DNA from: Gemmatimonadota bacterium
GTDB lineage: Bacteria; Gemmatimonadota; Gemmatimonadetes; Gemmatimonadales; GWC2-71-9
NCBI GenBank assembly: GCA_009692185.1
Contig: SHZT01000002.1
Location: forward strand, 33,455 to 97,454
Reading direction: 5' to 3'
Length of the DNA: 64,000 bases
This document shows, in pieces, positions 1-64,000 of this stretch. The position numbers were made by a program, and so were the translations under genes. The notes under the pieces were generated by a model. It searched no databases and was not told the DNA's origin. It saw only the letters and a list, made by a program, of their open reading frames with translations. How positions within the stretch are numbered: the first letter of the stretch is position 1; each line of letters starts with the position of its first letter.

Positions 1-1466
1 GCCACCGTCAGCAACCCGACCCAGTCCCCGAGCGCCGAATAGACCGTTCGCACATCCGTGGTGCGCACGGTGTCCGCCACGTAGGTGGTATCGTCGAGCC
101 GGGTGCGGTGGTAGACGTAGCCCAGGGGGTCCACGAACTCTGAAATGCCGTTGTTTGCGGACCGGGCCACGCCGACGCGGTTTTCGATCGCTCGCATCAC
201 CATGTGCGCGGCGTGCTGGTAGGGCGCATTGGTATGTCCAAACCAGGAATCGTTTGTGATGTTGACCAGGAAGTCGGCCCCACGGCGACGATAATCCCGT
301 GACAGGGCCTCGAACAACGACTCGTAGCACACCAGGACGCCGAAGCGCCCGATTCCTACCTCGTAGACCGGCCCGGTATCCCCGATGCTGAACCCGCCGA
401 AGAAGTTAATGCCTGCGAACCAGCGGGGATTCACGAACGGCACCCGCTCGACGATCGGCACGAGTACGCGCTTGTGGTAGACGGGCTGGTGATTGCGGGT
501 GCCCGTTGAATCGAACAGGAACGCCGCGTTCCAGTAGTCATATGTCTGGTCGGGATACACCTTCGCGTCCAGTCCGCCGACCAGGATTGGCACGCGGCTT
601 CGCATGGCCTGCTCACCGATCCGCACTTCCCAGTCCGGCCGGCGCATGAAGTACCCGGGGACCGTGGCCTCGGGCCAGACCAGGAGATCGGGACGGGTCA
701 TGTTCAGCGCGTCGAGCGAGAGCGAGAGGACGCGGTTCATGATCGAGTCGTCCGCCCCTGGGACTTTGCTCCACTTTTCGAATTCACTCGGCTGGATGAC
801 CGCCACCGTGCCGAGTGGGCGCAGCACGATGGTTCGTTCCCGGTACATGCCGTAGCCCGCCGCCACTGCCACGCCGGCCGCCACGCTCGCGAGAGCCCTG
901 AAGGCGAAGCGCCGGTCATTGCGCTTGAGCCACGCGAGCGCCAGCGCCACGTTGGCAACCGCCAGCAGGAACGTGACCCCCCGGGCGCCGACGGTGTCCG
1001 CCACCTGCACCAGCACGGGGTAATCGGTGAGCGAGGTTCCCAGGCCGAGCCAATCGAACCGGATGTCGCCCTGGTGCCCGACAAACCATTCCACGGCGGT
1101 CCACCCAACTGGAAACACGAACAGGATCGGCCAGCGGAGCGTGCGGCACACCCAGCCGGTCGCAGCGAACAACACCGCGTTCTCCACTGCCAGGAGGCCG
1201 ACGGTGGCGAAGTACGCCGCCGCGGACAGCTTCGTGAAATGCCAGAGCGCGAAGATCATCCAGTAGAGCAGCAGTCCCTGCGATGCCAACCCGAGCCAGA
1301 GGCCCTGGGCAAACTGCCGCCTCAGCGGGCGCGGGTCGTCCTGTCCGGCCAGGATGAGCCAGACAGCGGGAACCAGGCAGATGAATGACGGAAGGACGAG
1401 ACGGAACGGAGGATAGGAGGCAACCAGCAACAGCGCGCCGGCCCCCACGAGCGGCCAATCAGCCAT
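1..1466 (-). CDS. lnt: apolipoprotein N-acyltransferase (C-terminus lies beyond the window edge)
   Basis: Absent from the ORF track because it runs off the window. My translation of the minus strand from the ATG (rc of cat 1464-1466) gives MADWPLVGAGALLLVASYPPF..., a multi-TM N-terminal half. This is followed by CN-hydrolase signatures GVLVCYESLFEAL and NITNDSWFGHTNAPYQHAAHMVMRAIENRVGVARSANNGIS. Confidence 0.85.
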   Translation of the reverse strand, partial: MADWPLVGAGALLLVASYPPFRLVLPSFICLVPAVWLILAGQDDPRPLRRQFAQGLWLGLASQGLLLYWMIFALWHFTKLSAAAYFATVGLLAVENAVLFAATGWVCRTLRWPILFVFPVGWTAVEWFVGHQGDIRFDWLGLGTSLTDYPVLVQVADTVGARGVTFLLAVANVALALAWLKRNDRRFAFRALASVAAGVAVAAGYGMYRERTIVLRPLGTVAVIQPSEFEKWSKVPGADDSIMNRVLSLSLDALNMTRPDLLVWPEATVPGYFMRRPDWEVRIGEQAMRSRVPILVGGLDAKVYPDQTYDYWNAAFLFDSTGTRNHQPVYHKRVLVPIVERVPFVNPRWFAGINFFGGFSIGDTGPVYEVGIGRFGVLVCYESLFEALSRDYRRRGADFLVNITNDSWFGHTNAPYQHAAHMVMRAIENRVGVARSANNGISEFVDPLGYVYHRTRLDDTTYVADTVRTTDVRTVYSALGDWVGLLTV

Positions 1467-1483
1467 TGGCAGGCGTAGAGACA

Positions 1484-2482
1484 TCACAGAACTACGTCCC
1501 GTCCCTCTTCCGCCGAGCGATAAATGGCCGCGAGGAGCCGCTGGATCTGCATCTGGTCGGTCAGCTGGGGTGGGGCAACTTCACCCCGCACGGCCGCCAG
1601 GAAATAGGCCCACTCCGAGCGGTACGACGTGGTGAAGGCATTCTCCCGCTCAGCGGCCCCGGTCGGGGTCACGTTTACCGGCGTGGCGTGCATCTCCTTG
1701 AAAACGCGAAGTGGCGCGATCGAGGCCGAACCGCGGTCCCCCTGGAGATCGAGCCAGAGCCGTTCCGCGTCGCCGGTATGGCGCCAGGATACGTCCACGA
1801 AGATGGAAGTGCCGCCGTCGCAGGCGATGAGGGCACAGCCGGATGACTCGACGCCGCCGGGGCTGTCGGGATTCTCGAGGGCGGCGGCCACGTGTCGCGG
1901 CCGCGGGTAGCCGGCCAGCCACCAGGCAAGATCCAGCATGGGGAGGCCCAGGTCGAACATGGCGCCGCCGCCCGCCTGCGCGCGCCGGCGGCGCCACTCG
2001 GGGAGCATCCGGGCCGGCCGGTAAATGGACCAGCCCGCCCGGACGGTCTTGAGTTCGCCGAGCTCCCCGTCGCGGAGAAACCCCCGTACCGCCTGCACGT
2101 CGCTCCGGAACCGGTTGTTCATGCCAACCATCACGACCTTATTGGCCCGCGCCCGCGCTGCCACGATGTGATCCACTCCTTCGGCGGTGAGCGAAAGCGG
2201 ACGCTCGCACAGCACGTGCACTCCGGCTGAGAGCGCGGTCACGACGTGTACTTCGTGCAGGTGGCTGGGGGTACAGATGACGACGGCGTCGGGCTTCGCG
2301 TAGGCAAGGAGGTCTTCGATGTCGTCGAACGCATCGGGTACGGCGAAGCGGCCTCCCAGCGCACGCGCCTTGGCCACGTCGTTGTCGCAAACGCCCACGA
2401 CTTCCACGCCCTTGAACTTGGAGAGCACCGGGAGATGCGCGACCTGGGAGATCGCGCCGGCGCCAACAACGCCAATCCTCAT
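1484..2482 (-). CDS. Gfo/Idh/MocA family NAD(P)-dependent oxidoreductase
   Basis: 332-aa ORF with Rossmann start MRIGVVGAGAISQVAHLPVL, the conserved LCERPL segment and the family-typical C-terminal domain. Substrate is not inferable. Confidence 0.8.
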   Translation of the reverse strand: MRIGVVGAGAISQVAHLPVLSKFKGVEVVGVCDNDVAKARALGGRFAVPDAFDDIEDLLAYAKPDAVVICTPSHLHEVHVVTALSAGVHVLCERPLSLTAEGVDHIVAARARANKVVMVGMNNRFRSDVQAVRGFLRDGELGELKTVRAGWSIYRPARMLPEWRRRRAQAGGGAMFDLGLPMLDLAWWLAGYPRPRHVAAALENPDSPGGVESSGCALIACDGGTSIFVDVSWRHTGDAERLWLDLQGDRGSASIAPLRVFKEMHATPVNVTPTGAAERENAFTTSYRSEWAYFLAAVRGEVAPPQLTDQMQIQRLLAAIYRSAEEGRDVVL

Positions 2483-2489
2483 CCGCGCC

Positions 2490-3755
2490 TCAATACCATT
2501 TTTCGATGGTGGCTCCGGGAAAATATGTCGTCACAATCGTCCGGTAGCCCTGGCCGGCGCGCGCGCGGCCCACGGCGCCCCATTGGCAGAGCCCCACGCC
2601 GTGTCCCCAACCCGCGCCCGACGCCACGATGGCGCCACCCTCGCGAACCGTCAGCTGAAACGCCGTACTGCCGAGCGGATCGCCCGCGGGTGTGCGGAGG
2701 ACGGAGCGTATGTCGGGCCCGTACACGGGAATCTCGCCGCGGCCCACCCGCACCCGGAGCTCGGTCACCCGCCCGGAGCGCCCGGTATGCGCGATGCGGA
2801 GCCCTCGCACCGAGTCAATCTGGGTGGCCGCGACGCCCAGAACTGCCGGAATGGTGCGGCGTAATATACCGGTCAGCGTGGCGGGGTCCCATTCGACCCG
2901 CCACCGAAACCGGGGCGAGATGTCGCAGTAGTACCCGCCTCCTGGTTTCCGGTCGGACACCGTGCGCAGGTAGGTCTCGTCCTTGATCGCGCGGAATACT
3001 TCCTCCGGGGACGCGGTCGCGAACCCGCACGTCGAATGGAAAAAGGCGCGAATCGGCCGGCCACCGCTCGCCAAGACGAGCCCCTTCGTTGCCTGTACGG
3101 CCTGGAGGCCCTGCGGCTGTTCGGCGGCGACCCCGCCGTAGGCCTGATCCGTTATGTCAGCCGCGAGGTCGTACCCCTGGGATCCAAAACGGCCGCGGTT
3201 GGCGATGGCGTACGTGCGGGAGACAATCGCCTGCGCCGCCAGGGCCGCCAGCTCATCCGGGCCGCGACGCCCCATTTCCGCCGACACGACGCCCTGCAGG
3301 TACGCATCCACCGCAAGGCGATTTACCACGTAGACCGCCCCGCCCCGCTGGTACACGTCGGCAACGCCGCGGTAGGGCCGGCCGTTGACCGAAACGAAAC
3401 GATCGTCCACCAGGTTGACGAAGGTCACTCGCTCCTGGCGCCACCGTTTCGTGCCCGCTTCGATGACGATGCCCAGCCCCTCCGGACGGACCGTGGCCAC
3501 CTCGCCCGCGGGCAGGCGAAATACCGGGTTGCCATCGACGATGGCGGCGATCTCGCCTTGGCCCGCGCCCCCGATAGTGGCCTTGGGCGCCCCGGTGACA
3601 AGCCCGATCCTGAGTTCCGGCTCGGCGCCGCCCCCGCCCCGGGGACGCGCCATGGGCACCGGCCTGGCGCAGGTCGCCGCGGCGACCGCGAGTGCCGCGC
3701 TAAGCGCGAGCCGCGGCGGCCAGCGCGTCAGCCAGCTTTTCGACGGTGTCGGCAA
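2490..3755 (-). CDS. SpoIID/LytB domain protein (secreted)
   Basis: ORF 2490..3842 carries SpoIID signatures GYDLAADITDQAYGG, FFHSTCGFATAS and GWGHGVGLCQWGA. The ATG at 3842 would overlap hemL by 143 nt. An in-frame TTG at 3755 precedes a signal-peptide-like RLALSAALAVAAATCA, so the start is placed there; the start is uncertain. Confidence 0.75.
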   Translation of the reverse strand: MPTPSKSWLTRWPPRLALSAALAVAAATCARPVPMARPRGGGGAEPELRIGLVTGAPKATIGGAGQGEIAAIVDGNPVFRLPAGEVATVRPEGLGIVIEAGTKRWRQERVTFVNLVDDRFVSVNGRPYRGVADVYQRGGAVYVVNRLAVDAYLQGVVSAEMGRRGPDELAALAAQAIVSRTYAIANRGRFGSQGYDLAADITDQAYGGVAAEQPQGLQAVQATKGLVLASGGRPIRAFFHSTCGFATASPEEVFRAIKDETYLRTVSDRKPGGGYYCDISPRFRWRVEWDPATLTGILRRTIPAVLGVAATQIDSVRGLRIAHTGRSGRVTELRVRVGRGEIPVYGPDIRSVLRTPAGDPLGSTAFQLTVREGGAIVASGAGWGHGVGLCQWGAVGRARAGQGYRTIVTTYFPGATIEKWY

Positions 3756-4986
3756 CGATGGCGTCGGTGTGCGCAGCGGAGAGGAACGCCGCCTCGAAGG
3801 CGGAGGGCGCGAGGAGCACGCCGCGCGAGCGCGCGGCGGCATGGAACCGGGTGAACAATTTCACGTCACACTGCTTGGCCTCGGCGTAATTGCGCACGGG
3901 GCCCGCATGGAAGAAGAACCCGAACAGCGACCCCTCGTGGGCGGCCGTGAATGGCACGCCCGCGACCTCGGCCGCAGCGGTGAGACCTTCTACCAGCGTT
4001 CGCGTACGGCGTTCCAGCGTGTCGTAGAAGCCGGGCCGCCCGGCCAGCTCGAGCCCCGCGATGCCTGCGGCCATGGAGATCGGGTTCCCCGCCAGTGTCC
4101 CCGCCTGGTAGACGTCGCCGTGAGGCGCTACGCGCTCCATCAGGTCCCGCCGGCCGCCGTACGCCCCCACCGGCAACCCGCCACCGATGATTTTCCCCAG
4201 CGTTGTCAGATCCGGCGTGACGCCCGTCAGGGCCTGCGCGCCACCGGCATGCACGCGGAAGCCCGTGATCACCTCGTCGAAGATGAGCAGTGCGCCCGCT
4301 TCGTCCGCGAGCGACCGGAGCACCGCGAGAAATCCGTCGGCCGGAGGAATGAACCCGGCATTGCCGAAATACGGCTCGACGATGATCGCGGCCACCTTCC
4401 CGGCGTGCCGCCCGAGCGTATCCCGCACTGCGTCTGCGTCGTTGAACGGGCAAATGAGGGTGAGCTTTGCGAGGTCGGCCGGCACGCCCGGGCTGTTGGG
4501 CAGGCCGAACGTGGCAACGCCGCTCCCTGCCGCCACGAGGAAACTGTCCGCGTGGCCGTGGTAGGCGCCGTCGAACTTGATGAGCAGGTCCCGCCCGGTC
4601 GCCGCGCGGGCGAGGCGGACCGCGGACATGGTAGCCTCGGTGCCGCTCACCACGAACCGCACGACGTCGATCGACGGCACGAGCCGCACGATGCGCTCGG
4701 CAAGTTCGATTTCCGCGGGGCTGGTGAGCCCGTAGGACGTCCCCCGCTCCAAGGCCTGCTGGATCGCGCGGCGGACGTCCGGGTGGTCGTGGCCGTGCAG
4801 CAGCGCGCCCCACGACATGAGGTAGTCGGTGTAGACCACCCCATCCACGTCGGTCAGCGTGGCGCCGTGCGCTTCGCAGGCCATGACGGGGTCGCCACCC
4901 ACGGCCCGGAACGCGCGCACCGGAGAATTCACCCCACCAGGCAGGACCTTCTGCGCGCGCTCGAACAACTCCCGCGACTTGCTCAC
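3700..4986 (-). CDS. hemL: glutamate-1-semialdehyde 2,1-aminomutase
   Basis: 428 aa starting MSKSRELFERAQKVLPGGVNSPVRAFRAVGG, with a class-III aminotransferase body, matching HemL over its full length from memory. The GTG start overlaps the rimO stop (GTGA at 4983-4986). Confidence 0.92.
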   Translation of the reverse strand: MSKSRELFERAQKVLPGGVNSPVRAFRAVGGDPVMACEAHGATLTDVDGVVYTDYLMSWGALLHGHDHPDVRRAIQQALERGTSYGLTSPAEIELAERIVRLVPSIDVVRFVVSGTEATMSAVRLARAATGRDLLIKFDGAYHGHADSFLVAAGSGVATFGLPNSPGVPADLAKLTLICPFNDADAVRDTLGRHAGKVAAIIVEPYFGNAGFIPPADGFLAVLRSLADEAGALLIFDEVITGFRVHAGGAQALTGVTPDLTTLGKIIGGGLPVGAYGGRRDLMERVAPHGDVYQAGTLAGNPISMAAGIAGLELAGRPGFYDTLERRTRTLVEGLTAAAEVAGVPFTAAHEGSLFGFFFHAGPVRNYAEAKQCDVKLFTRFHAAARSRGVLLAPSAFEAAFLSAAHTDAIVADTVEKLADALAAAARA

Positions 4987-6296
4987 GGCAGGGCCACCGC
5001 GCGGAAGTCATAGTCCTCGCACTCCTCCACGCGCACCTTCACCAGGTCACCTGGGCGCGCCCATCCGCCTTCCCTGAGGTGGGTGACGCCATCCACGTCG
5101 TCCGCTTGCCAGGGCACCCGGCCCGTGTGTGTCGTTCCGGTCTCCGGGGCAGACACCTCGTCCACCAGCACCGTCGTTTCCCGCCCGACATAGCGCGACA
5201 GCCGGTCTTCCGAGATCCCGCGCTGGAGTTCGCTCAGTTCTTCCTGGCGCGCGCGTTTCACTTCGTCCGGCACGTCATCTTCGAACTCGGCGGCGCGGGT
5301 GCCATCCTGGGGCGAGTAGGTGAACACCCCCAGCCGTTCGAACGTGATTTCGCTCGCGAAGTCACAGAGGGTCCGGAAATCGTCGTCCGTCTCGCCGGGG
5401 AAGCCAACGATCGTCGTGGTTCGCACGGCGATGTCCGGAACCGCTTCGCGGAGCCAGGCCACCTTTCGCCGGATCGTGTCCTGTCGTTCCGGGCGGCGCA
5501 TGCGCTCGAGCATGCGGTCCGCCGCATGCTGGATGGGGATGTCTATGTACGGGACGATGCGCCGCTCGCGGGCCATGAGGTCTACCAGACGATCGGTCAG
5601 CCCAGCGGAGTAGACGTAGAGCAGGCGGAACCAGGGAATCGTCGTCTCTTTCAGCAGCGCTTCGAGAAGGTCCGGCAGTCTCGGGCCATCCTTGCCCAGG
5701 TCGCGCCCGAAGTGGCCGAGGTCCTGCGCTACCAGGTTCACTTCCTTGGCACCCTGGGCCTCGAGCTGCTGGGCTTCACGTATGAGCCGCTGGAAGGGTT
5801 CCGACCGGTGCTTGCCGCGCATGAGCGGGATTGCGCAAAACGCACAGGTGTGGTCGCAGCCTTCGGAAATCTTGAGGTAGCGGACGTGGGCCCCATCGCC
5901 CAGGTATTGCCGCACCCCGGGGTGGCCCGCGACCGGATCGGGCATGAGCCCCCGCTCAGCGAGCGCCAGCGCCAGCTTGTGCAGGTCGCTGAACCCGAGG
6001 AACATGTCCACCTCGGGCATTTCCTTCCGCATCTCCGCGCCATAGCGCTGGACCAGGCAACCGACGGCCACAACGGCCTTCACGTTGCCGGTTTCCTTGA
6101 GCTTGGCCGCTTCGAGGATGGCTTCGATGGACTCGCGCTTGGCCGCGTCAATGAAGCCGCAGGTATTGATCAGGATCACGTCGGCCGCGGCGAGGTCGGG
6201 CACAACCACCGCGCCGTGACCCACGAGGTCGCCCACCAGGCGCTCGGAATCGACCGTCGCCTTGTCACAGCCCAGGGAGATCACGCCCAGCTTCAC
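4983..6296 (-). CDS. rimO: ribosomal protein S12 methylthiotransferase
   Basis: 437 aa with an MTTase N-domain (KLGVISLGCDKATVDSE), a radical-SAM cluster ISEGCDHTCAFCAIP and a C-terminal TRAM-like domain (GDLVKVRVEECEDYD). Confidence 0.9.
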   Translation of the reverse strand: MKLGVISLGCDKATVDSERLVGDLVGHGAVVVPDLAAADVILINTCGFIDAAKRESIEAILEAAKLKETGNVKAVVAVGCLVQRYGAEMRKEMPEVDMFLGFSDLHKLALALAERGLMPDPVAGHPGVRQYLGDGAHVRYLKISEGCDHTCAFCAIPLMRGKHRSEPFQRLIREAQQLEAQGAKEVNLVAQDLGHFGRDLGKDGPRLPDLLEALLKETTIPWFRLLYVYSAGLTDRLVDLMARERRIVPYIDIPIQHAADRMLERMRRPERQDTIRRKVAWLREAVPDIAVRTTTIVGFPGETDDDFRTLCDFASEITFERLGVFTYSPQDGTRAAEFEDDVPDEVKRARQEELSELQRGISEDRLSRYVGRETTVLVDEVSAPETGTTHTGRVPWQADDVDGVTHLREGGWARPGDLVKVRVEECEDYDFRAVALP

Positions 6297-6796
6297 GAGC
6301 GATAGTTACCGAATTTGAGCTCGATGCCGAAGTCCTTCGAGCGAAGGAAGGCCATGACCGTCTGTAATTCGTCCTTGGAGGGGCTGCTTACGCGGAGTTC
6401 TTCGCCCTGGATTGCCACCTGGACCTTCTTGAAACTCTGCGCCTTCACCGCCTTCACAATGTCCTTGGCGGTCTCGGTCACGATGCCCTGGGTCAGGGTG
6501 ATGTCGCGGCGCACCTTGTCGCCCGAGGCGGGCTGGATGTCGCCGATCTCGAGGTTTTTCACCGGGACGCCCCGCTTGATCATCTTGCCCTGCAGGATAT
6601 CCAGCACGGCTTTCATCTTGTAGTCGTTGTCTGCCTCGAGCTGCAGCAGGCCCTTGGCGCGATCGAAGGTGATCGAGCAGTGCGATCCCTTGAAGTCATA
6701 CCGCTGCCCGATCTCCTTGAGCGACTGATTGACCGCGTTGTCGACCTCCTGGAGGTCAGCCCCGGTAGAGACGTCGAACGACGACTGCGTTGCCAT
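6293..6796 (-). CDS. yajQ: YajQ family (UPF0234) nucleotide-binding protein
   Basis: ORF 6293..6844. The family-length protein starts at MATQSSFDVSTGADLQEVDNAVNQSLKEIGQRYDFKG (ATG 6796), so the start is trimmed to this internal Met. Confidence 0.8.
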   Translation of the reverse strand: MATQSSFDVSTGADLQEVDNAVNQSLKEIGQRYDFKGSHCSITFDRAKGLLQLEADNDYKMKAVLDILQGKMIKRGVPVKNLEIGDIQPASGDKVRRDITLTQGIVTETAKDIVKAVKAQSFKKVQVAIQGEELRVSSPSKDELQTVMAFLRSKDFGIELKFGNYRS

Positions 6797-6850
6797 GGGG
6801 GAAAGTACCGGGGAGAGTGAGCCGGAAGAAGTGAGAACGGCCAAACACGA

Positions 6851-6877
6851 AGGGCGCCGGCAACTTCGCGGCGCCCT
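6851..6877 (-). terminator. GC-rich hairpin downstream of the sigma factor gene
   Basis: AGGGCGCCG (6851-6859) pairs perfectly with CGGCGCCCT (6869-6877) around a 9-nt loop. On the minus strand it is followed by TCGTGTTTGG and lies 32 nt after the stop at 6909. Confidence 0.45.
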
Positions 6878-6908
6878 GCTGACATCCTACTTCCCTGCTC
6901 CTCCTGCC

Positions 6909-7814
6909 TCACTGCCCCAGGAAGCTCTCCAGGGCCCGCGCGCGGCTCACGTGACGGAGGCGGGCGAGGGCCTTTTCCTTGATCTGCCGGACGCGTTCCC
7001 GGGTGATGCCCAGCATGCTCCCGATTTCCTCCAGCGTCATGGGCTCCTGGCCGTCCAGGCCGAAGTAGAGACGGAGGATCTTGGCTTCGCGTTCCTTGAG
7101 GCCCGAGAGCACCTCCTCGATGGACTCGGTGAGCGCGTGCTCGAATGTCTCGTCGTCGGGCCCCGGGTTCTGCGTGTCGGGCAGGTAGTCCAGGAGCTTG
7201 TTGTCTTCGCCGGGCGTGAGCGGCGCGTCGAGCGACAGGTGGCTCTGGGAAATCGAGAGCGTCTTGGCGACCTCCTCCTCGGAGATGTCCATACCCTCGG
7301 CGATCTCTTCAACGGTCGGTTCGCGTCCCAGTTCCTGGAGCAGCGCGGAGGACCGCTTGCCGATGCGATGCAGCGTGCCCGCGCGGTTGAGCGGCACGCG
7401 GACGATGCGGCTCTGTTCCGCCAGCGCCTGCAGAATGGCCTGGCGAATCCACCACACCGCATAGGAAATGAACTTGATGCCCTTGGTCTCGTCGAACTTG
7501 TGGGCCGCGCGGATCAGGCCAAGGTTGCCCTCGTTGATGAGGTCGGCGAGGCTCACGCCCTGGTTCTGGTATTTCTTGGCGACGGAAACGACGAAACGCA
7601 GGTTGCTGCGGACCAGCTTGTCGAGGGATTCCTCACAGCCGACGCGAATCTTCTGGGCCAGTTCGACCTCGTCCTCGCGCGTGATCAGCGGATACTGGCT
7701 GATCTCGCGGAGATACTGGTCGAGCGACCCCTCGTCGAAAGTGGCTCGTCTGACCGAACCGATCCGCATTGCGGGTGGCGCCTCCCCTTTACGCACGACC
7801 GCCCGGTACTTCAT
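6909..7814 (-). CDS. rpoD: RNA polymerase primary-like sigma-70 factor (short, no region 1.1)
   Basis: Region 2 is DLINEGNLGLIRAAHKFDETKGIKFISYAVWWIRQAI and region 4.2 is TLEEIGSMLGITRERVRQIKEKAL. The start is set at MKYRAVV (ATG 7814) because the 74 upstream codons of ORF 6909..8036 look non-coding. Confidence 0.85.
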   Translation of the reverse strand: MKYRAVVRKGEAPPAMRIGSVRRATFDEGSLDQYLREISQYPLITREDEVELAQKIRVGCEESLDKLVRSNLRFVVSVAKKYQNQGVSLADLINEGNLGLIRAAHKFDETKGIKFISYAVWWIRQAILQALAEQSRIVRVPLNRAGTLHRIGKRSSALLQELGREPTVEEIAEGMDISEEEVAKTLSISQSHLSLDAPLTPGEDNKLLDYLPDTQNPGPDDETFEHALTESIEEVLSGLKEREAKILRLYFGLDGQEPMTLEEIGSMLGITRERVRQIKEKALARLRHVSRARALESFLGQ

Positions 7815-8322
7815 TGAGGCACCGGGCGTTTCCAATCGAGCTATGAACTGGTATTGACCTGCGAGCGGTGGGCGCAGGCCCACCAATGATTCATCGCACG
7901 ACCACACGAATGGACCTTCACGATGGGATCGCTGAGAAGACGATGGATTCGAACTGTGTCCGGGGCGATTGAACCACTCGGCACCCTGTAACTGCAAGGT
8001 TGGATTTAGCTTACTCACGCCTTCCCAGTGGCGCAACTGTCACGGACCACCCTCGTCCGCTGGCCCATGGACGCAACGCGGCCAGCAATTCACCGCTTTC
8101 GCATTCATGTTCCAGCGTCGCCGCCACGCACGCCGAGCGGTCGCCCCAGGCGAACTCCGCGCGCAGCACGCGGGCGCGCGGAAGGTCTCCGAGCGCACGC
8201 AGATCGAGCACGGCGCCTCCGGCTGAGAGTATGACTGCCACGGATTGTCGCGACACGCGAAGACTGTAGCACGGGAAGGACCTGCGGAGCGTACCAAAAC
8301 AGCCGTGGGGTGGTACGAAAAA

Positions 8323-9810
8323 CTACCGATTGTCGATCTGCGCCCGCTGCAGGTGTCCGGAGTAGTCGACGTAGACGACCTTGGTCTCGGAAAAGAAATC
8401 GTAGACCTGCCAGCCGCCCTCGCGGTGCCCGTTGCCGGTCTGCTTCACGCCGCCGAACGGCAAGTGCGCTTCCGCGCCGATGGTCGGCGCGTTGACGTAG
8501 GTAATGCCGGTCTCCAGCGCGGTCATGGCGCGGAAGCCGGAATCGAGGTCGGCCGTGTAGAGACTGCTCGAGAGCCCATAGCGGACATCGTTGTTCACCT
8601 TGATGGCTTCATCGAGATCCTTCACCCGTATGACCGCCAGCACCGGCCCGAACACCTCCTCCTGCTCGAGCCGCATGCCGGGCCGCACGCCGGCGAACAC
8701 CGTGGGCCGGAAGAACCAGCCGCGTCCCAGCCGCTCACCGCGGGGGGCGTTGCCGCCGGTTTCAAGCACGCAGCCCTCGTTTTTCGCGATGTCCACGTAC
8801 CGCTCCACCTTGTCGCGCGCTGCCTCGTTGATCAGCGGACCAACATGGGTCTTGGCATCGAGGCCGTCTCCCATGCGGAGGTTCTCCGCGGCATCGCACA
8901 CCATGCGGAGAAAGCGATCGTGGATCTTCCGCTGGAGAATGAGGCGGGACGTCGCCGTGCAGCGCTGGCCGGTGGTGCCGAACGCGCCCCACAGGACGCC
9001 CTCGAGTGCCAGGTCAAGGTTTGCATCGTTGAGCACGATCTGCGCGTTCTTCCCGCCCATTTCCAGCGACAGCCGCTTGTGCATGCGGCCACAGGTGGCG
9101 CCGACGAGCGCTCCCGTCTCGGTGGACCCCGTGAACGAGATCACTGGCACGTCCGGATGCTCGACCAGCGCGCGACCCGCCGTTTCGCCGCGACCGTGCA
9201 CCAGCTGGACGACGTCCGGCGGGAGGCCGGACTCGAGGAGGACTTCCACGAGCAGCGTGGCGGTCAGGGGCGTGTCTTCCGCCGGCTTGAGAATCACCGC
9301 GTTTCCGCAGACCAGCGCGGGAAACATTTTCCAGGTCGGGATGGCGAGCGGAAAGTTGAACGGGGTGATCAGTCCGGCAACGCCGATGGGCCGGCGGAAG
9401 GACATGGCCCACTTGTTCCGCAGTTCGGAGGGCACCGTGTGGCCGAACAGGCGGCGTCCCTCGCTGGCCGCGTAATACGCCGTGTCGATTGCTTCCTGCA
9501 CGTCCCCGCGGGCCTCGGCGAGCACCTTGCCCATTTCGCGGGTCATCGCGCGGGCAATTTCTTCCTTCTTCTTTGTCAGGCCGTCGCCGACACGCTTGAG
9601 GACCTCGCCGCGGAGCGGCGCGGGGGTCGCGGCCCATGCAACGGCACCTCGGGTGGCTGCCCGCACCGCCCGGGCGACGTCGCGGGCGTCGGACTCGGGA
9701 AACCGGCCGACCACGTCGTACCAGCGAGCCGGGTTCCGGTTCTCGAAGTAGTCACCCGCGACGGGGGCTACCCACTCACCGGCGATGAAGTTGCGGTAGG
9801 TCCTGGCCAT
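8323..9810 (-). CDS. aldehyde dehydrogenase family protein
   Basis: 495 aa with FTGSTETG, LEMGGKNA (ELGGK-like) and the catalytic-Cys region GQRCTATSRLIL. Confidence 0.88.
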   Translation of the reverse strand: MARTYRNFIAGEWVAPVAGDYFENRNPARWYDVVGRFPESDARDVARAVRAATRGAVAWAATPAPLRGEVLKRVGDGLTKKKEEIARAMTREMGKVLAEARGDVQEAIDTAYYAASEGRRLFGHTVPSELRNKWAMSFRRPIGVAGLITPFNFPLAIPTWKMFPALVCGNAVILKPAEDTPLTATLLVEVLLESGLPPDVVQLVHGRGETAGRALVEHPDVPVISFTGSTETGALVGATCGRMHKRLSLEMGGKNAQIVLNDANLDLALEGVLWGAFGTTGQRCTATSRLILQRKIHDRFLRMVCDAAENLRMGDGLDAKTHVGPLINEAARDKVERYVDIAKNEGCVLETGGNAPRGERLGRGWFFRPTVFAGVRPGMRLEQEEVFGPVLAVIRVKDLDEAIKVNNDVRYGLSSSLYTADLDSGFRAMTALETGITYVNAPTIGAEAHLPFGGVKQTGNGHREGGWQVYDFFSETKVVYVDYSGHLQRAQIDNR

Positions 9811-11174
9811 TATCCCCGCTGCAGGCCGTAGCGCTCGATCTTCTTGTACAAGTTGGACCTCGGCATGTCGAGCTTCCGCGCCGTTTCGCTCACGTTCCAG
9901 TCGTTCTCCTCGAGCTTCGCGGCCAGGAACGACCGTTCCGCGTCCTGCTTGAACCGCTCGAACGTTGGGGAATGCGCGAGGTCGCCCACCGCGACACCGC
10001 CCGCCGCCCCGCCCGCCACGGCCGTCCCGCCCAGGCGCTCGACATCGGCCGCCGACACGGTATCGCCACTCGCCAGGATCAGCAGGCGCTCGACCGTGTT
10101 CCGGAGCTCCCGCACGTTCCCGGGCCAGTCGCGGGCCGCGAGCGCAGCCACCGCCTCCGGCGACATGCGCCGGCTGGCCGGGCCCGCCAGCTCGGCGACG
10201 AAGCGCTCCACCAGGAGCGGAATGTCTTCGCGGCGGGCGCGGAGCGGCGGCACGGCGATCGGCACGACGTTCAGGCGGTAGAAAAGGTCCTCCCGGAACC
10301 GCGACTCCCCGATTTCGTCTTCCAGCAACTTGTTCGTGGCCGCGATCACGCGGACGTCCACCTTGATCGACCTGGACCCGCCCACGCGCGTGACGACGCC
10401 CTCCTGGAGCGCACGCAGGATCTTGGCCTGCGCCTGGAGGCTCAGGTCGCCGATTTCGTCGAGGAACAGCGTCCCGCCATCCGCCTGCTCGAACCTGCCC
10501 GCCCGGTCGGCGAACGCACCGGTGAACGACCCCTTCATGTGGCCGAACAGCTCGCTCTCGATGAGTTCGCCGGGAATGGCCGCACAGTTCACCTCGACGA
10601 ACGGCTGGCTGCTTCTCGGGGAGCGCCCGTGAATGGCCCGGGCCACCAGCTCTTTCCCCGTCCCGTTTTCGCCGGTCACCAGCACCCTGGCGGTGGTCGG
10701 CGCCACCTGGTCGATGAGCTTGAGCACACCGCGGATCCCGGCGCTCTTCCCGACAATCTCGTACCGATCCACCACGCTGGCACGCAGCCGCTCATTTTCG
10801 GCAGACAGCTGGACCCGCTCGAAGGCGTGCTTCACGGTCAGGAGGATACGGTCGGTGTCGAGAGGCTTTTCCAGGAAATCGTAGGCGCCGTGCTGGGTCG
10901 CCTCGACGGCGGTCTGGATGGAGCCGTGGCCCGAAATCATGACGATGTGCGCCGCGGGGTCGGACTCCTTGAGTTTCCGCAGGGTCTCCAGCCCGTCCAT
11001 GCCCGCCATTTTCACGTCGAGCAGCACCAGGTGCGGGTGAACTTCGGCGTAGGCGTCCAATGCGTCCTGGCCCGAGGTCGCCAGGCGCACTTCGATGCCC
11101 TCGTACTCGAGGAGCTGGCGGAGCGCTTCCCGTACGCCCTTTTCATCATCGACCACCAGCACGCGACGGGCCAT
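9810..11174 (-). CDS. sigma-54-dependent response regulator (NtrC family)
   Basis: REC domain (RVLVVDDEKGVREAL ... LLDVKMAGMDG). AAA+ sigma-54 interaction domain (VLVTGENGTGKELVARAIH, GSFTGAFADRAGRFEQADGGTLFLDEI). C-terminal Fis-type HTH (NVSETARKLDMPRSNLYKKIERYGL). No adjacent histidine kinase. Confidence 0.9.
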   Translation of the reverse strand: MARRVLVVDDEKGVREALRQLLEYEGIEVRLATSGQDALDAYAEVHPHLVLLDVKMAGMDGLETLRKLKESDPAAHIVMISGHGSIQTAVEATQHGAYDFLEKPLDTDRILLTVKHAFERVQLSAENERLRASVVDRYEIVGKSAGIRGVLKLIDQVAPTTARVLVTGENGTGKELVARAIHGRSPRSSQPFVEVNCAAIPGELIESELFGHMKGSFTGAFADRAGRFEQADGGTLFLDEIGDLSLQAQAKILRALQEGVVTRVGGSRSIKVDVRVIAATNKLLEDEIGESRFREDLFYRLNVVPIAVPPLRARREDIPLLVERFVAELAGPASRRMSPEAVAALAARDWPGNVRELRNTVERLLILASGDTVSAADVERLGGTAVAGGAAGGVAVGDLAHSPTFERFKQDAERSFLAAKLEENDWNVSETARKLDMPRSNLYKKIERYGLQRG

Positions 11175-11178
11175 GGGG

Positions 11179-11751
11179 CTAGCGGCGGGAGAAGGTCACG
11201 GTGCCGGCGTCGATCGTGATACGGGAAACCGTGGGCGGCACGGCGATGGGAATGGCGCCATTCAGCGCACCAGTCAGCCGTTTCACCAGCATGGGTATGG
11301 CGCTCTGGGGAAGCGACATGTTCCGGACCATGAACGTGTCGGGCTCCCACGCAACAACTCCGGGCGACGTCGCATGGGCGGGACCCGAGACCCACAGCGG
11401 CTCCAGGGGGTTGAACATGGCCGCGAGGGGGCCGAACACATCCGTCCCCAACGCCGAGGTCACCAGGAAGCCCTGGAGGCTGAGCCGGCCCGGATCGAGG
11501 CGGATGCTGACTGAGTCAATGGCCCGGCGGGCGTCGGGCTCGAGCCCGGCCTCGACCAGCGAAGCCATCTCGTTCGCCGACAGGGTTACCGAGGGGGGAC
11601 CGTTCGGACGCCGCATCGCGTCTTCCTTGTCGCGCGCGGACGTCAGCGCCGAGGCCGACGGCTTTCCAATGCGGCTCGCCGCCGGACGGGTCTGTCCTCC
11701 GGCGGTCATGGCGAACAGGCTCGCGGCCACCGTGATACACAACCCACGCAT
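11179..11751 (-). CDS. hypothetical secreted protein
   Basis: ORF 11179..11862 trimmed to MRGLCITVAASLFAMTAGGQ (signal-peptide-like, ATG 11751), because the longer start would overlap thpR. Good G/C third-position bias; no family recognised. It sits 4 nt upstream of the NtrC-type gene. Confidence 0.6.
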   Translation of the reverse strand: MRGLCITVAASLFAMTAGGQTRPAASRIGKPSASALTSARDKEDAMRRPNGPPSVTLSANEMASLVEAGLEPDARRAIDSVSIRLDPGRLSLQGFLVTSALGTDVFGPLAAMFNPLEPLWVSGPAHATSPGVVAWEPDTFMVRNMSLPQSAIPMLVKRLTGALNGAIPIAVPPTVSRITIDAGTVTFSRR

Positions 11752-11776
11752 GACGATTGAATTCACCACTCGCTCC

Positions 11777-12337
11777 TCAGGTGTCGAAGGCAACTGAATG
11801 CACCGGGCGGTACGCAGAACCGCCGTTGCCGAGGCGGCTTTCCATGAGCTCGATCGACTCAACCAGCGCCTCGCCTTCGAATGAAAGGCCGTCCAGAACC
11901 GCCTCCAGTTCGCGGAAGTGCGACGGGGCGGCGTCTTTCTGCGATCGTCCCAGGGTCAGGTGCGGCCGGAAAGGACGGCCCTCGACCGGAAACCCGCACC
12001 GTTCCATCTCGAGCTCGACATGATGTTGCAACAACTCGAGTGGCGGGACCCCTTCGCACCCTACCCATATCACCCGCGGTCGTTCCACGGAGGGAAACAC
12101 GCCGAAGCCCGTGATCGTCAGGACGAAGGGCTTTGCGCCGGCCGCCCCCCGCCCGACAGCAGCGACGATTTCGTCCCGACGTGACTCAGCCACCTCACCA
12201 AGAAACCGGAGCGTCAGGTGCAGGCCTTGCTCGTCCACCCAGCGGACCGGAAACCCGGCCTCCCGCAGGCGGGCCGTCGCCGTCCGAATCGCGTGACGCA
12301 CGCCGTCCGGGAGATTGATCGCGACGAACAGGCGCAC
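11777..12337 (-). CDS. thpR: RNA 2',3'-cyclic phosphodiesterase (2H phosphoesterase, LigT/ThpR)
   Basis: 186 aa with two HxTx motifs (GLHLTLRFLGEV and RPHLTLGR) at the expected spacing. Confidence 0.85.
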   Translation of the reverse strand: MRLFVAINLPDGVRHAIRTATARLREAGFPVRWVDEQGLHLTLRFLGEVAESRRDEIVAAVGRGAAGAKPFVLTITGFGVFPSVERPRVIWVGCEGVPPLELLQHHVELEMERCGFPVEGRPFRPHLTLGRSQKDAAPSHFRELEAVLDGLSFEGEALVESIELMESRLGNGGSAYRPVHSVAFDT

Positions 12338-12340
12338 GGT

Positions 12341-13165
12341 TCAGTCGCGGGCGGCGAGCAGCTCGACCGCGGCATCGCCCGCCAGCAGGCTGCCCCGCCG
12401 GTATCCCCCGAGGTCGAGGGTCACGCGGGAGAACCCGAGCGCGAGCAGTTCATTCCCGATTTCCACGCCGCGCGCGCGCACGAGGGGAAACTCCCCGGGG
12501 AGGACCTCGATCCGCGCCTCGTCACCACGGTGACGCACTCGCAGGTCTCCGTGAATCCCCGCCGCCCGCAACACCGCTTCCCCGGCCTCGACCTGCCCCA
12601 GCCGTTCCGGGGTCACGGAGAGCCCGTAGAGCACCCGGCTCGAGAGGCACGGGGCGGCCGGCGCATCCCACACGGGAAGCCCGAGGGACCGGGCTTCGCG
12701 CCGAATGTCTTCTTTTGTATACCCCGCTTCCGCCAGTGGAGACCGGATACCCGCTTCAATGCCGGCCGCGCGGCCGGGCCGGTGTTCACCGTGATCGTCC
12801 GCGTGGGTGCCGTCCACCACCACGGCCATTCCCCGCTCCCGCGCCACCTGGCCCAGGGCACGCCAGAGCTCCTGCTTGCAGAAGTAGCACCGGTTTGTGG
12901 GGTTGGCCGCGTAGCGAGGGTCTTCCAGCTCGCCGGTCGTGATCTCGACCAGGTCGAGGTCGAACCGGCGGGCAATGTCGAGCGCCCGGGCGTACTGGTC
13001 GGCGGGATACGACGCGCTGCGGCCGATTGCGGCGATGGTCCTGTCGCGGCCGAGGGCCTGACGCGCGGTGACTGCGAGGAGGGCGGAATCGACGCCGCCG
13101 GAGTACCCGACCAGGACGGACTTGAATGTTGCGACGAGGTCCGCGAGTCGGGACGTGGCGAGCAT
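12341..13165 (-). CDS. larE: PP-loop ATP-utilising enzyme, LarE-like sulfur transferase family (TIGR00268-type)
   Basis: 274 aa with the PP-loop VLVGYSGGVDSALLA and conserved NPTNRCYFCKQELW. No larB/larC nearby, so the LarE role itself is uncertain. Confidence 0.7.
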   Translation of the reverse strand: MLATSRLADLVATFKSVLVGYSGGVDSALLAVTARQALGRDRTIAAIGRSASYPADQYARALDIARRFDLDLVEITTGELEDPRYAANPTNRCYFCKQELWRALGQVARERGMAVVVDGTHADDHGEHRPGRAAGIEAGIRSPLAEAGYTKEDIRREARSLGLPVWDAPAAPCLSSRVLYGLSVTPERLGQVEAGEAVLRAAGIHGDLRVRHRGDEARIEVLPGEFPLVRARGVEIGNELLALGFSRVTLDLGGYRRGSLLAGDAAVELLAARD

Positions 13166-13178
13166 CGGCTCGGACGGT

Positions 13179-13742
13179 CTACTTCGCCCGGTCGAGGTAC
13201 TCGCCGGTCTGCGGGTTCACCCGGACCATTTCGCCCGTCTTGATGAACTCCGGCACGTTCACCGACACCCCATTGTTCAGCTTGGCCGGCTTGGTGGACG
13301 AGGTCTTCGTGGCCGACTTCATCACCGGTGCCGTTTCCACGACTTCGTAGGTGAGCGAATTGGGGAGCTCGATCCCGATGGGCGTCCCCTCGAAGAACTC
13401 CGCGACGATCCGCATGCCCTCGGCCATCCACTTGGCATCGTCACCGAGAGAATCGGCGCTCATGGCGAGCTGCTCGTAGTTCTCGGTGTTCATGAAGTGG
13501 TACATCTGGCCGTCGTTGTAGAGATAGTCCAGCTCGTGGGTCTCGAGGTACGCCTCGTCGATGGTATCGGCCGCGCGGAACCGGTGCTCGAAGGTAGCCC
13601 CGCTCTTCAGCTTCTTGAGCTTCGCCTGCACCATCGCGCGCAAGTTGCCGGGCGTGTGGTGGTGGAACTCTATGATGCGCACGGGTTCACCGTTGAACAT
13701 GATGGCCATCCCGCGCCTGAGATCGGTTGCAGCAATCGACAT
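13179..13742 (-). CDS. efp: elongation factor P
   Basis: The C-terminal 187 aa of ORF 13179..14324 starts MSIAATDLRRGMAIMFNGEPVRIIEFHHHTPGNLRAMVQAKLKKLKSG (ATG 13742), a full-length EF-P. The upstream part of the ORF is non-coding in appearance. Confidence 0.92.
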   Translation of the reverse strand: MSIAATDLRRGMAIMFNGEPVRIIEFHHHTPGNLRAMVQAKLKKLKSGATFEHRFRAADTIDEAYLETHELDYLYNDGQMYHFMNTENYEQLAMSADSLGDDAKWMAEGMRIVAEFFEGTPIGIELPNSLTYEVVETAPVMKSATKTSSTKPAKLNNGVSVNVPEFIKTGEMVRVNPQTGEYLDRAK

Positions 13743-13901
13743 GCAGTTTCGTCCTGTGACGTGAAGGTGCCCTCGGCCCGACTGGCCGATCCGGGAGGAG
13801 AATCTAACCAGCCGGGGGGCCATGCAACCATCTGAACCTTTCCCGCGTCTAATACCGTACAGAAGGGCAGAACGACGGACGCCCGCACAACCGGACACCA
13901 G

Positions 13902-14096
13902 ATGGAGACGACGGTCATGATGCTCGCGAATACGGTACGAAAGGTCCTGCGGCCAGCGCGCCGGGGAGAATCCCAGCGGACACTGCCCCGGATCGTGATC
14001 CAGATGGAGGCATCTCCGAGCGGAAACGCCAAGCTCAAGCCCACGATGTCCATGCCGAACCTGAGCTTCGCCAACACCCGCCTCGTGATTCAATAG
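13902..14096 (+). CDS. hypothetical small protein (64 aa), tentative
   Basis: ATG at 13902. By my count roughly four fifths of third positions are G/C, unlike the neighbouring non-coding DNA. A hairpin plus T-run follows about 30 nt downstream. No clear SD and no family recognised. Confidence 0.35.
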   Translation: METTVMMLANTVRKVLRPARRGESQRTLPRIVIQMEASPSGNAKLKPTMSMPNLSFANTRLVIQ

Positions 14097-14123
14097 ATCA
14101 GACGGCAAGACGGCCGGGAATGC

Positions 14124-14166
14124 AAGAAAGGCGGTCCAGGAATCTCCTGAACCGCCTTCTTTCTTG
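14124..14166. terminator. bidirectional rho-independent terminator between convergent genes
   Basis: AAGGCGGT (14128-14135) pairs with ACCGCCTT (14151-14158), plus an inner 4-bp stem. It is flanked by an A-rich run upstream and CTTTCTT downstream, so each strand reads hairpin plus T-run. It lies between the small ORF (+) and the propeller gene (-). Confidence 0.6.
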
Positions 14167-14197
14167 ACCGTCCTGAGCGTCGTGACCGTCTCGACCG

Positions 14198-15595
14198 TCA
14201 GCTGACCTTCTGCACCTTGGGCGCTCCGTCCGGCCCGTTGTCCCAGTCGATGGCCGTCGAGTTGTTCGGCAACCCCCACTGGTGCCCGTTCCAGCCGTCG
14301 AAGCCTTCCATTTTGAACAGCCACACGCCGGTGGTGAGGTCGCTGATGGCGATCAGGCCGTCAGCGTTCCGGACTTCCACGCCCCAGGCACCGCTGAACA
14401 CGCTCTCGAAATTGGGCTGCTTGGGATCGTACCCGGCACCGCGGCCGTGCGGGCAGTCGCAGGTGTAGTAGTAGCCCACGGTGTAGGGATTCGTCGGGTC
14501 CATCATGTTGAATACCTGGAGCCCGTCCTCGTAGGCCGAGGCGAACACGTAGGGCCAGCGGATCACGTGGTTGTGAGACAAGTCCTGCCAGTCCGCCTGC
14601 CATGCGCCGATCACCCGGATACCGCCCACGCCGCGCCGGCCACCGCCGCCACCCTGCGTCGTGTCGGGCTTGAGGTCCAGGATGCGGAGAGGCGCGTACT
14701 GGTACTCGGCTTCGGCCACACCATAGCGGCCCGTCGGGTCCACGACGAACGTGTGACCACGGCTGACGCCGGAAATGCCTGTCGCCGAACTGACCAGCTT
14801 GGGGTTGGCCAGGTCGCTGATGTCATACACGTGGTACCCGCCGGCGCCCGCGCCGTAGAACATGTCCTTCTTCGTCGTGGCGTCGTACTGGATGTAGAAG
14901 TCGTGGTAGCTCAGCCGGGGCTGGTTCGGCTGCTCCGGCACGGGAACGCGCCCGACCAGCCAGGACGCCTGGCTGCCGCCGGCCGCGATCTTGTCGATGT
15001 CAAACACGTTGGCGAACGCGCCGCTGGACTGGGTGAACAGCAAGGCCTGGCCGTTCGAATGCTTGTAGGCCTGGCTTTCGTGGAACCCGCCGGGGTTCTC
15101 GGGATCGCGGAGCCGGGCGATTTCCTTGACCTTTGACGCATCGGGTAGTCCGGTTACGTCCCACACCAGGGCGCCCAAGTCGTTGTCCGGACCGGCCGCG
15201 CCGAACTGGAACGCGTTGGTCAGGTAGTACCGGCCCTTGCTCTTCAGGTAGATCGGGTTCAGCGAGCCCGCGCCCTTGTGCAGGTCGGGGTTCTCGATGC
15301 GCCAGGACCAGATGATCTGGGGCTTGCTCGGGTCCTTGATGCTGATGGCGTCCACGCCCGACGGGGTCAACCGGTGGGCGGTGTACACGTAGGGCCGCGA
15401 CAGCTCCTGTTCCATGGTGATGTCCGCGGTCTTTTCAACCGAGTCCATGGTCATGTGGGCCAGGAGCTTGATGTTCCGGCTACCACCCACCTTCGTGCCC
15501 GGGATCACGTCACCCTGGGCCCGCGCCAGCCCGGGCACGGCCACCGCAACCGCCGCCCCCATCGCCAGCGCCGTCAATAGCGTCCGACTGTTCAT
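14198..15595 (-). CDS. secreted beta-propeller protein (LVIVD-repeat-like)
   Basis: ORF 14198..15721 trimmed to MNSRTLLTALAMGAAVAVAVPGLARAQG (signal peptide, ATG 15595, GGAGG 8 nt upstream). It has repeated strand motifs such as YHVYDISD, LRILDL, LQVFNM and IAISDL. The family assignment is from memory only. Confidence 0.55.
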   Translation of the reverse strand: MNSRTLLTALAMGAAVAVAVPGLARAQGDVIPGTKVGGSRNIKLLAHMTMDSVEKTADITMEQELSRPYVYTAHRLTPSGVDAISIKDPSKPQIIWSWRIENPDLHKGAGSLNPIYLKSKGRYYLTNAFQFGAAGPDNDLGALVWDVTGLPDASKVKEIARLRDPENPGGFHESQAYKHSNGQALLFTQSSGAFANVFDIDKIAAGGSQASWLVGRVPVPEQPNQPRLSYHDFYIQYDATTKKDMFYGAGAGGYHVYDISDLANPKLVSSATGISGVSRGHTFVVDPTGRYGVAEAEYQYAPLRILDLKPDTTQGGGGGRRGVGGIRVIGAWQADWQDLSHNHVIRWPYVFASAYEDGLQVFNMMDPTNPYTVGYYYTCDCPHGRGAGYDPKQPNFESVFSGAWGVEVRNADGLIAISDLTTGVWLFKMEGFDGWNGHQWGLPNNSTAIDWDNGPDGAPKVQKVS

Positions 15596-15719
15596 CTCTA
15601 CAACCTCCGCGAACTGTTCTTGAGTGAGCATCGCGGGCCGGTCAGCCCGCGCAGAATTCACGCCGAATTTGCAAGATACGACCCGTGACGCCAAGCGGCC
15701 AGCGGGTGTACTGTTGCCC

Positions 15720-17774
15720 ATGCGCCGTTACGCCGCTCTCGCCTTCCTCAGCGCGTTCCTCCTGTTCCTGGTCCAGCCGCTCATCGCCAAGGCCATTCTG
15801 CCGTGGTTTGGCGGGGCGCCGGCCGTCTGGACCACGTCCATGCTCCTCTTCCAGCTCCTCCTGCTCGGCGGGTACGCGTACGCGCACCTGGTGTCACGGC
15901 TGTCCCCGCGGCAGCAGGCGGCTGTCCATATCGTGCTGCTGACGCTCACCCTCCTGGCATTACCGATCATTCCGTCGGCCAGCTGGAAACCGGCCGGAGA
16001 CGAGTCGCCGGTGTGGCGCATTCTTGGCTTGCTGTCCGTGACCGTAGGGGCCCCGTACCTGCTCCTGGCGAGTACCGCCCCATTGGTCCAGGACTGGTTC
16101 CGCCGCGACGAACCCGGCTCGCCCTACCGCCTGTACGCGTGGTCCAACGGGGGGTCGCTCCTTGCCCTGCTCGCCTACCAGACGCTATTCGAGCCCCTTT
16201 TGGCGATCGATGGCCAGGCACGGACCTGGTCCGGTTTGTACGTCGTGTTCGCGCTGTTCTGCGGGTGGATGGGAATCCGTCGCATCAGAACCGCGACCGC
16301 CGGAACGTCAACGCCCGTCGCTGAGCCAGCCGGTCCGGCGACGCCACCGAGTGAGTATGCGCTGTGGTTCGCGTTGTCGGCCTGCGGATCGGGGCTGCTG
16401 CTCGCGATCACCAACCAGATCAGCCTCGACATTGCCGCATTCCCGTTCCTGTGGATCCTGCCGCTGGCACTCTACCTGGTGACGTTCGTCCTGTGTTTCG
16501 GCGGCGCGTACCGGCGGAACGTGTGGCGGATCGCCTTCATCATCGGGTTGGGCGCCATGTCGGTCCTGGCCAAGCTCGCGGCGGGGGCGCCGCTATGGGC
16601 GCAGGTGGGGGGCTCGCTCTTTGCGTTGTTCTCGATCTGCATGGTGTGCCACGGCGAGCTTGCCATGCGAGCGCCGGCCGGGCGCGGGCTCACGGCGTTT
16701 TACCTGACGACCGCCGCCGGAGGCGCCGCGGGCGGGGTGTCCGTCGGGCTCATCGCCCCGCTCCTGTTCAACGAGTTCTTCGAACTGCCGATTTTCCTCA
16801 TCACCCCGTACATCCTGATGCTGGTAACCCTGTACCGGGACCGGGACGGTTCCCAGGCGACGCGGGCCAGCCCGCTCGCCTGGGCCGCACTGGTGGGCGT
16901 ACTATGGCTGGGGATTTCGGCGTTCGTCGTCCCGATGATCTGGCAATCGGGCACGACCATCGCGCGCGCCCGGAATTTCTACGGAGTCCTGCGCGTCTAC
17001 GATGGCCCGCCCTTCCCCGGCGCCAAGCGGACACTCCGCCACGGACGGATCGTCCACGGCACACAGTTCCTGGGAGAGACCCGGAAGGCGGAGCCGACCG
17101 CCTATTACGCCCTGGGGAGCGGCGTGGACGTGGCCATCAAGCAGCACCCGCGCCGGCGGGCGGGACTGCCGATGAACATCGGCGCCATCGGGCTGGGCGC
17201 CGGTACGATCGCCGCGTACGGCGGCGGCGGCGACAGCCTCCGGTTCTACGAGATCAACGCCGACGTCGTCTCGTTCGCGCGCCGGTATTTCACGTTCCTG
17301 TCGGACAGCAAGGCGACGGTGGACGTGGTGCTGGGCGACGGCCGCCTGTCAGTCGAGCGCGAGATGAGCCGCCCGGAGAACCGGCACCGCTACGACGTGC
17401 TCATCGTGGACGCGTTCTCGGGAGACGCGATCCCCATCCACCTGCTCACCACCGAGGCGATGGCCCTCTACTGGGAAGCGCTCAAGCCCGACGGGATCCT
17501 CGCGTTGCACACGAGCAACCGCCACGTGAACCTGGCGCGCGTGGTGACGGGCGCGTCGACGCCCATGAAGAAGGTCGTGGTGCGCGTCCGCCGGGGTGAC
17601 GGCGCCTCCGCCATATCGTCCACGTGGCTGCTGGTATCGAGCAGTCCCGAGTTCCTGCACATGGTCGAGGTGGGCACCGGCGTTACCGGTGACGTGCCAC
17701 AGGAACCGCCGGTCGTCTGGACCGACGCGTTCAGCAACCTGTTGCGGGTGATTACGCTCGAAACGCCCCCCTAG
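15720..17774 (+). CDS. fused polytopic membrane / spermidine-synthase-like protein
   Basis: ORF 15624..17774 with the start set at MRRYAALAFLSAFLLFLVQPLIAKAILPWFGG (ATG 15720). About 12 hydrophobic segments are followed by a C-terminal spermidine-synthase-like fold (YDVLIVDAFSGDAIPIHLLTTEA). Confidence 0.75.
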   Translation: MRRYAALAFLSAFLLFLVQPLIAKAILPWFGGAPAVWTTSMLLFQLLLLGGYAYAHLVSRLSPRQQAAVHIVLLTLTLLALPIIPSASWKPAGDESPVWRILGLLSVTVGAPYLLLASTAPLVQDWFRRDEPGSPYRLYAWSNGGSLLALLAYQTLFEPLLAIDGQARTWSGLYVVFALFCGWMGIRRIRTATAGTSTPVAEPAGPATPPSEYALWFALSACGSGLLLAITNQISLDIAAFPFLWILPLALYLVTFVLCFGGAYRRNVWRIAFIIGLGAMSVLAKLAAGAPLWAQVGGSLFALFSICMVCHGELAMRAPAGRGLTAFYLTTAAGGAAGGVSVGLIAPLLFNEFFELPIFLITPYILMLVTLYRDRDGSQATRASPLAWAALVGVLWLGISAFVVPMIWQSGTTIARARNFYGVLRVYDGPPFPGAKRTLRHGRIVHGTQFLGETRKAEPTAYYALGSGVDVAIKQHPRRRAGLPMNIGAIGLGAGTIAAYGGGGDSLRFYEINADVVSFARRYFTFLSDSKATVDVVLGDGRLSVEREMSRPENRHRYDVLIVDAFSGDAIPIHLLTTEAMALYWEALKPDGILALHTSNRHVNLARVVTGASTPMKKVVVRVRRGDGASAISSTWLLVSSSPEFLHMVEVGTGVTGDVPQEPPVVWTDAFSNLLRVITLETPP

Positions 17775-17782
17775 GATGGGCG

Positions 17783-19507
17783 CTACAGCCCCAGCGGGCG
17801 GAACAGGAAGGAAATCGGGTAGAAACTGAACTGGACGTTCCCCTGCAGGACCGACCGGTTGGGAATACGGTTCCCCAGCGTGACAATCCGCCGCTCGTAG
17901 TCGAGTCGCAGGGCAATGCCCGGCCAAGGCTCGAACCCCATCTGCAGGCCGAGCCCGTGCCAGCGATGCAGGTCTCCCGCGAGAAACACGATCCGCTGGT
18001 TGAGATGCCGGGACGTAATCGACCCACCGACGTCCTGCACGATCAGGCCGCTGGCGTCTTCGACATTGAGGCCGTGGCGCACGAACCGCACCGACCCGCG
18101 CACCCATCCCCGCCACGGCACCCACTGCTTGAGCCCAAGCCACCACTCATCCGCGTTGGGGCCCAGGTCGTTTGCCAGGGGAAACCCGCGTTCCTCGAAC
18201 GTGTTGAGCGGATATTTGTGGGTGTAAAAGAACGGGTCCACTCGCTCGTACTCGGCCTGTACTTCGGTCCCCGTGCGGACCGCCGCGCTCAGGCCGGCCT
18301 GATAGAGCAGCTTGGTCGTGAGATCCGCGTTCGACCGGTTCCCTGTGAGCCGGAAAATGTCGGCCAGGCTGTACATGTCATCGATGCCGAGCGTGGCATA
18401 CAGCTCAATGCCTCGCGCGGGCCGCAGAATGCCGTCCATGAACCAGATCGGATCGTCCTTGTCCCCGGTATCGAATTCGGCAAGCCGGAGCGGGAACACC
18501 GGGTTCAGGTAGGCGAAGTCCACGCCGCGGTTGCTGTACGTCAGCGCCTCAGTAAAGGCGGCCGAGATCCAAGGCCAGGGGCGGAGCTCGAAGCGCCGCA
18601 CGGCGATCCACCGTGCGGGTGACACGCTGCTGAGCCCGCCGGGGATGCCCGGCGCGGGAACCTCGACGGTCGGCGCGTCCAGCGACCCGTGCAGGAATGT
18701 GTAGCGAATGACCTTCGTTTCGAACCGCAGGCGAAGCCAGGTGATGTTCGGGGAATCCTGGCGGAGAATCACGGATTCGCGTGCCCCCAGGCCCATCCGC
18801 ACCGTGCCGGTCCCGATGTCGAAACCGAATGGACGGTGGTTCCACGAGGCGAATCCCTGCGCGAAAATGGTAGACCCAAGACCCGCGATCGCATCCCGTG
18901 TCTTTCCCCACTGAGGGTGGTACCGCAGGGTTTGCGAGCCGAACGGGTTGACCCACTCCAGGTGGAATCCGAGCCGCCGGTCCACGGTGGCATAGGCCCG
19001 GATGGACGACTGCCCGAACGAGTCGTCGATCTTTGCGATGCCGTCGGTGATGGCCGTGTAGCCGGACCCCCAGCGGTGATCCACGATGATGTTGGTCGTC
19101 GCGTCGCCCCAGGCCAGGAAGTGCGGTTCCCGCTGGGAAAACACCAGGAGGATTTTCTGCCGGATAGTCTTGCCGATGGTCGAGTCCCGCCCCTGGACGA
19201 GGGTCACGGGGTGCCGCAGGAACGCGGTGTCGAGGGCGAACTCGGTCGTGTAGCGCACCCGGAGAATGCTGTCGATCGCGCCAAGGCCATGCATGGGCGC
19301 CATGACCTCGGCAATCTGCCCGCGGGTGAGCGGCAGGTTTTCGTAGCTGTATGACGGGGCGTTGCCGAGGACGCGCTGATGGTGGAGCCACTCGTAGACC
19401 GGGTGGTCCACCGGCACGAGCGACGACTGCGCGCCGAGCCCCTGCGGGAGGAGCACGGCGCCGCCGAACAGGAGCCCGCCGGCGAGCCGCCGAAGGCGGA
19501 TACGCAT
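17783..19507 (-). CDS. outer-membrane protein, possibly capsule-assembly Wzi family
   Basis: Trimmed to MRIRLRRLAGGLLFGGAVLLPQGLGAQS (ATG 19507, overlapping the upstream stop as ATGA). The N-terminal motif VDHPVYEWLHHQRVLG...LPLTRGQIAEVM resembles the Wzi helical N-domain. The rest is beta-rich with an aromatic C-terminus. Confidence 0.5.
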   Translation of the reverse strand: MRIRLRRLAGGLLFGGAVLLPQGLGAQSSLVPVDHPVYEWLHHQRVLGNAPSYSYENLPLTRGQIAEVMAPMHGLGAIDSILRVRYTTEFALDTAFLRHPVTLVQGRDSTIGKTIRQKILLVFSQREPHFLAWGDATTNIIVDHRWGSGYTAITDGIAKIDDSFGQSSIRAYATVDRRLGFHLEWVNPFGSQTLRYHPQWGKTRDAIAGLGSTIFAQGFASWNHRPFGFDIGTGTVRMGLGARESVILRQDSPNITWLRLRFETKVIRYTFLHGSLDAPTVEVPAPGIPGGLSSVSPARWIAVRRFELRPWPWISAAFTEALTYSNRGVDFAYLNPVFPLRLAEFDTGDKDDPIWFMDGILRPARGIELYATLGIDDMYSLADIFRLTGNRSNADLTTKLLYQAGLSAAVRTGTEVQAEYERVDPFFYTHKYPLNTFEERGFPLANDLGPNADEWWLGLKQWVPWRGWVRGSVRFVRHGLNVEDASGLIVQDVGGSITSRHLNQRIVFLAGDLHRWHGLGLQMGFEPWPGIALRLDYERRIVTLGNRIPNRSVLQGNVQFSFYPISFLFRPLGL

Positions 19508-19782
19508 CACGCCGCCGATGCCGCCTTGCGACGCGTGAGGACGAGGTTCCGGATGTAGATCAGGAACCCGGTTGATTGGCCGACCATGATGACCGGGTCC
19601 CGCCGCGCGTACGCGTAGACGAACAGCAGGGTCGCCGCCACCAGGCTCAGGTACCAGAACGCGATGGGAATCGTGCTTTCGCCCTTCCGCTCCGACACCA
19701 GCCACTGGATGAAAAACCGGGCCCCGTAGCAGGCCTGCCCGGCAAAACCCACGATCAGCAGCCAATCAAGATCGAGTTTCAC
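19507..19782 (-). CDS. lipid-A-disaccharide synthase N-terminal (LAB_N) domain small membrane protein
   Basis: GTG at 19782 overlaps the upstream stop (GTGA), with GGGAGA 6 nt upstream. The sequence DWLLIVGFAGQACYGARFFIQWLVSERKGESTIPIAFWYLSLVAATLLFVYAYARRDPV matches the LAB_N pattern (QW..SE...S..P..FW). Confidence 0.8.
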   Translation of the reverse strand: MKLDLDWLLIVGFAGQACYGARFFIQWLVSERKGESTIPIAFWYLSLVAATLLFVYAYARRDPVIMVGQSTGFLIYIRNLVLTRRKAASAA

Positions 19783-20489
19783 GTGTGTCTCCCTGGATCC
19801 CGCGTGACCTGGTGCCGGGTAAGCCATCGGACCACGAACAGGCTGACGAGGCCGACACCGAGGCGGTTCGCGATCCCGTATTTCGCCGTTCCAGCCGTCC
19901 GCGGGAAATGCCGGACCGGCACCTGCGTCACGCGGTAGCCCTGGGCCTGAATCAGAAACGGAAGGTAGCGATGGAATGGCTCGAAGAGCGTCACGTGCTC
20001 GAGGCACTCTCGCCGGAATACCGTGAGCGGGCAGGTGATGTCTTCGAACCGGTCGCCCAGGATGGCGTGCCGGACCCCGCGCGCCGTCCGCGATGAAAAA
20101 AGCCGTACCCATGAGTCCTGCCGGTTCGTTCGAATGCCGTGCGCGCAATCGAATCCTTGCGCCAGCATCGGAAGCAGGAGCTGAAAGTCGTCCGGCGAAG
20201 TCTGGAGATCACCGTCGATGAGGCCAATGACGTCATAGCGGGCCGCGCCGAGGCCGCTCGCCAGCGCCGCCGATTTTCCGCCGCGCGCGGGCCGTGCCAC
20301 AAGCACGACCCGCTCTGCCGCGTGCGGGCCCAGCATGGCGGCCGTGCCGTCGGTGGACCCGTCGTCCACGCAGATGAGCTCGAACTGGTCCACGAGCGGA
20401 TTCCGCTCGAGGCTGGGCACCACGGTGGCGAGGAGGCGCTCGATGTTGGGTTCCTCGTTGTGAAGCGGCACCACGACCGAAACGTTCAT
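19779..20489 (-). CDS. GT2 polyprenyl-phosphate glycosyltransferase (ArnC/DPM1-like)
   Basis: 236 aa with MNVSVVVPLHNEEPNIERLL, ELICVDDGSTDGT and DGDLQ, ending in a single C-terminal TM. The ATG overlaps the stop of the upstream GT-C gene (ATGA 20486-20489). Confidence 0.85.
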   Translation of the reverse strand: MNVSVVVPLHNEEPNIERLLATVVPSLERNPLVDQFELICVDDGSTDGTAAMLGPHAAERVVLVARPARGGKSAALASGLGAARYDVIGLIDGDLQTSPDDFQLLLPMLAQGFDCAHGIRTNRQDSWVRLFSSRTARGVRHAILGDRFEDITCPLTVFRRECLEHVTLFEPFHRYLPFLIQAQGYRVTQVPVRHFPRTAGTAKYGIANRLGVGLVSLFVVRWLTRHQVTRDPGRHT

Positions 20490-21976
20490 GGCAGGCGCGC
20501 CACCGACCAGACAATGGCTGGTCCGTACTTCTGCTCGATGCGTTCCCGCGCCAGGTGGGCCAGAGAGCGATCACCCTCGGGCCTTCGCCAACTGTCGTAC
20601 CGGAAAACCGGTTCGAACCGGTACCCTCGCGCGTCAAATGCTTCCCCCGACGTCATTTCCGGCCAGATAAGGGGCACGCGCGTGTAGGGCACCAGGTCCC
20701 AGTAGATCATCGTCACGGGTTCACGCGCCAAAGCGGCATACGCCGAATCTATCGCCTCGGGCAGACTCTCCGGTGCGGGAGCCAGTTGGTCGGAAGAACG
20801 GAACCGGTTCGGCTCGATGCCACTGTAGTAGATCGCGACGGGCGCATCCACCCATAAGGCGCCGGTCGCGGGCGCTGCCTGGCGCAGGTAGTCGCCTACG
20901 AGACGATCACGGATGAGCGTGTACGGTCGGAACGCGAATGTCGGGATCTGAATCAGGAGAGACAGCGCCACCACCGCGCCGTGCCCCCACGGAACCAGTT
21001 TCCGGCGACCCTGCGCCAGGAACGGACCAACCGCAAACGCCGTCACACAGGAGGCGACCGGCACGATGACGAGCAGGTAACGCGGATCAGGATAGGAAAA
21101 GAACCGGATCTGCATGATGCCGATGACCGGCAGGAACGACAGAAAAAGGAACGCATACAGTGAGCGGCCGGAGGCCCACACGGCGCGTCGCCACTCCGGG
21201 CTTCGGAAGCCCGCCACCGCGGCGGTGAGGAGCGTCAGGATGGGCGCGTAGACCTGGACGAGCGTCAGCGGGAGCGTCCACGGGCCGATGACGGGCCGGG
21301 CACCTGCGCGGGACCAGAACGCCGCGTCCGCGGTGGACCCGGCTCGGCGGCGCACCAGCCACCAGAGGGGATCACCCGCCGCGTACCACGTCCACGTAGA
21401 CCAGACGGAGAGGCCAAGCACCACGCCCGCCGCCACCGCGAGCGACGTGCGACGGTGTCCGGTAACTCCCAGCCATACCGCCGCCAGTATGAGCACGAGT
21501 GATGCGTCGTTTCGGGTGAGCGCGGCAAGCGCGGCGAAGAGCACGATCGTCCAGCTCCGCTGCCCCACCGACACCTCGTACAGCACGAGCATGACGAACA
21601 AACCCGCCGTGGCTTCGGGCATGTACATCCACCCGTACGCGATGTGCCAGGGCGTGAGCGCCAGCGTGAGGCCCGCGAGCAAGCCGAGCCAGCGCTCCCT
21701 GGTGAGCCGGGTGGTGAGGGCGGCGGTCACGCCACACGTGAGCGAACTCGCCACGAGGCTCACGAGCCGCCCCGGCAGCATGTCGCTGCGCCCCGTGAGA
21801 TACATGACCGCCGTGCTCACGTAGCGAAACAGGGGCTCCCACACGACCTCGCGGCCCTTGTAGTCCGTGAGGATCCCGTGGTTCTCGATGGTCAGGCGGC
21901 TCATCATCCAGTTGTGGTATGCATCGCCCCAGTAGTCGGGGAAGCCCAGGGCCGCGTAGCCGAGTCGGGCGACCAC
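20486..21976 (-). CDS. GT-C fold membrane glycosyltransferase (ArnT/PMT-like)
   Basis: 496 aa and highly hydrophobic, with many TM segments. The first-loop acidic motif is GFPDYWGDAYHNW. The context with an ArnC-like GT2 and a LAB_N protein supports the call. GTG start; the true start could be slightly upstream. Confidence 0.65.
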   Translation of the reverse strand: MVARLGYAALGFPDYWGDAYHNWMMSRLTIENHGILTDYKGREVVWEPLFRYVSTAVMYLTGRSDMLPGRLVSLVASSLTCGVTAALTTRLTRERWLGLLAGLTLALTPWHIAYGWMYMPEATAGLFVMLVLYEVSVGQRSWTIVLFAALAALTRNDASLVLILAAVWLGVTGHRRTSLAVAAGVVLGLSVWSTWTWYAAGDPLWWLVRRRAGSTADAAFWSRAGARPVIGPWTLPLTLVQVYAPILTLLTAAVAGFRSPEWRRAVWASGRSLYAFLFLSFLPVIGIMQIRFFSYPDPRYLLVIVPVASCVTAFAVGPFLAQGRRKLVPWGHGAVVALSLLIQIPTFAFRPYTLIRDRLVGDYLRQAAPATGALWVDAPVAIYYSGIEPNRFRSSDQLAPAPESLPEAIDSAYAALAREPVTMIYWDLVPYTRVPLIWPEMTSGEAFDARGYRFEPVFRYDSWRRPEGDRSLAHLARERIEQKYGPAIVWSVARLP

Positions 21977-22014
21977 GGCGACGGCGACGACGAGAATGAC
22001 GGGCGAGCGAACGT

Positions 22015-23199
22015 TCAGGGAGGGGTCTCGCGCCGGAGGCGGGGGTAGTTCACGGCGTACCCGTCACCCATCCAGCGCACCTTGGGACGGAGCAGCAGGC
22101 TCGGCGGTAGCCAGAGAAAAGCCGGGACGGTGAACAGATTCAGCAGTGGTGCCAGGCGTTTCAGGCCCTTCGCCTGGATGCGGTGGGCCTCGACCCCGAT
22201 CATCACGGTATCGGTAAGGATCTTGATGGCCCACGCCGCCGCCGTCGGCACCGGCGCGATGAACCAGCCCGCGATCATCAGCGCCGACAACACGAAGTGG
22301 TACCCGAACGTGAAGGCGAGCCCGGCGCCCACATACCACGGGCCCTCGAACCCGCCCTTGAGCCAACGGCGTTGCTGGGAAAGCAGGTGGGTGAGGGACG
22401 GCACCTGGCTCATGAGGACCGTCGTCTCTGGACTGGCGTGGGCGACGCCGCGGTATCCCTGGCTGAACACGAGGCGGAAAATCGCGAGGTCCTCGGCGAT
22501 GGTGAAATTGGCCGCCTCCAGCCCTCCGGCTTCCAGGTATGGCTTTCTCCGGACGCCCATGTTCGGCCCGACCGACAGCCAGGTCGCGCCCCAGCCGGCG
22601 ATGCCGAACGCGAAGGGGAGCGTGTAGGCCCAGGCCATCCGCTCAATGACGCCGGGGAGCGTGCCGCCCCGCCCGACCATCATGCCGGCGATCAGGCCGC
22701 TCTTTTCGGTCGTGCGGCTCAACATGTAGCGGATCCAGCCGGGCTGGACCGCGGCGTCCGCGTCGGTGATGAACATCCATTCGCCGCGGGCCTGCCGCGC
22801 CGCGTGGGCCACGCCCCGTGCCTTGGCCTTGAGATGCGTGTCCGGAATGCCGACGGTGCTCAGGGCCTGGAAGTGGGGGTACCGCCGCGCCGCGTCGGCG
22901 ATGATCCGGCTAGTCGCGTCGGTGGACCGGTCGTCCACCAGCAGGACTTCCAGCTTGTCCTTCGGGAAGTCGAGCGCCGCGAGGGACGCGATGCAGACCG
23001 GGAGATCGATTTCCTCGTTGCGGCACGCGACGATGACGCTCACGAACGGAAGCTGGGCATCGGGCACAGGCGTGGACTTCGGCAGGCGCGCGAGGCCGGC
23101 CGCGAGCAACAGGAGGGTCAGCGCGTACAGGCTGACCATCACGAGCAGGGTGGCGGGGACAGCGTCTATCAAGGCCTGCATGCGGGCGACGGATTCCAC
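22015..23199 (-). CDS. polytopic GT2 glycosyltransferase (lipid/processive type, QxxRW)
   Basis: 394 aa with an N-terminal TM, then FVSVIVACRNEE, LLVDDRSTD, ITDADAAV and QQRRWLKG, followed by C-terminal TM helices. GTG at 23199, with an alternative ATG at 23181. Confidence 0.8.
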   Translation of the reverse strand: MESVARMQALIDAVPATLLVMVSLYALTLLLLAAGLARLPKSTPVPDAQLPFVSVIVACRNEEIDLPVCIASLAALDFPKDKLEVLLVDDRSTDATSRIIADAARRYPHFQALSTVGIPDTHLKAKARGVAHAARQARGEWMFITDADAAVQPGWIRYMLSRTTEKSGLIAGMMVGRGGTLPGVIERMAWAYTLPFAFGIAGWGATWLSVGPNMGVRRKPYLEAGGLEAANFTIAEDLAIFRLVFSQGYRGVAHASPETTVLMSQVPSLTHLLSQQRRWLKGGFEGPWYVGAGLAFTFGYHFVLSALMIAGWFIAPVPTAAAWAIKILTDTVMIGVEAHRIQAKGLKRLAPLLNLFTVPAFLWLPPSLLLRPKVRWMGDGYAVNYPRLRRETPP

Positions 23200-23211
23200 G
23201 ATTGGAAGGGG

Positions 23212-24735
23212 GTGGGTAGTTTACACACCGCCCAACCCGGGCGGTACCAGCATAGGGAGGCCGTCGTTCTCTTCGCACCCATCATCTTCTCGCTGTACGC
23301 GCTCGGTGCCGTCATCATCACGGTGTACACGCTGGGCGAACTGCACCTGCTCTACTACTACTACCAGCGCCATCGCCAGGCCGGGACGCCGTCACCCAAG
23401 CCACTGGATGCCGCCAACCTGCCGCTGGTAACGGTGCAGGTCGCCATGTACAACGAGCTGTACGTGGCCGAGCACATTATCGACGCGTGCTCCCAGCTGG
23501 ACTATCCACACGACCGGCTCGAGATACAGGTGTGCGACGACTCCACGGACGAGTCGTATGACGTGGCGCAGCGCCGGATCGAGCACTGGCGCGCACAAGG
23601 CGTGAACATCCGGCACCTGCATCGGAAGGACCGGAGCGGCTACAAGGCCGGCGCGCTCGCGGCCGCTACCAAGGTGGCCTCCGGCGAGTTTGTTGCCATT
23701 TTCGACGCCGATTTCCGCCCCCCACAGGACTTCCTGCGCCGTACCCTGCCCTACTTCCGCGACCGGCACGTCGGCATCGTGCAGTCCCGCTGGGGACACC
23801 TCAACCGCACGTACTCCGTGCTCACGTACGTCCAGGCCGTCCTGCTCGACATGTTTTTCATCATCGAGCACAAGGGCCGCGCCGTGCTTGGCGCATTCCT
23901 CCGGTTCAACGGGTCGGGCGGGGTGTGGCGGAAGAAGTGCCTGGACGACAGCGGCGGCTGGTCTGCGGATACCCTGTGTGAGGACCTCGACCTGTGCTAC
24001 CGCGCCCAGCTCCGCGGGTGGACAGCGGTGTACGACGACACGATCGTCTCGCCCGCCGAAGTGCCCGTGACGATGAGCGACTTCAAGGCCCAGCAGTACC
24101 GGTGGGTGAAGGGCAAGGCGCAGGTGATCCGGAAACTCCTCCCGGCCATCTGGGCGGCGCGTCTCCCGCCGGCGGTCAAGATCCACGCGCTGTTTGACCT
24201 GCTGAACATTTTCGCGGGCTCGAGCGTGCTGGTGCTGGGCCTCTGCAGCGTGCCCCTGACGTACATCGCGTGGAAACAACCCGAGTACTACCGGTACATG
24301 GCTTACGTGTCGTTCGGGCTTTCCAACCTGATTATTGCTCCGTGGTTCGCGCTGATCGTGCTCAAGACCTATTACACCGGCGGCGCGCGGGTCACGAAGG
24401 AGTTCTTCACCGTGTTCCCGCCCCTGGTGGCGACGGTCGTGGGCATGCCCCTGTTCCAGACGGCCGCGATGGTGGACGGTTTCTTCGGCGGAGCAGGGTC
24501 GTTCCACAAGACGGCCAAGTACAACATCACCCAACTCACGGACCGGTGGCGGGACAAGCTGTATTCGCCCAAGCGGATTTCCGGGACGACGCTGGCGGAG
24601 GGCGTGCTCGCGGTGTTCTTCATGTACGGCACGTGGCTCAGTGTGACACTGCACAACTGGGGCGCGCTGCCGTTCCAGGTGGCCCTGGTATTCGGGTATT
24701 CCTACATTTTCCTGCGGTCGGTGCTCAAGGCGTAG
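23212..24735 (+). CDS. polytopic processive GT2 synthase (cellulose-synthase-like / CslA-like)
   Basis: This is the C-terminal 508 codons of the 850-aa ORF 22183..24735. Motifs are VTVQVAMYNE, QVCDDSTDES, FDADF, ITEDLD-like LCEDLDL and QQYRWVKG, followed by about 5 TM helices. The upstream part of the ORF is antisense to the previous gene. The start GTG at 23212 is uncertain. Confidence 0.75.
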   Translation: MGSLHTAQPGRYQHREAVVLFAPIIFSLYALGAVIITVYTLGELHLLYYYYQRHRQAGTPSPKPLDAANLPLVTVQVAMYNELYVAEHIIDACSQLDYPHDRLEIQVCDDSTDESYDVAQRRIEHWRAQGVNIRHLHRKDRSGYKAGALAAATKVASGEFVAIFDADFRPPQDFLRRTLPYFRDRHVGIVQSRWGHLNRTYSVLTYVQAVLLDMFFIIEHKGRAVLGAFLRFNGSGGVWRKKCLDDSGGWSADTLCEDLDLCYRAQLRGWTAVYDDTIVSPAEVPVTMSDFKAQQYRWVKGKAQVIRKLLPAIWAARLPPAVKIHALFDLLNIFAGSSVLVLGLCSVPLTYIAWKQPEYYRYMAYVSFGLSNLIIAPWFALIVLKTYYTGGARVTKEFFTVFPPLVATVVGMPLFQTAAMVDGFFGGAGSFHKTAKYNITQLTDRWRDKLYSPKRISGTTLAEGVLAVFFMYGTWLSVTLHNWGALPFQVALVFGYSYIFLRSVLKA

Positions 24736-25111
24736 CTACAGCCCCTCGATTTCTTCCTCGGTCTACCCGCTCGTGGAACCACGAACTGCGGGCATCCACC
24801 GCGGCGATCCGGATGCGCGACCGGGGGTTCACCGTGGCCGCCGGGACCACGAAGAGCCGCACGCCTTCCAGCACGCCGTGAATCTCGAAGCCCGTCAGCG
24901 ATTCCTCATCCAGGTCGATTTCCACCTCCAGGACCGCGGCCCCGGGCGGCCCGTCTTCGAGGTCCACCGGACGGTCGGTGAGCCACACGCCCTCGGCGCT
25001 GAGCATCTGGCCGGTGTTTTCGTCGTCGCCAAAACGCCACTTCTCATCGCCAAATCCTTCCTTGACGATGCCGCGGGCGAGGGACACGAGTGTGCGATGG
25101 TAGAGGATCAT
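24725..25111 (-). CDS. hypothetical protein (128 aa)
   Basis: The track start at 25117 is a TTG. The ATG at 25111 gives MILYHRTLVSLARGIVKEGF..., with good G/C third-position bias and no family recognised. Confidence 0.55.
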   Translation of the reverse strand: MILYHRTLVSLARGIVKEGFGDEKWRFGDDENTGQMLSAEGVWLTDRPVDLEDGPPGAAVLEVEIDLDEESLTGFEIHGVLEGVRLFVVPAATVNPRSRIRIAAVDARSSWFHERVDRGRNRGAVATP

Positions 25112-25175
25112 GCCCAAACTTGTCCCGGCCGCGACGCGCCGGATAGGGTCTCGGCGCGGGTTGCAACAATTCCGG

Positions 25176-26384
25176 TCAGATCGTCACCAAGTGCAGGTCG
25201 AGAATGTCCGCGTTGCCTTCCTGCATGTGTTTCAGGAGCGCATCGGACGGGGCGCCATCCAGATTGATGCGCGCCACCGCCGCCTCGGCACCCTCGAAAA
25301 TAACGTTCTCGGTCTCCTGCACGTTGATGTTGCCGCTCCGCAGGCAGTGGAACACGTGGGCCAGGACGCCGGGACGGTCCTGGTGGCGGACGACGAGCAT
25401 ATGCGTCGCCTGGGTCTTCTTCGCGAGGTTCACGACGTTGGGCACCCGGCCCGTGTCCCGGTACGTCGCGATGATGCGGACGGTTTCCTCGGCGATTGCT
25501 TCCTGCGCCTGGTCCGTCGAGGCGCCGATGTGATGCGTGCCGATCAGGTTGGGGACGGCGATGATGGGGTTAACGAACTCACCGGTAGCGCCCGTCGGCT
25601 CGCCGGGATAGACGTCGAGTCCGACGCGGAGGTCCCGCTCGCGGGCCACGCGCTCCAGCGCCGCGTAATCCACGACTTCCGCTCGCGCCGTGTTGATGAA
25701 GATGGACCCCGGCTTGAGCTTCTCGAGGACTGCCGCGTTGACCAGGCCCTTGGTCTCCGCGCTCAGCGCAAGGTGCACGCTCAGCACGTCGGCGCGCTCG
25801 GCGACCTCTTCCGGCGAACGCGCGATCTGGATCGGGAGCCCATCCTGGTTTGCCCGGCCGGTGGCGAACCGGCGGCTCCACACCACCACCGGCATCCCGA
25901 ACGCCTGTGCCCGCCGCGCCATTTCCTGCCCGATGTTCCCGTAGCCCAGCAGGCCGAGGGTGCGGCCGAGCATGCCGCGCGCCTTGGAGAAGTCCTTCTT
26001 GTTCCAGGTGTGAGCCTTGAGGGCCGCGACGTTGTCTGGGATGCGGCGATCCAGCGACAGCATGAGTGCAAAGGCAAGCTCGGCGACGGCCACGGCATTC
26101 TTGCCGGGGCAGTTCGAGACGTAGATGCCGCGCTTCGATGCGGTCGCGACGTCAATCGTGTTGTAGCCGGCCCCCGCGCGGACGACCAGGGAGAGGGCGC
26201 CCGATTCGAGCATCGGCCCGGTCACGGCGGTACTGCGTACCACCAGGACGTGGGCCGCAGTTTCTCGTATGGCCTTGGCCAGCGTGTCGTCCTTCACGTC
26301 GGGCTGGTAGATGACTTCACAGCCGGCGGCTTTCAGGCCGGCGAGGCCGCTGGCTTCGAATTTGTCGGCGACGAGGACTTTCAT
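25176..26384 (-). CDS. serA: D-3-phosphoglycerate dehydrogenase with C-terminal ACT domain
   Basis: Trimmed to MKVLVADKFEASGLAGLKAAG (ATG 26384). NAD site is LGLLGYGNIGQEMARRA. The body is a D-2-hydroxyacid dehydrogenase and the tail is ACT-like (HMLVVRHQDRPGVLAHVFHCL). Confidence 0.85.
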   Translation of the reverse strand: MKVLVADKFEASGLAGLKAAGCEVIYQPDVKDDTLAKAIRETAAHVLVVRSTAVTGPMLESGALSLVVRAGAGYNTIDVATASKRGIYVSNCPGKNAVAVAELAFALMLSLDRRIPDNVAALKAHTWNKKDFSKARGMLGRTLGLLGYGNIGQEMARRAQAFGMPVVVWSRRFATGRANQDGLPIQIARSPEEVAERADVLSVHLALSAETKGLVNAAVLEKLKPGSIFINTARAEVVDYAALERVARERDLRVGLDVYPGEPTGATGEFVNPIIAVPNLIGTHHIGASTDQAQEAIAEETVRIIATYRDTGRVPNVVNLAKKTQATHMLVVRHQDRPGVLAHVFHCLRSGNINVQETENVIFEGAEAAVARINLDGAPSDALLKHMQEGNADILDLHLVTI

Positions 26385-26433
26385 GCCCAAACTTGTCGCG
26401 GGCCGGGCGCGCTGGAAAGGGCGGGGGGCGTGC

Positions 26434-26793
26434 CTAGAGAAGCGCAACCTTCAGGCGCTGCGCCGCTCGGCGCAGGGCACCGTCCGCACTCCAGAGCGAC
26501 GCGGACCCGATGAGGGTCGACGCCAGCAGATGGACATCGACCCAGCCGAGGCCGCTGCCGGCCAGGTGTTGGCGCTCGACCAGCGCCATTACTTCCGCGT
26601 GGCCGGCGATCGGCGCTTCCGGGAGCTGACCCATGTGGCCGAGAATCTCGACACGACGCTTCATGGTGCCGCAGGCTACTTCACCCGCCACGAAGGGGTG
26701 GGTCAACACGAGCCGGTCGGCCAACAACGATGAGAGTCTGGGATTGGCGCTCGCGATGTGACCGATCCACACCGAACTGTCAACAAGGATCAC
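26434..26793 (-). CDS. vapC: type II toxin VapC (PIN domain)
   Basis: 119 aa starting MILVDSSVWIGHI, with conserved acidic residues (D at position 5, GEV, WVDVHLL). The GTG start overlaps the vapB stop (GTGA). Confidence 0.85.
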   Translation of the reverse strand: MILVDSSVWIGHIASANPRLSSLLADRLVLTHPFVAGEVACGTMKRRVEILGHMGQLPEAPIAGHAEVMALVERQHLAGSGLGWVDVHLLASTLIGSASLWSADGALRRAAQRLKVALL

Positions 26794-26996
26794 GGGTTCC
26801 GGAAGTCCGGTGGACGGCGCCGCGGGGCGGCCCGGGCGTGCGGGTCGGACCCGCCGAGCGCGATCAGGCGGCGCGCGGCGTCCCGGGCGATGAGCGCCTT
26901 GAGGCCTTCGTGCACCACTGCGGTTTTTTCTCCAAGGCCGGTCACGCGCATGGCGTCACGCATCAGGGTATCGTCGAGGTTCAGTGTCGTTCTCAT
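26790..26996 (-). CDS. vapB: type II antitoxin VapB family
   Basis: Trimmed to MRTTLNLDDTLMRDAMRVTGLGEKTAVVHEGLKALIA (ATG 26996), the typical VapB/DUF2191-like N-terminus. Confidence 0.8.
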   Translation of the reverse strand: MRTTLNLDDTLMRDAMRVTGLGEKTAVVHEGLKALIARDAARRLIALGGSDPHARAAPRRRPPDFRNP

Positions 26997-27032
26997 GCAT
27001 ACAAGTATGCCTTCTCTGTGCATATTGGACAA
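26997..27032 (-). promoter_or_regulatory. putative vapBC promoter/operator (leaderless layout)
   Basis: The minus strand reads TTGTCC (27032-27027), a 17-nt spacer, CATACT (27009-27004), 7 nt, then ATG. The -10 lies inside the perfect palindrome GCATAC-TT-GTATGC (27010-26997), which abuts the start codon. Confidence 0.4.
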
Positions 27033-27034
27033 GG

Positions 27035-28588
27035 TCATCGCAACCCCCGGTCGAGTGTCCGGTACTGCACCGCCTCGCTCACGTGCGCGGGCAGGATGTC
27101 GGCCGCGCCGGCCAGGTCGGCGATGGTGCGGGAGATCTTGAGGACCCGGTGATACGCCCGCGCCGACAGTTTGAGCCGGGCGATGGCGGTGCGGAGGAGC
27201 GCATCTGCCTCATCGGTCACGCGGCAATAGCGGCGCAGGTCTTTGGGCGCCATGTGCGCGTTAGCGAAGACACCCTGGCGCTTGGCGAAGCGCTCCTGCT
27301 GGAGTGCCCGGGCGCGGTTCACCCGCTCGCGAATGGCGCCGCTGGGTTCCCCGGCCCGGTCCAGCGTCAACTCGCGATAGGGCACGGCGGGCACTTCGAG
27401 ATGGATGTCGATCCGGTCCAGCAGTGGGCCGGAAACACGAGCGAGGTAGCGCTCCACGCCGATGGGCCCACAGGTACAGGTGCGTCCGGGATCGCCCCAG
27501 TAGCCGCAGGGACAGGGGTTCATCGCGGCCGCGAGCATGAACCGCGCGGGATAGCACAGGGATGACGCCGCGCGGGAGATCGTCACGAAGCCGTCTTCCA
27601 TGGGCTGGCGGAGGACCTCGAGCACGTTCTTGCGGAACTCGGGGAGTTCGTCGAGGAACAGCACCCCGCCCTGCGCCAGGCTCACCTCACCCGGGCGCGG
27701 GTAGGACCCGCCCCCGATGAGCCCCGCATCGCTGATGGTGTGGTGCGGCGCCCGGAACGGCCGGGTGGTGACGAGGGCCGCGCCAGCGGGCAGCATGCCG
27801 GCCACGCTGTGAATCTTGGTGGTTTCCAGCGCCTCTTCGAGCGTCATTTCCGGCAGTATGGTCGGCAGGCGGCGCGCGAGCATGGTTTTTCCCGAGCCCG
27901 GCGGGCCGACCATGAGCAGGTTATGCCCGCCCGCCGCGGCTACTTCAAGGGCCCGCTTGGCGTGTTCCTGCCCTCGCACCTCGCCGAAGTCCACGTCGTC
28001 GGCGCGGGGACCGGCGAACAGCGCGTCACGATCGACCGACGCGTGGGGCAGTTCGCAGTCGCCCAAGACAAAGGCGGCCAGCTGATGCAGCGAGTCCGCG
28101 CCCAGGACCTCGATGCCGTCCACCACGCCGGCCTCCGCGAGGTTCGCCACCGGCACGATGACGCCCTTGAGCCCCGCTTGTTTGGCGCCGAGCGCGACGG
28201 GTAGCGCCCCACGAATGGGCCGGACACCACCCTCCAGTCCCAGCTCTCCAACGACCGCATAGTCGTCCAGCGACCGGTGGCCGTTTCCGTCTGCCGTGCC
28301 ACCCAGTTGCTCGGTCGCGGCCAGGACGCCGATTGCGATGGGCAGGTCGAACGCCGAGCCATCCTTTCTGATATCGGCAGGCGCAAGATTCACCGTGATT
28401 CGCCGCAGGGGAAACTCGAACCCGGAGTTCACGACGGCCGCGTAGACCCGTTCCTTGCCTTCCTTCACTGCGCCGTGCGGCAAACCAACCGTTTGGAACG
28501 ACGGGAGGCCGTGGGCGATGTCCACTTCGACGTCTACGAGGTAGGCGTCGATACCGAGGACTGCCGCGGAGCGGACACGGGCGAGCAT
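27035..28588 (-). CDS. YifB/ComM family Mg-chelatase-like AAA+ ATPase
   Basis: Trimmed to MLARVRSAAVLGIDAYLVDVEVD (ATG 28588). Walker A is LLMVGPPGSGKTMLARRLP and Walker B is GVLFLDELPEF. A C-terminal Mg-chelatase subunit domain follows. Confidence 0.88.
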   Translation of the reverse strand: MLARVRSAAVLGIDAYLVDVEVDIAHGLPSFQTVGLPHGAVKEGKERVYAAVVNSGFEFPLRRITVNLAPADIRKDGSAFDLPIAIGVLAATEQLGGTADGNGHRSLDDYAVVGELGLEGGVRPIRGALPVALGAKQAGLKGVIVPVANLAEAGVVDGIEVLGADSLHQLAAFVLGDCELPHASVDRDALFAGPRADDVDFGEVRGQEHAKRALEVAAAGGHNLLMVGPPGSGKTMLARRLPTILPEMTLEEALETTKIHSVAGMLPAGAALVTTRPFRAPHHTISDAGLIGGGSYPRPGEVSLAQGGVLFLDELPEFRKNVLEVLRQPMEDGFVTISRAASSLCYPARFMLAAAMNPCPCGYWGDPGRTCTCGPIGVERYLARVSGPLLDRIDIHLEVPAVPYRELTLDRAGEPSGAIRERVNRARALQQERFAKRQGVFANAHMAPKDLRRYCRVTDEADALLRTAIARLKLSARAYHRVLKISRTIADLAGAADILPAHVSEAVQYRTLDRGLR

Positions 28589-28703
28589 GGGAGACGGTAG
28601 GGCGGCAGGGCGGAAAGGTAGGCACGAAACGAACGCAGGCGGGACCAACTCTACGCGAGCGGGACCGTGAGCACGAGATTCCCAGCCTGAAGCCTGGGAA
28701 CAG

Positions 28704-29387
28704 CTATCTCACCCGCATACCCAACCGGGAATCCCAATGGAGCGGCTTTGCCTGTTTCGCAAGCGGCGCCTCGGGCACCTCCCCAACCGACACGCCGTAT
28801 TTCCAGTCCGGCGGGCAGATGGCGATGAACCGGGCGTAGCCGCCGACCCAACCCTTGAACTTGGGATATCCGATAATCACCAGCGCGCCGGCCTCGGGTA
28901 CCTGGTCCAGGTTCGCCACGCCTTCGGCCTGGGTGTAGCCGTTCTGCAAGAGCCACGCCTCGGATTCGAATGTCGCCGTCGTGTCCGTGTCGAGCGCCTC
29001 GTGTCCGTGGAAGAGGATGTGGCGTTGCTCGTGGAGGAACTTGATGGCGTCCCGCGTCGCGCCAGGGAACGGTCGCATCGTGGCGAACCCCGGGTCATCC
29101 CAGTGCTTCGACCAGTCAGAACGAATGAACACGACCGATCCTGGCGGGATCTGACCGTGCGCGGTCTCCCACGCCTTGATGTCGTCTATCGCGAGGTGAT
29201 ACCCGGGCTGCTTCGCGACCTGTTCGACGATGGAACTGACCACCAGGGTGCGCAACGCGAACGTCGGCGGCAGCTCGTCGATTCCGGGGTAGTCGGGGTT
29301 CCAGTGCGCCGGCGGATCGACCTGGGTGCCGAGCTGGTCGGTGGCGAGCACGTAGCGCGTGGCCTCGAGAGAAGTAAGAAGTGGCAA
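28704..29387 (-). CDS. cyclase family protein (kynurenine-formamidase-like fold), divergent
   Basis: 227 aa with a TTG start. The family motif HxGTHxDxPxH appears as QLGTQVDPPAH only about 20 residues from the N-terminus. Later blocks are VVFIRSDWSKHW and ILFHGHEALDTD. Confidence 0.6.
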   Translation of the reverse strand: MPLLTSLEATRYVLATDQLGTQVDPPAHWNPDYPGIDELPPTFALRTLVVSSIVEQVAKQPGYHLAIDDIKAWETAHGQIPPGSVVFIRSDWSKHWDDPGFATMRPFPGATRDAIKFLHEQRHILFHGHEALDTDTTATFESEAWLLQNGYTQAEGVANLDQVPEAGALVIIGYPKFKGWVGGYARFIAICPPDWKYGVSVGEVPEAPLAKQAKPLHWDSRLGMRVR

Positions 29388-29431
29388 GTCCTCCTTCTTA
29401 CTTCTTACTCCCCTCAGGGATAGAATCTCGC

Positions 29432-30106
29432 GTGCCGTACGCCCTGATGAGCAGTGGAGGCAAGGATGGAACCCTCGCGTTCGATCGCGCGACGCGGTCC
29501 GGGCTCAAGATCCGCTACCTGGCCAACATCTACGAAGGCTCAACCGGGCGGGTCCGGTTCCACGGCATCCGAAAGGAACTGATCGCGCTCCAGGCGGAGT
29601 CGCTGGGACTGGAACTGGTGAGCGGGCATACCACCCCCGAGGCCTTCGAGCCGGTGTTCCTCCGAACCCTCCAGGCGCTCAAGGCAAAGGGCTGTGACGG
29701 GGTGGTGTTCGGAAATATCCACCTGGCAGACGTGCGGGCGTGGTACGAGGAACGGGTCCTGGCGGCGGGGCTCGATCACATTGAACCGCTCTGGGGCGAC
29801 GCGCCGATCGAGCTGGTACACGAGGTGGTGGAGCGTGGGTACCGCGCGCTCCTCGTGTCCGTGGATCTCAAGCAACAGGCTGCGGGGATGCTCGGGCGGG
29901 AGCTGGATGCCGACCTACTGACCGAGATCGGGATCACGGAAGACCTGGACCCGTGTGGCGAGCGCGGAGAGTACCACACCTACGTGTTCGACGGGCCGAC
30001 GTTCAGGAAGCCGATTCCGATCACCAAAGGCCCGACGGTGGAGATTGATGGGCATCGGTTTATCGACCTGACACTACTGCAAGCGGATGAGCGGATGAGC
30101 GGATGA
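29432..30106 (+). CDS. Dph6/MJ0570-related N-type ATP pyrophosphatase
   Basis: ORF 29381..30106 with the start set at GTG 29432 (alternative ATG 29447). PP-loop variant is YALMSSGGKDGTLAFD, plus VVFGNIHLADVRAWYEERV. The last 7 codons and the stop lie inside the 8-nt repeat array. Confidence 0.7.
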   Translation: MPYALMSSGGKDGTLAFDRATRSGLKIRYLANIYEGSTGRVRFHGIRKELIALQAESLGLELVSGHTTPEAFEPVFLRTLQALKAKGCDGVVFGNIHLADVRAWYEERVLAAGLDHIEPLWGDAPIELVHEVVERGYRALLVSVDLKQQAAGMLGRELDADLLTEIGITEDLDPCGERGEYHTYVFDGPTFRKPIPITKGPTVEIDGHRFIDLTLLQADERMSG

Positions 30107-30156
30107 GCGGATGAGCGGATGGATCAAAGGCCGTTATCCGCTCACTTCATCATCGC
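30083..30156. repeat. 8-nt-periodic palindromic element, copy 1
   Basis: GCGGATGA occurs four times (30083-30114) followed by GCGGATGG. After a 13-nt spacer there is an inverted partial copy ATCCGCTCAC TTCATCATCGC (30136-30156). It lies between convergent genes and contains both of their stop codons. Confidence 0.85.
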
Positions 30157-31806
30157 GTCCCGCTTCGCCTTGAACTCATTCCCCGCCCGCCAGTTCGGCC
30201 ACGCCCGATCGTTCGCGAGTTGGTTGCCCACCGCGAAGTAGAGCTGCACGTCTTCCACGGCCCCGGCCAGGTTCCACGTCGCGTCGTACTCATCCGACGG
30301 TTTGTGGTACTTCTCGGCGGTCCACTTCTCGTGCTGTTCCTTGCCCCACGCAGCACCATGCTCACGATTGTCGATGCCGTCTTCGGGATCGAGGGCCGGA
30401 ACGCCCTGGAGCGCGAAGCTGAAGTGATCGGAGCGGTAGAAGAAACCCTTCTCCGGCTCCGGATCCGCGTGGACCGTGCGTCCCTGCCCCTTCGCCGCCG
30501 CGACGATGTAGTCATCCAGTTCGGAGTTACCGAACCCCACCACCGTGACGTCGCGGGTCGGGCCCCAAATGTTGATGCCGTCCACGTTGATCGCCGCGAC
30601 CGTCTGCTTGAGGGGAAACACCGGGTTCGCCGCGTAGTACTGGGAGCCCAGGAGTCCCTGCTCTTCCGCAGTCACGGCGAGGAAAATAATGGAACGCTTC
30701 GGGCCTTCGGGGAGACTCCGGAACGCCTTCGCGATGGTCAGGATGGTGGACACGCCGCTCGCGTTGTCCCGGGCGCCGTTCATGATCTGGTCGCCCCTGG
30801 CGGCGGAATCCACGCCGAAGTGATCCCAGTGAGCCGTGTAGGTCACGTACTCATCGGGGTGCTCCGAGCCGCGAAGGACGGCGATCGCATTGCGGGAGTT
30901 TGACCGGCGGATCGTGTTCTTGATCGTCAGCGAAACCCGCACATCCATGGGGACGGCCTTGAACCCCTTTTTCTGGGCGCGCGCCTTGAGCTTGTCATAG
31001 TCCAGTCCGCCCTGCTTGAGGATAGACCGGGCGGTGGTGTTGGAAATCCAGCCCTCGACCGGCACGCGGGACATGTTGTTGTCCGCGGCGGCCAGGCTGA
31101 ACTGTGGGCCGGACCAACTGTTCCGGACCACTTCCCACGGGTAGCCGGCGGCCTCCGTCTCGTGCACGATGAGCGCGCCGGCCGCACCCTGCCGGGACGC
31201 CTCTTCGTACTTGTATGTCCAGCGGCCGTAGTACGTCATGGCTTTGCCGCGGAAGAGCGTCGTGTCGCCGGTCTCGAAATCGGGATCGTTCACCAGGATG
31301 ACGACGGTCTTCCCGTGCACATCAACGCCATGGTAGTCGTTCCATCCGACCTCGGGCGCCACCACACCATAGCCCACGAACACCATAGGCGTGTTGGCGA
31401 GGCTCACCTGGTCCGTGACCCGCTTGGTCGAGGCGACGAACTGCTCACGGAACACGAACCGGCTGTCGCTGGTGCCGCGAATGCCGTGGGTCATGAGCGT
31501 GCCGACGGGCCGGCCGGTGATTTCCACCAGGGGGACGTTCTGGAAGTAGCTCCCCTTGTTCCCCGGCTCGAGCTTGAGCGCCACGAACTGGTCGGTGAGG
31601 TACTTGAGGGTCTTTTCCTCGCCTGGCGACGCGGGCGCGCGCCCCTGGAATTCGTCCGAGGCGAGCACCTTGATGTGCGCGGCGAGCTGGTCGGCCGTGA
31701 TGGCATCCCGGGCTTCGCGCGGCACTCCTCCGCCACCGCACGCGGCGGCGAGCAGGACCACGAGCGGCAGGAATCTCCGGGTTTCCGGGCGAGTCTCGAG
31801 TTTCAT
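30142..31806 (-). CDS. M28 family zinc aminopeptidase with PA domain (secreted)
   Basis: 554 aa with a lipoprotein-like signal (LLAAACGGG). Motifs are HWDHFG, DNASGVSTILTIAKAF, FLAVTAEEQGLLGSQYY and RSDHFSFALQGVPAL. Confidence 0.85.
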   Translation of the reverse strand: MKLETRPETRRFLPLVVLLAAACGGGGVPREARDAITADQLAAHIKVLASDEFQGRAPASPGEEKTLKYLTDQFVALKLEPGNKGSYFQNVPLVEITGRPVGTLMTHGIRGTSDSRFVFREQFVASTKRVTDQVSLANTPMVFVGYGVVAPEVGWNDYHGVDVHGKTVVILVNDPDFETGDTTLFRGKAMTYYGRWTYKYEEASRQGAAGALIVHETEAAGYPWEVVRNSWSGPQFSLAAADNNMSRVPVEGWISNTTARSILKQGGLDYDKLKARAQKKGFKAVPMDVRVSLTIKNTIRRSNSRNAIAVLRGSEHPDEYVTYTAHWDHFGVDSAARGDQIMNGARDNASGVSTILTIAKAFRSLPEGPKRSIIFLAVTAEEQGLLGSQYYAANPVFPLKQTVAAINVDGINIWGPTRDVTVVGFGNSELDDYIVAAAKGQGRTVHADPEPEKGFFYRSDHFSFALQGVPALDPEDGIDNREHGAAWGKEQHEKWTAEKYHKPSDEYDATWNLAGAVEDVQLYFAVGNQLANDRAWPNWRAGNEFKAKRDAMMK

Positions 31807-31815
31807 GCGGAGATA

Positions 31816-32724
31816 CTACGTCCGGCGCCTGCCGGGCGCCAACGCCGCCCCGGCCAGCGTCTTGAGGAGCGCGCGCCACCAGGCCGGCATCGTCGCGCCC
31901 TCGGGGAATCCGCGGCGCAAGGCACTGAGCGCCCCGCCATAGGCGCCGGCCCGCCGCCGTTCGTCCGCCACCTTGGCCAGCCAGCGGGCCCGGCGTTGGC
32001 GGTGCAGCTGGCGGATCCGGCCGGCCGGAAACCGCGCGATGAGACGGGCATACACCGACTCCATCGTCTCGAAGTCTTCGCCGAGCGCGCTGTAGTTGCC
32101 GGCGTGCCGCCGCCTAGCCACCAGCACCTGCGCCACTCCTGCCGCGGGAGACCGCTCGGCGAGGCGAATCCAGAGGTCGAAGTCCTCGGCGACCGGAAAC
32201 GCCTCGTCAAACCCATTCAGCGACTCGAGCAGCGTCCGGTCAACCATCACGGTGGACGTGATGACGATCGCGTTTCCCGACACCAGGCGATCGAGGACGA
32301 AGCCTTCTTCGGGGATCCACGACGAATCGGCCATCGCGATGTCCCGCCCCGCCTCGTCCACGCGGCGAAGACTCGTGTAACTCCAACCGCAGGCCGGGTG
32401 GGCAAGGAGCGCCGCGACCTGGAGGGAGAGCTTCTCCTGTTCCCACCAGTCGTCCGAGTCCAGGAACGCGACGAACCGGCCGCGGGCATCCTTGAGCGCC
32501 TGGTTCCGGACGCGGCCGGGATTGCCGCTGTGGTCGAGGGGCAGAATGCGGATCCGCGGATCGGCAAGGCCGGACACCCATCCGGCCGTGTCGTCGGTCG
32601 AGCCGTCGTCCGCAACGATGAGCTCCCAGTTCTGGTAGCTCTGCGCCACGACCGATTCCACGGCTCGGCGCAGAAAGGCCGAGCGGTTGTATGTCGGGAT
32701 GACAATCGAGACCAGCGGTAGCAT
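31816..32724 (-). CDS. GT2 glycosyltransferase (paralog a)
   Basis: This is the C-terminal 302 aa of ORF 31816..33180, from MLPLVSIVIPTYNRSAFLRRAVESV (ATG 32724). Motifs are LIVADDGSTDDT, FLDSDDWW and AEDFDLWIRLA. Confidence 0.85.
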   Translation of the reverse strand: MLPLVSIVIPTYNRSAFLRRAVESVVAQSYQNWELIVADDGSTDDTAGWVSGLADPRIRILPLDHSGNPGRVRNQALKDARGRFVAFLDSDDWWEQEKLSLQVAALLAHPACGWSYTSLRRVDEAGRDIAMADSSWIPEEGFVLDRLVSGNAIVITSTVMVDRTLLESLNGFDEAFPVAEDFDLWIRLAERSPAAGVAQVLVARRRHAGNYSALGEDFETMESVYARLIARFPAGRIRQLHRQRRARWLAKVADERRRAGAYGGALSALRRGFPEGATMPAWWRALLKTLAGAALAPGRRRT

Positions 32725-32788
32725 TGCGGCGGCCACGCCTAACGATAGCCGACGCTCACGCCCGGCACAGTACATTTCCCCTCCTGCA

Positions 32789-34024
32789 ATGCCTACCGAT
32801 ACCGACGTTCGAATCTCGGAGTGGCGTGCTACGCTCGACGCGGATACGCTCTGGCCGGACTCGACCGTGCCCCAGCGGCTCGCGGCATACGCGCGCATTC
32901 TCGAGGTGACCAGGGACGTCCTGGCCGGACGGCCGGCCCGACTCGACTCAGCCGCCGGGGCGGACACGAGGGCCTTGGGCGTTGCCGCGTTCCTGAGCGG
33001 CATGGGCGCCTTGCTGGCCTGGTGGATCGAGCAGGGCTCCGTGTCCGCGTCCGCCGAGGCCTCGCGGATGCTCGCCGCGCACCTCGCCCACGGCCGGCGC
33101 CGGCTGGCGCGCACTACCGACGAGACGCGGCGCCTGTTGGCGCAGCTCGCGAAGCGCGGGATCGTCCCCACCATTCTCAAGGGTGCCTACACCGCCCGCC
33201 GCTACTTCGTCGACCCGGCCGCACGGCCGGCCTCGGACCTCGATCTCCTGGCGACTCCCGCGGAGCTCGAAGGGACGCGGGGCGTGTTCGGCGAGTTGGG
33301 ATGGGCGTGTCGAGTCCGGGAAGTGTTGCCCTTCCGCGAAGAGTGGGCCCCTGCAGGTCAGACGGCGGTGCAGTCGCTGGACCTGGCACACGAATCCAAT
33401 CCGTGGGGCGTGGATCTCCACCTGTCACTCGACCGCACGTATTTCCCGGGCCTCGACGCGGGACTCGGCACTCCCGACGCCAGCATGCTTACCGCGTGGC
33501 CGAGTCCGTTCGGCATGGCGCGCGTGCTCGCCCAGCCGTTCCTCGCCGCGCATCTCGCCCTCAACGCGGGCTCTGACCTGCCAGATGCCCAGCTCCTCAA
33601 GGCCGTCGAGCTGATCTGCGTGATCCGCCAGGACATCCGGTCCGGAGAACTCCTCTGGCCCAAGTTGCGGGACCTTTTCCGTGGCACCGGCACGCTCCGC
33701 TTCGCCTACCCCGGGCTCGCGATGGCCGAATGGCTGTCCCCCGGCGCAGTTGACCCGGACCTTCTGCGCGAGGTCGCGGCGGAAACAACGCCACGCATGC
33801 GGCGCACGACGGCCGACGCTCTCCAGACACTTCCGTTACACCGGCACGGAAGGTCCGTCGAGCACTACCTGGCGTTTGCCAAGGGTCCCCGCGAGGTGGC
33901 GCGCCGGTTGTTCGACTTCATGTACCCGGTCACCCGGCCGTCGCCCCGCGAACTGCTGGCCCTCTGGCGCCGCCGGATCGGCTCGGTCCTGACAGGGAGG
34001 GTGCGGTGGGACGGGCGCCGGTGA
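32789..34024 (+). CDS. uncharacterised nucleotidyltransferase family protein (PF14907-like)
   Basis: Start set at MPTDTDVRISEW (ATG 32789) to avoid overlapping the divergent GT2. Motifs are ARPASDLDLLATPAELEGTRGVFGELGW and NPWGVDLHLSL, typical of this family from memory. Confidence 0.65.
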   Translation: MPTDTDVRISEWRATLDADTLWPDSTVPQRLAAYARILEVTRDVLAGRPARLDSAAGADTRALGVAAFLSGMGALLAWWIEQGSVSASAEASRMLAAHLAHGRRRLARTTDETRRLLAQLAKRGIVPTILKGAYTARRYFVDPAARPASDLDLLATPAELEGTRGVFGELGWACRVREVLPFREEWAPAGQTAVQSLDLAHESNPWGVDLHLSLDRTYFPGLDAGLGTPDASMLTAWPSPFGMARVLAQPFLAAHLALNAGSDLPDAQLLKAVELICVIRQDIRSGELLWPKLRDLFRGTGTLRFAYPGLAMAEWLSPGAVDPDLLREVAAETTPRMRRTTADALQTLPLHRHGRSVEHYLAFAKGPREVARRLFDFMYPVTRPSPRELLALWRRRIGSVLTGRVRWDGRR

Positions 34025-34962
34025 CCGCGACCTGGCCGAACTTCATCATCGCCGGCGCACCCAAGGCGGGAACGACGGCGCTGTACGAGTTCCTGAGGCA
34101 GCATCCGCAGGTCTACGTGAGTCCCATCAAGGAGCCTACCTACTTCGCGCGGGCGGACCTGGCCACGTGGCGCTGGCGGAACGAGATCGCGACGCTTCTC
34201 GAAGCGGACCGCGCGCGGCTCGCGGAGTATCTGCGGGGACCCATGACCGAATGGCACCACCACCGGATGGTCACGGAGGAAGAGCAATACCTGGCCCTGT
34301 TCCGTGACGTCCGGGACGAGCGCGCGATTGGAGAAGGGAGCGTGAGCTATTTCTGGCTGCCCAGTGCGCCGCCAGCCATTGCAAAGGCAATCCCGCGCGT
34401 CAGACTCGTGTTCATGCTGCGCGACCCCGCCGAGCGTTTCTTCTCCCAGTACCTCGCCTGGGCGCACAGCAAACCGGGGCACACGGTCCGGGACCTGTTC
34501 GAGATGGCGCAGGATCCGGACAACCAGCTGTCCACGACATTGAAGCCCGGACTCTACGGGACCTGCCTCGCCCGGTTTCTCGAAGTCTTACCGAAGGAAC
34601 AGATGCGGTTCTATCTGTACGAGGATTTCCGAACGGAGCCCGGCCGCGTGTTGCGCGATCTTTTCGGGTTCCTCGGTGTGAACGCAAAGCAACCCATCGA
34701 GACGTCGCAGACCCACAACCCGCCCGCCTTGCCACGCCTGCCGCGGCTCCACGCGTTACGACAGCGCTTCCTCCGCGGCCGCTCGTTCATGGGCTTGGTA
34801 CCTTCCCCGTTTCGGCCCCTGGCCCGCCGCCTCTACCACCGGGATCGGGCGGACATCAGGTTGAACCAGGCTGACCGCGGGATGTTGATCGGCTACTACA
34901 GGAACGAGGTCAAGCAAACCGAAGCCCTGATTGGGCGTGACCTGTCAGCGTGGCTCAGGTAG
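34006..34962 (+). CDS. sulfotransferase family protein (PAPS-dependent type)
   Basis: The 5'-PSB motif is PNFIIAGAPKAGTTALYEFL, with a later RDPAERFFSQY (3'-PB-like). An alternative GTG start at 34021 overlaps the upstream stop (GTGA). Confidence 0.85.
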   Translation: MGRAPVTATWPNFIIAGAPKAGTTALYEFLRQHPQVYVSPIKEPTYFARADLATWRWRNEIATLLEADRARLAEYLRGPMTEWHHHRMVTEEEQYLALFRDVRDERAIGEGSVSYFWLPSAPPAIAKAIPRVRLVFMLRDPAERFFSQYLAWAHSKPGHTVRDLFEMAQDPDNQLSTTLKPGLYGTCLARFLEVLPKEQMRFYLYEDFRTEPGRVLRDLFGFLGVNAKQPIETSQTHNPPALPRLPRLHALRQRFLRGRSFMGLVPSPFRPLARRLYHRDRADIRLNQADRGMLIGYYRNEVKQTEALIGRDLSAWLR

Positions 34963-35862
34963 ACGCGGAACGAACGGATATAGTACGGTCTTGAAAACGG
35001 TGGTCCACCACCTGAACGCGACAAATCCCGCAGGCAGCGCCGAAGCGAGACAAGCGAACGCCGCCCGGTAGTGCCCTGCCCGCCGCTCCATGTTGGCGAC
35101 ATTGAGCCATCCCTCCACGCAGAGCCGCGCGAAACGCCGGCGGAGGCGTGCTGTCTTCAACCGGCTCGCCAGCAGGCCGAACGCGTGACGCAACACTTGC
35201 CGCGAACCCCGGAACCCGAGGCCATAGCGGCCCGCATGCTGACGCACGGCGGTCAGCGCCTGCGGCACCGGGGCGACGGGACTCCGCTCTGCGAGCCGGA
35301 TCCAGAGATCGAAGTCGCCGGTGATGACATACCGCTCGTCGAACCGCCCCACCTGCTCCACCAGCTGACGATCCGCCATGACCGTGGACGTGTGGATCCG
35401 GACGTCGCCCGACACGAACCGCTCCAGCACCCATCCGCCTTGCGGGACGAATGGCGCGGGCTCGCTCAGCGGCACGTCCCGTCCCGTGTCGTCCACGCCG
35501 CGCAGCGCCGAATAGCTCCAGGCACAGTCGCGGTTCACTGCCAGCGCTTCGACCTGGCGCGCCAGCTTCTCGGCATCCCACCAATCGTCGGAATCGAGAA
35601 ACGCGAGGTAGCGCCCGCGGGAGCGCGCCAGCGCAAGATTGCGCACCGCGTTGGGGTTGCCCAGGTGTTCGCTCAGGATCACGCGCACTCGCGGGTCGGT
35701 CAGCCCCGCAAGCCACGCACGGCTCCCATCCGTGGAGCCGTCGTCCACCACGATGAGTTCCCAATCCCCGAGGGTCTGCCGCAGGACTGACTCGACGGCC
35801 TCGCGGAGATACCCGGCGCGGTTGTAGGTAGGAATGATGACCGACACGAGCGGCTGGCTCAC
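34945..35862 (-). CDS. GT2 glycosyltransferase (paralog b)
   Basis: GTG at 35862 overlaps the upstream stop (GTGA). The sequence VSQPLVSVIIPTYNRAGYLREAVESV, LIVVDDGSTDGS, FLDSDDWW, GDFDLWIRLA aligns by eye along its whole length with 31816..32724, at roughly half identical residues. Confidence 0.85.
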   Translation of the reverse strand: MSQPLVSVIIPTYNRAGYLREAVESVLRQTLGDWELIVVDDGSTDGSRAWLAGLTDPRVRVILSEHLGNPNAVRNLALARSRGRYLAFLDSDDWWDAEKLARQVEALAVNRDCAWSYSALRGVDDTGRDVPLSEPAPFVPQGGWVLERFVSGDVRIHTSTVMADRQLVEQVGRFDERYVITGDFDLWIRLAERSPVAPVPQALTAVRQHAGRYGLGFRGSRQVLRHAFGLLASRLKTARLRRRFARLCVEGWLNVANMERRAGHYRAAFACLASALPAGFVAFRWWTTVFKTVLYPFVPRLPEPR

Positions 35863-36968
35863 GCGCGCATCTCCGCATACAGCGCTTCCACGCGTTGCGC
35901 GGTCCAATCGGCGTCCTCGGCCACGGCCCGCCGTTGAGCCTCGCGCGCAACGCGCAGGCGGCGGTCCTCGTCTCCCAGCAGGCCAGTCACCGCCGATGCC
36001 AGGGCGTCCCCGTCGCGCACGGCAACGGCCGCGTCGGGCGCCCATTCTGCGACATGCCCGACCGACGTGCCCACCGTGGGCACACCCGCAACCGCTGCTT
36101 CGAGCATGGCGAACGGGCCCGCTTCGTGTCGCGAACTCACCACCAAGACATGGGCCGCCTCGAGCAGCGGCCGCACTCGGCTCGGCGGGAGGTAGCCATG
36201 AAACGTCACGTGGTTCTCGATACCCAAGCGCGCTGACAGTGCCTGGATTTCGCCGCCCAGCGTGTCGAAACCAACCATGTCCAATCGGAAATCCACGCCG
36301 CTCGCCTTGAGACGCTCCGCCGCCTTGAGGAGTGTCGGCTGGTCCTTCACGCGGTTGAGGTCTCCCACGTGGAGCAGGCGGGCGGGTCCACCTGCCACAC
36401 GGCGCTGGGGCTTGCGCGCCGGCCAGCGGGCGAGATCTACGCCGAACGGCACGCGTTCGACTTGGTAAGCGAATTCCCCGGCCCGGTGGATCAGCGGGCG
36501 GCTTGCGGCCGTGAGTCGGGAAGCACCTGCGAGCCCCAGGCGAACCCAGAACCGCGTCCTCGCGTTCACCCATCCGCCGTAGCCGATCTCAGGAATGGAG
36601 GCGAACTCGCCGCCGGCGAGATGCACCAGCACGGGACGTCTCGTGAACAGCCCGGCGGCCTCCGCAATCAATCCGGCCGGCAGGAGCCAGAATGCGTGGA
36701 GCAGATCGAACGGACTCCGCCGGTGCTCGGCGACGATGTTCGTGAACGTGCGCCAATAGGCGCGCCGCCGCCCGCGCCCATGAGCACCCCCGTTGTGCAC
36801 CGTCGCGCCAAGGAGCGGGTACATGGAGGGCTCCGCCTCCTGGTGGAGCGCAAACACCTGCACATCGTGTCGCCGGGCAAGCCGTTCGATCAGCGCGAGG
36901 AGATAGGGAAACGATCGTTCGTCGCCGGACCGGTCCACGCCGCCTGGCGTGACGAGCGCAATCCTCAC
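35859..36968 (-). CDS. GT4 glycosyltransferase (GT-B, group 1)
   Basis: 369 aa starting MRIALVTPGGVDRSG, with the C-terminal GT4 signature VVSSRHEAGPFAMLEAAVAGVPTVGTSVGHVAEW. The GTG start overlaps the PIG-L stop. Confidence 0.85.
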   Translation of the reverse strand: MRIALVTPGGVDRSGDERSFPYLLALIERLARRHDVQVFALHQEAEPSMYPLLGATVHNGGAHGRGRRRAYWRTFTNIVAEHRRSPFDLLHAFWLLPAGLIAEAAGLFTRRPVLVHLAGGEFASIPEIGYGGWVNARTRFWVRLGLAGASRLTAASRPLIHRAGEFAYQVERVPFGVDLARWPARKPQRRVAGGPARLLHVGDLNRVKDQPTLLKAAERLKASGVDFRLDMVGFDTLGGEIQALSARLGIENHVTFHGYLPPSRVRPLLEAAHVLVVSSRHEAGPFAMLEAAVAGVPTVGTSVGHVAEWAPDAAVAVRDGDALASAVTGLLGDEDRRLRVAREAQRRAVAEDADWTAQRVEALYAEMRA

Positions 36969-37861
36969 GAATCCGTCCGCCGGGACTCAGTCAGGCGACG
37001 CAGGTGCCGGCGTTCTCCGCGGCCGAGCGCGAACGCGAGCGGATCGGTGAACGACAAACGGCGGAACCCACGAAATGCTTCGTGCACCGGCGGCTCGGTG
37101 ACTTCGGCATGAAGCGCGACGTAGGTCCCGGCCGACATTTCCCAGAATTCCTCGGCGCCGCCCGCGAGCCCATGCGAACGGGCGGCGTACTGCTTGAGGC
37201 GGAGACTCGCGCGCAACGATCCTGCCTGCGAGGCGTATTCCTCAGCCGCGCGAAGCGTGTCCGGAAGGACCTCGGCCACGGGGGCAACGAGGTTGACCAG
37301 CACGCGCGTCAGGGGGACTTGCACCTGGTAGATCCGTACGGCGGGAGCCGACTCCGTATACGTCGCCAGGGCGGCCGCGAGCGCGCGCGCGACCCGGCGG
37401 TGCTCTGGATGAAAGTCGACCCGGGACGGGGCGTAGATCACCCCCGGGCGGTGTGCGGCGAGCGCTCGGGTCAGTGCACTCACCCCTTCGGCGTCGGCCC
37501 AATCCCATTCGCGGAGGCCGATCCACTCCCAAGCCGTTACGCCGAGTGCCCGGAGGGCGGTTTCAGCTTCGGCGTGACGGCGTGCCGCCATCTCGTCGGG
37601 CCCAAGGCCCAATGCCCGGGAGCCGCGGCCGTCGGTCACGTGCACGACGACCGTGTCGTCTTCCGCGCGACGATGCAACGCCAGGGTTCCGCCCGTTCCG
37701 GCAACTTCATCGTCGGGGTGCGGCGCGATGACCATCACGCACTTGCCGCCGGCGCCCACCCATCGCGGAACTGGCGGTGTCAGTCGCCCGGCGCCGGCCA
37801 CGCCGGCCGCCCAGACCCGGGATATCACGGCGTCCACCGCCCTGCCCGCGCTATACAGCAT
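36965..37861 (-). CDS. PIG-L/LmbE family N-acetylglucosaminyl deacetylase
   Basis: The signature is VMVIAPHPDDEVAGTGGTLALH. The start is uncertain, either ATG 37861 (11-nt overlap) or ATG 37897 (47-nt overlap with the upstream gene). Confidence 0.8.
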   Translation of the reverse strand: MLYSAGRAVDAVISRVWAAGVAGAGRLTPPVPRWVGAGGKCVMVIAPHPDDEVAGTGGTLALHRRAEDDTVVVHVTDGRGSRALGLGPDEMAARRHAEAETALRALGVTAWEWIGLREWDWADAEGVSALTRALAAHRPGVIYAPSRVDFHPEHRRVARALAAALATYTESAPAVRIYQVQVPLTRVLVNLVAPVAEVLPDTLRAAEEYASQAGSLRASLRLKQYAARSHGLAGGAEEFWEMSAGTYVALHAEVTEPPVHEAFRGFRRLSFTDPLAFALGRGERRHLRRLTESRRTDS

Positions 37862-38906
37862 CGAAATCACCACCGGACAACTGCCACCCCGGCTCACGCC
37901 GCCAGACGGCCCAGGCGACCGCCGGGTCGAGAATCACGCCATGGACGCCGAACGCGTGACGCCCGCTGAAGAAGCCCAGCCGGCGGTACGCGCGGTACGG
38001 CCAGCTCCCGGGCACCGCCAGCGCGCGGACGACCGCCACGCCATCGGCGGACAACCGCTGAACGGCGCTCCGCACCAGCGCGGCAAACGCCGGCAGGTCA
38101 TCCGGAGACGTGAACACTTCGCCGATCAGGCCGCCGCCGTCACGCACACGCAATGCCAGAAACCCGGCAGCTTTTCCTTCGCGTTTCACCTGGAGCACGC
38201 GGAACCCCGCGCCAGACGCATCGAGGTAGCGCCAGTTGATCCAGTCGGCATCCCGGGCAAAGCAGGGGCCCAGTCGCGGCCGGAGCGCTCGCCAAAACGC
38301 ACTCCATTCCTCACCAGCCCGCTCGAGTTCGCTGACCACGATTCCCCGTTCGGCCGGGCCGTCCCACAACCGGTTCCACAGTCCATCGACCCACGCGGCG
38401 TCCGCCAATGCCGCGATCCCGAACCGCCGGGCGATGATCTTCTGCGGCAGGATGGGACGCACGAGCCACGCCAACGGAAACATCGGCTTCCAGCCGAGGG
38501 CGGAGATCCGCGAACGCCATTGATCGTTCGGGAGACCCAGCACGAGCGCCACGCCCGCTGCGCGCCAGCGATCAAAGAGACCCGATGTCACCTGGGTCAG
38601 GACGCCCTGCCTTCGCCACGCGGGGTCCGTCATGCCGTCCACGGCCACCATCACCCAGCGGTCTTCGTTGCCCAGCCGCACGCGGCACGGAATCCCCGCG
38701 AGGTGAAACATCGGGCGATCGTTGCCATCCACGGCCAGGGCCACGTTTTCGACCGGAGTCGGGCGCGTGCGGAGTTTCCAGATGTAGTGCTCCGCGCTCG
38801 TGGGCCGGCCGAACGCGCGGTGAAACAGGTCCACCACGCCCGGTACATCAGCCGCGATAAACGGCCGTTCCCTCCAGGCCGGCGGGCCCCCGGGTCCTCC
38901 GCTCAT
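37851..38906 (-). CDS. GNAT family N-acyltransferase (two-lobed, about 351 aa)
   Basis: ATG at 38906 overlaps the upstream stop (ATGA). GNAT motif A is WRRQGVLTQVTSGL. A second acyltransferase-like half follows (FRVLQVKREGKAAGFLALRV). Confidence 0.65.
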   Translation of the reverse strand: MSGGPGGPPAWRERPFIAADVPGVVDLFHRAFGRPTSAEHYIWKLRTRPTPVENVALAVDGNDRPMFHLAGIPCRVRLGNEDRWVMVAVDGMTDPAWRRQGVLTQVTSGLFDRWRAAGVALVLGLPNDQWRSRISALGWKPMFPLAWLVRPILPQKIIARRFGIAALADAAWVDGLWNRLWDGPAERGIVVSELERAGEEWSAFWRALRPRLGPCFARDADWINWRYLDASGAGFRVLQVKREGKAAGFLALRVRDGGGLIGEVFTSPDDLPAFAALVRSAVQRLSADGVAVVRALAVPGSWPYRAYRRLGFFSGRHAFGVHGVILDPAVAWAVWRREPGWQLSGGDFDAV

Positions 38907-40015
38907 GCAACCCGGCCCAGACGCCGGTACGCCGCGACCATCTGTCGTCCAATCGCGTCGAACGAGAGGGCCTGCTCGAAATGATGGCGGGCCCGAGTGC
39001 GGAGTTCGGCCCGGTCGCGCCCCGCCCATTCACGAATCACGCGTGCCATGGCGGTGCTGTCACCCGTGGGGACGACCGCGCCGGCGGACCCCTGCCCCGT
39101 GATCGTCCTGAACGACGGAATATCCGTGACGAGGGGCGTGGTGCCGCAGGCCAGCGCCTCGATGACGCCGTACCCGCTGCCTTCCTTGTGACTCGCCTGG
39201 ACCAGGAAGTCAGCGGCGCGGAAATGCTCCTCGATGCCCGGATACGCGACTTCTCCCACCAGGCGGACGCGGTCGCGGATCGCCGGGTCGCCCGCGATAC
39301 GGGCCCGGACTTGTTCCAGGAGGGGCGCGAACCGATAGCACATCCAGAGCCGCACGCCCGGGACGCCGGCTGCGACGGCCGAAACCGCGTCGAGCACCAT
39401 CAGCGGATCCTTGTTCGCGTCCAGGTTCCCCACCCAGAGGAGGCACGGGTCGCCATCTATGCCGGTCGCGCGGCGCGCGGTCGCGACGTCGCCTGGAGCA
39501 AATGGCGTCGAACCCTCGACCACTTCGAACACCGGGAGGTCCGCCCTGAGAACCCCGGCCGCCTTGAAGGCGAGCGCCTGGTCGGTCGCGGTGAACATGA
39601 CGCCGGCCAGCGGCGAAAACCCCCACCCATGGAACCAGCGGCGCCAGAAGCGCCCGGGAACGCCACTCCCGTGATCCTGTGCCACGATGGGGACCGAAGG
39701 AAGCTGCCGCGCGAGCGCACGGAGTTCCGACGGGTATATCAGCCCCTGCCAGTGAATAACGTCAGGCCGAGTGGCGGCGATCTGGTCCCGGAACGCGGGC
39801 AGTTCCACGAACTGGCACGAGACGCCACCAATGGTGTGCACCGCCTCGGTCCACGACGCCTGCACGACCGTCATGTCCACGCCCGCGCGCTGGGCGGCGG
39901 CGGCGCTGGCGCCGAAATCCCGCCAGGCGCGCAGGAGCTCCGCGGGGGCTCGGTGCGCGGGGTCGCGGTAAGTGCTCACCTGTGTGACACGCAGGCGGCT
40001 CGAGGTTGGCGGCAT
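38903..40015 (-). CDS. GT4 glycosyltransferase (GT-B, group 1)
   Basis: ORF 38903..40357 trimmed to MPPTSSRLRVTQVSTY (ATG 40015), because longer starts overlap the divergent gene. The signature is LVQASHKEGSGYGVIEALACGTTPLVTDIPSFRTI. Confidence 0.8.
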   Translation of the reverse strand: MPPTSSRLRVTQVSTYRDPAHRAPAELLRAWRDFGASAAAAQRAGVDMTVVQASWTEAVHTIGGVSCQFVELPAFRDQIAATRPDVIHWQGLIYPSELRALARQLPSVPIVAQDHGSGVPGRFWRRWFHGWGFSPLAGVMFTATDQALAFKAAGVLRADLPVFEVVEGSTPFAPGDVATARRATGIDGDPCLLWVGNLDANKDPLMVLDAVSAVAAGVPGVRLWMCYRFAPLLEQVRARIAGDPAIRDRVRLVGEVAYPGIEEHFRAADFLVQASHKEGSGYGVIEALACGTTPLVTDIPSFRTITGQGSAGAVVPTGDSTAMARVIREWAGRDRAELRTRARHHFEQALSFDAIGRQMVAAYRRLGRVA

Positions 40016-40208
40016 GAGGTCGGAAGGGTGACACGGAAGGCGCGGCAACGTCAATGCGCACCCTCTGGCAAAAGCCCTCCGACGCATTAGGGTTAGTAAG
40101 CCAGTTCTGGTCCGCCCGGCGTCCACGCAGGAAACCCAAGGGAGTCGCACCGTTACCACCGCCGCCCCAGCGCTTGCCCGGCAGACGTACGTCCTGCCCC
40201 GCGACGCC

Positions 40209-41117
40209 ATGACCGTCACTGCCGACGACCCGCGCCTCTTGGCGCTGGCCGACCGGCTATGGCCTGCCGCCGCGGGGGAGACGGGAAGCAGCCTGCCGCC
40301 CATACAGATCGGCCTCCGGGTCGATTCCCCGGGCGCCGCCTTTGAAGGGCGGCTCACGGAGTCGTGGACGGTTCAGCGCGATGCCGTCGAGCTCCGGCTC
40401 GGCAGCCAGCTGAGCGTGACCGCCGATGTTACGAGCGCTTCGATTTCAGGCTGGGTGAGCGCCGACCTGCTGGAACATGACCCGGGCCTGATCGCCCGGC
40501 TGCTGCTCGAAGTCCCCGTCGCCGCCCTGCTGCAACGCCGCGCGTACGCCGCCATCCACGCGGCCGCGATCGCGGGCCCTCGCGGCGCCGTGGTCCTGCG
40601 GGGGGCGCCCGGGTCCGGAAAATCCACGCTGGCCGCCGCCGCTCACCTGGCCGGCATGGACGTCCTCGGCGACGAGAGTGTGCTCGTAGCGAGGGATGAC
40701 CCGGATGAACTCCTGGCGGCCGTGCGGGACCCCACGCTCGAGCCGGACACCGTGCGCCTGCTCAACCTGGACGAACGGCTCTGGCCGGCCACGGAACGTA
40801 TTGGCCCCAAGCAGCGGCTGGATTTATTTGCCTCGGCGAACGCGAACGGCCGGGCCCGGCGGCGGATCGCGACCGTCATACTGGGACCGCGCAGCGGCCC
40901 GGCACGCCTCGACCCCCTCAATGCCGAAACGTTCACGGCGGAGTTCCAGGCCGGGGGCATCCGGGAGGAACTCTGGGCGGACCCCGCGCCTCGCATCGAG
41001 TCAACGTGGTCGCAGAGGGGCGCGTATCGCCTGTCGGGCGCCGGCGATCTCCGCGGGGCCATCACCTTGCTGGCGGCTTTGGTCGGACACACCCCTGAAC
41101 CAGGGAGCCCTGCATGA
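40209..41117 (+). CDS. HPr-kinase-related P-loop protein
   Basis: 302 aa. The central AAIAGPRGAVVLRGAPGSGKSTLAAAAHLAGMDVLGDESVLV resembles the HprK/P C-terminal domain P-loop context. A family-unassigned N-terminal domain of about 130 aa precedes it. Confidence 0.6.
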   Translation: MTVTADDPRLLALADRLWPAAAGETGSSLPPIQIGLRVDSPGAAFEGRLTESWTVQRDAVELRLGSQLSVTADVTSASISGWVSADLLEHDPGLIARLLLEVPVAALLQRRAYAAIHAAAIAGPRGAVVLRGAPGSGKSTLAAAAHLAGMDVLGDESVLVARDDPDELLAAVRDPTLEPDTVRLLNLDERLWPATERIGPKQRLDLFASANANGRARRRIATVILGPRSGPARLDPLNAETFTAEFQAGGIREELWADPAPRIESTWSQRGAYRLSGAGDLRGAITLLAALVGHTPEPGSPA

Positions 41118-42580
41118 ACCCTCTCTCGTCAGAACGCGTCCCGGTCCTGCTGTCGCATTCCTACTACCTCAAGTACGACCCGAAGCAGGTCCGGAAGATG
41201 AAGCCTTATGCCCCGCTTTCGACGTTGATCACCGCGTCGACCCTGCGGGATGCGGGCATGCCGTTGCAGTTATTCGACTCCATGCTGTCAGAGGGCGTTG
41301 AGGAGTTCGTCGACCGGGTTCGCGCGGCGCGGCCCAAGGTGGTCGCGATCTTCGAGGACAACTTCAATTTTCTGACCAAGATGTGCACGACGCGGATGCG
41401 GGACGCCGCGTTCACCATGATTGCCGCCGCGAAGGATGTGGGCGCCCGCGTCGCCGTGAACGGATCGGACGCGACCGACCAGCCGGACGGCTACCTCGCC
41501 GCCGGGGCCGACGCGGTGGTCCTCGGCGAAACCGAACACACGTTTCTCGAGCTGGCACACACGTGGCTCCGCGACGCACAGGCGGACCTCACAGACGTTG
41601 CGGGCCTCGCGCTGGGCGGCCCGACGGGCGCCGAGCCGCGGTTTACACCGCAACGCCGGTCGGTGGGGGACCTCGACGCGCTCCCATTCCCCGCGTGGGA
41701 CCTGATCGACATCGAGCGGTACCGCGAGGCGTGGACAACGGCGCACGGCCGGTTCTCGTGGAATGCCTGCACCTCCCGTGGGTGTCCCTTCGGCTGCAAC
41801 TGGTGCGCCAAGCCCATGTTCGGGCGCCGCTACACCCAGCGCACGCCGGGCAACGTGGCCGAGGAACTGTCACGCCTGGCCCAGGTCGTGCGCCCGGACC
41901 ACCTGTGGTTCGCCGACGACATTTTCGGCCTCACGTCTGCGTGGATCGAGTCGTTCGCCCGTGAAATGGGCCGGCGCCAAGTGAAAATCCCGTTCTCCAT
42001 GCAGTCCCGCGTGGACCTCATGACCCCCACCGGTGTCGAGGCTCTCGCCGCGGCGGGATGCGAAGAGGTCTGGCTCGGCGTCGAGTCCGGCTCGCAGAAG
42101 ATCCTGGACGGCATGAACAAGGGGATGTCGGTGGACGAAGTGGGCGACGCCACCAGCCGGCTCAAGGAGCACGGCATCAAGGCATGCTGGTTCATTCAGC
42201 TGGGGTACTCGGGCGAGAACTGGGACGACGTGCTGGCGACGAGAGACCTGGTGCGCGCCGAGCGTCCCGATGACATCGGCGTGTCCGTGGCATATCCGCT
42301 GCCGGGCACCGTTTTTTACGACCGGGTCCGCGCCGAGTTGTCAGCCAAGGAGAACTGGTCGGACAGTGACGACCTGGCCATGCTGTTCCGCGGCACGTAC
42401 ACCACGGATTTCTACCGGCAGATCCGGGACCTGCTCCACGAGGAGGCTCTGGCGCTCGCGAACGTCCATCCCATGGCCGAATGGCCGTTCGACGCGCGGT
42501 GGGATGCCCTGAAGGACCGGGAAGCAGACCACCGGGCGGAATCTGCGGTGGTGGCGAAGCGGGCAGTGTTGGGGGGATAA
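41114..42580 (+). CDS. B12-binding domain radical SAM protein (rSAM-1)
   Basis: The ATG overlaps the upstream stop (ATGA). The N-terminal B12-like Rossmann is LLSHSYYLKYDPKQVRKMKPYAPLSTL and the cluster motif is CTSRGCPFGCNWCAKP. By eye it belongs to the same subfamily as 49042..50331. Confidence 0.85.
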   Translation: MNPLSSERVPVLLSHSYYLKYDPKQVRKMKPYAPLSTLITASTLRDAGMPLQLFDSMLSEGVEEFVDRVRAARPKVVAIFEDNFNFLTKMCTTRMRDAAFTMIAAAKDVGARVAVNGSDATDQPDGYLAAGADAVVLGETEHTFLELAHTWLRDAQADLTDVAGLALGGPTGAEPRFTPQRRSVGDLDALPFPAWDLIDIERYREAWTTAHGRFSWNACTSRGCPFGCNWCAKPMFGRRYTQRTPGNVAEELSRLAQVVRPDHLWFADDIFGLTSAWIESFAREMGRRQVKIPFSMQSRVDLMTPTGVEALAAAGCEEVWLGVESGSQKILDGMNKGMSVDEVGDATSRLKEHGIKACWFIQLGYSGENWDDVLATRDLVRAERPDDIGVSVAYPLPGTVFYDRVRAELSAKENWSDSDDLAMLFRGTYTTDFYRQIRDLLHEEALALANVHPMAEWPFDARWDALKDREADHRAESAVVAKRAVLGG

Positions 42581-42601
42581 GAACTCACGAAGGAGGCGCT
42601 T

Positions 42602-43504
42602 ATGGCCGTCGCCAACCTACGTACCACCTCGGTCCCAGCCGACCTGGGGCGCAAACCCCGCGACGTCGAGCTCGATCTCTTCGGACTCACCCACACCGGA
42701 AAGGTCCGCAAAGCGAACCAGGACCATTTTCTGGTGTGCACCGTCCACCAGCAGATGGTCGTGCATGGCACCAGCCTCCCGAACACGGATCACCTTCCCC
42801 TTCGCGGCGAGCGGCTGGCAACAATCCTCCTCGTGGCCGACGGCGTCGGGGGCGGACAGGCGGGCGGCGAAGCGAGCCAGGTCGCGGTGGAAGCCGTCAC
42901 CCGGTACGTCACGTCCACCATGCTCTGCGTGCACGCACACACGGGGGTCGCAGAGCAGGACTTCCTCCAGGCGCTCCGGGCAGCGGCCATTGATGCACAC
43001 CAGGCGGTGCGGGCGGTGGGAACGGGCCGGGAGGACACGCGGAGCATGGCGACGACACTCACGCTCGCGATCTTCGTCTGGCCCACCATGTACGTGGTCC
43101 AGGTCGGCGACAGCCGCTGCTACCTCTACATGGACGGCGTTCTGCGCCAGGTGACCCGCGATCAGACCGTGGGGCAGTACATGGTGGACGTGGGAGCGTT
43201 GCCGGCCGAGCGGCTGGCAGAGTCGCCGCTTAATCGAGTGCTATCGAGCGCGATCGGGGGGAGCGAAGCGGAGCCGGTCGTGAGCCGCCACGAACTGAAC
43301 CGCACCGCCCGCGTGCTCCTGTGCAGCGACGGCTTGACCAAGCACGTCTCGAACGACGAGATCACGGAGCGAATCAAGGCGGAAGAGTCTTCGGAGCAAT
43401 TCTGCCGGGCGCTGCTGGACCGGACGCTGGAGCGGGGGGGCAGCGACAATATCACCGTGCTGGCGGGAAGGCTCCAGTCTGCGCCCCACGGGGCCGCGGT
43501 TTGA
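42602..43504 (+). CDS. PP2C family Ser/Thr phosphatase
   Basis: GAAGGAGG lies 6 nt (gcgctt) upstream of the ATG. Motifs are GLTHTGKVRKANQDHF, LLVADGVGGGQAGGEAS, LCSDGL and GGSDNITVL. Confidence 0.88.
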   Translation: MAVANLRTTSVPADLGRKPRDVELDLFGLTHTGKVRKANQDHFLVCTVHQQMVVHGTSLPNTDHLPLRGERLATILLVADGVGGGQAGGEASQVAVEAVTRYVTSTMLCVHAHTGVAEQDFLQALRAAAIDAHQAVRAVGTGREDTRSMATTLTLAIFVWPTMYVVQVGDSRCYLYMDGVLRQVTRDQTVGQYMVDVGALPAERLAESPLNRVLSSAIGGSEAEPVVSRHELNRTARVLLCSDGLTKHVSNDEITERIKAEESSEQFCRALLDRTLERGGSDNITVLAGRLQSAPHGAAV

Positions 43505-43558
43505 CGGGTCGTTGACGGGTCGAGTGTAGCCTTCCGCTCGGCACTCACCCCGGAAGCT

Positions 43559-44119
43559 ATGTTTCCCTCCAGAATGACCGCGCCGCTAACAGCCGCCGAG
43601 CTTGAGCACCTGTCGTTTCCCGACAAGCAGGTAGAACTGATTCGGGGACGGCTCGTGGTGCTCGAACCGCCCAGTTCGTGGCACGGCGCGGTCTCGGTGA
43701 ATCTCAGCACCCAATTGAGCAATTTCGTCCGGCGGCACGCCCTCGGCGTCGTCTTCGGGCAGGATACCGGGTTCAAGATCTTCGCTGATCCCGACACGGT
43801 TCGGGCCGCCGATGTGGCGTTCGTCGCGCGGGAGCGGATGTCCGGATTCCCGCGAAGGGGGTACGCCGCAGTCACGCCGGACCTGGTGGCCGAGGTCCTG
43901 TCGCCGGACGATCGCGCCGGAGAGGTGCTGGCCAAAGTCGCCGATTGGTTGAGAGCGGGGGCGCGAGCGGTGTGGGTCATCGATCCGCAGCGGGCCCAGG
44001 CCCTGGTCTACCGGCCAGACGGAAGCCTCTCGATCGTGGGAGAGCACGATGCGCTGGACGGAGAAGAGATACTGCCCGGCTTTTCCTGCTTGCTCAGCGA
44101 CATCCTGGCAATCGCGTAG
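43559..44119 (+). CDS. Uma2 family (DUF820) endonuclease
   Basis: 186 aa with VELIRGRLVVLEPPSSWHGAVSVNL, VRAADVAFV and PDLVAEVLSPDD. It uses noticeably more A/T-ending codons than its neighbours. Confidence 0.8.
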   Translation: MFPSRMTAPLTAAELEHLSFPDKQVELIRGRLVVLEPPSSWHGAVSVNLSTQLSNFVRRHALGVVFGQDTGFKIFADPDTVRAADVAFVARERMSGFPRRGYAAVTPDLVAEVLSPDDRAGEVLAKVADWLRAGARAVWVIDPQRAQALVYRPDGSLSIVGEHDALDGEEILPGFSCLLSDILAIA

Positions 44120-44180
44120 AGGCCCGACAACCGAGCCGTCCCGGTCTCAAGGGCGGGCCCGGCCCGCACCCTCACCACAG

Positions 44181-44207
44181 TCCCCTCTCCCGAACCGGGA
44201 GAGGGGA
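44181..44207. repeat. perfect 10-11 bp GC hairpin (REP-like) between convergent genes
   Basis: CCCCTCTCCC (44182-44191) pairs with GGGAGAGGGG (44197-44206) around a 5-nt loop. There is no T-run on either side. Confidence 0.6.
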
Positions 44208-44262
44208 ACGGCATCAGATCTCGACCGAGCCCGTGCTTGAGCCGAGGACCAAAACGCGCGGC

Positions 44263-44554
44263 TCAGGGCTCCTTGCCGCCGCCTGCCGCGCGTGGCCCGG
44301 CCGAGAACAGGTTCTGCACGAGGATCAGATCCGGCGCCTCGTCACCACCCAGTTTTACAAAGACGAAATGCTGGCCGTCGGGGTGGACGTCGTAGGCCGC
44401 GAGGGTTCCGCTTGTCCGGTATGGCGCTACGAACAACGGCGTCCGATTGCCTACCGCAAACGCGGGTTGCGTGCGGACCTGAGCCGCAAACAACGTGCCC
44501 GCCTGCCGATAAAAGAGCTCCCGGCGGCGGCGTTGAGTCGTTCGGTGTTGCCGG
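44263..44554 (-). pseudogene. 3'-terminal remnant of a PD40/TolB-like beta-propeller gene
   Basis: The frame reads ...ELFYRQAGTLFAAQVRTQPAFAVGNRTPLFVAPYRTSGTLAAYDVHPDGQHFVFVKLGGDEAPDLILVQNLF, the typical last blades of PD40 propeller proteins. It has no N-terminal part or proper start, and its upstream end runs into the vapC stop. Confidence 0.5.
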
Positions 44555-44968
44555 TCACGTCCTGAATCCCTCGCGCACCGCCGCCTCGCGCAACCGGTCG
44601 TCGAACGTCACGAACTCCCCCTCGGGTGGCGCACCGGCCCACTCGAGCGCGGCCGCCAGCTGGAGCGCATCGGCCGCCCGCAGCGCATGCACGCGCAGCA
44701 ACCGCAGGGCCTGCTCGCGCACCACGTCACCGGGCTGCACTTCAAACCAGCTCTTGCGAAGCGTGTCGAGCAACGACCGGGCATCGCGCTCGGCGGACGA
44801 CGTGAGCTGATCCTCGCGGCGCATGCGGGCGATGGCCGACGCGCATGCAACGGCGCTGCCCCACCAGACCACGAGTTCGTCGTCCTCCTTGAGCAACCCT
44901 CGCGCCTCGCTGGTGCGCGGCTGCTGGAGCACGAGCGGCACGAGCGCGGAAGAATCCCAGAACTTCAC
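44555..44968 (-). CDS. vapC: type II toxin, PIN domain (VapC-like)
   Basis: 137 aa starting MKFWDSSALVPLV, with RAADALQLAAAL and FVTFDDRL. The GTG start overlaps the antitoxin stop. Confidence 0.85.
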   Translation of the reverse strand: MKFWDSSALVPLVLQQPRTSEARGLLKEDDELVVWWGSAVACASAIARMRREDQLTSSAERDARSLLDTLRKSWFEVQPGDVVREQALRLLRVHALRAADALQLAAALEWAGAPPEGEFVTFDDRLREAAVREGFRT

Positions 44969-45258
44969 CAGCCCGACTCCCGTTCGGCGAGGAGCGCCGT
45001 GAGGCCCCGGCCCTTCGGGTCCGCCGGGCGCTTCCGGTCCCAGAAGCCCTTGGGCAGCCTGGCGCGCGGGGCGCGGAGGCGCCCGGTGCGAATCATTTCC
45101 TCGCGGCGCCCCTCGACGAACTGCGCGCCCGTCACCGGCGCCAGCCGGGCGATGGGACGCCCGCGATCCGTCACCAGCACTTCATCGCCGCGACGGACGA
45201 TCTCGAGAAAGGCGCTGAGCCGCGCCTTGAGGGCTGACACCGATGCGGTCTTTATCAT
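44965..45258 (-). CDS. type II antitoxin, Phd/YefM family
   Basis: 97 aa starting MIKTASVSALKARLSAFLEIVRRGDEVLVTDRGRPIARLAPV. Confidence 0.85.
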   Translation of the reverse strand: MIKTASVSALKARLSAFLEIVRRGDEVLVTDRGRPIARLAPVTGAQFVEGRREEMIRTGRLRAPRARLPKGFWDRKRPADPKGRGLTALLAERESGW

Positions 45259-45293
45259 ATGACCATAATAGTCATGTCAAATGAAGCGGCCAA
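45259..45293 (-). promoter_or_regulatory. putative TA promoter/operator (leaderless layout)
   Basis: The minus strand reads TTGGCC (45293-45288), a 17-nt spacer, TATTAT (45270-45265), 6 nt, then ATG (45258). The inverted repeat ATGAC-N7-GTCAT (45259-45275) brackets the -10. Confidence 0.4.
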
Positions 45294-45334
45294 CACTCGA
45301 TGCGGGGCAGGACGCCGTACCGTGGGGCGAAGCA

Positions 45335-46750
45335 TCAGGACATGGTCGCGACCGGCCTCAGCCGCTCCGACACGAACTTCTCCAGTGGGAAGCCGTAGGC
45401 ATCATTCCGGCACCGCCACCGGGCAATCGCCTGTGCCGGACGTTTCCACAGCGGCACGCGGTCCCACGCCAGGCGCTGGTAGAACTTGAACCGCTCCACC
45501 CGCTGGAACTTGGCCCCAGTCACCCACGGCCCGGCCGACCCGATGAAATCGAAATTGGCCCACTCGTCGAGCGACTGCGGCAACCGGTAGCCCTGGTTCA
45601 CCGCGTCCTGCGTGATGGCTGACCCGGGGTACGGCTTGAAATAGAAAATGTGCGTCTCGAAGTCGGGGCTCATGGCGCGGAGCCGCTTGGCGAGGGAGAA
45701 CGATGCCGCGACACTCTCGTCGTCCTCTCCCGGGAATCCCACGATGAACGGGAACTGGACTCGCAGTCCCAGGACCCGGCACCGTTCCGCCGTGATCATG
45801 ATCTGTTCGATCGTCACATCCTTGGCGATCCGCTTGAGCATTTCGGGTGAGCCTGATTCAACGCCCACCAGCACCCGCCGGAGCCCCGACCGCTTGGCCG
45901 TCTGGAGCACGTCGTCCGGCATTCGGGCGCACTGGTCCGCCCGCATGGTGGCCGCCCAGCTGATCGGCAGCTTCCGGCGAATGAACTCCTCCGCGATCGC
46001 CACGACGCGGGGCGCCTGGGTGAAGAACGTCTCGTCCTGAAAATTGACGTCGGTGAAGTGGTACTGTCGCCACCACGTTTCGATTTCCTGCCCGATGCGT
46101 TCGGGGGCGAGCCCCACCCAACCCCTCTTATAGACGAACGGATCCGCGCAGAACGCACAGCGGAACCGGCACCCCTGCGAGGCGATGTAGTCGAGTTGCG
46201 GCTTGCCCTTGAGCGCGTAGAAGCGATCAACCGGGATCAGTGAATAGTCGTGGGGCCGGAACGTGTTGATGTCCGCCAGCGGGCGGGGCGGGTTCTCGAT
46301 CGGGGAGCGGCCAATGTCGCGATAAGTCGTCCCGAGGCAACCCTCCAGCGAGTCTCCCCGCTCCAGCCGCTCGACCACCTCGAGGAACGTGGCTTCGCCC
46401 TGCGCCTGCACGGTGATATCCACGCTCGGCTCTTCGAGACACTCGGTCCCGAACATGGAAGGGTGCCAGCCGCCCCACACGATGGGGAGGTCCGGCCGCA
46501 TCGCCTTCACCGCACGGGACATACGAACGGCGTCCCGGATCGGCAGGCCGGTCAGCACGGTGACCCCGACGCAGATCGCCCCATCGAGATGGGCCCGAAT
46601 CGCCGCCTCCGGGTCCTGCTCGATTCGGCCATCCACGATGACCACGTCGTAGCGCTCGCGCGGGAGGTGCGACCCCAGCGCGATGAGCGCGAGCGGCATG
46701 GTATAAAAGTCCACGCGCGGATTGTAGAGGACCACCTTCGGGCGGGTCAT
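45335..46750 (-). CDS. B12-binding domain radical SAM protein (rSAM-2)
   Basis: ORF 45335..47422 trimmed to MTRPKVVLYNPRVDFYTMPLALIALGS (ATG 46750, ATGA overlap with the upstream stop). The cluster motif is IASQGCRFRCAFCADP, and a DUF4070-like tail follows. Confidence 0.85.
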   Translation of the reverse strand: MTRPKVVLYNPRVDFYTMPLALIALGSHLPRERYDVVIVDGRIEQDPEAAIRAHLDGAICVGVTVLTGLPIRDAVRMSRAVKAMRPDLPIVWGGWHPSMFGTECLEEPSVDITVQAQGEATFLEVVERLERGDSLEGCLGTTYRDIGRSPIENPPRPLADINTFRPHDYSLIPVDRFYALKGKPQLDYIASQGCRFRCAFCADPFVYKRGWVGLAPERIGQEIETWWRQYHFTDVNFQDETFFTQAPRVVAIAEEFIRRKLPISWAATMRADQCARMPDDVLQTAKRSGLRRVLVGVESGSPEMLKRIAKDVTIEQIMITAERCRVLGLRVQFPFIVGFPGEDDESVAASFSLAKRLRAMSPDFETHIFYFKPYPGSAITQDAVNQGYRLPQSLDEWANFDFIGSAGPWVTGAKFQRVERFKFYQRLAWDRVPLWKRPAQAIARWRCRNDAYGFPLEKFVSERLRPVATMS

Positions 46751-47520
46751 CGCCGCACGAACTCCAGCTGATAGTGATCTGCCAGCCACGGCAGGGGCGG
46801 CACGGTTTCGATCGCCCGTTCCCACCGCACCAGGGTCTCCGTGACCGCCGGGTGCCGCCTGGCCCACGCCTCGGCGTAGGGCGGCGGCACGATCGCCCCG
46901 ATGGCCCCCGCGCGCACAAAACGGAACGTGTGGCCGAACACCCGCCGCAGGGTCCCGATGGTGGGATACCGGACCGTCATTCCCCGCCACTCCACACCGC
47001 CCCGCCGGAGCCGCCGAAGCGCCTTCCCGGGCTGCCCGCGCAACATGTACCAGGCCCACTCCCACGGAACGACCGGACCCATGATTCCGAGGACGAGCCG
47101 CGCCTGCGGGCGGAGCCGTTCCGCCAATCGGTCCACGACTGTCGCCATCTGCGGAACAAGGTTCAGGGCGCCGAAGCTCGAAAACGCGCCATCGAATTTT
47201 CCCGCCAGCTCGCCGATGTGCTCCGCATCCACCTGAAGGGCGGTGACCATGCCGCTCAATCCCGCAGCGGCTGACTTTGCGCGCGTCGCCTCGATCATGG
47301 CGGCCGACGGATCCGTGGCCACGACCCGAACGCCCCGATGCGCGAGGTGGATCGCATCTTCCCCGGTGCCGCAGCCGATTTCCAGCACCTGCTGGCCCGG
47401 TTCGAACGCCTGGTCGAGCCACGCCCAGGTCGCTTCCCGGTACACCCGGCCCAGCACCGAGTCGGTAAACACGGCGTCATAGGACTTGGCCAGCGCATCG
47501 AACGCGGACACGGCATTCAC
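46747..47520 (-). CDS. class I SAM-dependent methyltransferase (MT-1)
   Basis: 257 aa with a GTG start and motif I VLEIGCGTGEDAIHLA. Confidence 0.8.
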   Translation of the reverse strand: MNAVSAFDALAKSYDAVFTDSVLGRVYREATWAWLDQAFEPGQQVLEIGCGTGEDAIHLAHRGVRVVATDPSAAMIEATRAKSAAAGLSGMVTALQVDAEHIGELAGKFDGAFSSFGALNLVPQMATVVDRLAERLRPQARLVLGIMGPVVPWEWAWYMLRGQPGKALRRLRRGGVEWRGMTVRYPTIGTLRRVFGHTFRFVRAGAIGAIVPPPYAEAWARRHPAVTETLVRWERAIETVPPLPWLADHYQLEFVRR

Positions 47521-47558
47521 GCGCGAAAGCTATACTGTATCCTTCGCCTGACGAACCC
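47521..47558. promoter_or_regulatory. 38-bp divergent control region with overlapping -10-like boxes
   Basis: TATACT (47531-47536, plus strand) overlaps TATAGC (rc of 47529-47534, minus strand). The core ATAC-T-GTAT palindrome is at 47532-47540. The minus-strand box sits 8 nt from the GTG at 47520. Confidence 0.35.
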
Positions 47559-48377
47559 ATGCCGACCACAGCAATTTCGCCCGACCGCCTCGCGCGCTTC
47601 CGCGCGGCCTACGCGCTGCATCGCGAGGCCGAGGGCCGCCGCTTGGACCCAACCGACCTGGCGGCCCTGCCCTACCTGGATCACGGCCCGTTCCGGCGTG
47701 AATGGTCGGTCCGCGCCCGGACCTTCGAGGCGCTGGTTCACAACGTGGTCACGCCCCTGGCGAAGGGGGCCTCCCTCCGGATCCTCGACGTCGGGGCCGG
47801 CGCCGGATGGCTGTGCTTCCGGCTGATACGAGCCGGGCACCACGCGATCGCACTGGACTGGCGATGGGACCAGGTGGACGGCCTCGGCGCCGCCCAGGGT
47901 TACCGGGTGCACCTCCAGCATAGAGACTTGTTTGATCGCGTGGGCGCCTCGTTCGACGCCCTGCCGCTGTCCGCTCAGGCGTTCGACGTCGTCGTCTTCA
48001 ACGCCGCCATTCACTATGCTGAGGACCTGGCACCCGTGTTGGCTGAGGCGCGTCGCGTGGTGCGGCCGGGCGGGCGCATCGCCATCCTGGATTCGCCGTT
48101 CTACGCCCGCGCCGCCGATGGCGACCGCATGGTCGCGGCAAAGCGCCGCGAAGGCGCGCGGGTCTTCGGCAAGCACGCGGAAGCCTTGATGGCGCTGCGG
48201 CCCATTGAGTACCTCACGACGAAACGGCTCGCGGACGCTTCGGCGCCGCTGGGGCTCACCTGGCAGCGCCATCACGTGCGGTATCCCCTGTGGTACGAAC
48301 TGCGGCCGCTGGCTGCGCTTCTGTCCGGGCGGCGCCGGCCATCCCGCTTCGATCTCTGGGTAGGAGTGGTTTCGTGA
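47559..48377 (+). CDS. class I SAM-dependent methyltransferase (MT-2)
   Basis: 272 aa with motif [16 protein letters not shown], then [12 protein letters not shown] and PGGRIAILD. Confidence 0.8.
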
Positions 48378-49045
48378 AGCGTCCCCAGGCGGCCTTCGAG
48401 CCCTTGCCGGACTATCGTGAGTACCCGGCGCCGGAGATGGAGTCGCGTGCCCGCGCGTTTGCCGCAGACATGCAGCGCCGCCGCACGACCCGTCACTTCA
48501 GTGACCGGCCGGTGCCGCGCGCGGTGATCGAAGCCTGTCTCGAGACCGCGGGGTCCGCGCCGAGCGGGGCGAACCAGCAACCTTGGCACTTCGTGGTCGT
48601 TTCCGAGCCTACGCTCAAGCGCGGGATTCGGGAGGCGGCCGAGCAGGCCGAAGCGGAGTTCTACGCGAAGGCGCCGGCGGAGTGGCTGGAGGCGCTGGCC
48701 CCCCTGGGCACCGACGCGCGCAAGCCATACCTCGAGACGGCGCCCTACCTCATTGCCGTTTTCGCCCAGCGCTTTGCCCCCTCACCGTCCGGCAAGCGGC
48801 GGACGCACTACTACGTGAACGAGTCCGTCGGCATCGCGACCGGTTTTCTGCTGGCCGCCCTTCATTACGCCGGTCTGGCCACGCTCACCCACACCCCGAG
48901 CCCCATGGGGTTCTTGAACGATCTTCTGGGCCGGCCGGCCAACGAGAAGGCGGTCATGCTGGTCGTCACCGGATACCCGGCGCCGGACGCCAGGGTGCCC
49001 CGCATCCGTCGCAAGACCCTGGACGAGATCGTCACGTTTCGGTGA
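48374..49045 (+). CDS. nitroreductase-superfamily flavoprotein, iodotyrosine-deiodinase-like
   Basis: GTG at 48374 overlaps the upstream stop (GTGA). The sequence [45 protein letters not shown] ... [30 protein letters not shown] closely follows the bacterial IYD pattern as I remember it. Confidence 0.7.
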
Positions 49046-50331
49046 CCGACCTCCTGCTCACGCACGGGTATTTCCTCTCGGAAGACGAGCACGAGCGGAA
49101 GGTGATGAAGCCCTACCCGCCGCTGGGCCTCCTCTACATCGCCGGGTACCTCAAGCGGGCCGGGATGACCGTCGAGGTCTTTGATTCGACATTCGCTCCC
49201 CGCGCCGATCTCGAGTCGAGGCTCGCGACCGGGCCGGCCGGGGCACTCGGCATCTACACCAACCTGACCACGCGGAAATCCGTCCTCGACATTGTGCGCC
49301 GCGCCAAGGCCAGTGGGTGGACCGTGGTTCTCGGCGGACCGGAGTCGGCCAACTACTCCGCGGAATACCTGCAGCACGGCGCCGACGTGGTGGTGTTCGG
49401 CGAGGGGGAGGAGACACTGAAGGAACTGCTCCCCGCGCTTGCGGCCCGCGGGCCTCACCGGCTGCACGGCGTGCTGGGAACGGCGTTCACCGACGACGGC
49501 GGCGCGGTGGTGACCAACCTCGGGCGCCCGCAAATCAAGGACCTGGACGCCCTGCCCTGGCCCGACCGCGAGGCGATCGACACGGCCCGGTACGTAGATG
49601 TGTGGCGGGAGCATCACGGCAAGGGCAGCGTCAACCTCATAACCGCGCGGGGGTGTCCCTACCGGTGCAACTGGTGCTCGCACGCCGTGTTCGGGTTCAC
49701 TCACCGGCGCCGGAGTGTCATCTCCTGCGCCGACGAGCTGGCGCACATCGTGGAGCGTTACCGGCCGGACCAGGTGTGGTACGCCGACGACGTGTTCACC
49801 ATTCACCATCGCTGGCTCTTCGACTACGCGGCCGAGCTCGAGCGCCGGCATCTCCGTATTCCGTTCGAGACGATTTCCCGCGCGGACCGCATGCTGAAGG
49901 ACGACGTGGTGAAAACGCTGGCGGACATGGGGTGCTGGCGCATCTGGATCGGGGCCGAGAGCGGCAGCCAGCGGATACTCGACGCGATGCAGCGGGGCGT
50001 GACGGTCGAGCAGGTACTTCACGCTACCCGTTCCGCACAGCAGCACGGCATCCATGTCGGGATGTTTCTCATGTGGGGCTACGACGGCGAGACCGAGGCG
50101 GACATCGACGCCACCATTGATCTCGTCCGCCGCGCCGCGCCGGACGTGGCACTGACGACCGTCGCCTACCCCATCAAGGGAACCGGCTTCTTCGACCGTC
50201 TGGGCGACCGGGTGGGCGCCACGAAGGACTGGGCCGACGCGACCGATCGCGATTACGAGGTACGGGGCCAGCGGTCGCGGGATTTCTATCGGGAAGCAGA
50301 CCGCCGCTTGCGGCAGGCGATCGGGCGGTGA
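49042..50331 (+). CDS. B12-binding domain radical SAM protein (rSAM-3)
   Basis: GTG at 49042 overlaps the upstream stop (GTGA). Motifs are [34 protein letters not shown] and the cluster [16 protein letters not shown]. Confidence 0.85.
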
Positions 50332-50771
50332 TGCGCCGCGTGGTGGGCATGATCTACGTCAGCCTGGTCGCCTACTGCGTGCTCTGGGGCCTCGTCTTTC
50401 TCCGTTCCCCGTTGCTGTCGTTCCAGTCACCTGACATCGACGTGCCCTGGCTGCTCCGCCTGGGAGAGTTCGGCGGGGTTGTCCTCCTCGTGGCCGGCAT
50501 CGCGTCGGCGACCCTGTTCCGGCACGACCCGCTCGCATCCCACCTCGCCTGGCTTGGCGTGACGTTGATGGGAGTCATGGCGATGACTATCATGGGCGCC
50601 GGAGTCCTGTTCGTGGCGTGGTGGCTGGACTGGGAACCAGCTGCGTTCGCGGCAATGGCGTGCTGGGGGCTGGCTGGCCTGTGGTCCCTTGCGCGCCTGT
50701 TGTTCGGGTTCGCGCGTTTTCTCGCCGGCCACTCCGTCAGCCGCTGGCCGTTGCGGGCTCCCGCGGCGTAG
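50328..50771 (+). CDS. hypothetical 4-TM membrane protein
   Basis: 147 aa. The GTG overlaps the upstream stop (GTGA). It has four hydrophobic segments and is Trp-rich (VAWWLDWEPAAFAAMACWGLAGLW). No family recognised. Confidence 0.6.
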   Translation: MMRRVVGMIYVSLVAYCVLWGLVFLRSPLLSFQSPDIDVPWLLRLGEFGGVVLLVAGIASATLFRHDPLASHLAWLGVTLMGVMAMTIMGAGVLFVAWWLDWEPAAFAAMACWGLAGLWSLARLLFGFARFLAGHSVSRWPLRAPAA

Positions 50772-51384
50772 CGCCCTCGGTGCGTGGCTTGGCGGATTTG
50801 GGCGCGCGTCGCCGGAGCCGCAGGGCCAGAAGGCCGACCAGGATGAACGCGAACGTGATCGGCTCCCGCGTATCCTTCTTCACGAGCCACAGAAAATGCA
50901 GGACGCCCAGCGCCCCGGAGACATAGACCAGCCGGTGCAGAGCACCCCACCGTCTTCCCAGTTTCCGGATCATGAACCCGTTTGATGTCGCGGCGAGCGG
51001 CACCAGCAGGGTCACCGCCACGAAGCCCACGGTGATCCACGGCCGCTTGAGGATGTCCTTGGTGATTTCGGACCAGGCGAAGAACTGGTCTATGCCGATG
51101 TAGTTGCTGAAATGGAGCATCGCGTAGAAGAACGCGAACAGGCCCAGCATGCGCCGCAACTTGATTACGTCGTTCCAGCCGGGGATACGGCGGAGCGGAG
51201 TCACGCACAGCGTGATCATCAGGAAGGTCAACGCCCACCAGCCGGTGCGCAGCTGGATTTCCCGAATCGGCTCGGCGCCCAGGCCGCCGTGGAATCCCTG
51301 CCACGCGATCAACCCCGCCGGCACGAGCGCCGCGGCGAACACCGCAGGCTCGGCAACGAAACGGATGAACTGGGAGCGGGTCAT
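50737..51384 (-). CDS. msrQ: protein-methionine-sulfoxide reductase heme-binding subunit
   Basis: 215 aa with a ferric-reductase-like 6-TM topology and conserved His residues (FYAMLHFSNY, ALHRLVY). It lies directly downstream of msrP. Confidence 0.85.
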   Translation of the reverse strand: MTRSQFIRFVAEPAVFAAALVPAGLIAWQGFHGGLGAEPIREIQLRTGWWALTFLMITLCVTPLRRIPGWNDVIKLRRMLGLFAFFYAMLHFSNYIGIDQFFAWSEITKDILKRPWITVGFVAVTLLVPLAATSNGFMIRKLGRRWGALHRLVYVSGALGVLHFLWLVKKDTREPITFAFILVGLLALRLRRRAPKSAKPRTEGATPREPATASG

Positions 51385-51386
51385 TG

Positions 51387-51442
51387 GCGGATGAGCGGAT
51401 GAGCGGATGAGTCTGGCGGGTTACGTATCCGCCCATCCGCTC
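51387..51442. repeat. 8-nt-periodic palindromic element, copy 2
   Basis: GCGGATGA occurs three times (51387-51410). After a 16-nt spacer comes the inverted copy ATCCGCCCATCCGCTC (51427-51442), which is complementary at 15 of 16 positions. It fills the msrP-msrQ spacer. Confidence 0.85.
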
Positions 51443-52383
51443 TAGTACAGCGTCCGGGGATCCATTCCCTTGTACATCGCCGCCACCTGCTCGCCGAACC
51501 CGTTGAACGGCAGAGTCGGGCGTTTGAGGAACTCGCCCACCCGGCGCTCGCGCGCCTGGCTCCAGCGGGGGTGGTCCACCGCGGGGTTCACATTGGCGTA
51601 GAAGCTGTACTCGCTGGGCGCGGCCAGCTGCCACGTGTTGAGCGGCTGCGTCTCGACGAAGCGCACCTTGACGATCGACTTGATGCCCTTGAAACCATAC
51701 TTCCAGGGAATCACGAGCCGGATCGGCGCGCCGTTCTGGTTGAGCAGGGGCTTCTGGTAGATGCCCACCGCGAAGAGCGTGAGCGGGTTCATGGCCTCGT
51801 CCATGCGCAGGCCTTCGACGTACGGCCAATCGAGCACCAAGTCACGCTGGCCGGGCATCTGCTTCGGATCCATCAGCGTAGTGAATTCGACGAACTTGGC
51901 CTTCGGGCTCGGTTCGAACCGGTTGATGAAATCCCGGAGCGGGAACCCGTACCATGGAATCACCATGGACCAGGCTTCGACGCACCGGTGCCGGTACACG
52001 TACTCCTTGGCCGGGAACCACTTGAGAATGTCTTCGATGTTGTAGTCGCCCGGCTTCGCCGCCATGCCCTCGACCTTGACCGTCCACGGCCGGGGCTTGA
52101 GCGTGCCCGCGTTCTTTGCCGGCTCGGACTTGTCGGTGCCGAATTCGTAGAAGTTGTTGTAGGTGGTGACGGCCTGGAACGGGGTTTGGGGGTCGTCTTG
52201 TTGGGACGGTTGGGCGGAGAGGCGGTTAGACGGTTCGTGACCAACCGTCCAACCGTCCAACCGCCCAACCGCCAAGCCTGCCGCCGCAACCCCGCCCGCC
52301 GCCATGAATTCCCTGCGATTCAGGAACACCGCCTCCGGCGTAATCTCCGATACCTTGAACTCGTCAGGACGTTTGATCAGCAT
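51442..52383 (-). CDS. msrP: protein-methionine-sulfoxide reductase catalytic subunit (Mo-oxidoreductase)
   Basis: Start set at [27 protein letters not shown] (ATG 52383; the ORF extends to 52422). It has a Tat signal [18 protein letters not shown], plus [15 protein letters not shown] and HRCVEAWSM. Confidence 0.88.
52203..52272. repeat. 8-nt-periodic palindromic element, copy 3 (inside the msrP coding sequence)
   Basis: The plus strand carries CCAACCGT twice then CCAACCGC twice (52241-52272). These face an inverted imperfect copy at 52207-52235, with 24 of 29 positions complementary by my alignment and a 7-nt loop. On the minus strand the unit is GCGGTTGG/ACGGTTGG, i.e. related to GCGGATGA. 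Confidence 0.8.
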
Positions 52384-52501
52384 GGGACGGCTCTCCGGAA
52401 CAGGGGGTGTTGGCGACTCCATTGAAACTACCGGATGCCGGGGGAAGTTCCCAGACCTGACGAGGTAGCCGAGCCGAGCCCGGCCGCTAGAATAGTGATT
52501 G

Positions 52502-54361
52502 ATGACCGCACCCTACGACGACCTGTTCATCTCGTTCCAGACCGCTCTCGCGGGCCGGTACTCGCTCGAACGCGAGCTCGGCCGCGGCGGTATGGGCATC
52601 GTGTACCTCGCACGCGAGGTGCGACTGGACCGGCCGGTGGCGCTCAAACTGTTCCCGCCCGCCCTCGCCGCCCAGCCCAACCTCCGCGAGCGCTTCCTGC
52701 GCGAGGCCCGCACGGCCGCCCGGCTTTCGCATCCCCACATCGTGCAGATCTACACCGTAGACGAGGTGGGTCAGTTCGTCTTCTTCGCCATGGCTTACAT
52801 AGATGGCGAGACGCTGGGCGCGCGGGTCCAGCGACGGGGACCAATGGCCCCGTCCGAAGCCGCGCGCGCGCTCCGCGAAGTGGCGTGGGCGCTGGGGCAC
52901 GCGCACGAGCAGGGCGTCATTCACCGGGACGTGAAGCCGGACAACATCCTGCTCGAGGCCGCGACGGTGCGCGCCATGGTGGCGGACTTCGGCATCGCCG
53001 GGTCGAAACAGGAGGCAGGGTCGCAGACGACGGGTGAAGTGATCGGCACGCCGGAGTTCATGAGCCCCGAGCAGGCGGGCGGCGAGCAGGTGGGCGCCCA
53101 GAGCGACCTCTACTCACTCGGCGTGGTCGCATTCTATGCGCTTTCGGGCCGAGTGCCGTTCACCGGCGCCAAGTCGGCGGACATCCTGGCCAAGCACATG
53201 ACCCAGCCCGCGCCCCCGATCATCGAGCAGGCGCCTTCGACGCCGCGGCGCGTGGCACGGATCGTGGACGCGTGCCTCGCGAAGGACCCGGCGGAGCGGC
53301 CGGCGGGCGCCGCGCTGCTGGCGGAACAATTGGCGCTGGCTATCGAGCATCGGAAGAACCTGCCGGTCGCGCTGCGCGCCTTCGTCAAGCATGACGGGCG
53401 AATCGACGGGCCCGGCGTCATACTGGTTACGCCGCTGCTGGCCGCGGCAGCGGTGGCCGCTGGCAGCGTGTTTGACGCGGTCGGGGCCCTCACAACCTTT
53501 TACGGCGGTGCCGCGTTCATCACGGCCGTAGTCCTGACCGCCCGGGCCCGGAAACTCCTGAAGAGTGGATTCGAGCACGGCGACCTAGCGGTCGCGTACA
53601 AGGCCGAGATCGAACGTGGCAAGGAAGAGCGAGCGTTCAGCGCTGGCTTTTGCCCCTCGACACTCGAGCGCGTAACGAAACTCGGCGGATTTGTGGGCAT
53701 CGGTGGCGGCGCGCTCACGCTGGCGATCGCCGCTTGGCTCGGTCTCGTCGAGCCGGACTGGACCGTGCTCACCGCGGCGGCATGGCTCGGAATGGCCGCC
53801 GGCATGACGTCGACCATCGTCCACTTGGCCCAGTTGCAGCGACGGCGCGACGTCGATACCGAATTCTGGGGTAAACTGTGGACCGGCCGGATCGGGCGGT
53901 TCCTCATCCGGGTCGCCCGCGCCCTGTTGCCCAAGCACGCGATTCCCTCCGCCATGACCCATCGCCCCACCGAGCTGGCTATCGCGATGGCGGCCGAGCA
54001 ACTCTTCGCCGATCTCCCCAAGGCCACGCGGAAACAGCTGGGCGATCTCCCCAACGTCGTGAACCGGCTGGAGGCAGACGCCCAGAAAATGCGCGCGCGG
54101 CTGGAAGAACTTCAGGAACTGGCCGGGGACAGCGCGGAGCTGCGGGGGCTGCGCGACACGGTCCAGAAACGACTCACGGACACCGTCACCGCCCTGGAAA
54201 CAGTCCGGCTCGGCCTCCTCCGGTTGCGGAGCGGCGTCGGCAGTATCGAGTCCATGACGACGGGGCTCGTGGCGGCGCGGGAAGTGGGCGACGCGGTGGA
54301 GCGATTGCTGGCGGGACAGAAGGAGGTGGAGGAAACGCTAAGGCGGGCGACGCCGGTCTAG
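52502..54361 (+). CDS. membrane-anchored Ser/Thr protein kinase (Hanks type)
   Basis: The track start at 52499 is a TTG and an ATG follows at 52502. Motifs are [41 protein letters not shown] and [10 protein letters not shown]. Several TM segments and a coiled-coil-like tail follow. Confidence 0.88.
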
Positions 54362-55527
54362 CGGGTTGCCACCGACCGCACCGCCGCCAGGCGCTTCACG
54401 GCCTCCACGAGAATCGGTTCCGTCTTGCAGAAGGCGAACCGGACGAGGTTCTTCCCGCCTGCCGGGTCATTGAAGAAGCTCGAACCCGGTACCGCCGCCA
54501 CGCCAATCTCCTTCGTCAGCCAGAACGCGAACTCGTCATCCGGCAAGTCGGACAGAGCGGAGAAGTCGGCGAGGATGTAATACGCGCCCTGCGGCGGCGA
54601 GCACGTGAATCCCGCACCCACCAAACCGGCGTGCAGCATGTCCCGCCGCACGCGGTATTCGGATGAGAGCGACGTGTAGTACGACCTGGGCAACGTTTCC
54701 ATTCCGACGGCAATCGCTTCCTGGAGCGGAGCCGGGGCACCTACCGTCAGAAAATCGTGGACCTTGCGGATCGCGACCGAGAGGTCCGCCGGCGCGATGA
54801 TGGTGCCGACCCGCCACCCGGTGACGCTGAAGGTCTTGGACGCCCCGCTCACGGTGATCGTCCGATCGGCCATGCCGGGGAGCGTGGCCATCGGGATGTG
54901 CTCGCCCTCGTAGTAGATGTGCTCGTAGATCTCGTCCGTAATGGCGTAGGCATCGTGTTTCCGGCACAACTCGGCGAGTCCTTCGAGCTCCGCACGGGTC
55001 AGTACCCGGCCCGTGGGATTGTTCGGCGTGTTGACGATGATGGCCCGCGTGCGCGAAGAGCACGCCGCTGCGATGGCGTCGAGATCCAGCGGCCCGTCCG
55101 GCGCGAGGCGCACAAACACGGGCTTCGCATCGCAGAGAATCGCGTCGGGGCCGTAGTTCTCGTAGAACGGCTCAAACACCACGACTTCATCACCCGGATT
55201 CACCACGGCGAGCAGCACCGCCGCCATCGCCTCGGTGGAGCCACAGGTCACCGTGATGTTGGCCTCGGGATCCACCTGCATGCCGTACCAGTCCGCGTAT
55301 TTCCTTGCGAGTGCGCGCCGCAACCGCTGGGCGCCCCACGTAATGGCGTACTGATTGATGTCGTCGTTCACCGCGCGCGCCGCCGCTTCCTTGAGCGCTC
55401 CGGGAGCGGGAAAGTTGGGGAAGCCCTGCGCGAGGTTGATCGCGCCGTGCTCGTTGGCCAGCCGGGTCATGCCCCGGATGACCGACTCGGTAAACCCGTG
55501 CGTGCGGCGCGCGGTGCGGGGTTTCAT
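54358..55527 (-). CDS. class I/II PLP-dependent aminotransferase (YbdL/kynurenine-aminotransferase-like)
   Basis: 389 aa with INLAQGFPNFPAP, NPGDEVVVFEPFYENY and the PLP-Lys block VSGASKTFSVTGWRVG. Confidence 0.85.
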   Translation of the reverse strand: MKPRTARRTHGFTESVIRGMTRLANEHGAINLAQGFPNFPAPGALKEAAARAVNDDINQYAITWGAQRLRRALARKYADWYGMQVDPEANITVTCGSTEAMAAVLLAVVNPGDEVVVFEPFYENYGPDAILCDAKPVFVRLAPDGPLDLDAIAAACSSRTRAIIVNTPNNPTGRVLTRAELEGLAELCRKHDAYAITDEIYEHIYYEGEHIPMATLPGMADRTITVSGASKTFSVTGWRVGTIIAPADLSVAIRKVHDFLTVGAPAPLQEAIAVGMETLPRSYYTSLSSEYRVRRDMLHAGLVGAGFTCSPPQGAYYILADFSALSDLPDDEFAFWLTKEIGVAAVPGSSFFNDPAGGKNLVRFAFCKTEPILVEAVKRLAAVRSVATR

Positions 55528-58500
55528 TGCGCGAAAGATAGCGTGACCGTGGTGCCCCGCCCCTCCTCGCTCGTCACCTCAATTCGCCCGCCCCAGCTCT
55601 CGACCAAGCGTTTGCAGATGGCCAGCCCCAACCCGGTACCGCTGGTCGTGGTGGAAAAGTGGGGTTCGAACACCCGCGGCAAGGCAACCGCCGGAATTCC
55701 CCGCCCATTGTCCCGCACGTCGAGCAGCACGCGCCCGGGCCCTTCCTTCCGGGCGGCCAGTTCGACGGTCGTCGCGCGGGCATTGCGCGCGTTCTCCAGC
55801 AGGTTCACCAGCACCTCCTTGAGTTCGTCTCGTCGCGCCGCGGCTGTTACGCCGTTCCCGGACACAGTGACCTTCGTGTCTTCACCCAGCGTGTAGAGCG
55901 CCGCCGTTTCCTTCGCGACTTCGACCAGGTCCACCAACTCGAGCGGGCCCGCCTGCTGCTCCGCCCCGGGCGTGCCGAACCTGGCAAAGGCACGCGCGAC
56001 GGCATCCAGTCGGTCAATTTCCGTCAGAATCTGTTTCGATGTCTGGTCCAGCACGCCCTCGAACTCGCCCCGTGCCCCCCGGTACGCCCGCTGCAGGTGC
56101 TGCACCCCAAGCCGGAGCGGCGTCAGCGGGTTCTTGATCTCGTGCGCGACCTGTCGCGCCATTTCGCCCCACGCCAGCACGCGCACCGCGTGCGCCAGGT
56201 CAGTGACATCATCGATCGCAACCACACATCCGCCCGCCTCGGCGCCGAGCGTGCTGACCTGGACGAGTATCCGCCGCCCGCCGATGGTGAACTCCCGGTC
56301 GTCGAGGTCGCGGCCACTCGCGAGAAATGCCTCGATCCATGTCCACACCTCTGCCCAGGCCGCGCTGGTCCCTTCCCGCACGTTCGCGTCAGGCGAGAGC
56401 GTGACCCCAAGGACCTGCTCGGCCCGCGGATTGATGACCGATACGCGCAAGTCCCGCGAGAGGCCGATGACGCCGGTGGCGACATGCCGCAGGACCGCCG
56501 CCGTCCGTTGCCGCGCTCCCTCGAGAGCGGCCTTGCTGGCGCGCACGTCCACGGCCATCCGCGTGAACGCGTCGCTGACCGACGCGAATTCTTCGGGCAC
56601 CGCGGCATGGAGCGGCAACGGCATCTCCCCGCGTCCCACGGCGTCGGCAGCCGCGCGGAGCGCGCCCACGGGCCGCGCCAGCGAGCGAGCCGCCACACGG
56701 CCCAGCCACGCCGCCGCACCCAGGCCGAGGAGCGTGACCAGGAGGAGCGCGTACGCGAGATCGGCGTCGCCGGGCGCGGCGAGTTCGTCCATCAGGCGTG
56801 GGCCGGCAAGGACTCCCGTGGGTCCGCTGCCGCCCGTTCCCGCGGACCGATAGCCCACCCGCATCGGCCGGCCCGCGATGGCCACTGTCGTGGTCAGCTC
56901 GAGGGCGTCGTTCAGCAGGAGCGCCCCGTAGACGTCCGGCGGGAGATACGGATCAATGAGTCCCACGGCAGGCAGGAGCGGCGAACTGGCATCCGCCAGG
57001 ACGCCGTTTGCATACCACACGAGATCGGCACCCACGCGTGAGGCGACGGACGGCAGGACCTCGGAGACGGGACCTTCACCCGCCACGGCCATCGCTCCCG
57101 TGGCATCTCGCAGGGCCTGGCGGGTTACCAGGTCTCGTTGGCGGGCAGCGTCCGACTGGAGTCGCCCACCCATCCACGCCGCAAACCCCACCGTCGGCAC
57201 GATGAAAAACACCGACAGCACGATCGCCAGTCGCAGGCGGTAGGAGGCCGGCCGCACCATGCCCACCAGGCGCGCGCGGAGCCCGGACCGGCCGGCCATC
57301 GCCTCCGCCATTCCCCAGAGGAACAGGACCACCGCCAGGTCGAGAACGAGCAGGAGCGCGCCACGCACCAGGAGGGCGCCCGGACCGCCCAGATCCACGA
57401 TCACGTGCAAATGGCGGGGTCCACCCGGCAGCTCGATGTGCTCCTCGCCCCGGACCACGCCGGCTTCGCGCCGCCAGCGGAACGTCTCCAGTGTGTCTCC
57501 CGGCGTGGGCTCCGAAAGTGACAGTTCGTAGGGTGGTGGAGCGCCGCCCTGCCCCCGCAGGAACCGCGCGACCCGGAATGGTGGCAGGAGGCGCGAACGT
57601 GGCCCCACACCCACCGTGACGACGCGGCCATCGGCCGTCGGCGCGGAGAGCAAGACATGCACGCCGGGGACCCGCCCGAACTCCTCGACCCCAACGACGC
57701 GCCGTGTCGCCGCACTACGCGCCTCCGCCTGCACCATCGCGGGTGGCAGGTCGAGGTCTGCCAGCGCGAGGCTGGCCACCATCCGCCCGTCAGGTTCCCA
57801 CGTGGCAAGGACGGCCGGGTACCCGTCGCGGTCCAAGGGCGTCCGGGACCATTGTCGATAGAGCTCGGCCGGCGTGCGGGGCGATGGAGCCGCGCCAATG
57901 TCGTGCCCGAGCCGTTCGAGCATGGCGAGTGTCACGGGATCGTTGGCATCCCCCAGCCGATGCGCGTCCGCGCGGGCGAGGGCCAGCCGGCTATCCACCA
58001 CGGCGCCCCAGGTGAACAACGCGGCAGCACTTCCGGCCACGACCGCCCCGGATAAGATCTGTCGCGTGGGTGAGCCCGCCAGCGCGGCGAGGAGGACCGC
58101 GGGAATCCAGAGCGCCGGGTACCACGACGGCCACGATGAGCCCGGTTGCCAGAGCGCCAGCCCGAACGCGGCGGCACCGACGCCCCAAGCCACGGCCGCT
58201 GCCCCAAACCCCGACCGCCGGGGCAGCCGCAACGCCTGGAAGGCCCACGCCGGCAGGAGGGTGAGCGCCGTGGTACCCAGCGCGATGGCGACTTCCCATT
58301 CGAGCCAGAGCCCCGTTCGCGCTCCCGCCGCCGGCGGCGTGATCCCGCCCGCCAGCATCCAGGCACCAACCGGGGCAAGAAGACCCAGGGCCGCCAGCCA
58401 CCGGACAACGAGCGGCGCGCGCCGGGGCCACAACCACACGAGTCCGATGATCATGCCGGCACCGCTCACGAGCAGGGCGCCGGCAGACCCGGTGAACGGA

Positions 58501-59576
58501 TCGAACACGTCGAGATAATAGGGCACGGGAGAGAACAGGCTCCCCAGTCCAGCGCTTCTTCCCGCGGGGGTCAGGACCAGGAACGCGGCGGCCAACCCCA
58601 TGCCGGAATACCGGGTGCGTGGTTTCCCGAATAGAAGGAGCCCCGCCAACCCGGTGGCTAGCAGCCAGGCCGCGGCCCGGGTGCCGGCTTCGACAAGGCG
58701 AAGCTTGTACGCGCCCTGTGCCGGTGGAGATGTGCGGACGGTAAACAGCGTGTCCGGCCGAGCGCCGTTTCCGGCATCACATGAGGGGATGCAATAGTCG
58801 AAGACGTCGGAGTCGAGGGGTCCCCGGCCGGGCGCGAAGAACTCCACTTGGGATCCGGTCGCGCGGGCGAAGACGGCGGCCACGGAACCATCCCGGTCGG
58901 GCACGGCGCTGTCGGCGGCGAGTAGGACCTGGCCCACCGCCGTATAGGCCCCGCCGGGCGACTGGCGACGGGCTTCCAGCACCACGTAGAATGCGGTCAT
59001 GCGCGCGTACAGCTCGGCCGGCGCCGAGCGCTCGACCGGTAGGCGATGGCGGCCCGCCCAGCTCCACGGCTGGCCGTTGGCGTCGAGCACCACAACGCCG
59101 GCCTCCACGCCGGCGCTGGCCGAGCGCATTTCCCGTGCGAGAAGGGCGAAGGCGCCCGCCTGCGAGGTTCCGGCAAGCCCGGCCCCCTGGTCTGCCAGCC
59201 GGCGCACCAGTGCCACCGACCCCTCGAGCGTGTTGCCGAGGCGGCGGCTCGCGCGCCCGATCAGTTCCTCCCGGACCGACGGCCAACTCTGCTCCACGGC
59301 CCGCACCCGCCAGGACGCGGACAGGGCGACGATGGCGCCGGCTACCCCCACCACCGCGAGCGCAGTGAGCGACCGGCGCCGGGCCCTGGGCACCAGGAAC
59401 GCAGCCACACCAGCGAGTACGGCGGCCAGCACCGCCCACTCGACGGCGGGCGCGACCAGCCACACGCCGAGCGCGGCCAGCTGCACCACGAGCGCGGCTT
59501 CCGCGTGACGCTCGGACCGCGGATCAACCCCCTGTCGCAACGGCCGCTCCTTTCTCGCCCTCACCAGTGGTGGCAT
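55524..59576 (-). CDS. very large sensor histidine kinase (NtrB/AtoS-type transmitter)
   Basis: 1350 aa. A long N-terminal region has many TM helices and two large extracytoplasmic-looking segments. This is followed by HAMP/PAS-like segments, the H-box VAHEIKNPLTPLRLG, the N-box VNLLENARNA, G1 VRDNGRGI and G2 SGTGLGLAICKRLV. Confidence 0.85.
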   Translation of the reverse strand: MPPLVRARKERPLRQGVDPRSERHAEAALVVQLAALGVWLVAPAVEWAVLAAVLAGVAAFLVPRARRRSLTALAVVGVAGAIVALSASWRVRAVEQSWPSVREELIGRASRRLGNTLEGSVALVRRLADQGAGLAGTSQAGAFALLAREMRSASAGVEAGVVVLDANGQPWSWAGRHRLPVERSAPAELYARMTAFYVVLEARRQSPGGAYTAVGQVLLAADSAVPDRDGSVAAVFARATGSQVEFFAPGRGPLDSDVFDYCIPSCDAGNGARPDTLFTVRTSPPAQGAYKLRLVEAGTRAAAWLLATGLAGLLLFGKPRTRYSGMGLAAAFLVLTPAGRSAGLGSLFSPVPYYLDVFDPFTGSAGALLVSGAGMIIGLVWLWPRRAPLVVRWLAALGLLAPVGAWMLAGGITPPAAGARTGLWLEWEVAIALGTTALTLLPAWAFQALRLPRRSGFGAAAVAWGVGAAAFGLALWQPGSSWPSWYPALWIPAVLLAALAGSPTRQILSGAVVAGSAAALFTWGAVVDSRLALARADAHRLGDANDPVTLAMLERLGHDIGAAPSPRTPAELYRQWSRTPLDRDGYPAVLATWEPDGRMVASLALADLDLPPAMVQAEARSAATRRVVGVEEFGRVPGVHVLLSAPTADGRVVTVGVGPRSRLLPPFRVARFLRGQGGAPPPYELSLSEPTPGDTLETFRWRREAGVVRGEEHIELPGGPRHLHVIVDLGGPGALLVRGALLLVLDLAVVLFLWGMAEAMAGRSGLRARLVGMVRPASYRLRLAIVLSVFFIVPTVGFAAWMGGRLQSDAARQRDLVTRQALRDATGAMAVAGEGPVSEVLPSVASRVGADLVWYANGVLADASSPLLPAVGLIDPYLPPDVYGALLLNDALELTTTVAIAGRPMRVGYRSAGTGGSGPTGVLAGPRLMDELAAPGDADLAYALLLVTLLGLGAAAWLGRVAARSLARPVGALRAAADAVGRGEMPLPLHAAVPEEFASVSDAFTRMAVDVRASKAALEGARQRTAAVLRHVATGVIGLSRDLRVSVINPRAEQVLGVTLSPDANVREGTSAAWAEVWTWIEAFLASGRDLDDREFTIGGRRILVQVSTLGAEAGGCVVAIDDVTDLAHAVRVLAWGEMARQVAHEIKNPLTPLRLGVQHLQRAYRGARGEFEGVLDQTSKQILTEIDRLDAVARAFARFGTPGAEQQAGPLELVDLVEVAKETAALYTLGEDTKVTVSGNGVTAAARRDELKEVLVNLLENARNARATTVELAARKEGPGRVLLDVRDNGRGIPAVALPRVFEPHFSTTTSGTGLGLAICKRLVESWGGRIEVTSEEGRGTTVTLSFAQ

Positions 59577-59588
59577 CGGCCCTTCAAT

Positions 59589-60266
59589 ATGCGGTGGTCG
59601 CTGGGATTGCTCGCAATGCTGACTGGGGTGCCGGTCAGCGGCCTCGCGGCGCAGGGCCGGGAGAGCGATGCGGGCACGTTCACCGTCACCGTAAACGGCA
59701 CGGGCGCCTGGCGGGAAGAGTTCATTGTTCGCGAAGGGCGAGCTCCCAACCGCGACGGGTTCACGGTCGACGTGCGGCTGTTCGCGGGACGCGGGATCTC
59801 ACCGGCCGCGCTGGCGAGCATCGAGTGGGGGCCCGACTCCCAACCGACCGCCGCCGAGATCGTCGATGCCGGGGGCGGGCGCCGAACGTTCGTCCAGCTA
59901 TCGAAGCGCCGGATCAGCGTTCGGGGAGCGGTGCCGGGCGGGGAATCCCTGAGGGAATACCCGGGAGCGGAACCGCTGCTGCTGGCCGACGACTCGCTCG
60001 TCACCTGGTTCGCCATGCCTCCCCGCTCTGGCACCTCACAGGTGACGGTGTTCCGGCCGAGGGCTGAACGCCGTGAAACACTGGAATTAGTCGATCGCGG
60101 CGTCGACGCCACCAGCCTGGGCGTGCACGGGGCCACGCTGAGGCACGTCGTGCTGGCCCCTGGCACCGACGAAACGCACCTCTGGTTCGACAACCAGGGG
60201 CGTCTCATGAAGGTCGAACGGCCCGCGGCCGGCCTGCTCGCCATTCGAACTACCGTCACTCCATAG
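59589..60266 (+). CDS. hypothetical secreted protein
   Basis: ORF 59046..60266 trimmed to MRWSLGLLAMLTGVPVSGLAAQG (ATG 59589). The upstream part is antisense to the kinase gene. No family recognised. Confidence 0.55.
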   Translation: MRWSLGLLAMLTGVPVSGLAAQGRESDAGTFTVTVNGTGAWREEFIVREGRAPNRDGFTVDVRLFAGRGISPAALASIEWGPDSQPTAAEIVDAGGGRRTFVQLSKRRISVRGAVPGGESLREYPGAEPLLLADDSLVTWFAMPPRSGTSQVTVFRPRAERRETLELVDRGVDATSLGVHGATLRHVVLAPGTDETHLWFDNQGRLMKVERPAAGLLAIRTTVTP

Positions 60267-60346
60267 CCGTTCCGACCCCCTGAAACCTCGGCCGGCGTTG
60301 TATCGTACCAGATGCATCGCTCGGCTTGATTTGCAGCGGTCCGAGC

Positions 60347-60375
60347 TTGCTTTGTATCACAAAGTGCTTTACTAC
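60347..60375 (+). promoter_or_regulatory. putative promoter with operator palindrome upstream of the efflux operon
   Basis: TTGCTT (60347-60352), a 17-nt spacer, then TACTAC (60370-60375), 20 nt before the ATG at 60396. The spacer contains the inverted repeat CTTTGT-ATC-ACAAAG (60350-60364). Confidence 0.35.
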
Positions 60376-60395
60376 TAGACCAAGGAACCAGACCC

Positions 60396-61889
60396 ATGAT
60401 TCGTCGTGCCTTGTTTCTGCCTGGCTTCGCCCTCGTGTTGTGCTCAGGGCTGGCCGGCGCCCAACAGCCGGTGCTCCCGTCCATCCCCCAGTCACTGTCC
60501 CTGGCCGACGCGGTGGATCTCGCCACGCGGAACAACCCGTTGTATCGGCAGACATTGAATGACCGGGGCCCGGCCAGCTGGGGCGTGCGGAACGCCTACG
60601 CGGACTTCCTGCCGTCGATGTCCGTCAGCGCCAGCGGGTCCTATTCCGGCAGTGGCTCGCAGACCTTCGGGGGGCAGAACTTCACCCTGTCGTCCGCGAC
60701 GCTTGGCTCCTCCTACTCGCTGGGGCTCAACTGGAATTTCTCCGGAAGCTCCCTGATACAGCCCGGCCTCCGAAAGGCCCAACTGAACGCGGTCGAGGCG
60801 AATTCCGAGGGCGCGCGGGTCAACCTGCGCTCCGCCGTGGCAACGCAATACCTGAACGTGCTTCAGGCCAACGCCCAGGTTGGGCTCGCCGATGTCCAGC
60901 TCAAGCGGAGCGAGGAGTTCCGGCGGCTGGCCCAGGCGCGGTTCGACGTGGGCCAGGCCACACTGCTCGACGTGCGGCGTGCGGAAGTGGAGAGCGGCCA
61001 GTCGGAAGTCGGCGTGCTGCGGGCGAAGAACAACGTGATCGTGCAGAAGCTCCGGCTGTTTCAGCAAATGGGCGTACCAGCGCCGGAAGATCCGACCCAG
61101 GTAACCCTGTCCGACAGTTTCCCCATCGTGGACCCCACGTGGGCATTGGCGGACCTGTTGCGGGACGCCGAGGCGCAGAACCCGGACCTGCTGTCACTTC
61201 GCGCCAACCAGTCCGCTGCCCGGGCGGGCGAGCGGTCGGCCAAGTCGGCGTATTTCCCCAGCCTCTCAATGTCGGCCGGGTGGTCCGGATTCACCCAGCA
61301 GTACACGAACTCCGATTTCCTGGTGAACCGGGCATCGGCGTCCGCCGGCGCCAATTTCCAGGCCTGCAACGTGCAGAATCAGATCAACACCGCGGTGGGC
61401 ATCTCAACGCTCAACTGCGCCATTTTCCAGTTCACGCCAGTCATGGGCGACTCGATCCGCGCGTTGAACAAGGCGTTCCCGTTCGATTTCACCAAGCAAC
61501 CGTTCTCGGCGCGGTTCACCGTGTCGCTCCCGATTTTCGATCAATTCAGCCGGCCGCTGCAGGTGTCCGAGGCGTCGGCGCGGGCAGATGACGCGGCCGA
61601 GTCGGTGCGGGCGCGCGGCCTGTTCGTGCGCGCCGAGGTCACCAACGCGTTCTACGGGCTCCAGACCGCGAACCAGACCGTCAAGATCCAGGACCGCAAC
61701 CGGACGGCCGCGCAGGAGCAGCTGCGGCTCGCCACTGAGCGTTACCGGGTCGGGTCCGGCACGTTCTTCGAACTGACCGACGCGCAGCTGGCGGCCCAGC
61801 GCGCGGAGTCCGACTACATCAACGCCGTGTACGACTACCACAAGGCCATCGCCGCGCTGGAACCCGCGGTCGGTCGGCCGTTACGCTAA
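60396..61889 (+). CDS. TolC family outer-membrane efflux protein
   Basis: 497 aa with a signal peptide (ALVLCSGLAGAQQ). Two OEP repeats have the typical helical heptads, and the end is YINAVYDYHKAIAALEPAVGRPL. Confidence 0.88.
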   Translation: MIRRALFLPGFALVLCSGLAGAQQPVLPSIPQSLSLADAVDLATRNNPLYRQTLNDRGPASWGVRNAYADFLPSMSVSASGSYSGSGSQTFGGQNFTLSSATLGSSYSLGLNWNFSGSSLIQPGLRKAQLNAVEANSEGARVNLRSAVATQYLNVLQANAQVGLADVQLKRSEEFRRLAQARFDVGQATLLDVRRAEVESGQSEVGVLRAKNNVIVQKLRLFQQMGVPAPEDPTQVTLSDSFPIVDPTWALADLLRDAEAQNPDLLSLRANQSAARAGERSAKSAYFPSLSMSAGWSGFTQQYTNSDFLVNRASASAGANFQACNVQNQINTAVGISTLNCAIFQFTPVMGDSIRALNKAFPFDFTKQPFSARFTVSLPIFDQFSRPLQVSEASARADDAAESVRARGLFVRAEVTNAFYGLQTANQTVKIQDRNRTAAQEQLRLATERYRVGSGTFFELTDAQLAAQRAESDYINAVYDYHKAIAALEPAVGRPLR

Positions 61890-61899
61890 GGCGATAGGG

Positions 61900-63156
61900 A
61901 TGTCCAAGCGAGGCAAACTCTTCACGTTCGGCGGAATCGCACTCGGGATCGCCGCACTCGTCGTCATCAACGTCTCGTCGGGCCGGGACCGGGGCATGGA
62001 GGTGCGCATGGAAGGCGTGTCGCGCCGCAACCTCGTAGCCACCGTCACCGCGAGCGGCCGGATCACGCCCAAGCGCAAGGTGGACGTGAGCTCCGACATT
62101 ACGGGGCGCATCATCCGGATTCCGGTCAAGGAAGGCGACATCGTCCGCAAGGGCGACCTCCTGCTCGCGATTGACCCGACGCAGTACGAGGCCAACATCC
62201 AGCGCGCCAAGGCGTCGCTGGCGGCGGCCGAGGCGTCCGCGGTGCAATCCACGGCCAATCGCGACCAGGCGAGGCGCGCGCTCGACCGGGCGGAATCCCT
62301 GAGAAAAACCAACGCGCAGCTCGTCTCGGATGAGCAGTACGAGCAGGCCCGCACGTCGTTCCAGGTAGCCGAAGCGGTCGCGAACTCCGCGTCGCACCAG
62401 GTGGAACAGACCCGGGCCGGCCTCCGGGAAGTCGAGGACCAGCTCCGGAAGACGGTGATCCGCGCGCCGATGGACGGGCAGATCACCCGGGTGGCGGTCG
62501 AGGAGGGCGAAGTTGCGGTGCCGGGCACGTTCTCCCGCGAGACCGGCCTCCTGATGACGGTGTCCGATCTCTCGGTGATCCAGGTGAAGGTGCGCGTCGA
62601 CGAAACGGACGTGGTGCGGCTCCACCTGGGCGACTCGACGTCGGTCACGATCGACGCGTTCCCCGACACGCAGTTCGTCGGCCGGGTGACCAAGGTGGCC
62701 CAGAGTGCAATCCTCGGCTCCACCACTACGGCGACCGGGGACCGCGCGGTGGACTACGACGTGGAGATCACGCTCGACAATCCGCCGCAGAACGTGCGGC
62801 CGGATCTCTCGGCCACGGCCAAGATGGTGACCGACGTACGGGACAGCGTGCTGGCCATTCCGATCATCGCGCTCACGGTTCGCGAGCATAAGCCGCTGTC
62901 CACCGAGAACGCCCCCAAGGACACGACCAAGGCCACGAAGGAAACCGAGGGCGCGTTCGTGGTGCACAAGGGCATCGCCCAGTTCCGCCCGGTGAAGGTG
63001 GGCATCGCGGGCGAGGAGTATTTCGAGGTGCTGGACGGCCTGCGGATGGGTGATACGATCGCGGCGGGGCCCTACCAGGCCATCCGCGACCTCAAGGACA
63101 GCTCGAAGGTCCGGGCACTGAAGGACGCCAAGGCCGCGGCCAAGAAGACCACATGA
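61900..63156 (+). CDS. efflux periplasmic adaptor subunit (MacA/HlyD family)
   Basis: 418 aa with an N-terminal TM, lipoyl-like halves [27 protein letters not shown] and [20 protein letters not shown], and a coiled-coil hairpin between them. Confidence 0.88.
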
Positions 63157-63850
63157 CGGCCGTCATTCGCGTCCAGGACCTCACGCGGGCGTACGACATG
63201 GGGGGGGGCGAGACGGTGCGCGCCCTCAAAGGCGTGAGCCTCGAAATCGCGCAGAACGAGTACATCGCGATCATGGGGCCGTCGGGCTCGGGAAAGTCCA
63301 CGCTCATGAACCTGATCGGCTGTCTCGACACGCCGACGTCCGGCGGGTACTGGCTGGATGGCGTCGAAGTGTCGCGCATGACGGACGACAGCCTGGCCCG
63401 CGTTCGGAACGAGAAGATCGGCTTCGTGTTCCAGACGTTCAACCTGCTGCCGCGCGCCACGGCCCTGCACAACGTCGAACTGCCCCTCATCTACGCCGGC
63501 ATCAAGAGCGCCGAGCGGCGGAAGCGGGCCGAGGGGACGCTCGAGCGCGTCGGCCTGGGCGACCGCATGAACCACAAGCCGAACGAACTGTCGGGCGGCC
63601 AGCGGCGCAGCGGGTGGCCATTGCCCGGGCCCTGGTGAACGACCCCAGCCTGCTGCTTGCGGACGAGCCGACCGGCAACCTCGACTCGGCGACGAGCGGC
63701 GAGATCATGGACGTCTTCGCCTCCCTGCACCGCCAGGGCCAGACGGTGGTGATGGTGACCCACGAAGCCGATATCGCGGCGCACGCCCATCGGGTGGTGA
63801 CGCTCCGCGACGGCCTGATTCACACCGACACCATGAAGCGGGCCGCCTAG
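63153..63850 (+). pseudogene. MacB/LolD-type ABC ATPase interrupted by a frameshift
   Basis: Frame 1 (63153..63638) carries Walker [10 protein letters not shown] and the signature LSGGQ, then becomes [11 protein letters not shown]. The expected continuation (Q)[25 protein letters not shown]...MVTHE is in the +2 frame from 63614. The DNA at the break is CAGCGG-CG-CAGCGG. Confidence 0.75.
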
Positions 63851-64000
63851 TGCATCTCTGGGAGGCCATCCGGCTCGCGTTCAAGTCGCTCTGGGCCAAC
63901 AAGCTCAAGAGCGGCTTCGGACTGGCCGGCGTGTTCATCAGCGTCACGGCCCTCATCGCCGTCGTGACGATCTGGGAGGGCATGAACACGTACATGACCG
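63850..64000 (+). CDS. MacB/FtsX-type ABC permease (N-terminal fragment, continues beyond the window)
   Basis: My translation from GTG 63850 is VHLWEAIRLAFKSLWANKLKSGFGLAGVFISVTALIAVVTIWEG, the typical first TM helix of MacB-like permeases. Confidence 0.75.
   Translation, partial: MHLWEAIRLAFKSLWANKLKSGFGLAGVFISVTALIAVVTIWEGMNTYMT

Follow-up and report, generated by a model that had tools for sequence, protein, structure and literature searches.

An HprK/PEPCK-like protein paired with a B12-binding radical SAM enzyme in a conserved uncharacterised cassette, with a PP2C phosphatase gene as a lineage-specific neighbour

Comparison of the window (the whole stretch of 64,000 nucleotides analysed here) with related loci indicated that the gene of a P-loop protein (ORF1) and the B12-binding radical SAM gene overlapping it (rSAM1) form, as judged from gene neighbourhoods, the part of a conserved cassette that shows the tightest linkage. 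This cassette is uncharacterised, none of its members having been characterised so far. The functional unit is probably this pair and not the trio that it makes with the following PP2C phosphatase gene. The three genes are:

40209 to 41117, plus strand: ORF1, 302 aa, HprK/PEPCK-like P-loop protein, putative kinase and conserved partner of rSAM1; TGA stop at 41115-41117.
41114 to 42580, plus strand: rSAM1, 488 aa, class B (B12-binding) radical SAM enzyme translationally coupled to ORF1; ATG at 41114-41116, TAA stop.
42602 to 43504, plus strand: PP2C gene, 300 aa, Stp1-type PP2C Ser/Thr phosphatase; lineage-specific neighbour outside the conserved cassette.

The stop codon of ORF1 and the start codon of rSAM1 overlap in an ATGA at 41114-41117, and rSAM1 is separated from the PP2C gene by 21 nt (42581-42601) containing GAAGGAGG at 42589-42596, 5 nt ahead of the PP2C ATG at 42602. 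No terminator-like site was found between ORF1, rSAM1 and PP2C. The earlier note had described this geometry exactly, and its domain calls were also confirmed, with Pfam scores of 67 bits for Radical_SAM and 36.8 bits for B12-binding (cut-off 32.1) in rSAM1, both passing, and of 62 bits for PP2C_2. The CPFGCNWC motif is readable in the rSAM1 sequence. We found also that YVxPRDA, the conserved N-terminal motif of ORF1 family members, is encoded in frame ahead of the ATG at 40209 (40188-40208) and is not preceded by a canonical start codon. The true start of ORF1 may, on this sequence, lie upstream of 40209, and the length of the divergent spacer, previously given as 193 bp, is therefore uncertain.

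The association of ORF1 with rSAM1 recurs widely. Of 54 metagenome loci, 43 have an ORF1 orthologue next to the rSAM1 orthologue, co-directionally in 24 and divergently in 19; rSAM1 relatives number at least 559 in metagenomes. Among the earlier loci, the ORF1 orthologue is directly 5' of rSAM1 wherever the sequence is long enough (L001-L012, L014-L016 and L057). The 4-nt [A/G]TGA overlap is kept in 15 of the 30 co-directional orthologous loci and 5 more are spaced by -8 to +1 nt, so that the overlap exceeds chance. The operon coupling proposed earlier is thus genuine for ORF1 and rSAM1, but this conservation does not extend to PP2C.

Fold and motifs place ORF1 among the HprK/PEPCK-like proteins, yet it stays under every curated family cut-off. 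TIGR04352 (HprK_rel_A) matched its residues 111-164 at 43 bits (cut-off 200), all 25 of the 25 ORF1 family members matched the same model below threshold, and the threshold of PF07475 was not attained. With the AF2 model (pLDDT 90), Foldseek retrieved PEPCK (E 5e-6) and HprK/P (1ko7, 1kkl, 1jb1; E ~5e-4), with low TM-scores of 0.26-0.43 to HprK/P and PEPCK. Residues H117, G132-x5-GKST140, D155-E156, R173, K201 and R203 are invariant in the family. ORF1 thus shares with HprK/P and PEPCK the fold, the P-loop, the upstream His and the acidic pair, whereas its N-terminal domain differs, and, unlike for HprK/P, the scan of the cluster ORFs turned up neither HPr nor PTS genes. One family member weakly matched the FomB kinase model. 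From its modelled fold and its motifs, ORF1 is probably a kinase; its earlier description as HprK-related holds at the superfamily level but not at that of the curated families. In the "HPr-rel-A system" of the NCBIfam/TIGRFAMs descriptions, the TIGR04352 HprK-related kinase A is accompanied by a nucleotidyltransferase and a protein of the PqqD family. The TIGR04352 matches and a PF14907 nucleotidyltransferase gene in the window cluster recall that system, whereas the score of ORF1 is far below the cut-off, no PqqD gene was found and a B12-rSAM partner is foreign to it.

ORF1 adjoins rSAM1, in either orientation, and not the two other B12-binding radical SAM genes of the window (rSAM2 and rSAM3), and its translational coupling to rSAM1 is conserved. 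This specific tracking would follow if ORF1 were not a substrate kinase but an ATP-using accessory of rSAM1 that might, for instance, load its cofactor, reactivate it or deliver its substrate. We consider such a role quite improbable, as the fold and motifs of ORF1 (His, D-E) are those of phosphotransferases (PEPCK, HprK/P) and the recurrent pairing of HprK-like and PF14907 genes fits substrate modification better; to our knowledge, no HprK-fold protein has an rSAM-accessory role.

The downstream comparison drew on all loci that extend 3' of the rSAM1 orthologue, 52 from metagenomes and about 10 others. A PP2C gene comes after rSAM1 in 0 of the 52 metagenome loci, in none of L001-L054, and in none of the nearest relatives L059 (87 % identical), L011 and L008. 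The three genes, which had been expected to be conserved together, share their order only with one other lineage (L057/L058), where the rSAM1-PP2C gap is 87 nt; the 21-nt spacing belongs to this genome alone. The two lineages are ~24 % divergent in DNA and their loci fall in different sub-branches of the rSAM1 neighbour-joining tree (no bootstrap), so that two losses or two gains are needed. The homologue search gave 26 matches for ORF1 vs 7910 for PP2C, a family ~300 times larger, and the best 120 of the PP2C homologues show 62-80 % identity and are mostly from Gemmatimonadetes. Its orthologues occur in unrelated contexts, beside DUF4159 and gamma-glutamyltranspeptidase genes in L055 (75 %) and beside hopanoid genes in L056 (66 %). 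The catalytic motifs DGVGG, GDS, SDG and GSDN can be read in the window PP2C, as in Stp1/PrpC, which go with Hanks kinases, and a Hanks-type kinase gene is present at 52499-54361. Unlike Stp1/PrpC, it remains below the equivalog cut-off (NF033484, 174 bits against 230), carries an N-terminal extension of ~55 residues and sits after an rSAM gene, an unusual placement but not a conserved one. From these contexts PP2C appears to be a common housekeeping-type Gemmatimonadetes gene, incidental to the pair.

It had been proposed that ORF1 phosphorylates a substrate which rSAM1 modifies and PP2C dephosphorylates, or that rSAM1 is controlled by a phospho-switch made up of ORF1 and PP2C. The common strand, the ATGA overlap, the short gap with its ribosome-binding site, the lack of a terminator-like site and the gene order of L057/L058 speak for such a scheme, which is nevertheless very unlikely in view of the downstream comparison, the size and contexts of the PP2C family and the other contents of the PP2C slot described below. 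As the three genes do not make up one functional unit, comparison between loci lends no support to the cycle. PP2C enzymes target phospho-Ser/Thr of proteins, and HprK/P undoes its own phosphorylation by phosphorolysis without need of a PP2C. Here, transcription of the rSAM operon probably runs on into a PP2C gene that the system can do without. Given the adjacency common to two lineages, the strong ribosome-binding site and the absence of a terminator-like site, PP2C may still have acquired a local role.

Between rSAM1 and rSAM2 the window also contains:

43559 to 44119, plus strand: Uma2-family putative endonuclease (PF05685, 111 bits), variable-slot cargo.
44263 to 44493, minus strand: remnant of a PD40 (beta-propeller) gene, C-terminal end, recognised by blastn to L057.
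44555 to 45258, minus strand: PIN (VapC-like) toxin and Phd/YefM antitoxin (PF01850, PF02604), variable-slot cargo.

By blastn, window positions 44360-44532 correspond to 3584-3757 of L057, within the 3' end of a 554-aa PD40 gene. The Uma2 gene is absent from all related loci, and a promoter-like site lies by the PIN/Phd pair at 45293-45265 on the minus strand. rSAM1 directly abuts the convergent rSAM2 in L059 (87 %), L008 (81 %), L001, L002 and L007, and SGNH/GDSL and carbamoyltransferase genes occupy the junction in L060, L061, L067, L068 and L072. By its gene content the junction is a variable slot, in which PP2C and the PD40 gene would have arrived together downstream of rSAM1.

The surrounding cassette comprises:

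32687 to 34962, plus strand: PF14907 (NTP_transf_5) nucleotidyltransferase and sulfotransferase.
35859 to 39029, minus strand: GT4a, PIG-L family de-N-acetylase and GNAT (Acetyltransf_9).
38903 to 40015, minus strand: GT4b, GT4 glycosyltransferase divergent from ORF1.
45335 to 46744, minus strand: rSAM2, second B12-binding radical SAM enzyme (Pfam), convergent with and abutting rSAM1 in most close relatives.
46747 to 47520, minus strand: MT1, class I SAM methyltransferase (Pfam), cassette core; best NCBIfam match CpaM, 73 bits vs 180.
47559 to 48377, plus strand: MT2, class I SAM methyltransferase, cassette core.
48290 to 49045, plus strand: nitroreductase-family flavoprotein (PF00881, 82 bits); best NCBIfam match BluB, 58 bits vs 150.
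49042 to 50330, plus strand: rSAM3, third B12-binding radical SAM enzyme.

The cassette was found in Gemmatimonadota, Acidobacteriota (Thermoanaerobaculia) and other soil bacteria. Its core consists of two to three B12-rSAMs, two class I SAM methyltransferases, a PF14907 nucleotidyltransferase and a GT4; MT1 is kept beside the rSAMs in most loci, rSAM3 orthologues occur in L001, L002, L003, L005, L016 and others, and PF14907 in L003, L005, L016, L080, L081, L097, L113, L118, L126, L127, L133 and L137. Gemmatimonadota loci add a second GT4, a PIG-L de-N-acetylase, a GNAT, GT2s and sulfotransferases, the GT4a/PIG-L/GNAT order being the same in L001, L002, L006, L060, L068 and L069. The earlier note had linked the divergent GT4 operon to ORF1; this divergent GT4b/ORF1 arrangement is kept in Gemmatimonadota-type loci (L001, L002, L006, L007, L009, L011, L060, L065, L068), which is consistent with one functional cluster, although the spacer length once quoted for it is uncertain.

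Gene context is pointing to a glycan substrate, namely the GT4, PIG-L, GNAT, GT2 and sulfotransferase genes, a Wzx-like Polysacc_synt gene and a sulfatase in L003, GT9 in L001 and L002, and the SGNH and carbamoyltransferase genes of the slot. The reading that we favour, with somewhat better than even confidence, is the tailoring of an amino-sugar glycoconjugate without a phosphatase cycle. In the pathway that we infer, an acceptor would receive GlcNAc from the GT4, the acetyl group would be taken off by PIG-L and the amine re-acylated by the GNAT; the product would then be methylated or rearranged by the B12-rSAMs and methyltransferases and sulfated by the sulfotransferases. ORF1 would phosphorylate a hydroxyl, and this phosphate would either be extended by the PF14907 enzyme or be the handle recognised by rSAM1. 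Thermoanaerobaculia-type loci are without PIG-L and GNAT genes, which means that the amino-sugar steps do not hold for every locus.

The substrate could otherwise be a membrane lipid, hopanoid-like or a polyprenyl/alkyl chain with a GlcN head group, the rSAMs methylating or rearranging the lipid or its head group as HpnP/HpnR or HpnI-HpnK-HpnJ do. HpnJ is the best NCBIfam match of both rSAM1 and rSAM2, HpnR and a ladderane-lipid B12 rSAM being listed as well, and GT4b weakly matched GlcNAc-phosphatidylglycerol synthase. The glycosyltransferase, PIG-L deacetylase and HpnJ-like rSAM mirror hopanoid head-group chemistry, which Schmerk et al. reportedly described in 2015; as in HpnI/HpnK/HpnJ (hopanoid glucosamine, cyclitol-ether head group), GlcNAc transfer, PIG-L-family deacetylation and an HpnJ-like B12-domain rSAM would act in turn. 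We regard the lipid substrate as improbable. rSAM1 reached no NCBIfam equivalog (HpnJ, 109 bits vs 577), rSAM1 and rSAM2 at 109-114 bits both lie far under that cut-off with scores similar to those of BchE, PhpK and MgmA, the cluster holds neither hopanoid core genes such as squalene-hopene cyclase nor a lipid synthesis gene, and the window's kinase, methyltransferases and sulfotransferases have no counterpart in the Hpn system.

The kinase/nucleotidyltransferase step of the glycoconjugate reading was proposed because a PF14907 gene lies near ~20 of 38 distant HprK-like genes and because lasso-peptide clusters offer a precedent: there a kinase phosphorylates a Ser hydroxyl, and in pseudomycoidin a nucleotidyltransferase subsequently adds a hexose to the Ser phosphate (PMC8498205). 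Like the systems of the lasso kinases PadeK/ThcoK and of PsmK with PsmN, whose known chemistry is hydroxyl phosphorylation followed by phosphate extension, the window has an HprK-like P-loop kinase, a PF14907 nucleotidyltransferase and a sulfotransferase. Unlike them, the cluster is without lasso cyclase, B1/B2 protein, precursor and ABC exporter, and ORF1 is distant from the lasso kinases, paired with a B12-rSAM and set amid glycosyltransferases. Known HprK-like tailoring kinases act on peptides, an observation counting against a glycan substrate.

A RiPP pathway, in which ORF1 would phosphorylate a Ser of an unannotated precursor peptide as for paeninodin and pseudomycoidin, PF14907 glycosylate the phosphate and the B12-rSAMs C-methylate, is unlikely. 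The HprK-like kinase, PF14907 and sulfotransferase are the accessory set of Firmicutes lasso-peptide clusters (PMC8498205), and sub-threshold matches to the RiPP rSAM families ApyD and rSAM_ocin_1 were obtained. The solved structures nearest to rSAM1 are MgmA (9ccb), the closest and a protein methylase, and AprD4 (6fd2); with the SPASM radical SAM genes of the cassette loci L003, L005 and L012, this makes a peptide substrate compatible too. Against it, neither the window cluster nor related loci have a lasso cyclase, B1/B2 protein, PqqD/RRE domain, peptidase or peptide exporter, a cross-locus search by a crude method gave no conserved small intergenic ORF, and the variable genes are of glycan-tailoring types (SGNH, carbamoyltransferase, GTs, sulfotransferases).

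For the alternative in which the phosphate is the handle of rSAM1, fosfomycin offers a parallel. The analogy is mechanistic only, since unlike that pathway the window has no phosphonate genes (PEP mutase). In Fom1/Fom3, the B12-rSAM methylase needs a substrate that was first given a phospho-nucleotide handle by a nucleotidyltransferase, a precedent for kinase/nucleotidyltransferase priming of a B12-rSAM substrate.

The three genes lie where the earlier note had placed them when the sequence is re-read:

40209-41117, plus strand: ORF1, HprK/PEPCK-like gene, 302 aa
41114-42580, plus strand: rSAM1, B12-binding radical SAM gene, 488 aa
42602-43504, plus strand: PP2C, phosphatase gene, 300 aa

The ATGA overlap of ORF1 and rSAM1 at 41114-41117 and the 21-nt spacer between rSAM1 and PP2C, with GAAGGAGG at 42589-42596 upstream of PP2C, were also present, and a simple sigma-70 promoter/terminator scan, of limited value in a Gemmatimonadetes genome, showed neither a promoter-like nor a terminator-like site between the three genes. 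ORF1 is identical to the NCBI protein EXR93_01935, labelled 'MAG: hypothetical protein [Gemmatimonadetes bacterium]'. The N-terminal motif of the ORF1 family, YVxPRDA (YVLPRDA in the window), is encoded in frame at 40188-40208, upstream of the ATG at 40209, and no ATG, GTG or TTG was found ahead of this in-frame motif. It appears that either a non-canonical start is used (e.g. CTG at 40194) or the start is shifted; the spacer to the divergent operon, previously given as 193 bp, is therefore of uncertain length.

We investigated the nature of the ORF1 protein. Pfam gave weak generic P-loop matches only. Among the NCBIfam models, TIGR04352 ('HprK-related kinase A') matched residues 111-164 only, with 43.4 bits against a cut-off of 200, and TIGR04355 reached 24 bits; in the aligned ORF1 family, TIGR04352 was matched by 25 of the 25 members and TIGR04355 by 12. 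PF07475, the model of HPr kinase/phosphorylase proper (gathering threshold 33.3 bits), did not match ORF1 itself and matched two of the 25 members weakly (E < 0.01, sub-threshold). Sequence searches against PDB chains, single and profile, returned only P-loop noise, with PEPCK listed at E 0.4-1; the fold could be placed only by comparing structures. With the AlphaFold2 model built from the family alignment (pLDDT 90, pTM 0.88), the top 50 Foldseek matches were all PEPCK or HprK/P (probability 0.89-1.0, E 5e-6 to 8e-4). The best PDB matches were PEP carboxykinases, from E 5e-6, and the HprK/P structures 1ko7, 1kkl and 1jb1 at E about 5e-4, the TM-scores against PEPCK and HprK/P matches being low (0.26-0.43). 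H117, the P-loop G132-APGSGKST-140, G154-D155-E156 and several Arg and Lys residues were invariant or nearly so in the 25 family sequences, the His, P-loop and acidic residues being equated with those of HprK by pattern, not by superposition. The earlier description of the first protein as HprK-related is thus borne out, by HMM and structure prediction, at the level of the superfamily fold and motifs. We conclude that ORF1 is a distant, unclassified member with a predicted HprK/PEPCK phosphotransferase fold and motifs and that, judged by its profile scores, it is neither HprK/P nor a TIGR04352 equivalog. In an ORF1 profile search of 1.84 billion representatives, 43 clusters passed E <= 1e-30 and are taken as the ORF1 family itself; relaxing the threshold to E <= 1e-10 and to E <= 1e-3 raised the number to 568 and 13,303, respectively.

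No HPr or PTS gene was found near ORF1 (Pfam scans of the cluster ORFs, window 25-55 kb), and no PqqD-family neighbour turned up, either among the scanned cluster ORFs or in the gene lists for related loci. A PF14907 nucleotidyltransferase is encoded in the neighbourhood (32687-34024, 62 bits) and in many related loci. The ORF1 cluster therefore shares the PF14907 gene with the 'HPr-rel-A system' (a TIGR04352 kinase, a PqqD-family protein and a nucleotidyltransferase) but differs from it in the TIGR04352 equivalog score, which was not reached, and in PqqD, which was not found.

The Pfam domain calls of the other two proteins, B12-binding and Radical_SAM for rSAM1 and PP2C_2/PP2C for the third protein, were confirmed. 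rSAM1 matched PF02310 (B12-binding) with 36.8 bits (cut-off 32.1) and PF04055 with 67.4 bits, and its translation contains CPFGCNWC; the N-terminal B12-binding domain and CxxxCxxC core identify it as a predicted class B (cobalamin-binding) radical SAM enzyme. Its best scores with the NCBIfam equivalogs HpnJ, BchE, MgmA and PhpK, 95-109 bits, remained under the cut-offs of 360-600. No equivalog was reached by any of the cluster radical SAM proteins, for which HpnJ, BchE, MgmA, PhpK and the ladderane B12 radical SAM model gave about 85-140 bits against 360-600. Among solved structures, those nearest to rSAM1 are MgmA (9ccb; PMC11796369), AprD4 and CysS. Sub-threshold PhpK, Sden_1168 and FomB matches had raised the possibility of phosphonate or P-methylation chemistry, which was not adopted, because no PEP mutase was found and the scores were no better than those of other B12 radical SAM families.

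All cluster proteins of the window were then compared with fetched loci (L numbers), starting from contigs carrying ORF1 homologues. An rSAM1 orthologue (55-86 % identical) followed the ORF1 orthologue in every fetched locus with enough sequence, and no PP2C homologue was found in L001-L054. The convergent rSAM2, a further B12-binding radical SAM gene, came directly after rSAM1 in L001, L002, L007 and L008, the two stop codons being adjacent in L008. A metagenome scan with rSAM1 gave at least 559 relatives, of which the best 80 loci were used for counts. Within these 80, ORF1 was immediately upstream of rSAM1 in 43 of the 54 loci with at least 1 kb upstream (24 co-directional, 19 divergent), and PP2C was downstream in 0 of the 52 with at least 1 kb downstream. 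A 4-nt [A/G]TGA overlap of ORF1 and rSAM1 was present in 15 of 30 co-directional loci, with five more at -8 to +1 nt. In L059, the closest rSAM1 relative among the matches listed (87 % identical), rSAM1 abuts rSAM2, and in L011 (86 %) a GC-rich element, not a PP2C start, comes after the stop codon of rSAM1. The three genes had been proposed to act as one unit; beside the window, only the L057/L058 lineage among more than 60 evaluable loci has all three, and on these gene orders the striking part of the proposal does not hold.

Adjacency of ORF1 and rSAM1 was seen in all evaluable earlier loci, from Gemmatimonadota and from Thermoanaerobaculia/Acidobacteriota, and the matches from a genome-collection scan were all either Thermoanaerobaculia/Acidobacteriota orthologues or distant HprK-like genes. 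By gene order and overlap, ORF1-rSAM1 is a strongly conserved, predicted translationally coupled unit spanning at least two phyla. In a Candidatus Eremiobacteraceae MAG (L027, 1700-12500), a distant HprK-like gene, scoring 32 bits with the ORF1 profile, neighbours rSAM1-, rSAM3-, MT1-, MT2- and rSAM2-like genes in divergent orientation and is adjoined by a PF14907-like gene (rSAM3 is a B12-binding radical SAM gene, MT1 and MT2 class I SAM methyltransferases). The cassette therefore reaches a third phylum, in which its kinase has diverged much further.

The third protein matched PF13672 with 62.3 bits (cut-off 24) and PF00481 with 41.2 bits (cut-off 20.3), and its translation contains ADGVGGG, VGDSR, CSDGL and GGSDNIT; it is assigned to the PPM/PP2C Ser/Thr phosphatase family by these scores, with the predicted metal-binding Asp motifs included. 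PP2C homologues numbered 7910 at E <= 1e-20, the best 120 being 62-80 % identical and the named ones almost all from Gemmatimonadetes. One orthologue (L055, 75 %) lies between DUF4159 and gamma-glutamyltranspeptidase genes; another (L056, 66 %; 3800-6915) is divergent, beside squalene-hopene cyclase and HpnH-like radical SAM genes, this second PP2C/radical-SAM neighbourhood being probably a coincidence. In L057/L058 the orthologue (77 %) follows ORF1 (68 %) and rSAM1 (76 %) after a spacer of 87 nt, and is itself followed by a small aspartyl-protease-like gene and, on the other strand, a PD40 beta-propeller gene. In the window, PP2C is followed by:

43559-44119: Uma2-family gene
44263-44493, minus strand: PD40 beta-propeller gene remnant, roughly 230 nt, counterpart of the L057/L058 PD40 gene
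44555-45258: PIN/Phd toxin-antitoxin pair with its own promoter-like site at 45293-45265
45335-46744, minus strand: rSAM2

The region 43559-45258 is thus a patchwork, in which the PD40 remnant sits between Uma2 and the PIN/Phd pair, just before rSAM2. This remnant and the L057/L058 gene order indicate that an ancestor acquired PP2C and PD40 at the rSAM1/rSAM2 junction and that later remodelling altered the region. A neighbour-joining tree of rSAM1, built without bootstrap, grouped ((L008, L009), L057) and (L011, (L059, window)), so that PP2C presence is patchy even in a small clade and losses or two gains are required. In L060, L061, L067, L068 and L072 the junction holds one or two SGNH/GDSL (AlgX-like) genes and a NodU/CmcH-type carbamoyltransferase gene, which suggests that lineages exchange O-acyl and O-carbamoyl decorations at this site. 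Judged by its gene contents, the junction is a variable slot. Downstream of Uma2, a perfect 10-bp, GC-rich hairpin was observed at 44181-44207 (CCCCTCTCCC-GAACC-GGGAGAGGGG; local fold z-score -3.1), and L011 has at 3000-3022, where the contig ends right behind the stop codon of rSAM1, a copy with 3 mismatches of a 23-mer that overlaps the left arm of this hairpin; a REP-like repeat at which assemblies break is a possible explanation.

The gene spacing, the ribosome-binding site, the lack of a terminator in the scan and the same gene order in L057/L058 fit the phospho-cycle or phospho-switch that had been suggested for ORF1, rSAM1 and PP2C, which, if true, would amount to a novel principle of regulation or biosynthesis. 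Comparison across loci speaks against the cycle of phosphorylation, radical modification and dephosphorylation, and the cycle or switch is very improbable: PP2C was absent after rSAM1 in the 52 metagenome loci with at least 1 kb downstream and from L001-L054, its abundant homologues include orthologues in other contexts, and it shares the slot with Uma2, the PD40 remnant and the PIN/Phd pair. Moreover, HprK/P itself undoes, by phosphorolysis, the phosphorylation that it catalyses; the targets of PP2C enzymes are phosphoproteins, and their usual partners are Hanks kinases. A Hanks-type Ser/Thr kinase, the C-terminal half of which weakly resembles TauE membrane proteins, is encoded at 52499-54361 and would be a more usual partner for PP2C. 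Close packing of genes and a strong ribosome-binding site are not by themselves enough to show that the genes work as one unit.

The cluster around the ORF1-rSAM1 pair extends from about 31.8 to 50.8 kb, in this order:

Left part: GT2, PF14907 nucleotidyltransferase, sulfotransferase, GT2, GT4, PIG-L deacetylase, GNAT, GT4
Right part: (divergent) ORF1, rSAM1; slot; rSAM2, MT1 (minus strand); MT2, nitroreductase-family protein, rSAM3, 147-aa unknown protein

The same order was found in the Gemmatimonadota-type loci L001, L002, L006, L060, L068 and L069. A smaller core, with ORF1, rSAM1, MT1, MT2 and rSAM2 or rSAM3, is present in Acidobacteriota/Thermoanaerobaculia and many metagenome loci, often with PF14907 and GT4 genes and sometimes with a SPASM radical SAM or amidohydrolase gene. 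In about 20 of 38 distant HprK-like loci from named genomes a PF14907-like gene was nearby, often adjacent, and kinase and nucleotidyltransferase therefore form a recurrent module. GT4a (35859-36968) passes, besides ordinary GT4 models, PF20706 'GT4 in conflict systems' (29.0 bits against 26). The best NCBIfam match of MT1 (46747-47520) was the 'corrinoid protein-associated methyltransferase CpaM' (73 bits against 180) and that of the nitroreductase-family protein (48290-49045) was BluB (58 bits against 150); though sub-threshold, they fit a cluster rich in B12 enzymes. A B12-cofactor theme was not retained, both matches being far under cut-off.

For ORF1 and rSAM1, the data establish linkage, and any mechanism is conjectural. 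The residue phosphorylated by the characterised HprK-like tailoring kinases is the C-terminal Ser of a lasso-peptide precursor, and in pseudomycoidin a PF14907 enzyme puts a hexose on the phosphate set by such a kinase (PMC8498205). Unlike lasso-peptide clusters with a tailoring kinase, the window cluster is without precursor, Asn-synthetase-like cyclase and B1/B2 leader peptidase, none of which was found in L001-L016 either; other RiPP machinery was not found in the window cluster. A low-power comparison of small ORFs (25-140 aa outside long ORFs, 16 loci) for a conserved precursor clustered only shadow ORFs of real genes. The fixed and variable neighbours of the pair are glycan-tailoring enzyme types. 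From gene content, a glycoconjugate substrate is therefore favoured, and a peptide, to our knowledge the only kind of substrate (as lasso peptides) of HprK-like tailoring kinases so far, remains as a rival, as do a lipid substrate and a role of ORF1 as an accessory ATPase.

On a glycoconjugate, GlcNAc would be transferred by a GT4, de-N-acetylated by PIG-L and re-acylated by GNAT; the B12 radical SAM enzymes and methyltransferases would methylate or rearrange the product, sulfation would follow, and ORF1 would phosphorylate it, the phosphate being extended by PF14907 or serving rSAM1 as a recognition handle. Precedents are HpnI/HpnK/HpnJ, which combine a GT, a PIG-L-type deacetylase and a B12-domain radical SAM enzyme, and Fom1/Fom3, in which the B12 radical SAM enzyme requires a cytidylylated substrate. 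We tentatively propose, as a possibility with the odds still against it, that the pair is a new two-enzyme step: the kinase would phosphorylate a hydroxyl group, on a sugar or elsewhere, in a glycoconjugate of the cell surface, PF14907 may extend the phosphate, and the B12 radical SAM enzyme would need the phospho-handle to methylate or rearrange. If true, the pathway would yield a class of glycoconjugates with heavy C/O-methylation as well as sulfate and phosphate groups, widespread among the Gemmatimonadota and Acidobacteriota of soils, and ORF1 would be the first example of an HprK-like kinase that, in a pathway of this kind, has a target other than a protein or peptide. The scope of HprK-like tailoring kinases would be broadened by either a glycan or a lipid as substrate.

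The open-access literature searched held no paper combining HPr kinase, radical SAM and B12 and nothing relevant joining HprK, radical SAM, PqqD and nucleotidyltransferase, with a single appearance of PF14907, in a survey of phosphonates. No member of the pair or of its cassette is characterised, yet both are made of known enzyme kinds. The cassette occurs in hundreds of soil metagenome contigs, as seen from the rSAM1 relatives. B12-dependent radical SAM enzymes are hard to assign, and a conserved kinase partner is a handle on the substrate through a phospho-intermediate; this kinase-like/B12 radical SAM pair, widespread in soil bacteria, is a reasonable target for substrate discovery.

Beyond the cluster, an MsrQ-like (Ferric_reduct) and MsrP-like (Oxidored_molyb) pair on the minus strand precedes the Hanks-type kinase in the stretch 50737-54361. 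At 14198-21976, four large ORFs of about 495-716 aa, with coding-like GC3 and no Pfam match, adjoin GT2 genes at 19779-20489 and 22015-23199, with which they may form a second surface-polymer locus.

Follow-up and report, generated by a model that had tools for sequence, protein, structure and literature searches.

The genes at positions 45335-50771 of the window, by which is meant the whole analysed stretch of 64,000 nucleotides from a Gemmatimonadota bacterium (contig SHZT01000002.1), are best read as the right-hand part of a system spanning approximately 19 kb (31816-50771), and the locus as a rearranged, Gemmatimonadota-type copy of a widespread, uncharacterised cassette. The cassette is spread over eight or more bacterial phyla. 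At its core stand a PEPCK/HprK-fold P-loop protein, the paralogous B12-binding radical SAM enzymes rSAM-1 and rSAM-3, and the class I methyltransferase MT-1. The remaining partners vary with the lineage: rSAM-2 or a fourth B12-rSAM, MT-2, a SPASM radical SAM enzyme, a HemK-like methyltransferase, an amidohydrolase, two GT4 glycosyltransferases and an NTP_transf_5 protein.

The sequence bears out the divergent operons, coordinates, overlaps and shared 38-bp region given in the preliminary description, and a public gene call made independently for this contig has the same genes. Leftward, on the minus strand, lie rSAM-2 (45335-46750) and MT-1 (46747-47520), joined at TCAT on the plus strand (ATGA on the minus strand) at 46747-46750. 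Rightward, on the plus strand, lie the class I SAM methyltransferase MT-2 (47559-48377), a nitroreductase of the IYD flavoprotein family (48374-49045; Pfam Nitroreductase), rSAM-3 (49042-50331) and a protein of 146/147 aa with four hydrophobic segments in its hydropathy profile, the 4-TM protein (50328/50331-50771). Their junctions read GTGA at 48374, GTGA at 49042 and GTGATG at 50328. The 38-bp region between MT-1 and MT-2 (47521-47558) holds a conserved CGAAAGCTATACT box, identical in L086, the closest cassette relative with context; a scan with the sigma-70 consensus found no site within it. RNA contigs are identical to the window over 50081-50260 and 50199-50479, in the rSAM-3 region, and one of them spans the junction of rSAM-3 with the 4-TM protein. 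Further upstream, the P-loop gene (40209-41117, plus strand) is translationally coupled to rSAM-1 (41114-42580, plus strand) through an ATGA overlap at 41114.

A scan of species-representative genomes returned 569 related stretches, from which 80 loci in eight phyla were kept; together with the window and five further public contigs these form the census set (n = 86), in which genes were detected by HMM. The hosts belong to Gemmatimonadota, Acidobacteriota, Chloroflexota, Armatimonadota, Planctomycetota, Actinomycetota, Pseudomonadota and Entotheonella, and the cassette is common to many soil and freshwater bacteria. What recurs together is rSAM-1, rSAM-3 and MT-1, often with rSAM-2 or MT-2, the P-loop protein, the GT4 enzymes and NTP_transf_5. 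The most conserved gene, rSAM-3, is present in all 86 loci and is 64-84% identical to its relatives in the eight phyla, with values of 64-75% throughout the host groups named above; MT-1 follows with 68, rSAM-1 with 61, rSAM-2 with 34 (orthologues at 56-81% identity), the P-loop family with 33, the fourth B12-rSAM with 32, and the SPASM enzyme and the HemK-like methyltransferase with 28 each. GT4a and MT-2 occur in 18 loci each (MT-2 in Gemmatimonadota, Acidimicrobiia, Bryobacterales and Planctomycetota), NTP_transf_5 in 16 and GT4b in 10; GT4, PIG-L and NTP_transf_5 genes are found in a minority of loci, which counts against the glycoconjugate proposal made below, though many of the contigs are short. 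The order rSAM-1 > rSAM-3 > MT-1 is kept on one strand, with rSAM-1 immediately upstream of rSAM-3 in 42 loci and MT-1 immediately downstream in 52, MT-1 being the constant partner of rSAM-3. Since these gene families turn up together in 80 loci and five further contigs, the arrangement is more than chance, and the proposal that the rSAM genes, MT-1 and often MT-2 act as one functional unit is upheld across phyla. In Armatimonadota a single co-directional operon contains NTP_transf_5, the P-loop protein, GT4b, GT4a, rSAM-1, rSAM-3, MT-1, SPASM and rSAM-2; the presence of all parts in one operon makes the sugar enzymes members of the system rather than mere neighbours. A minimal set in Acidimicrobiia consists of the P-loop protein, rSAM-3, MT-1 and MT-2, with NTP_transf_5 and GT4 genes nearby. 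The limits of 45335-50771 originally drawn for the unit were too narrow: at 31.8-41.1 kb it also takes in the kinase-like P-loop gene, the two GT4 genes, NTP_transf_5 and further sugar enzymes.

All three enzymes described earlier as cobalamin-type radical SAM proteins score above the Pfam gathering threshold for both the B12-binding and the Radical_SAM domain, and each contains CxxxCxxC. In MT-1 and MT-2, Pfam detects class I methyltransferase domains. The kinship of rSAM-1 and rSAM-3, first noted by eye, is borne out by 37% identity over 427 aa (E 5e-94), which by sequence marks them as paralogues; rSAM-2 is more distant (27% identity to rSAM-3) and represents a second subfamily. The AF2 model of rSAM-3 (pLDDT 88.6) finds its nearest folds in TsrM, MgmA, AprD4, OxsB and TokK, with TMq values of 0.64-0.73 upon superposition. 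Class B enzymes (TsrM, MgmA, TokK, OxsB, AprD4 and the GenK/Fom3 type) likewise combine an N-terminal B12-binding Rossmann domain with a CxxxCxxC barrel. In contrast to these, three to four paralogues stand here in one cassette; moreover, rSAM-3 is only 17-20% identical to any solved member, and no curated subfamily cut-off is reached. None of the NCBIfam cut-offs (HpnJ, HpnR, BchE, RiPP C-methylases and others) is attained, the scores staying far beneath them, and no orthology was found to the methylases considered at the outset (those of hopanoids, bacteriochlorophyll or known RiPPs). MT-1 behaves similarly, its best NCBIfam match being CpaM, a corrinoid-protein-associated methyltransferase (73 bits vs a cut-off of 180). 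Since no enzyme reaches a curated family cut-off, every chemical step proposed below is assigned by analogy.

The left part of the system is rich in sugar enzymes. At its edge stands a GT2 glycosyltransferase (31816-32775, minus strand; Pfam Glycos_transf_2), with generic NCBIfam matches only and relatives in 4 loci. It is followed by the NTP_transf_5 (PF14907) nucleotidyltransferase-fold protein (32789-34024, plus strand; Pfam on the public gene call), a sulfotransferase (34006-34962, plus strand; Pfam Sulfotransfer_1/3) that also adjoins the cassette in L088 and has relatives in 3-4 loci, and a second GT2 enzyme (34945-35862, minus strand; Pfam on the public gene call and an NCBIfam search). 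Four minus-strand genes come next: GT4a (35859-36968; Pfam Glycos_transf_1), which is co-conserved with the rSAM genes and whose 44-54% identical relatives occur across phyla; a PIG-L family de-N-acetylase (36965-37861; Pfam PIG-L, 78 bits), found in 6 loci and retained next to the cassette in L087 and L088, both Gemmatimonadales-like; an Acetyltransf_9 (GNAT) acyltransferase (37851-38906; Pfam on the public gene call), found in 7 loci and belonging to a family that includes Eis; and GT4b (38903-40015; Pfam Glycos_transf_1). This GT4, PIG-L, GNAT and GT4 set adjoins the cassette in the window, L002, L087 and L088. Next to the cassette, neither polysaccharide export genes nor polymerase genes were seen, which weighs against the glycoconjugate proposal that follows.

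Taking these parts together, we tentatively favour, with somewhat less than even confidence, a system that would build and radical-methylate a phospho- or glyco-conjugate. By analogy, the P-loop protein would phosphorylate a hydroxyl-bearing acceptor in the cytoplasm, and NTP_transf_5 and the GT4/GT2 enzymes may then add one or more sugars to the phosphorylated acceptor. In Gemmatimonadota an N-acetyl-hexosamine could be de-N-acetylated by PIG-L and re-acylated by the GNAT enzyme. The three B12-radical SAM enzymes would act in succession at unactivated carbons of the glycoconjugate, most likely through cobalamin-mediated C-methylations or possibly through a rearrangement like those of HpnJ or AprD4; sequence does not distinguish methyl transfer from another radical reaction. 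MT-1 and MT-2 would supply N- or O-methyl groups. The fold match of rSAM-3 to class B enzymes that include the sugar-acting AprD4 is consistent with this proposal, whereas the protein or peptide flavour of several parts (the HprK-type kinase, NTP_transf_5, SPASM, the HemK-like methyltransferase and the similarity to MgmA) argues against it.

Aminoglycoside pathways use GT4 glycosyltransferases, a PIG-L deacetylase, the B12-rSAM C-methylases GenK and GenD1, AprD4 and BtrN. They offer the same combination of enzyme families acting on an amino-sugar scaffold, with AprD4 among the folds closest to rSAM-3. However, neither a 2-deoxy-scyllo-inosose synthase nor a sugar aminotransferase was seen in the cassette, and its pan-phylum conservation is unlike that of antibiotic clusters.

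The P-loop protein bears directly on the main rival, a peptide or protein substrate. Its window copy has no Pfam match and scores 43 bits against HprK_rel_A (NCBIfam cut-off 200); the Walker A motif GxxGxGKS and His117 are invariant across phyla, and the AF2 model (pLDDT 90) gives a domain-level match to PEPCK and HprK/P, its TM values against the solved structures of HprK and PEPCK being just 0.26-0.43. HprK-type kinases and NTP_transf_5 proteins are so far known only to act on peptide serines (PMC7533575). In the paeninodin and pseudomycoidin lasso-peptide clusters the same HPr-kinase-like and PF14907 families occur with glycosyltransferases in one cluster, where HPr-kinase-like, PF14907-like and GT2 genes tailor the C-terminal Ser (PMC7533575). 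It is accordingly conceivable, though rather unlikely in our estimate, that the target is a serine, phosphorylated by the P-loop protein, in a ribosomal peptide or in a cellular protein encoded elsewhere, that sugars are attached to the phosphate or hydroxyl by NTP_transf_5 and the glycosyltransferases, and that the B12-rSAMs C-methylate side chains in the manner of MgmA, Mmp10 and the proteusin methylases. Several family matches point the same way: the best matches of the SPASM enzyme include ScmE/ScmF and peptide maturases, the HemK-like methyltransferase reaches 78.8 bits vs a cut-off of 87 for protein-glutamine methylases, and rSAM-3 matches the RiPP enzyme ApyD (124 bits) and MgmA (105 bits), the latter, a protein methylase, being also its closest solved sequence (63 bits). 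That rSAM-3 is so strongly conserved would fit a protein substrate that is itself conserved, and L082 has a Gly/Ser-rich ORF of 100 aa beside its GT, NTP_transf_5 and P-loop genes. Nevertheless, the search for a hidden precursor peptide found no small ORF conserved across loci, and none of the 48 coding-like small ORFs is PqqD-like; the annotated neighbourhoods are free of PqqD/RRE, protease, lasso cyclase and leader-type genes. Unlike the lasso-peptide clusters, the cassette thus lacks precursor, cyclase, protease and PqqD genes, and its P-loop protein is very divergent. The rSAM enzymes are also minimal (429-488 aa), with no extra recognition domain, and all the family scores, those of ApyD and MgmA included, lie far below their cut-offs. 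The SynChlorMet cassette (ScmC, ScmE/ScmF; NCBIfam TIGR04249-04251), likewise uncharacterised, also pairs a P-loop protein, here with faint ScmC similarity, with a SPASM enzyme of ScmE/ScmF similarity; by comparison, our matches reach 21-75 bits vs cut-offs of 125-400, the cassette has no PqqD homologue, and the window copy has no SPASM enzyme.

The tailoring of membrane lipids is an improbable alternative, in which the B12-rSAMs would methylate or cyclise hydrocarbon chains or head groups, for example of branched tetraether or hopanoid-like lipids, with the 4-TM protein presenting the substrate. HpnP, HpnR, HpnJ, a GDGT methylase and ring synthases are B12-rSAMs that act on lipids (PMC13459092). 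Among NCBIfam families, rSAM-1 and rSAM-2 match HpnJ best (109-114 bits vs a cut-off of 577), and all three rSAMs match the ladderane-lipid B12-rSAM family; yet the lipid-family scores reach no more than 80-140 bits where the cut-offs lie at 360-650. The succession of glycosyltransferase, de-N-acetylase and B12-domain rSAM acting on a sugar in HpnI/HpnK/HpnJ and the archaeal calditol synthase (PMC13459092) mirrors the head-group logic of such a pathway, but the glycosyltransferase and deacetylase of the cassette belong to other families (GT4, PIG-L), and no hopanoid genes lie near the cassette. More broadly, squalene-hopene cyclase, tetraether synthase and acyl- or ether-lipid enzymes are missing from the annotated neighbourhoods. 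The hosts, mainly soil Acidobacteriota and similar groups, would suit such lipids; however, they extend beyond hopanoid producers and include Altererythrobacter and Roseobacter, in which, to our knowledge, such lipids are not expected. The hint of a lipid substrate that had been drawn from the membrane partner is not supported, as the 4-TM protein (GC3 0.86, as its neighbours) has no Pfam match, is a near-orphan with 4-5 relatives in 1.84 billion cluster representatives, and is present in none of the 85 other loci.

The nitroreductase is, judged from its alignments, a true member of the IYD family, a stronger case than the original "IYD-like". It matches the H. hydrossis IYD (5KO7) with 221 bits (E 1e-64) and the mouse and human enzymes with 174 bits, aligns end to end with the IYD subgroup of the nitroreductase superfamily, and keeps the THTPSPM stretch as well as the Glu/Tyr/Lys triad defined in PMC8668982 (E93, Y97 and K117). 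The role of bacterial IYD is itself not established (PMC8668982). That it is an integral catalytic partner of the B12-rSAMs, helping to make a halogenated or tyrosine-derived metabolite, is very improbable. Its GTGA overlaps on both sides within the MT-2/rSAM-3 operon, the zwitterion-binding triad, which implies a free aromatic amino-acid substrate, and a weak Flavin_Reduct-like family inside the cassette in 10 other loci, which may point to a repeated requirement for a flavoprotein helper, favour such a partnership. Against it, the gene is present in 1 of the 86 loci, and in L086, whose rSAM-3 is 79% identical, MT-2 is followed directly by rSAM-3. Unlike the window gene, four homologues of 78-80% identity stand by themselves in unrelated surroundings (none of the four lies in a radical SAM operon), and its 78-82% identity to ordinary Gemmatimonadales IYDs gives no sequence sign of a new function. 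The pairing of IYD with B12-rSAMs is therefore not supported as a pathway clue. We propose that the MT-2/rSAM-3 operon acquired the gene by capture, in this lineage alone, and that the gene is co-expressed; most likely it is still a halotyrosine dehalogenase, incidental to the pathway, or at most a recruited FMN redox partner.

Other genes share this restricted distribution. The PP2C phosphatase (42602-43504, plus strand; Pfam PP2C_2, Stp1-type 174 bits vs an NCBIfam cut-off of 230) and an insert at 43559-45258, comprising a Uma2 endonuclease (43559-44119, plus strand) and a PIN/PhdYeFM toxin-antitoxin pair (44555-45258, minus strand; both by Pfam on the public gene call), are in none of the 85 other loci. 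In L002, L087 and L088 the insert is missing and rSAM-1 adjoins rSAM-2, so that, in these relatives free of the toxin-antitoxin islet, the kinase-rSAM-1 operon abuts rSAM-2/MT-1 and rSAM-3. This lineage alone has thus added IYD, the 4-TM protein, PP2C, Uma2 and the toxin-antitoxin pair. Co-conservation of the genes at 45335-50771 holds for the rSAMs, MT-1 and often MT-2, and fails for IYD and the 4-TM protein, which leaves the initial interpretation partly supported: the features that prompted the original pathway idea, the IYD and the small membrane protein, are confined to this lineage, while the radical SAM core is widespread.

The six genes previously read as two divergent operons occupy the positions assigned to them in the preliminary description, and an independent public gene call agrees. 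On the minus strand lie rSAM-2 (45335-46750), one of three B12-binding radical SAM genes, and MT-1 (46747-47520), a class I SAM methyltransferase gene. The plus strand carries a second methyltransferase gene, MT-2 (47559-48377), the gene of a nitroreductase-fold protein assigned to the iodotyrosine deiodinase (IYD) family (48374-49045), rSAM-3 (49042-50331), and the gene of a 146/147-aa protein (50328-50771), here called the 4-TM protein, in which hydropathy analysis reveals four hydrophobic segments and whose codon bias is that of its neighbours. The overlaps are read directly in the sequence (minus-strand ATGA at 46747, GTGA at 48374 and 49042, GTGATG at 50328), and the MT-1/MT-2 divergent intergenic region indeed measures 38 bp (47521-47558). 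Pfam recovers the domains proposed by eye: B12-binding and Radical_SAM in rSAM-2, rSAM-3 and rSAM-1 (41114-42580), and class I methyltransferase in MT-1 and MT-2, which have the fold alone in common. The G+C content of the window is approximately 67%, and the source contig derives from a freshwater metagenome.

The 38-bp region contains a CGAAAGCTATACT box (47527-47539), in which the hexamer TATACT resembles a -10 element and ATACnGTAT forms a palindrome. An identical box is found in the MT-1/MT-2 divergent region of another cassette-bearing locus, L086 (approximately 3350-3362), and may serve as a shared promoter or operator. A sigma-70 promoter scan of the 38-bp region returned no site, with a consensus that may not suit this phylum. 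Low-depth contigs from two sediment metatranscriptomes match 49639-49867, 50081-50260, 50199-50479 and 50564-50754 with complete or almost complete identity. One RNA contig crosses the rSAM-3/4-TM junction, at a depth too low to define operons; this suggests that the two genes are co-transcribed in nature, DNA carry-over being possible. On the opposite strand, an MsrQ/MsrP-like pair (Ferric_reduct and Oxidored_molyb; 50737-52383, minus) converges on the 4-TM gene, with a 3' overlap of 35 bp. Since this pair and a Ser/Thr kinase gene (52502-54361) also lie 3' of rSAM-3 in L086, they mark the right-hand border of the cassette.

All three radical SAM proteins carry the CxxxCxxC motif and match PF04055 (Radical_SAM) at 67-79 bits against a threshold of 29.5; their N-terminal PF02310 (B12-binding) matches, at 36.8, 48.1 and 62.7 bits, exceed the gathering score of 32.1. 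The proposed kinship of rSAM-1 and rSAM-3 holds, the two being paralogues with 37% identity over 427 aa, and rSAM-2 belongs to a different subfamily (27% identity). In the rSAM-3 model (pLDDT 88.6) the N-terminal domain is of the Rossmann type, and superposition on TsrM, MgmA, AprD4, OxsB and TokK gives TMq values of 0.64-0.73. The predicted fold confirms a class B architecture and does not fix the reaction: AprD4 shares this fold yet is no methylase. The nearest solved sequence to rSAM-3 is MgmA (9CCB, 63 bits), all PDB matches being distant.

In NCBIfam scans, the three radical SAM proteins remain below the cut-offs for HpnJ (107-114 bits vs an equivalog cut-off of 577.6), HpnR (64-90 vs 650), the anaerobic cyclase BchE (97-139 vs 481), the RiPP C-methyltransferase TIGR03975 (55-85 vs 282) and ApyD (82-124 vs 750). 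Their top matches are BchE, HpnJ, ApyD, PhpK, the ladderane-lipid radical SAM family and MgmA, all at 80-140 bits vs cut-offs of 360-750, and that of MT-1 is the corrinoid-protein-associated methyltransferase CpaM (73 bits vs 180). No cassette or accessory protein scanned reaches a curated NCBIfam cut-off, and orthology to hopanoid, bacteriochlorophyll or RiPP methylases, which the preliminary description had named as an outcome that would speak against it, is not found there. A defence system was also considered, and PADLOC gave generic methyltransferase and radical SAM matches only, at 61 bits or less. Weak FomB and PhpK matches prompted consideration of a phosphonate pathway of the Fom3/FomB type, which is rejected because PEP mutase is absent from all annotated neighbourhoods.

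Thousands of database sequences are related to rSAM-3; the top 120 share 66-84% identity with it and are spread over several phyla. A one-genome-per-species scan yielded 569 related stretches, and the 80 loci retained from these divide into Acidobacteriota (37), Pseudomonadota (14), Chloroflexota (10), Gemmatimonadota (7), Actinomycetota (5), Armatimonadota (3), Planctomycetota (2), Entotheonella (1) and one unclassified. Phyla were taken from record titles, except that Candidatus Angelobacter and Chthonomonadaceae were placed by NCBI taxonomy. A family census by tblastn, followed by family HMMs built in this analysis, covered 86 loci including the window; its counts are lower bounds, many contigs being only a few kb long. 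rSAM-3 is present in 86 of 86 loci, MT-1 in 68, rSAM-1 in 61, rSAM-2 in 34, the P-loop 'HprK-like' protein encoded immediately upstream of rSAM-1 in 33, a fourth B12-binding radical SAM protein in 32, and a SPASM radical SAM protein and a HemK-like methyltransferase in 28 each. GT4a, a GT4 glycosyltransferase, and MT-2 each occur in 18, NTP_transf_5 (PF14907) in 16, a second GT4 enzyme, GT4b, in 10, an amidohydrolase in 9, Acetyltransf_9 in 7 and PIG-L in 6. The SPASM protein, the fourth radical SAM protein, the HemK-like methyltransferase and the amidohydrolase are not found elsewhere in the window.

The usual one-strand order is rSAM-1, rSAM-3, MT-1, with rSAM-3 adjoined by rSAM-1 in 42 loci and by MT-1 in 52; MT-1 may be an obligatory partner of rSAM-3. 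In Chthonomonadaceae a single operon holds the whole set: NTP_transf_5, a cytochrome-c-like protein, the P-loop protein, GT4b, GT4a, rSAM-1, rSAM-3, MT-1, SPASM, rSAM-2, the HemK-like methyltransferase, an uncharacterised gene and the fourth radical SAM gene. Acidimicrobiia possess a reduced form made up of the P-loop protein, rSAM-3, MT-1 and MT-2, close to which lie NTP_transf_5, GT4 and rSAM-1. From Actinomycetota to Pseudomonadota, rSAM-3 retains 64-75% identity, with MT-1 as its constant partner. The unassigned unit of several B12-binding radical SAM enzymes and methyltransferases is real, as had been supposed, and is co-conserved across phyla; the supposition fails for the IYD and 4-TM proteins, which are lineage-specific additions.

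Several further genes accompany the cassette in particular lineages. In the Bryobacterales version, rSAM-1 lies immediately after a gene for GTP cyclohydrolase II (193 bits; L015:7810-8403). Ten loci encode a 320-aa family that matches Flavin_Reduct weakly (L015:3358-4347; L058:4896-5876). Both may indicate a connection to flavins or pterins in certain lineages. About ten Thermoanaerobaculia loci encode, upstream of the cassette, Cys-rich proteins of roughly 1,900 aa that have no Pfam match (L027:944-6616; L056:2-5848; L026:30-5936).

Concerning the flavoprotein, its IYD-like label is correct, because its IYD scores exceed those of other nitroreductases and the characteristic triad is kept. 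The protein aligns over its full length with the solved Haliscomenobacter hydrossis iodotyrosine deiodinase (221 bits, E 1e-64) and scores 174 bits against mouse and human IYD, vs at most 65 bits against other nitroreductases and 22.6 bits against BluB. The Glu/Tyr/Lys triad (extension E1) binds the halotyrosine zwitterion and defines the IYD subgroup (PMC8668982); here it corresponds to E93, Y97 and K117, aligned with the bacterial and mouse enzymes and spaced by 4 and 20 residues, as are E68/Y72/K92 of TnIYD. One public gene call places the start 21 codons downstream (202 aa; 48374-48436 excluded); since the alignment to the solved bacterial enzyme begins at residue 7, the upstream GTG overlapping the MT-2 stop is favoured. 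Homologues with 75-82% identity are abundant, and the four whose context was read (78-80% identity) are solitary among unrelated neighbours. In the HMM census, the deiodinase is found in 1 of 86 loci, the window itself, so its pairing with the radical SAM enzymes, earlier considered a possible basis for a pathway, gives way to a lineage-specific addition, and an integral role of the deiodinase is very improbable.

The 4-TM protein and the PP2C gene are likewise confined to the window among the 86 loci. L086, whose rSAM-3 shows 79% identity, has rSAM-3 immediately after MT-2. It had been asked whether the operons stay adjacent in relatives free of the toxin-antitoxin islet: in three of them, the Gemmatimonadales-type loci L002, L087 and L088, the P-loop gene and rSAM-1 do abut rSAM-2/MT-1, with rSAM-3 next and divergent, and PP2C, Uma2, the toxin-antitoxin pair, MT-2, IYD and the 4-TM gene are absent. 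Only 4-5 relatives of the 4-TM protein occur among 1.84 billion cluster representatives, and two metagenome scans for their genomic context found nothing. The membrane partner had been taken as a hint of a lipid substrate; its lack of conservation and the absence of lipid genes beside the cassette argue against a lipid-chain target, which is a less likely reading and on the whole an improbable one.

Gemmatimonadales relatives encode one or two small lipoproteins directly downstream of rSAM-3, at the position of the 4-TM gene in the window (L002:11954-12425, L004:2492-2918, L087:11954-12425, L088:11473-11691). These are Met/Pro-rich with a conserved Tyr, the lipobox Cys being followed by GPP..PDPxNPMxPMxY. 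Different toxin-antitoxin or mobile genes lie inside the cassette in several lineages, usually between sub-operons, as do PIN/PhdYeFM and Uma2 in the window (43559-45258). By eye, from sequence alone, they include a PIN gene (L018:7519-7908), an AbrB-like/Fic-Doc-like pair (L026:14642-15286), a HEPN/MNT-like pair (L056:14676-15300) and an RHH-like gene (L021:9653-9976).

To the left, a public gene call with Pfam and scans run here identifies GT4b (38903-40015), Acetyltransf_9 (GNAT; 37851-38906), a PIG-L de-N-acetylase (36965-37861), GT4a (35859-36968), GT2 (34945-35862), a sulfotransferase (34006-34962), NTP_transf_5 (32789-34024) and a further GT2 (31816-32775). Because GT4a, GT4b, NTP_transf_5, PIG-L and GNAT also accompany the cassette in other loci, the system spans approximately 31.8-50.8 kb, and the extent first proposed, 45335-50771, is too small. 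Additional GT2 glycosyltransferases lie farther left (19779-24735), one of them of 874 aa and synthase-like in appearance, together with several large ORFs lacking a Pfam match (14198-19765) and a sigma-54 activator of the response regulator type (9810-11195). The cassette is located in a glycan-rich part of the genome.

The P-loop protein (40209-41117, plus), ATGA-coupled to rSAM-1, carries the Walker A sequence GAPGSGKS at residues 132-139 (GxxGxGKS). G132, G135, G137, K138 and S139 do not vary among 10 sequences drawn from 6 phyla; when 25 sequences are aligned, G135 is conserved in at least 90% and the other four remain invariant. One His is also invariant. The window protein has no Pfam Hpr_kinase_C match and scores 43 bits against the HprK_rel_A cut-off of 200; among its relatives only that of L048 passes Hpr_kinase_C (39.1 vs 33.3). 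Its model (pLDDT 90) matches PEPCK and HprK/P with a Foldseek probability of 1.0 and TM values of 0.26-0.43, a match at the domain level only.

The analysis establishes the composition, coupling and co-conservation of the gene set, and the chemistry is inferred. P-loop, nucleotidyltransferase-fold and GT4 proteins share one operon with 2-4 B12-binding radical SAM paralogues and 1-2 methyltransferases, joined in Gemmatimonadota by a de-N-acetylase and a GNAT. The best fit, still tentative, is a cytoplasmic pathway in which a phospho- or glyco-conjugate is first assembled and its unactivated carbons are then modified. The kinase-like P-loop protein, the nucleotidyltransferase-fold protein and the GT4 enzymes would build the conjugate; the radical SAM enzymes would alter its unactivated carbons, most likely through cobalamin-mediated C-methylation, and MT-1 and MT-2 would perform N/O-methylation. 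AprD4 provides a precedent for a B12-domain radical SAM enzyme acting on a sugar. HpnJ, acting after HpnI/HpnK, and calditol synthase are likewise B12-domain radical SAM enzymes that act on sugars (PMC13459092).

The main rival, a peptide or protein substrate, is rather unlikely. It draws on lasso-peptide serines being the only targets known so far for the tailoring enzymes of the HPr-kinase-like and PF14907 families (PMC7533575), on the SPASM and HemK-like accessories, and on the similarity of the radical SAM proteins to MgmA and ApyD, but neither a conserved precursor nor a PqqD, protease or cyclase gene turned up among the small ORFs and annotated neighbourhoods. When 1,147 intergenic ORFs of 25-120 aa, taken from every locus, were clustered, nothing emerged beyond shadow ORFs and families confined to close relatives, in a BLAST comparison that could miss short divergent precursors; the 48 coding-like small ORFs inspected are toxin-antitoxin genes and lineage-limited proteins. 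No PqqD-like recognition element or leader protease appears in the Pfam-annotated neighbourhoods or, by eye, among these 48. A 100-aa Gly/Ser/Thr-rich repetitive ORF adjoins glycosyltransferase, NTP_transf_5 and P-loop genes in one Thermoanaerobaculia locus (L082:18026-18328, minus); this single case may represent an acceptor rich in serine. Beyond the conjugate, peptide, lipid and deiodinase readings, some other substrate or mechanism keeps a small share of the probability.

Of the large enzyme groups, the B12-dependent radical SAM enzymes are one of the least assigned. The cassette is of the class B radical SAM tailoring cluster type, notable for its breadth and conservation; neither the literature nor the curated family models searched contain a description of it. 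Attention shifts from the deiodinase and membrane protein to the core of the kinase-like gene, rSAM-1, rSAM-3 and MT-1 and to the sugar enzymes. A dedicated kinase of the PEPCK/HprK fold, a PF14907 transferase and B12-binding radical SAM paralogues might make an undescribed pan-phylum molecule, either a multiply C-methylated envelope phospho-glycoconjugate or a serine-linked phosphoglycan on a conserved protein, a proposal that is possible and still doubtful. The carriers in Acidobacteriota, Gemmatimonadota and Chloroflexota are mostly uncultured; with core and accessory genes now mapped and Altererythrobacter segetis as a carrier that can be cultivated, knock-outs could address the question. 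The conservation of rSAM-3 suggests that the product is widespread and of physiological importance among bacteria abundant in soil, sediment and fresh water.
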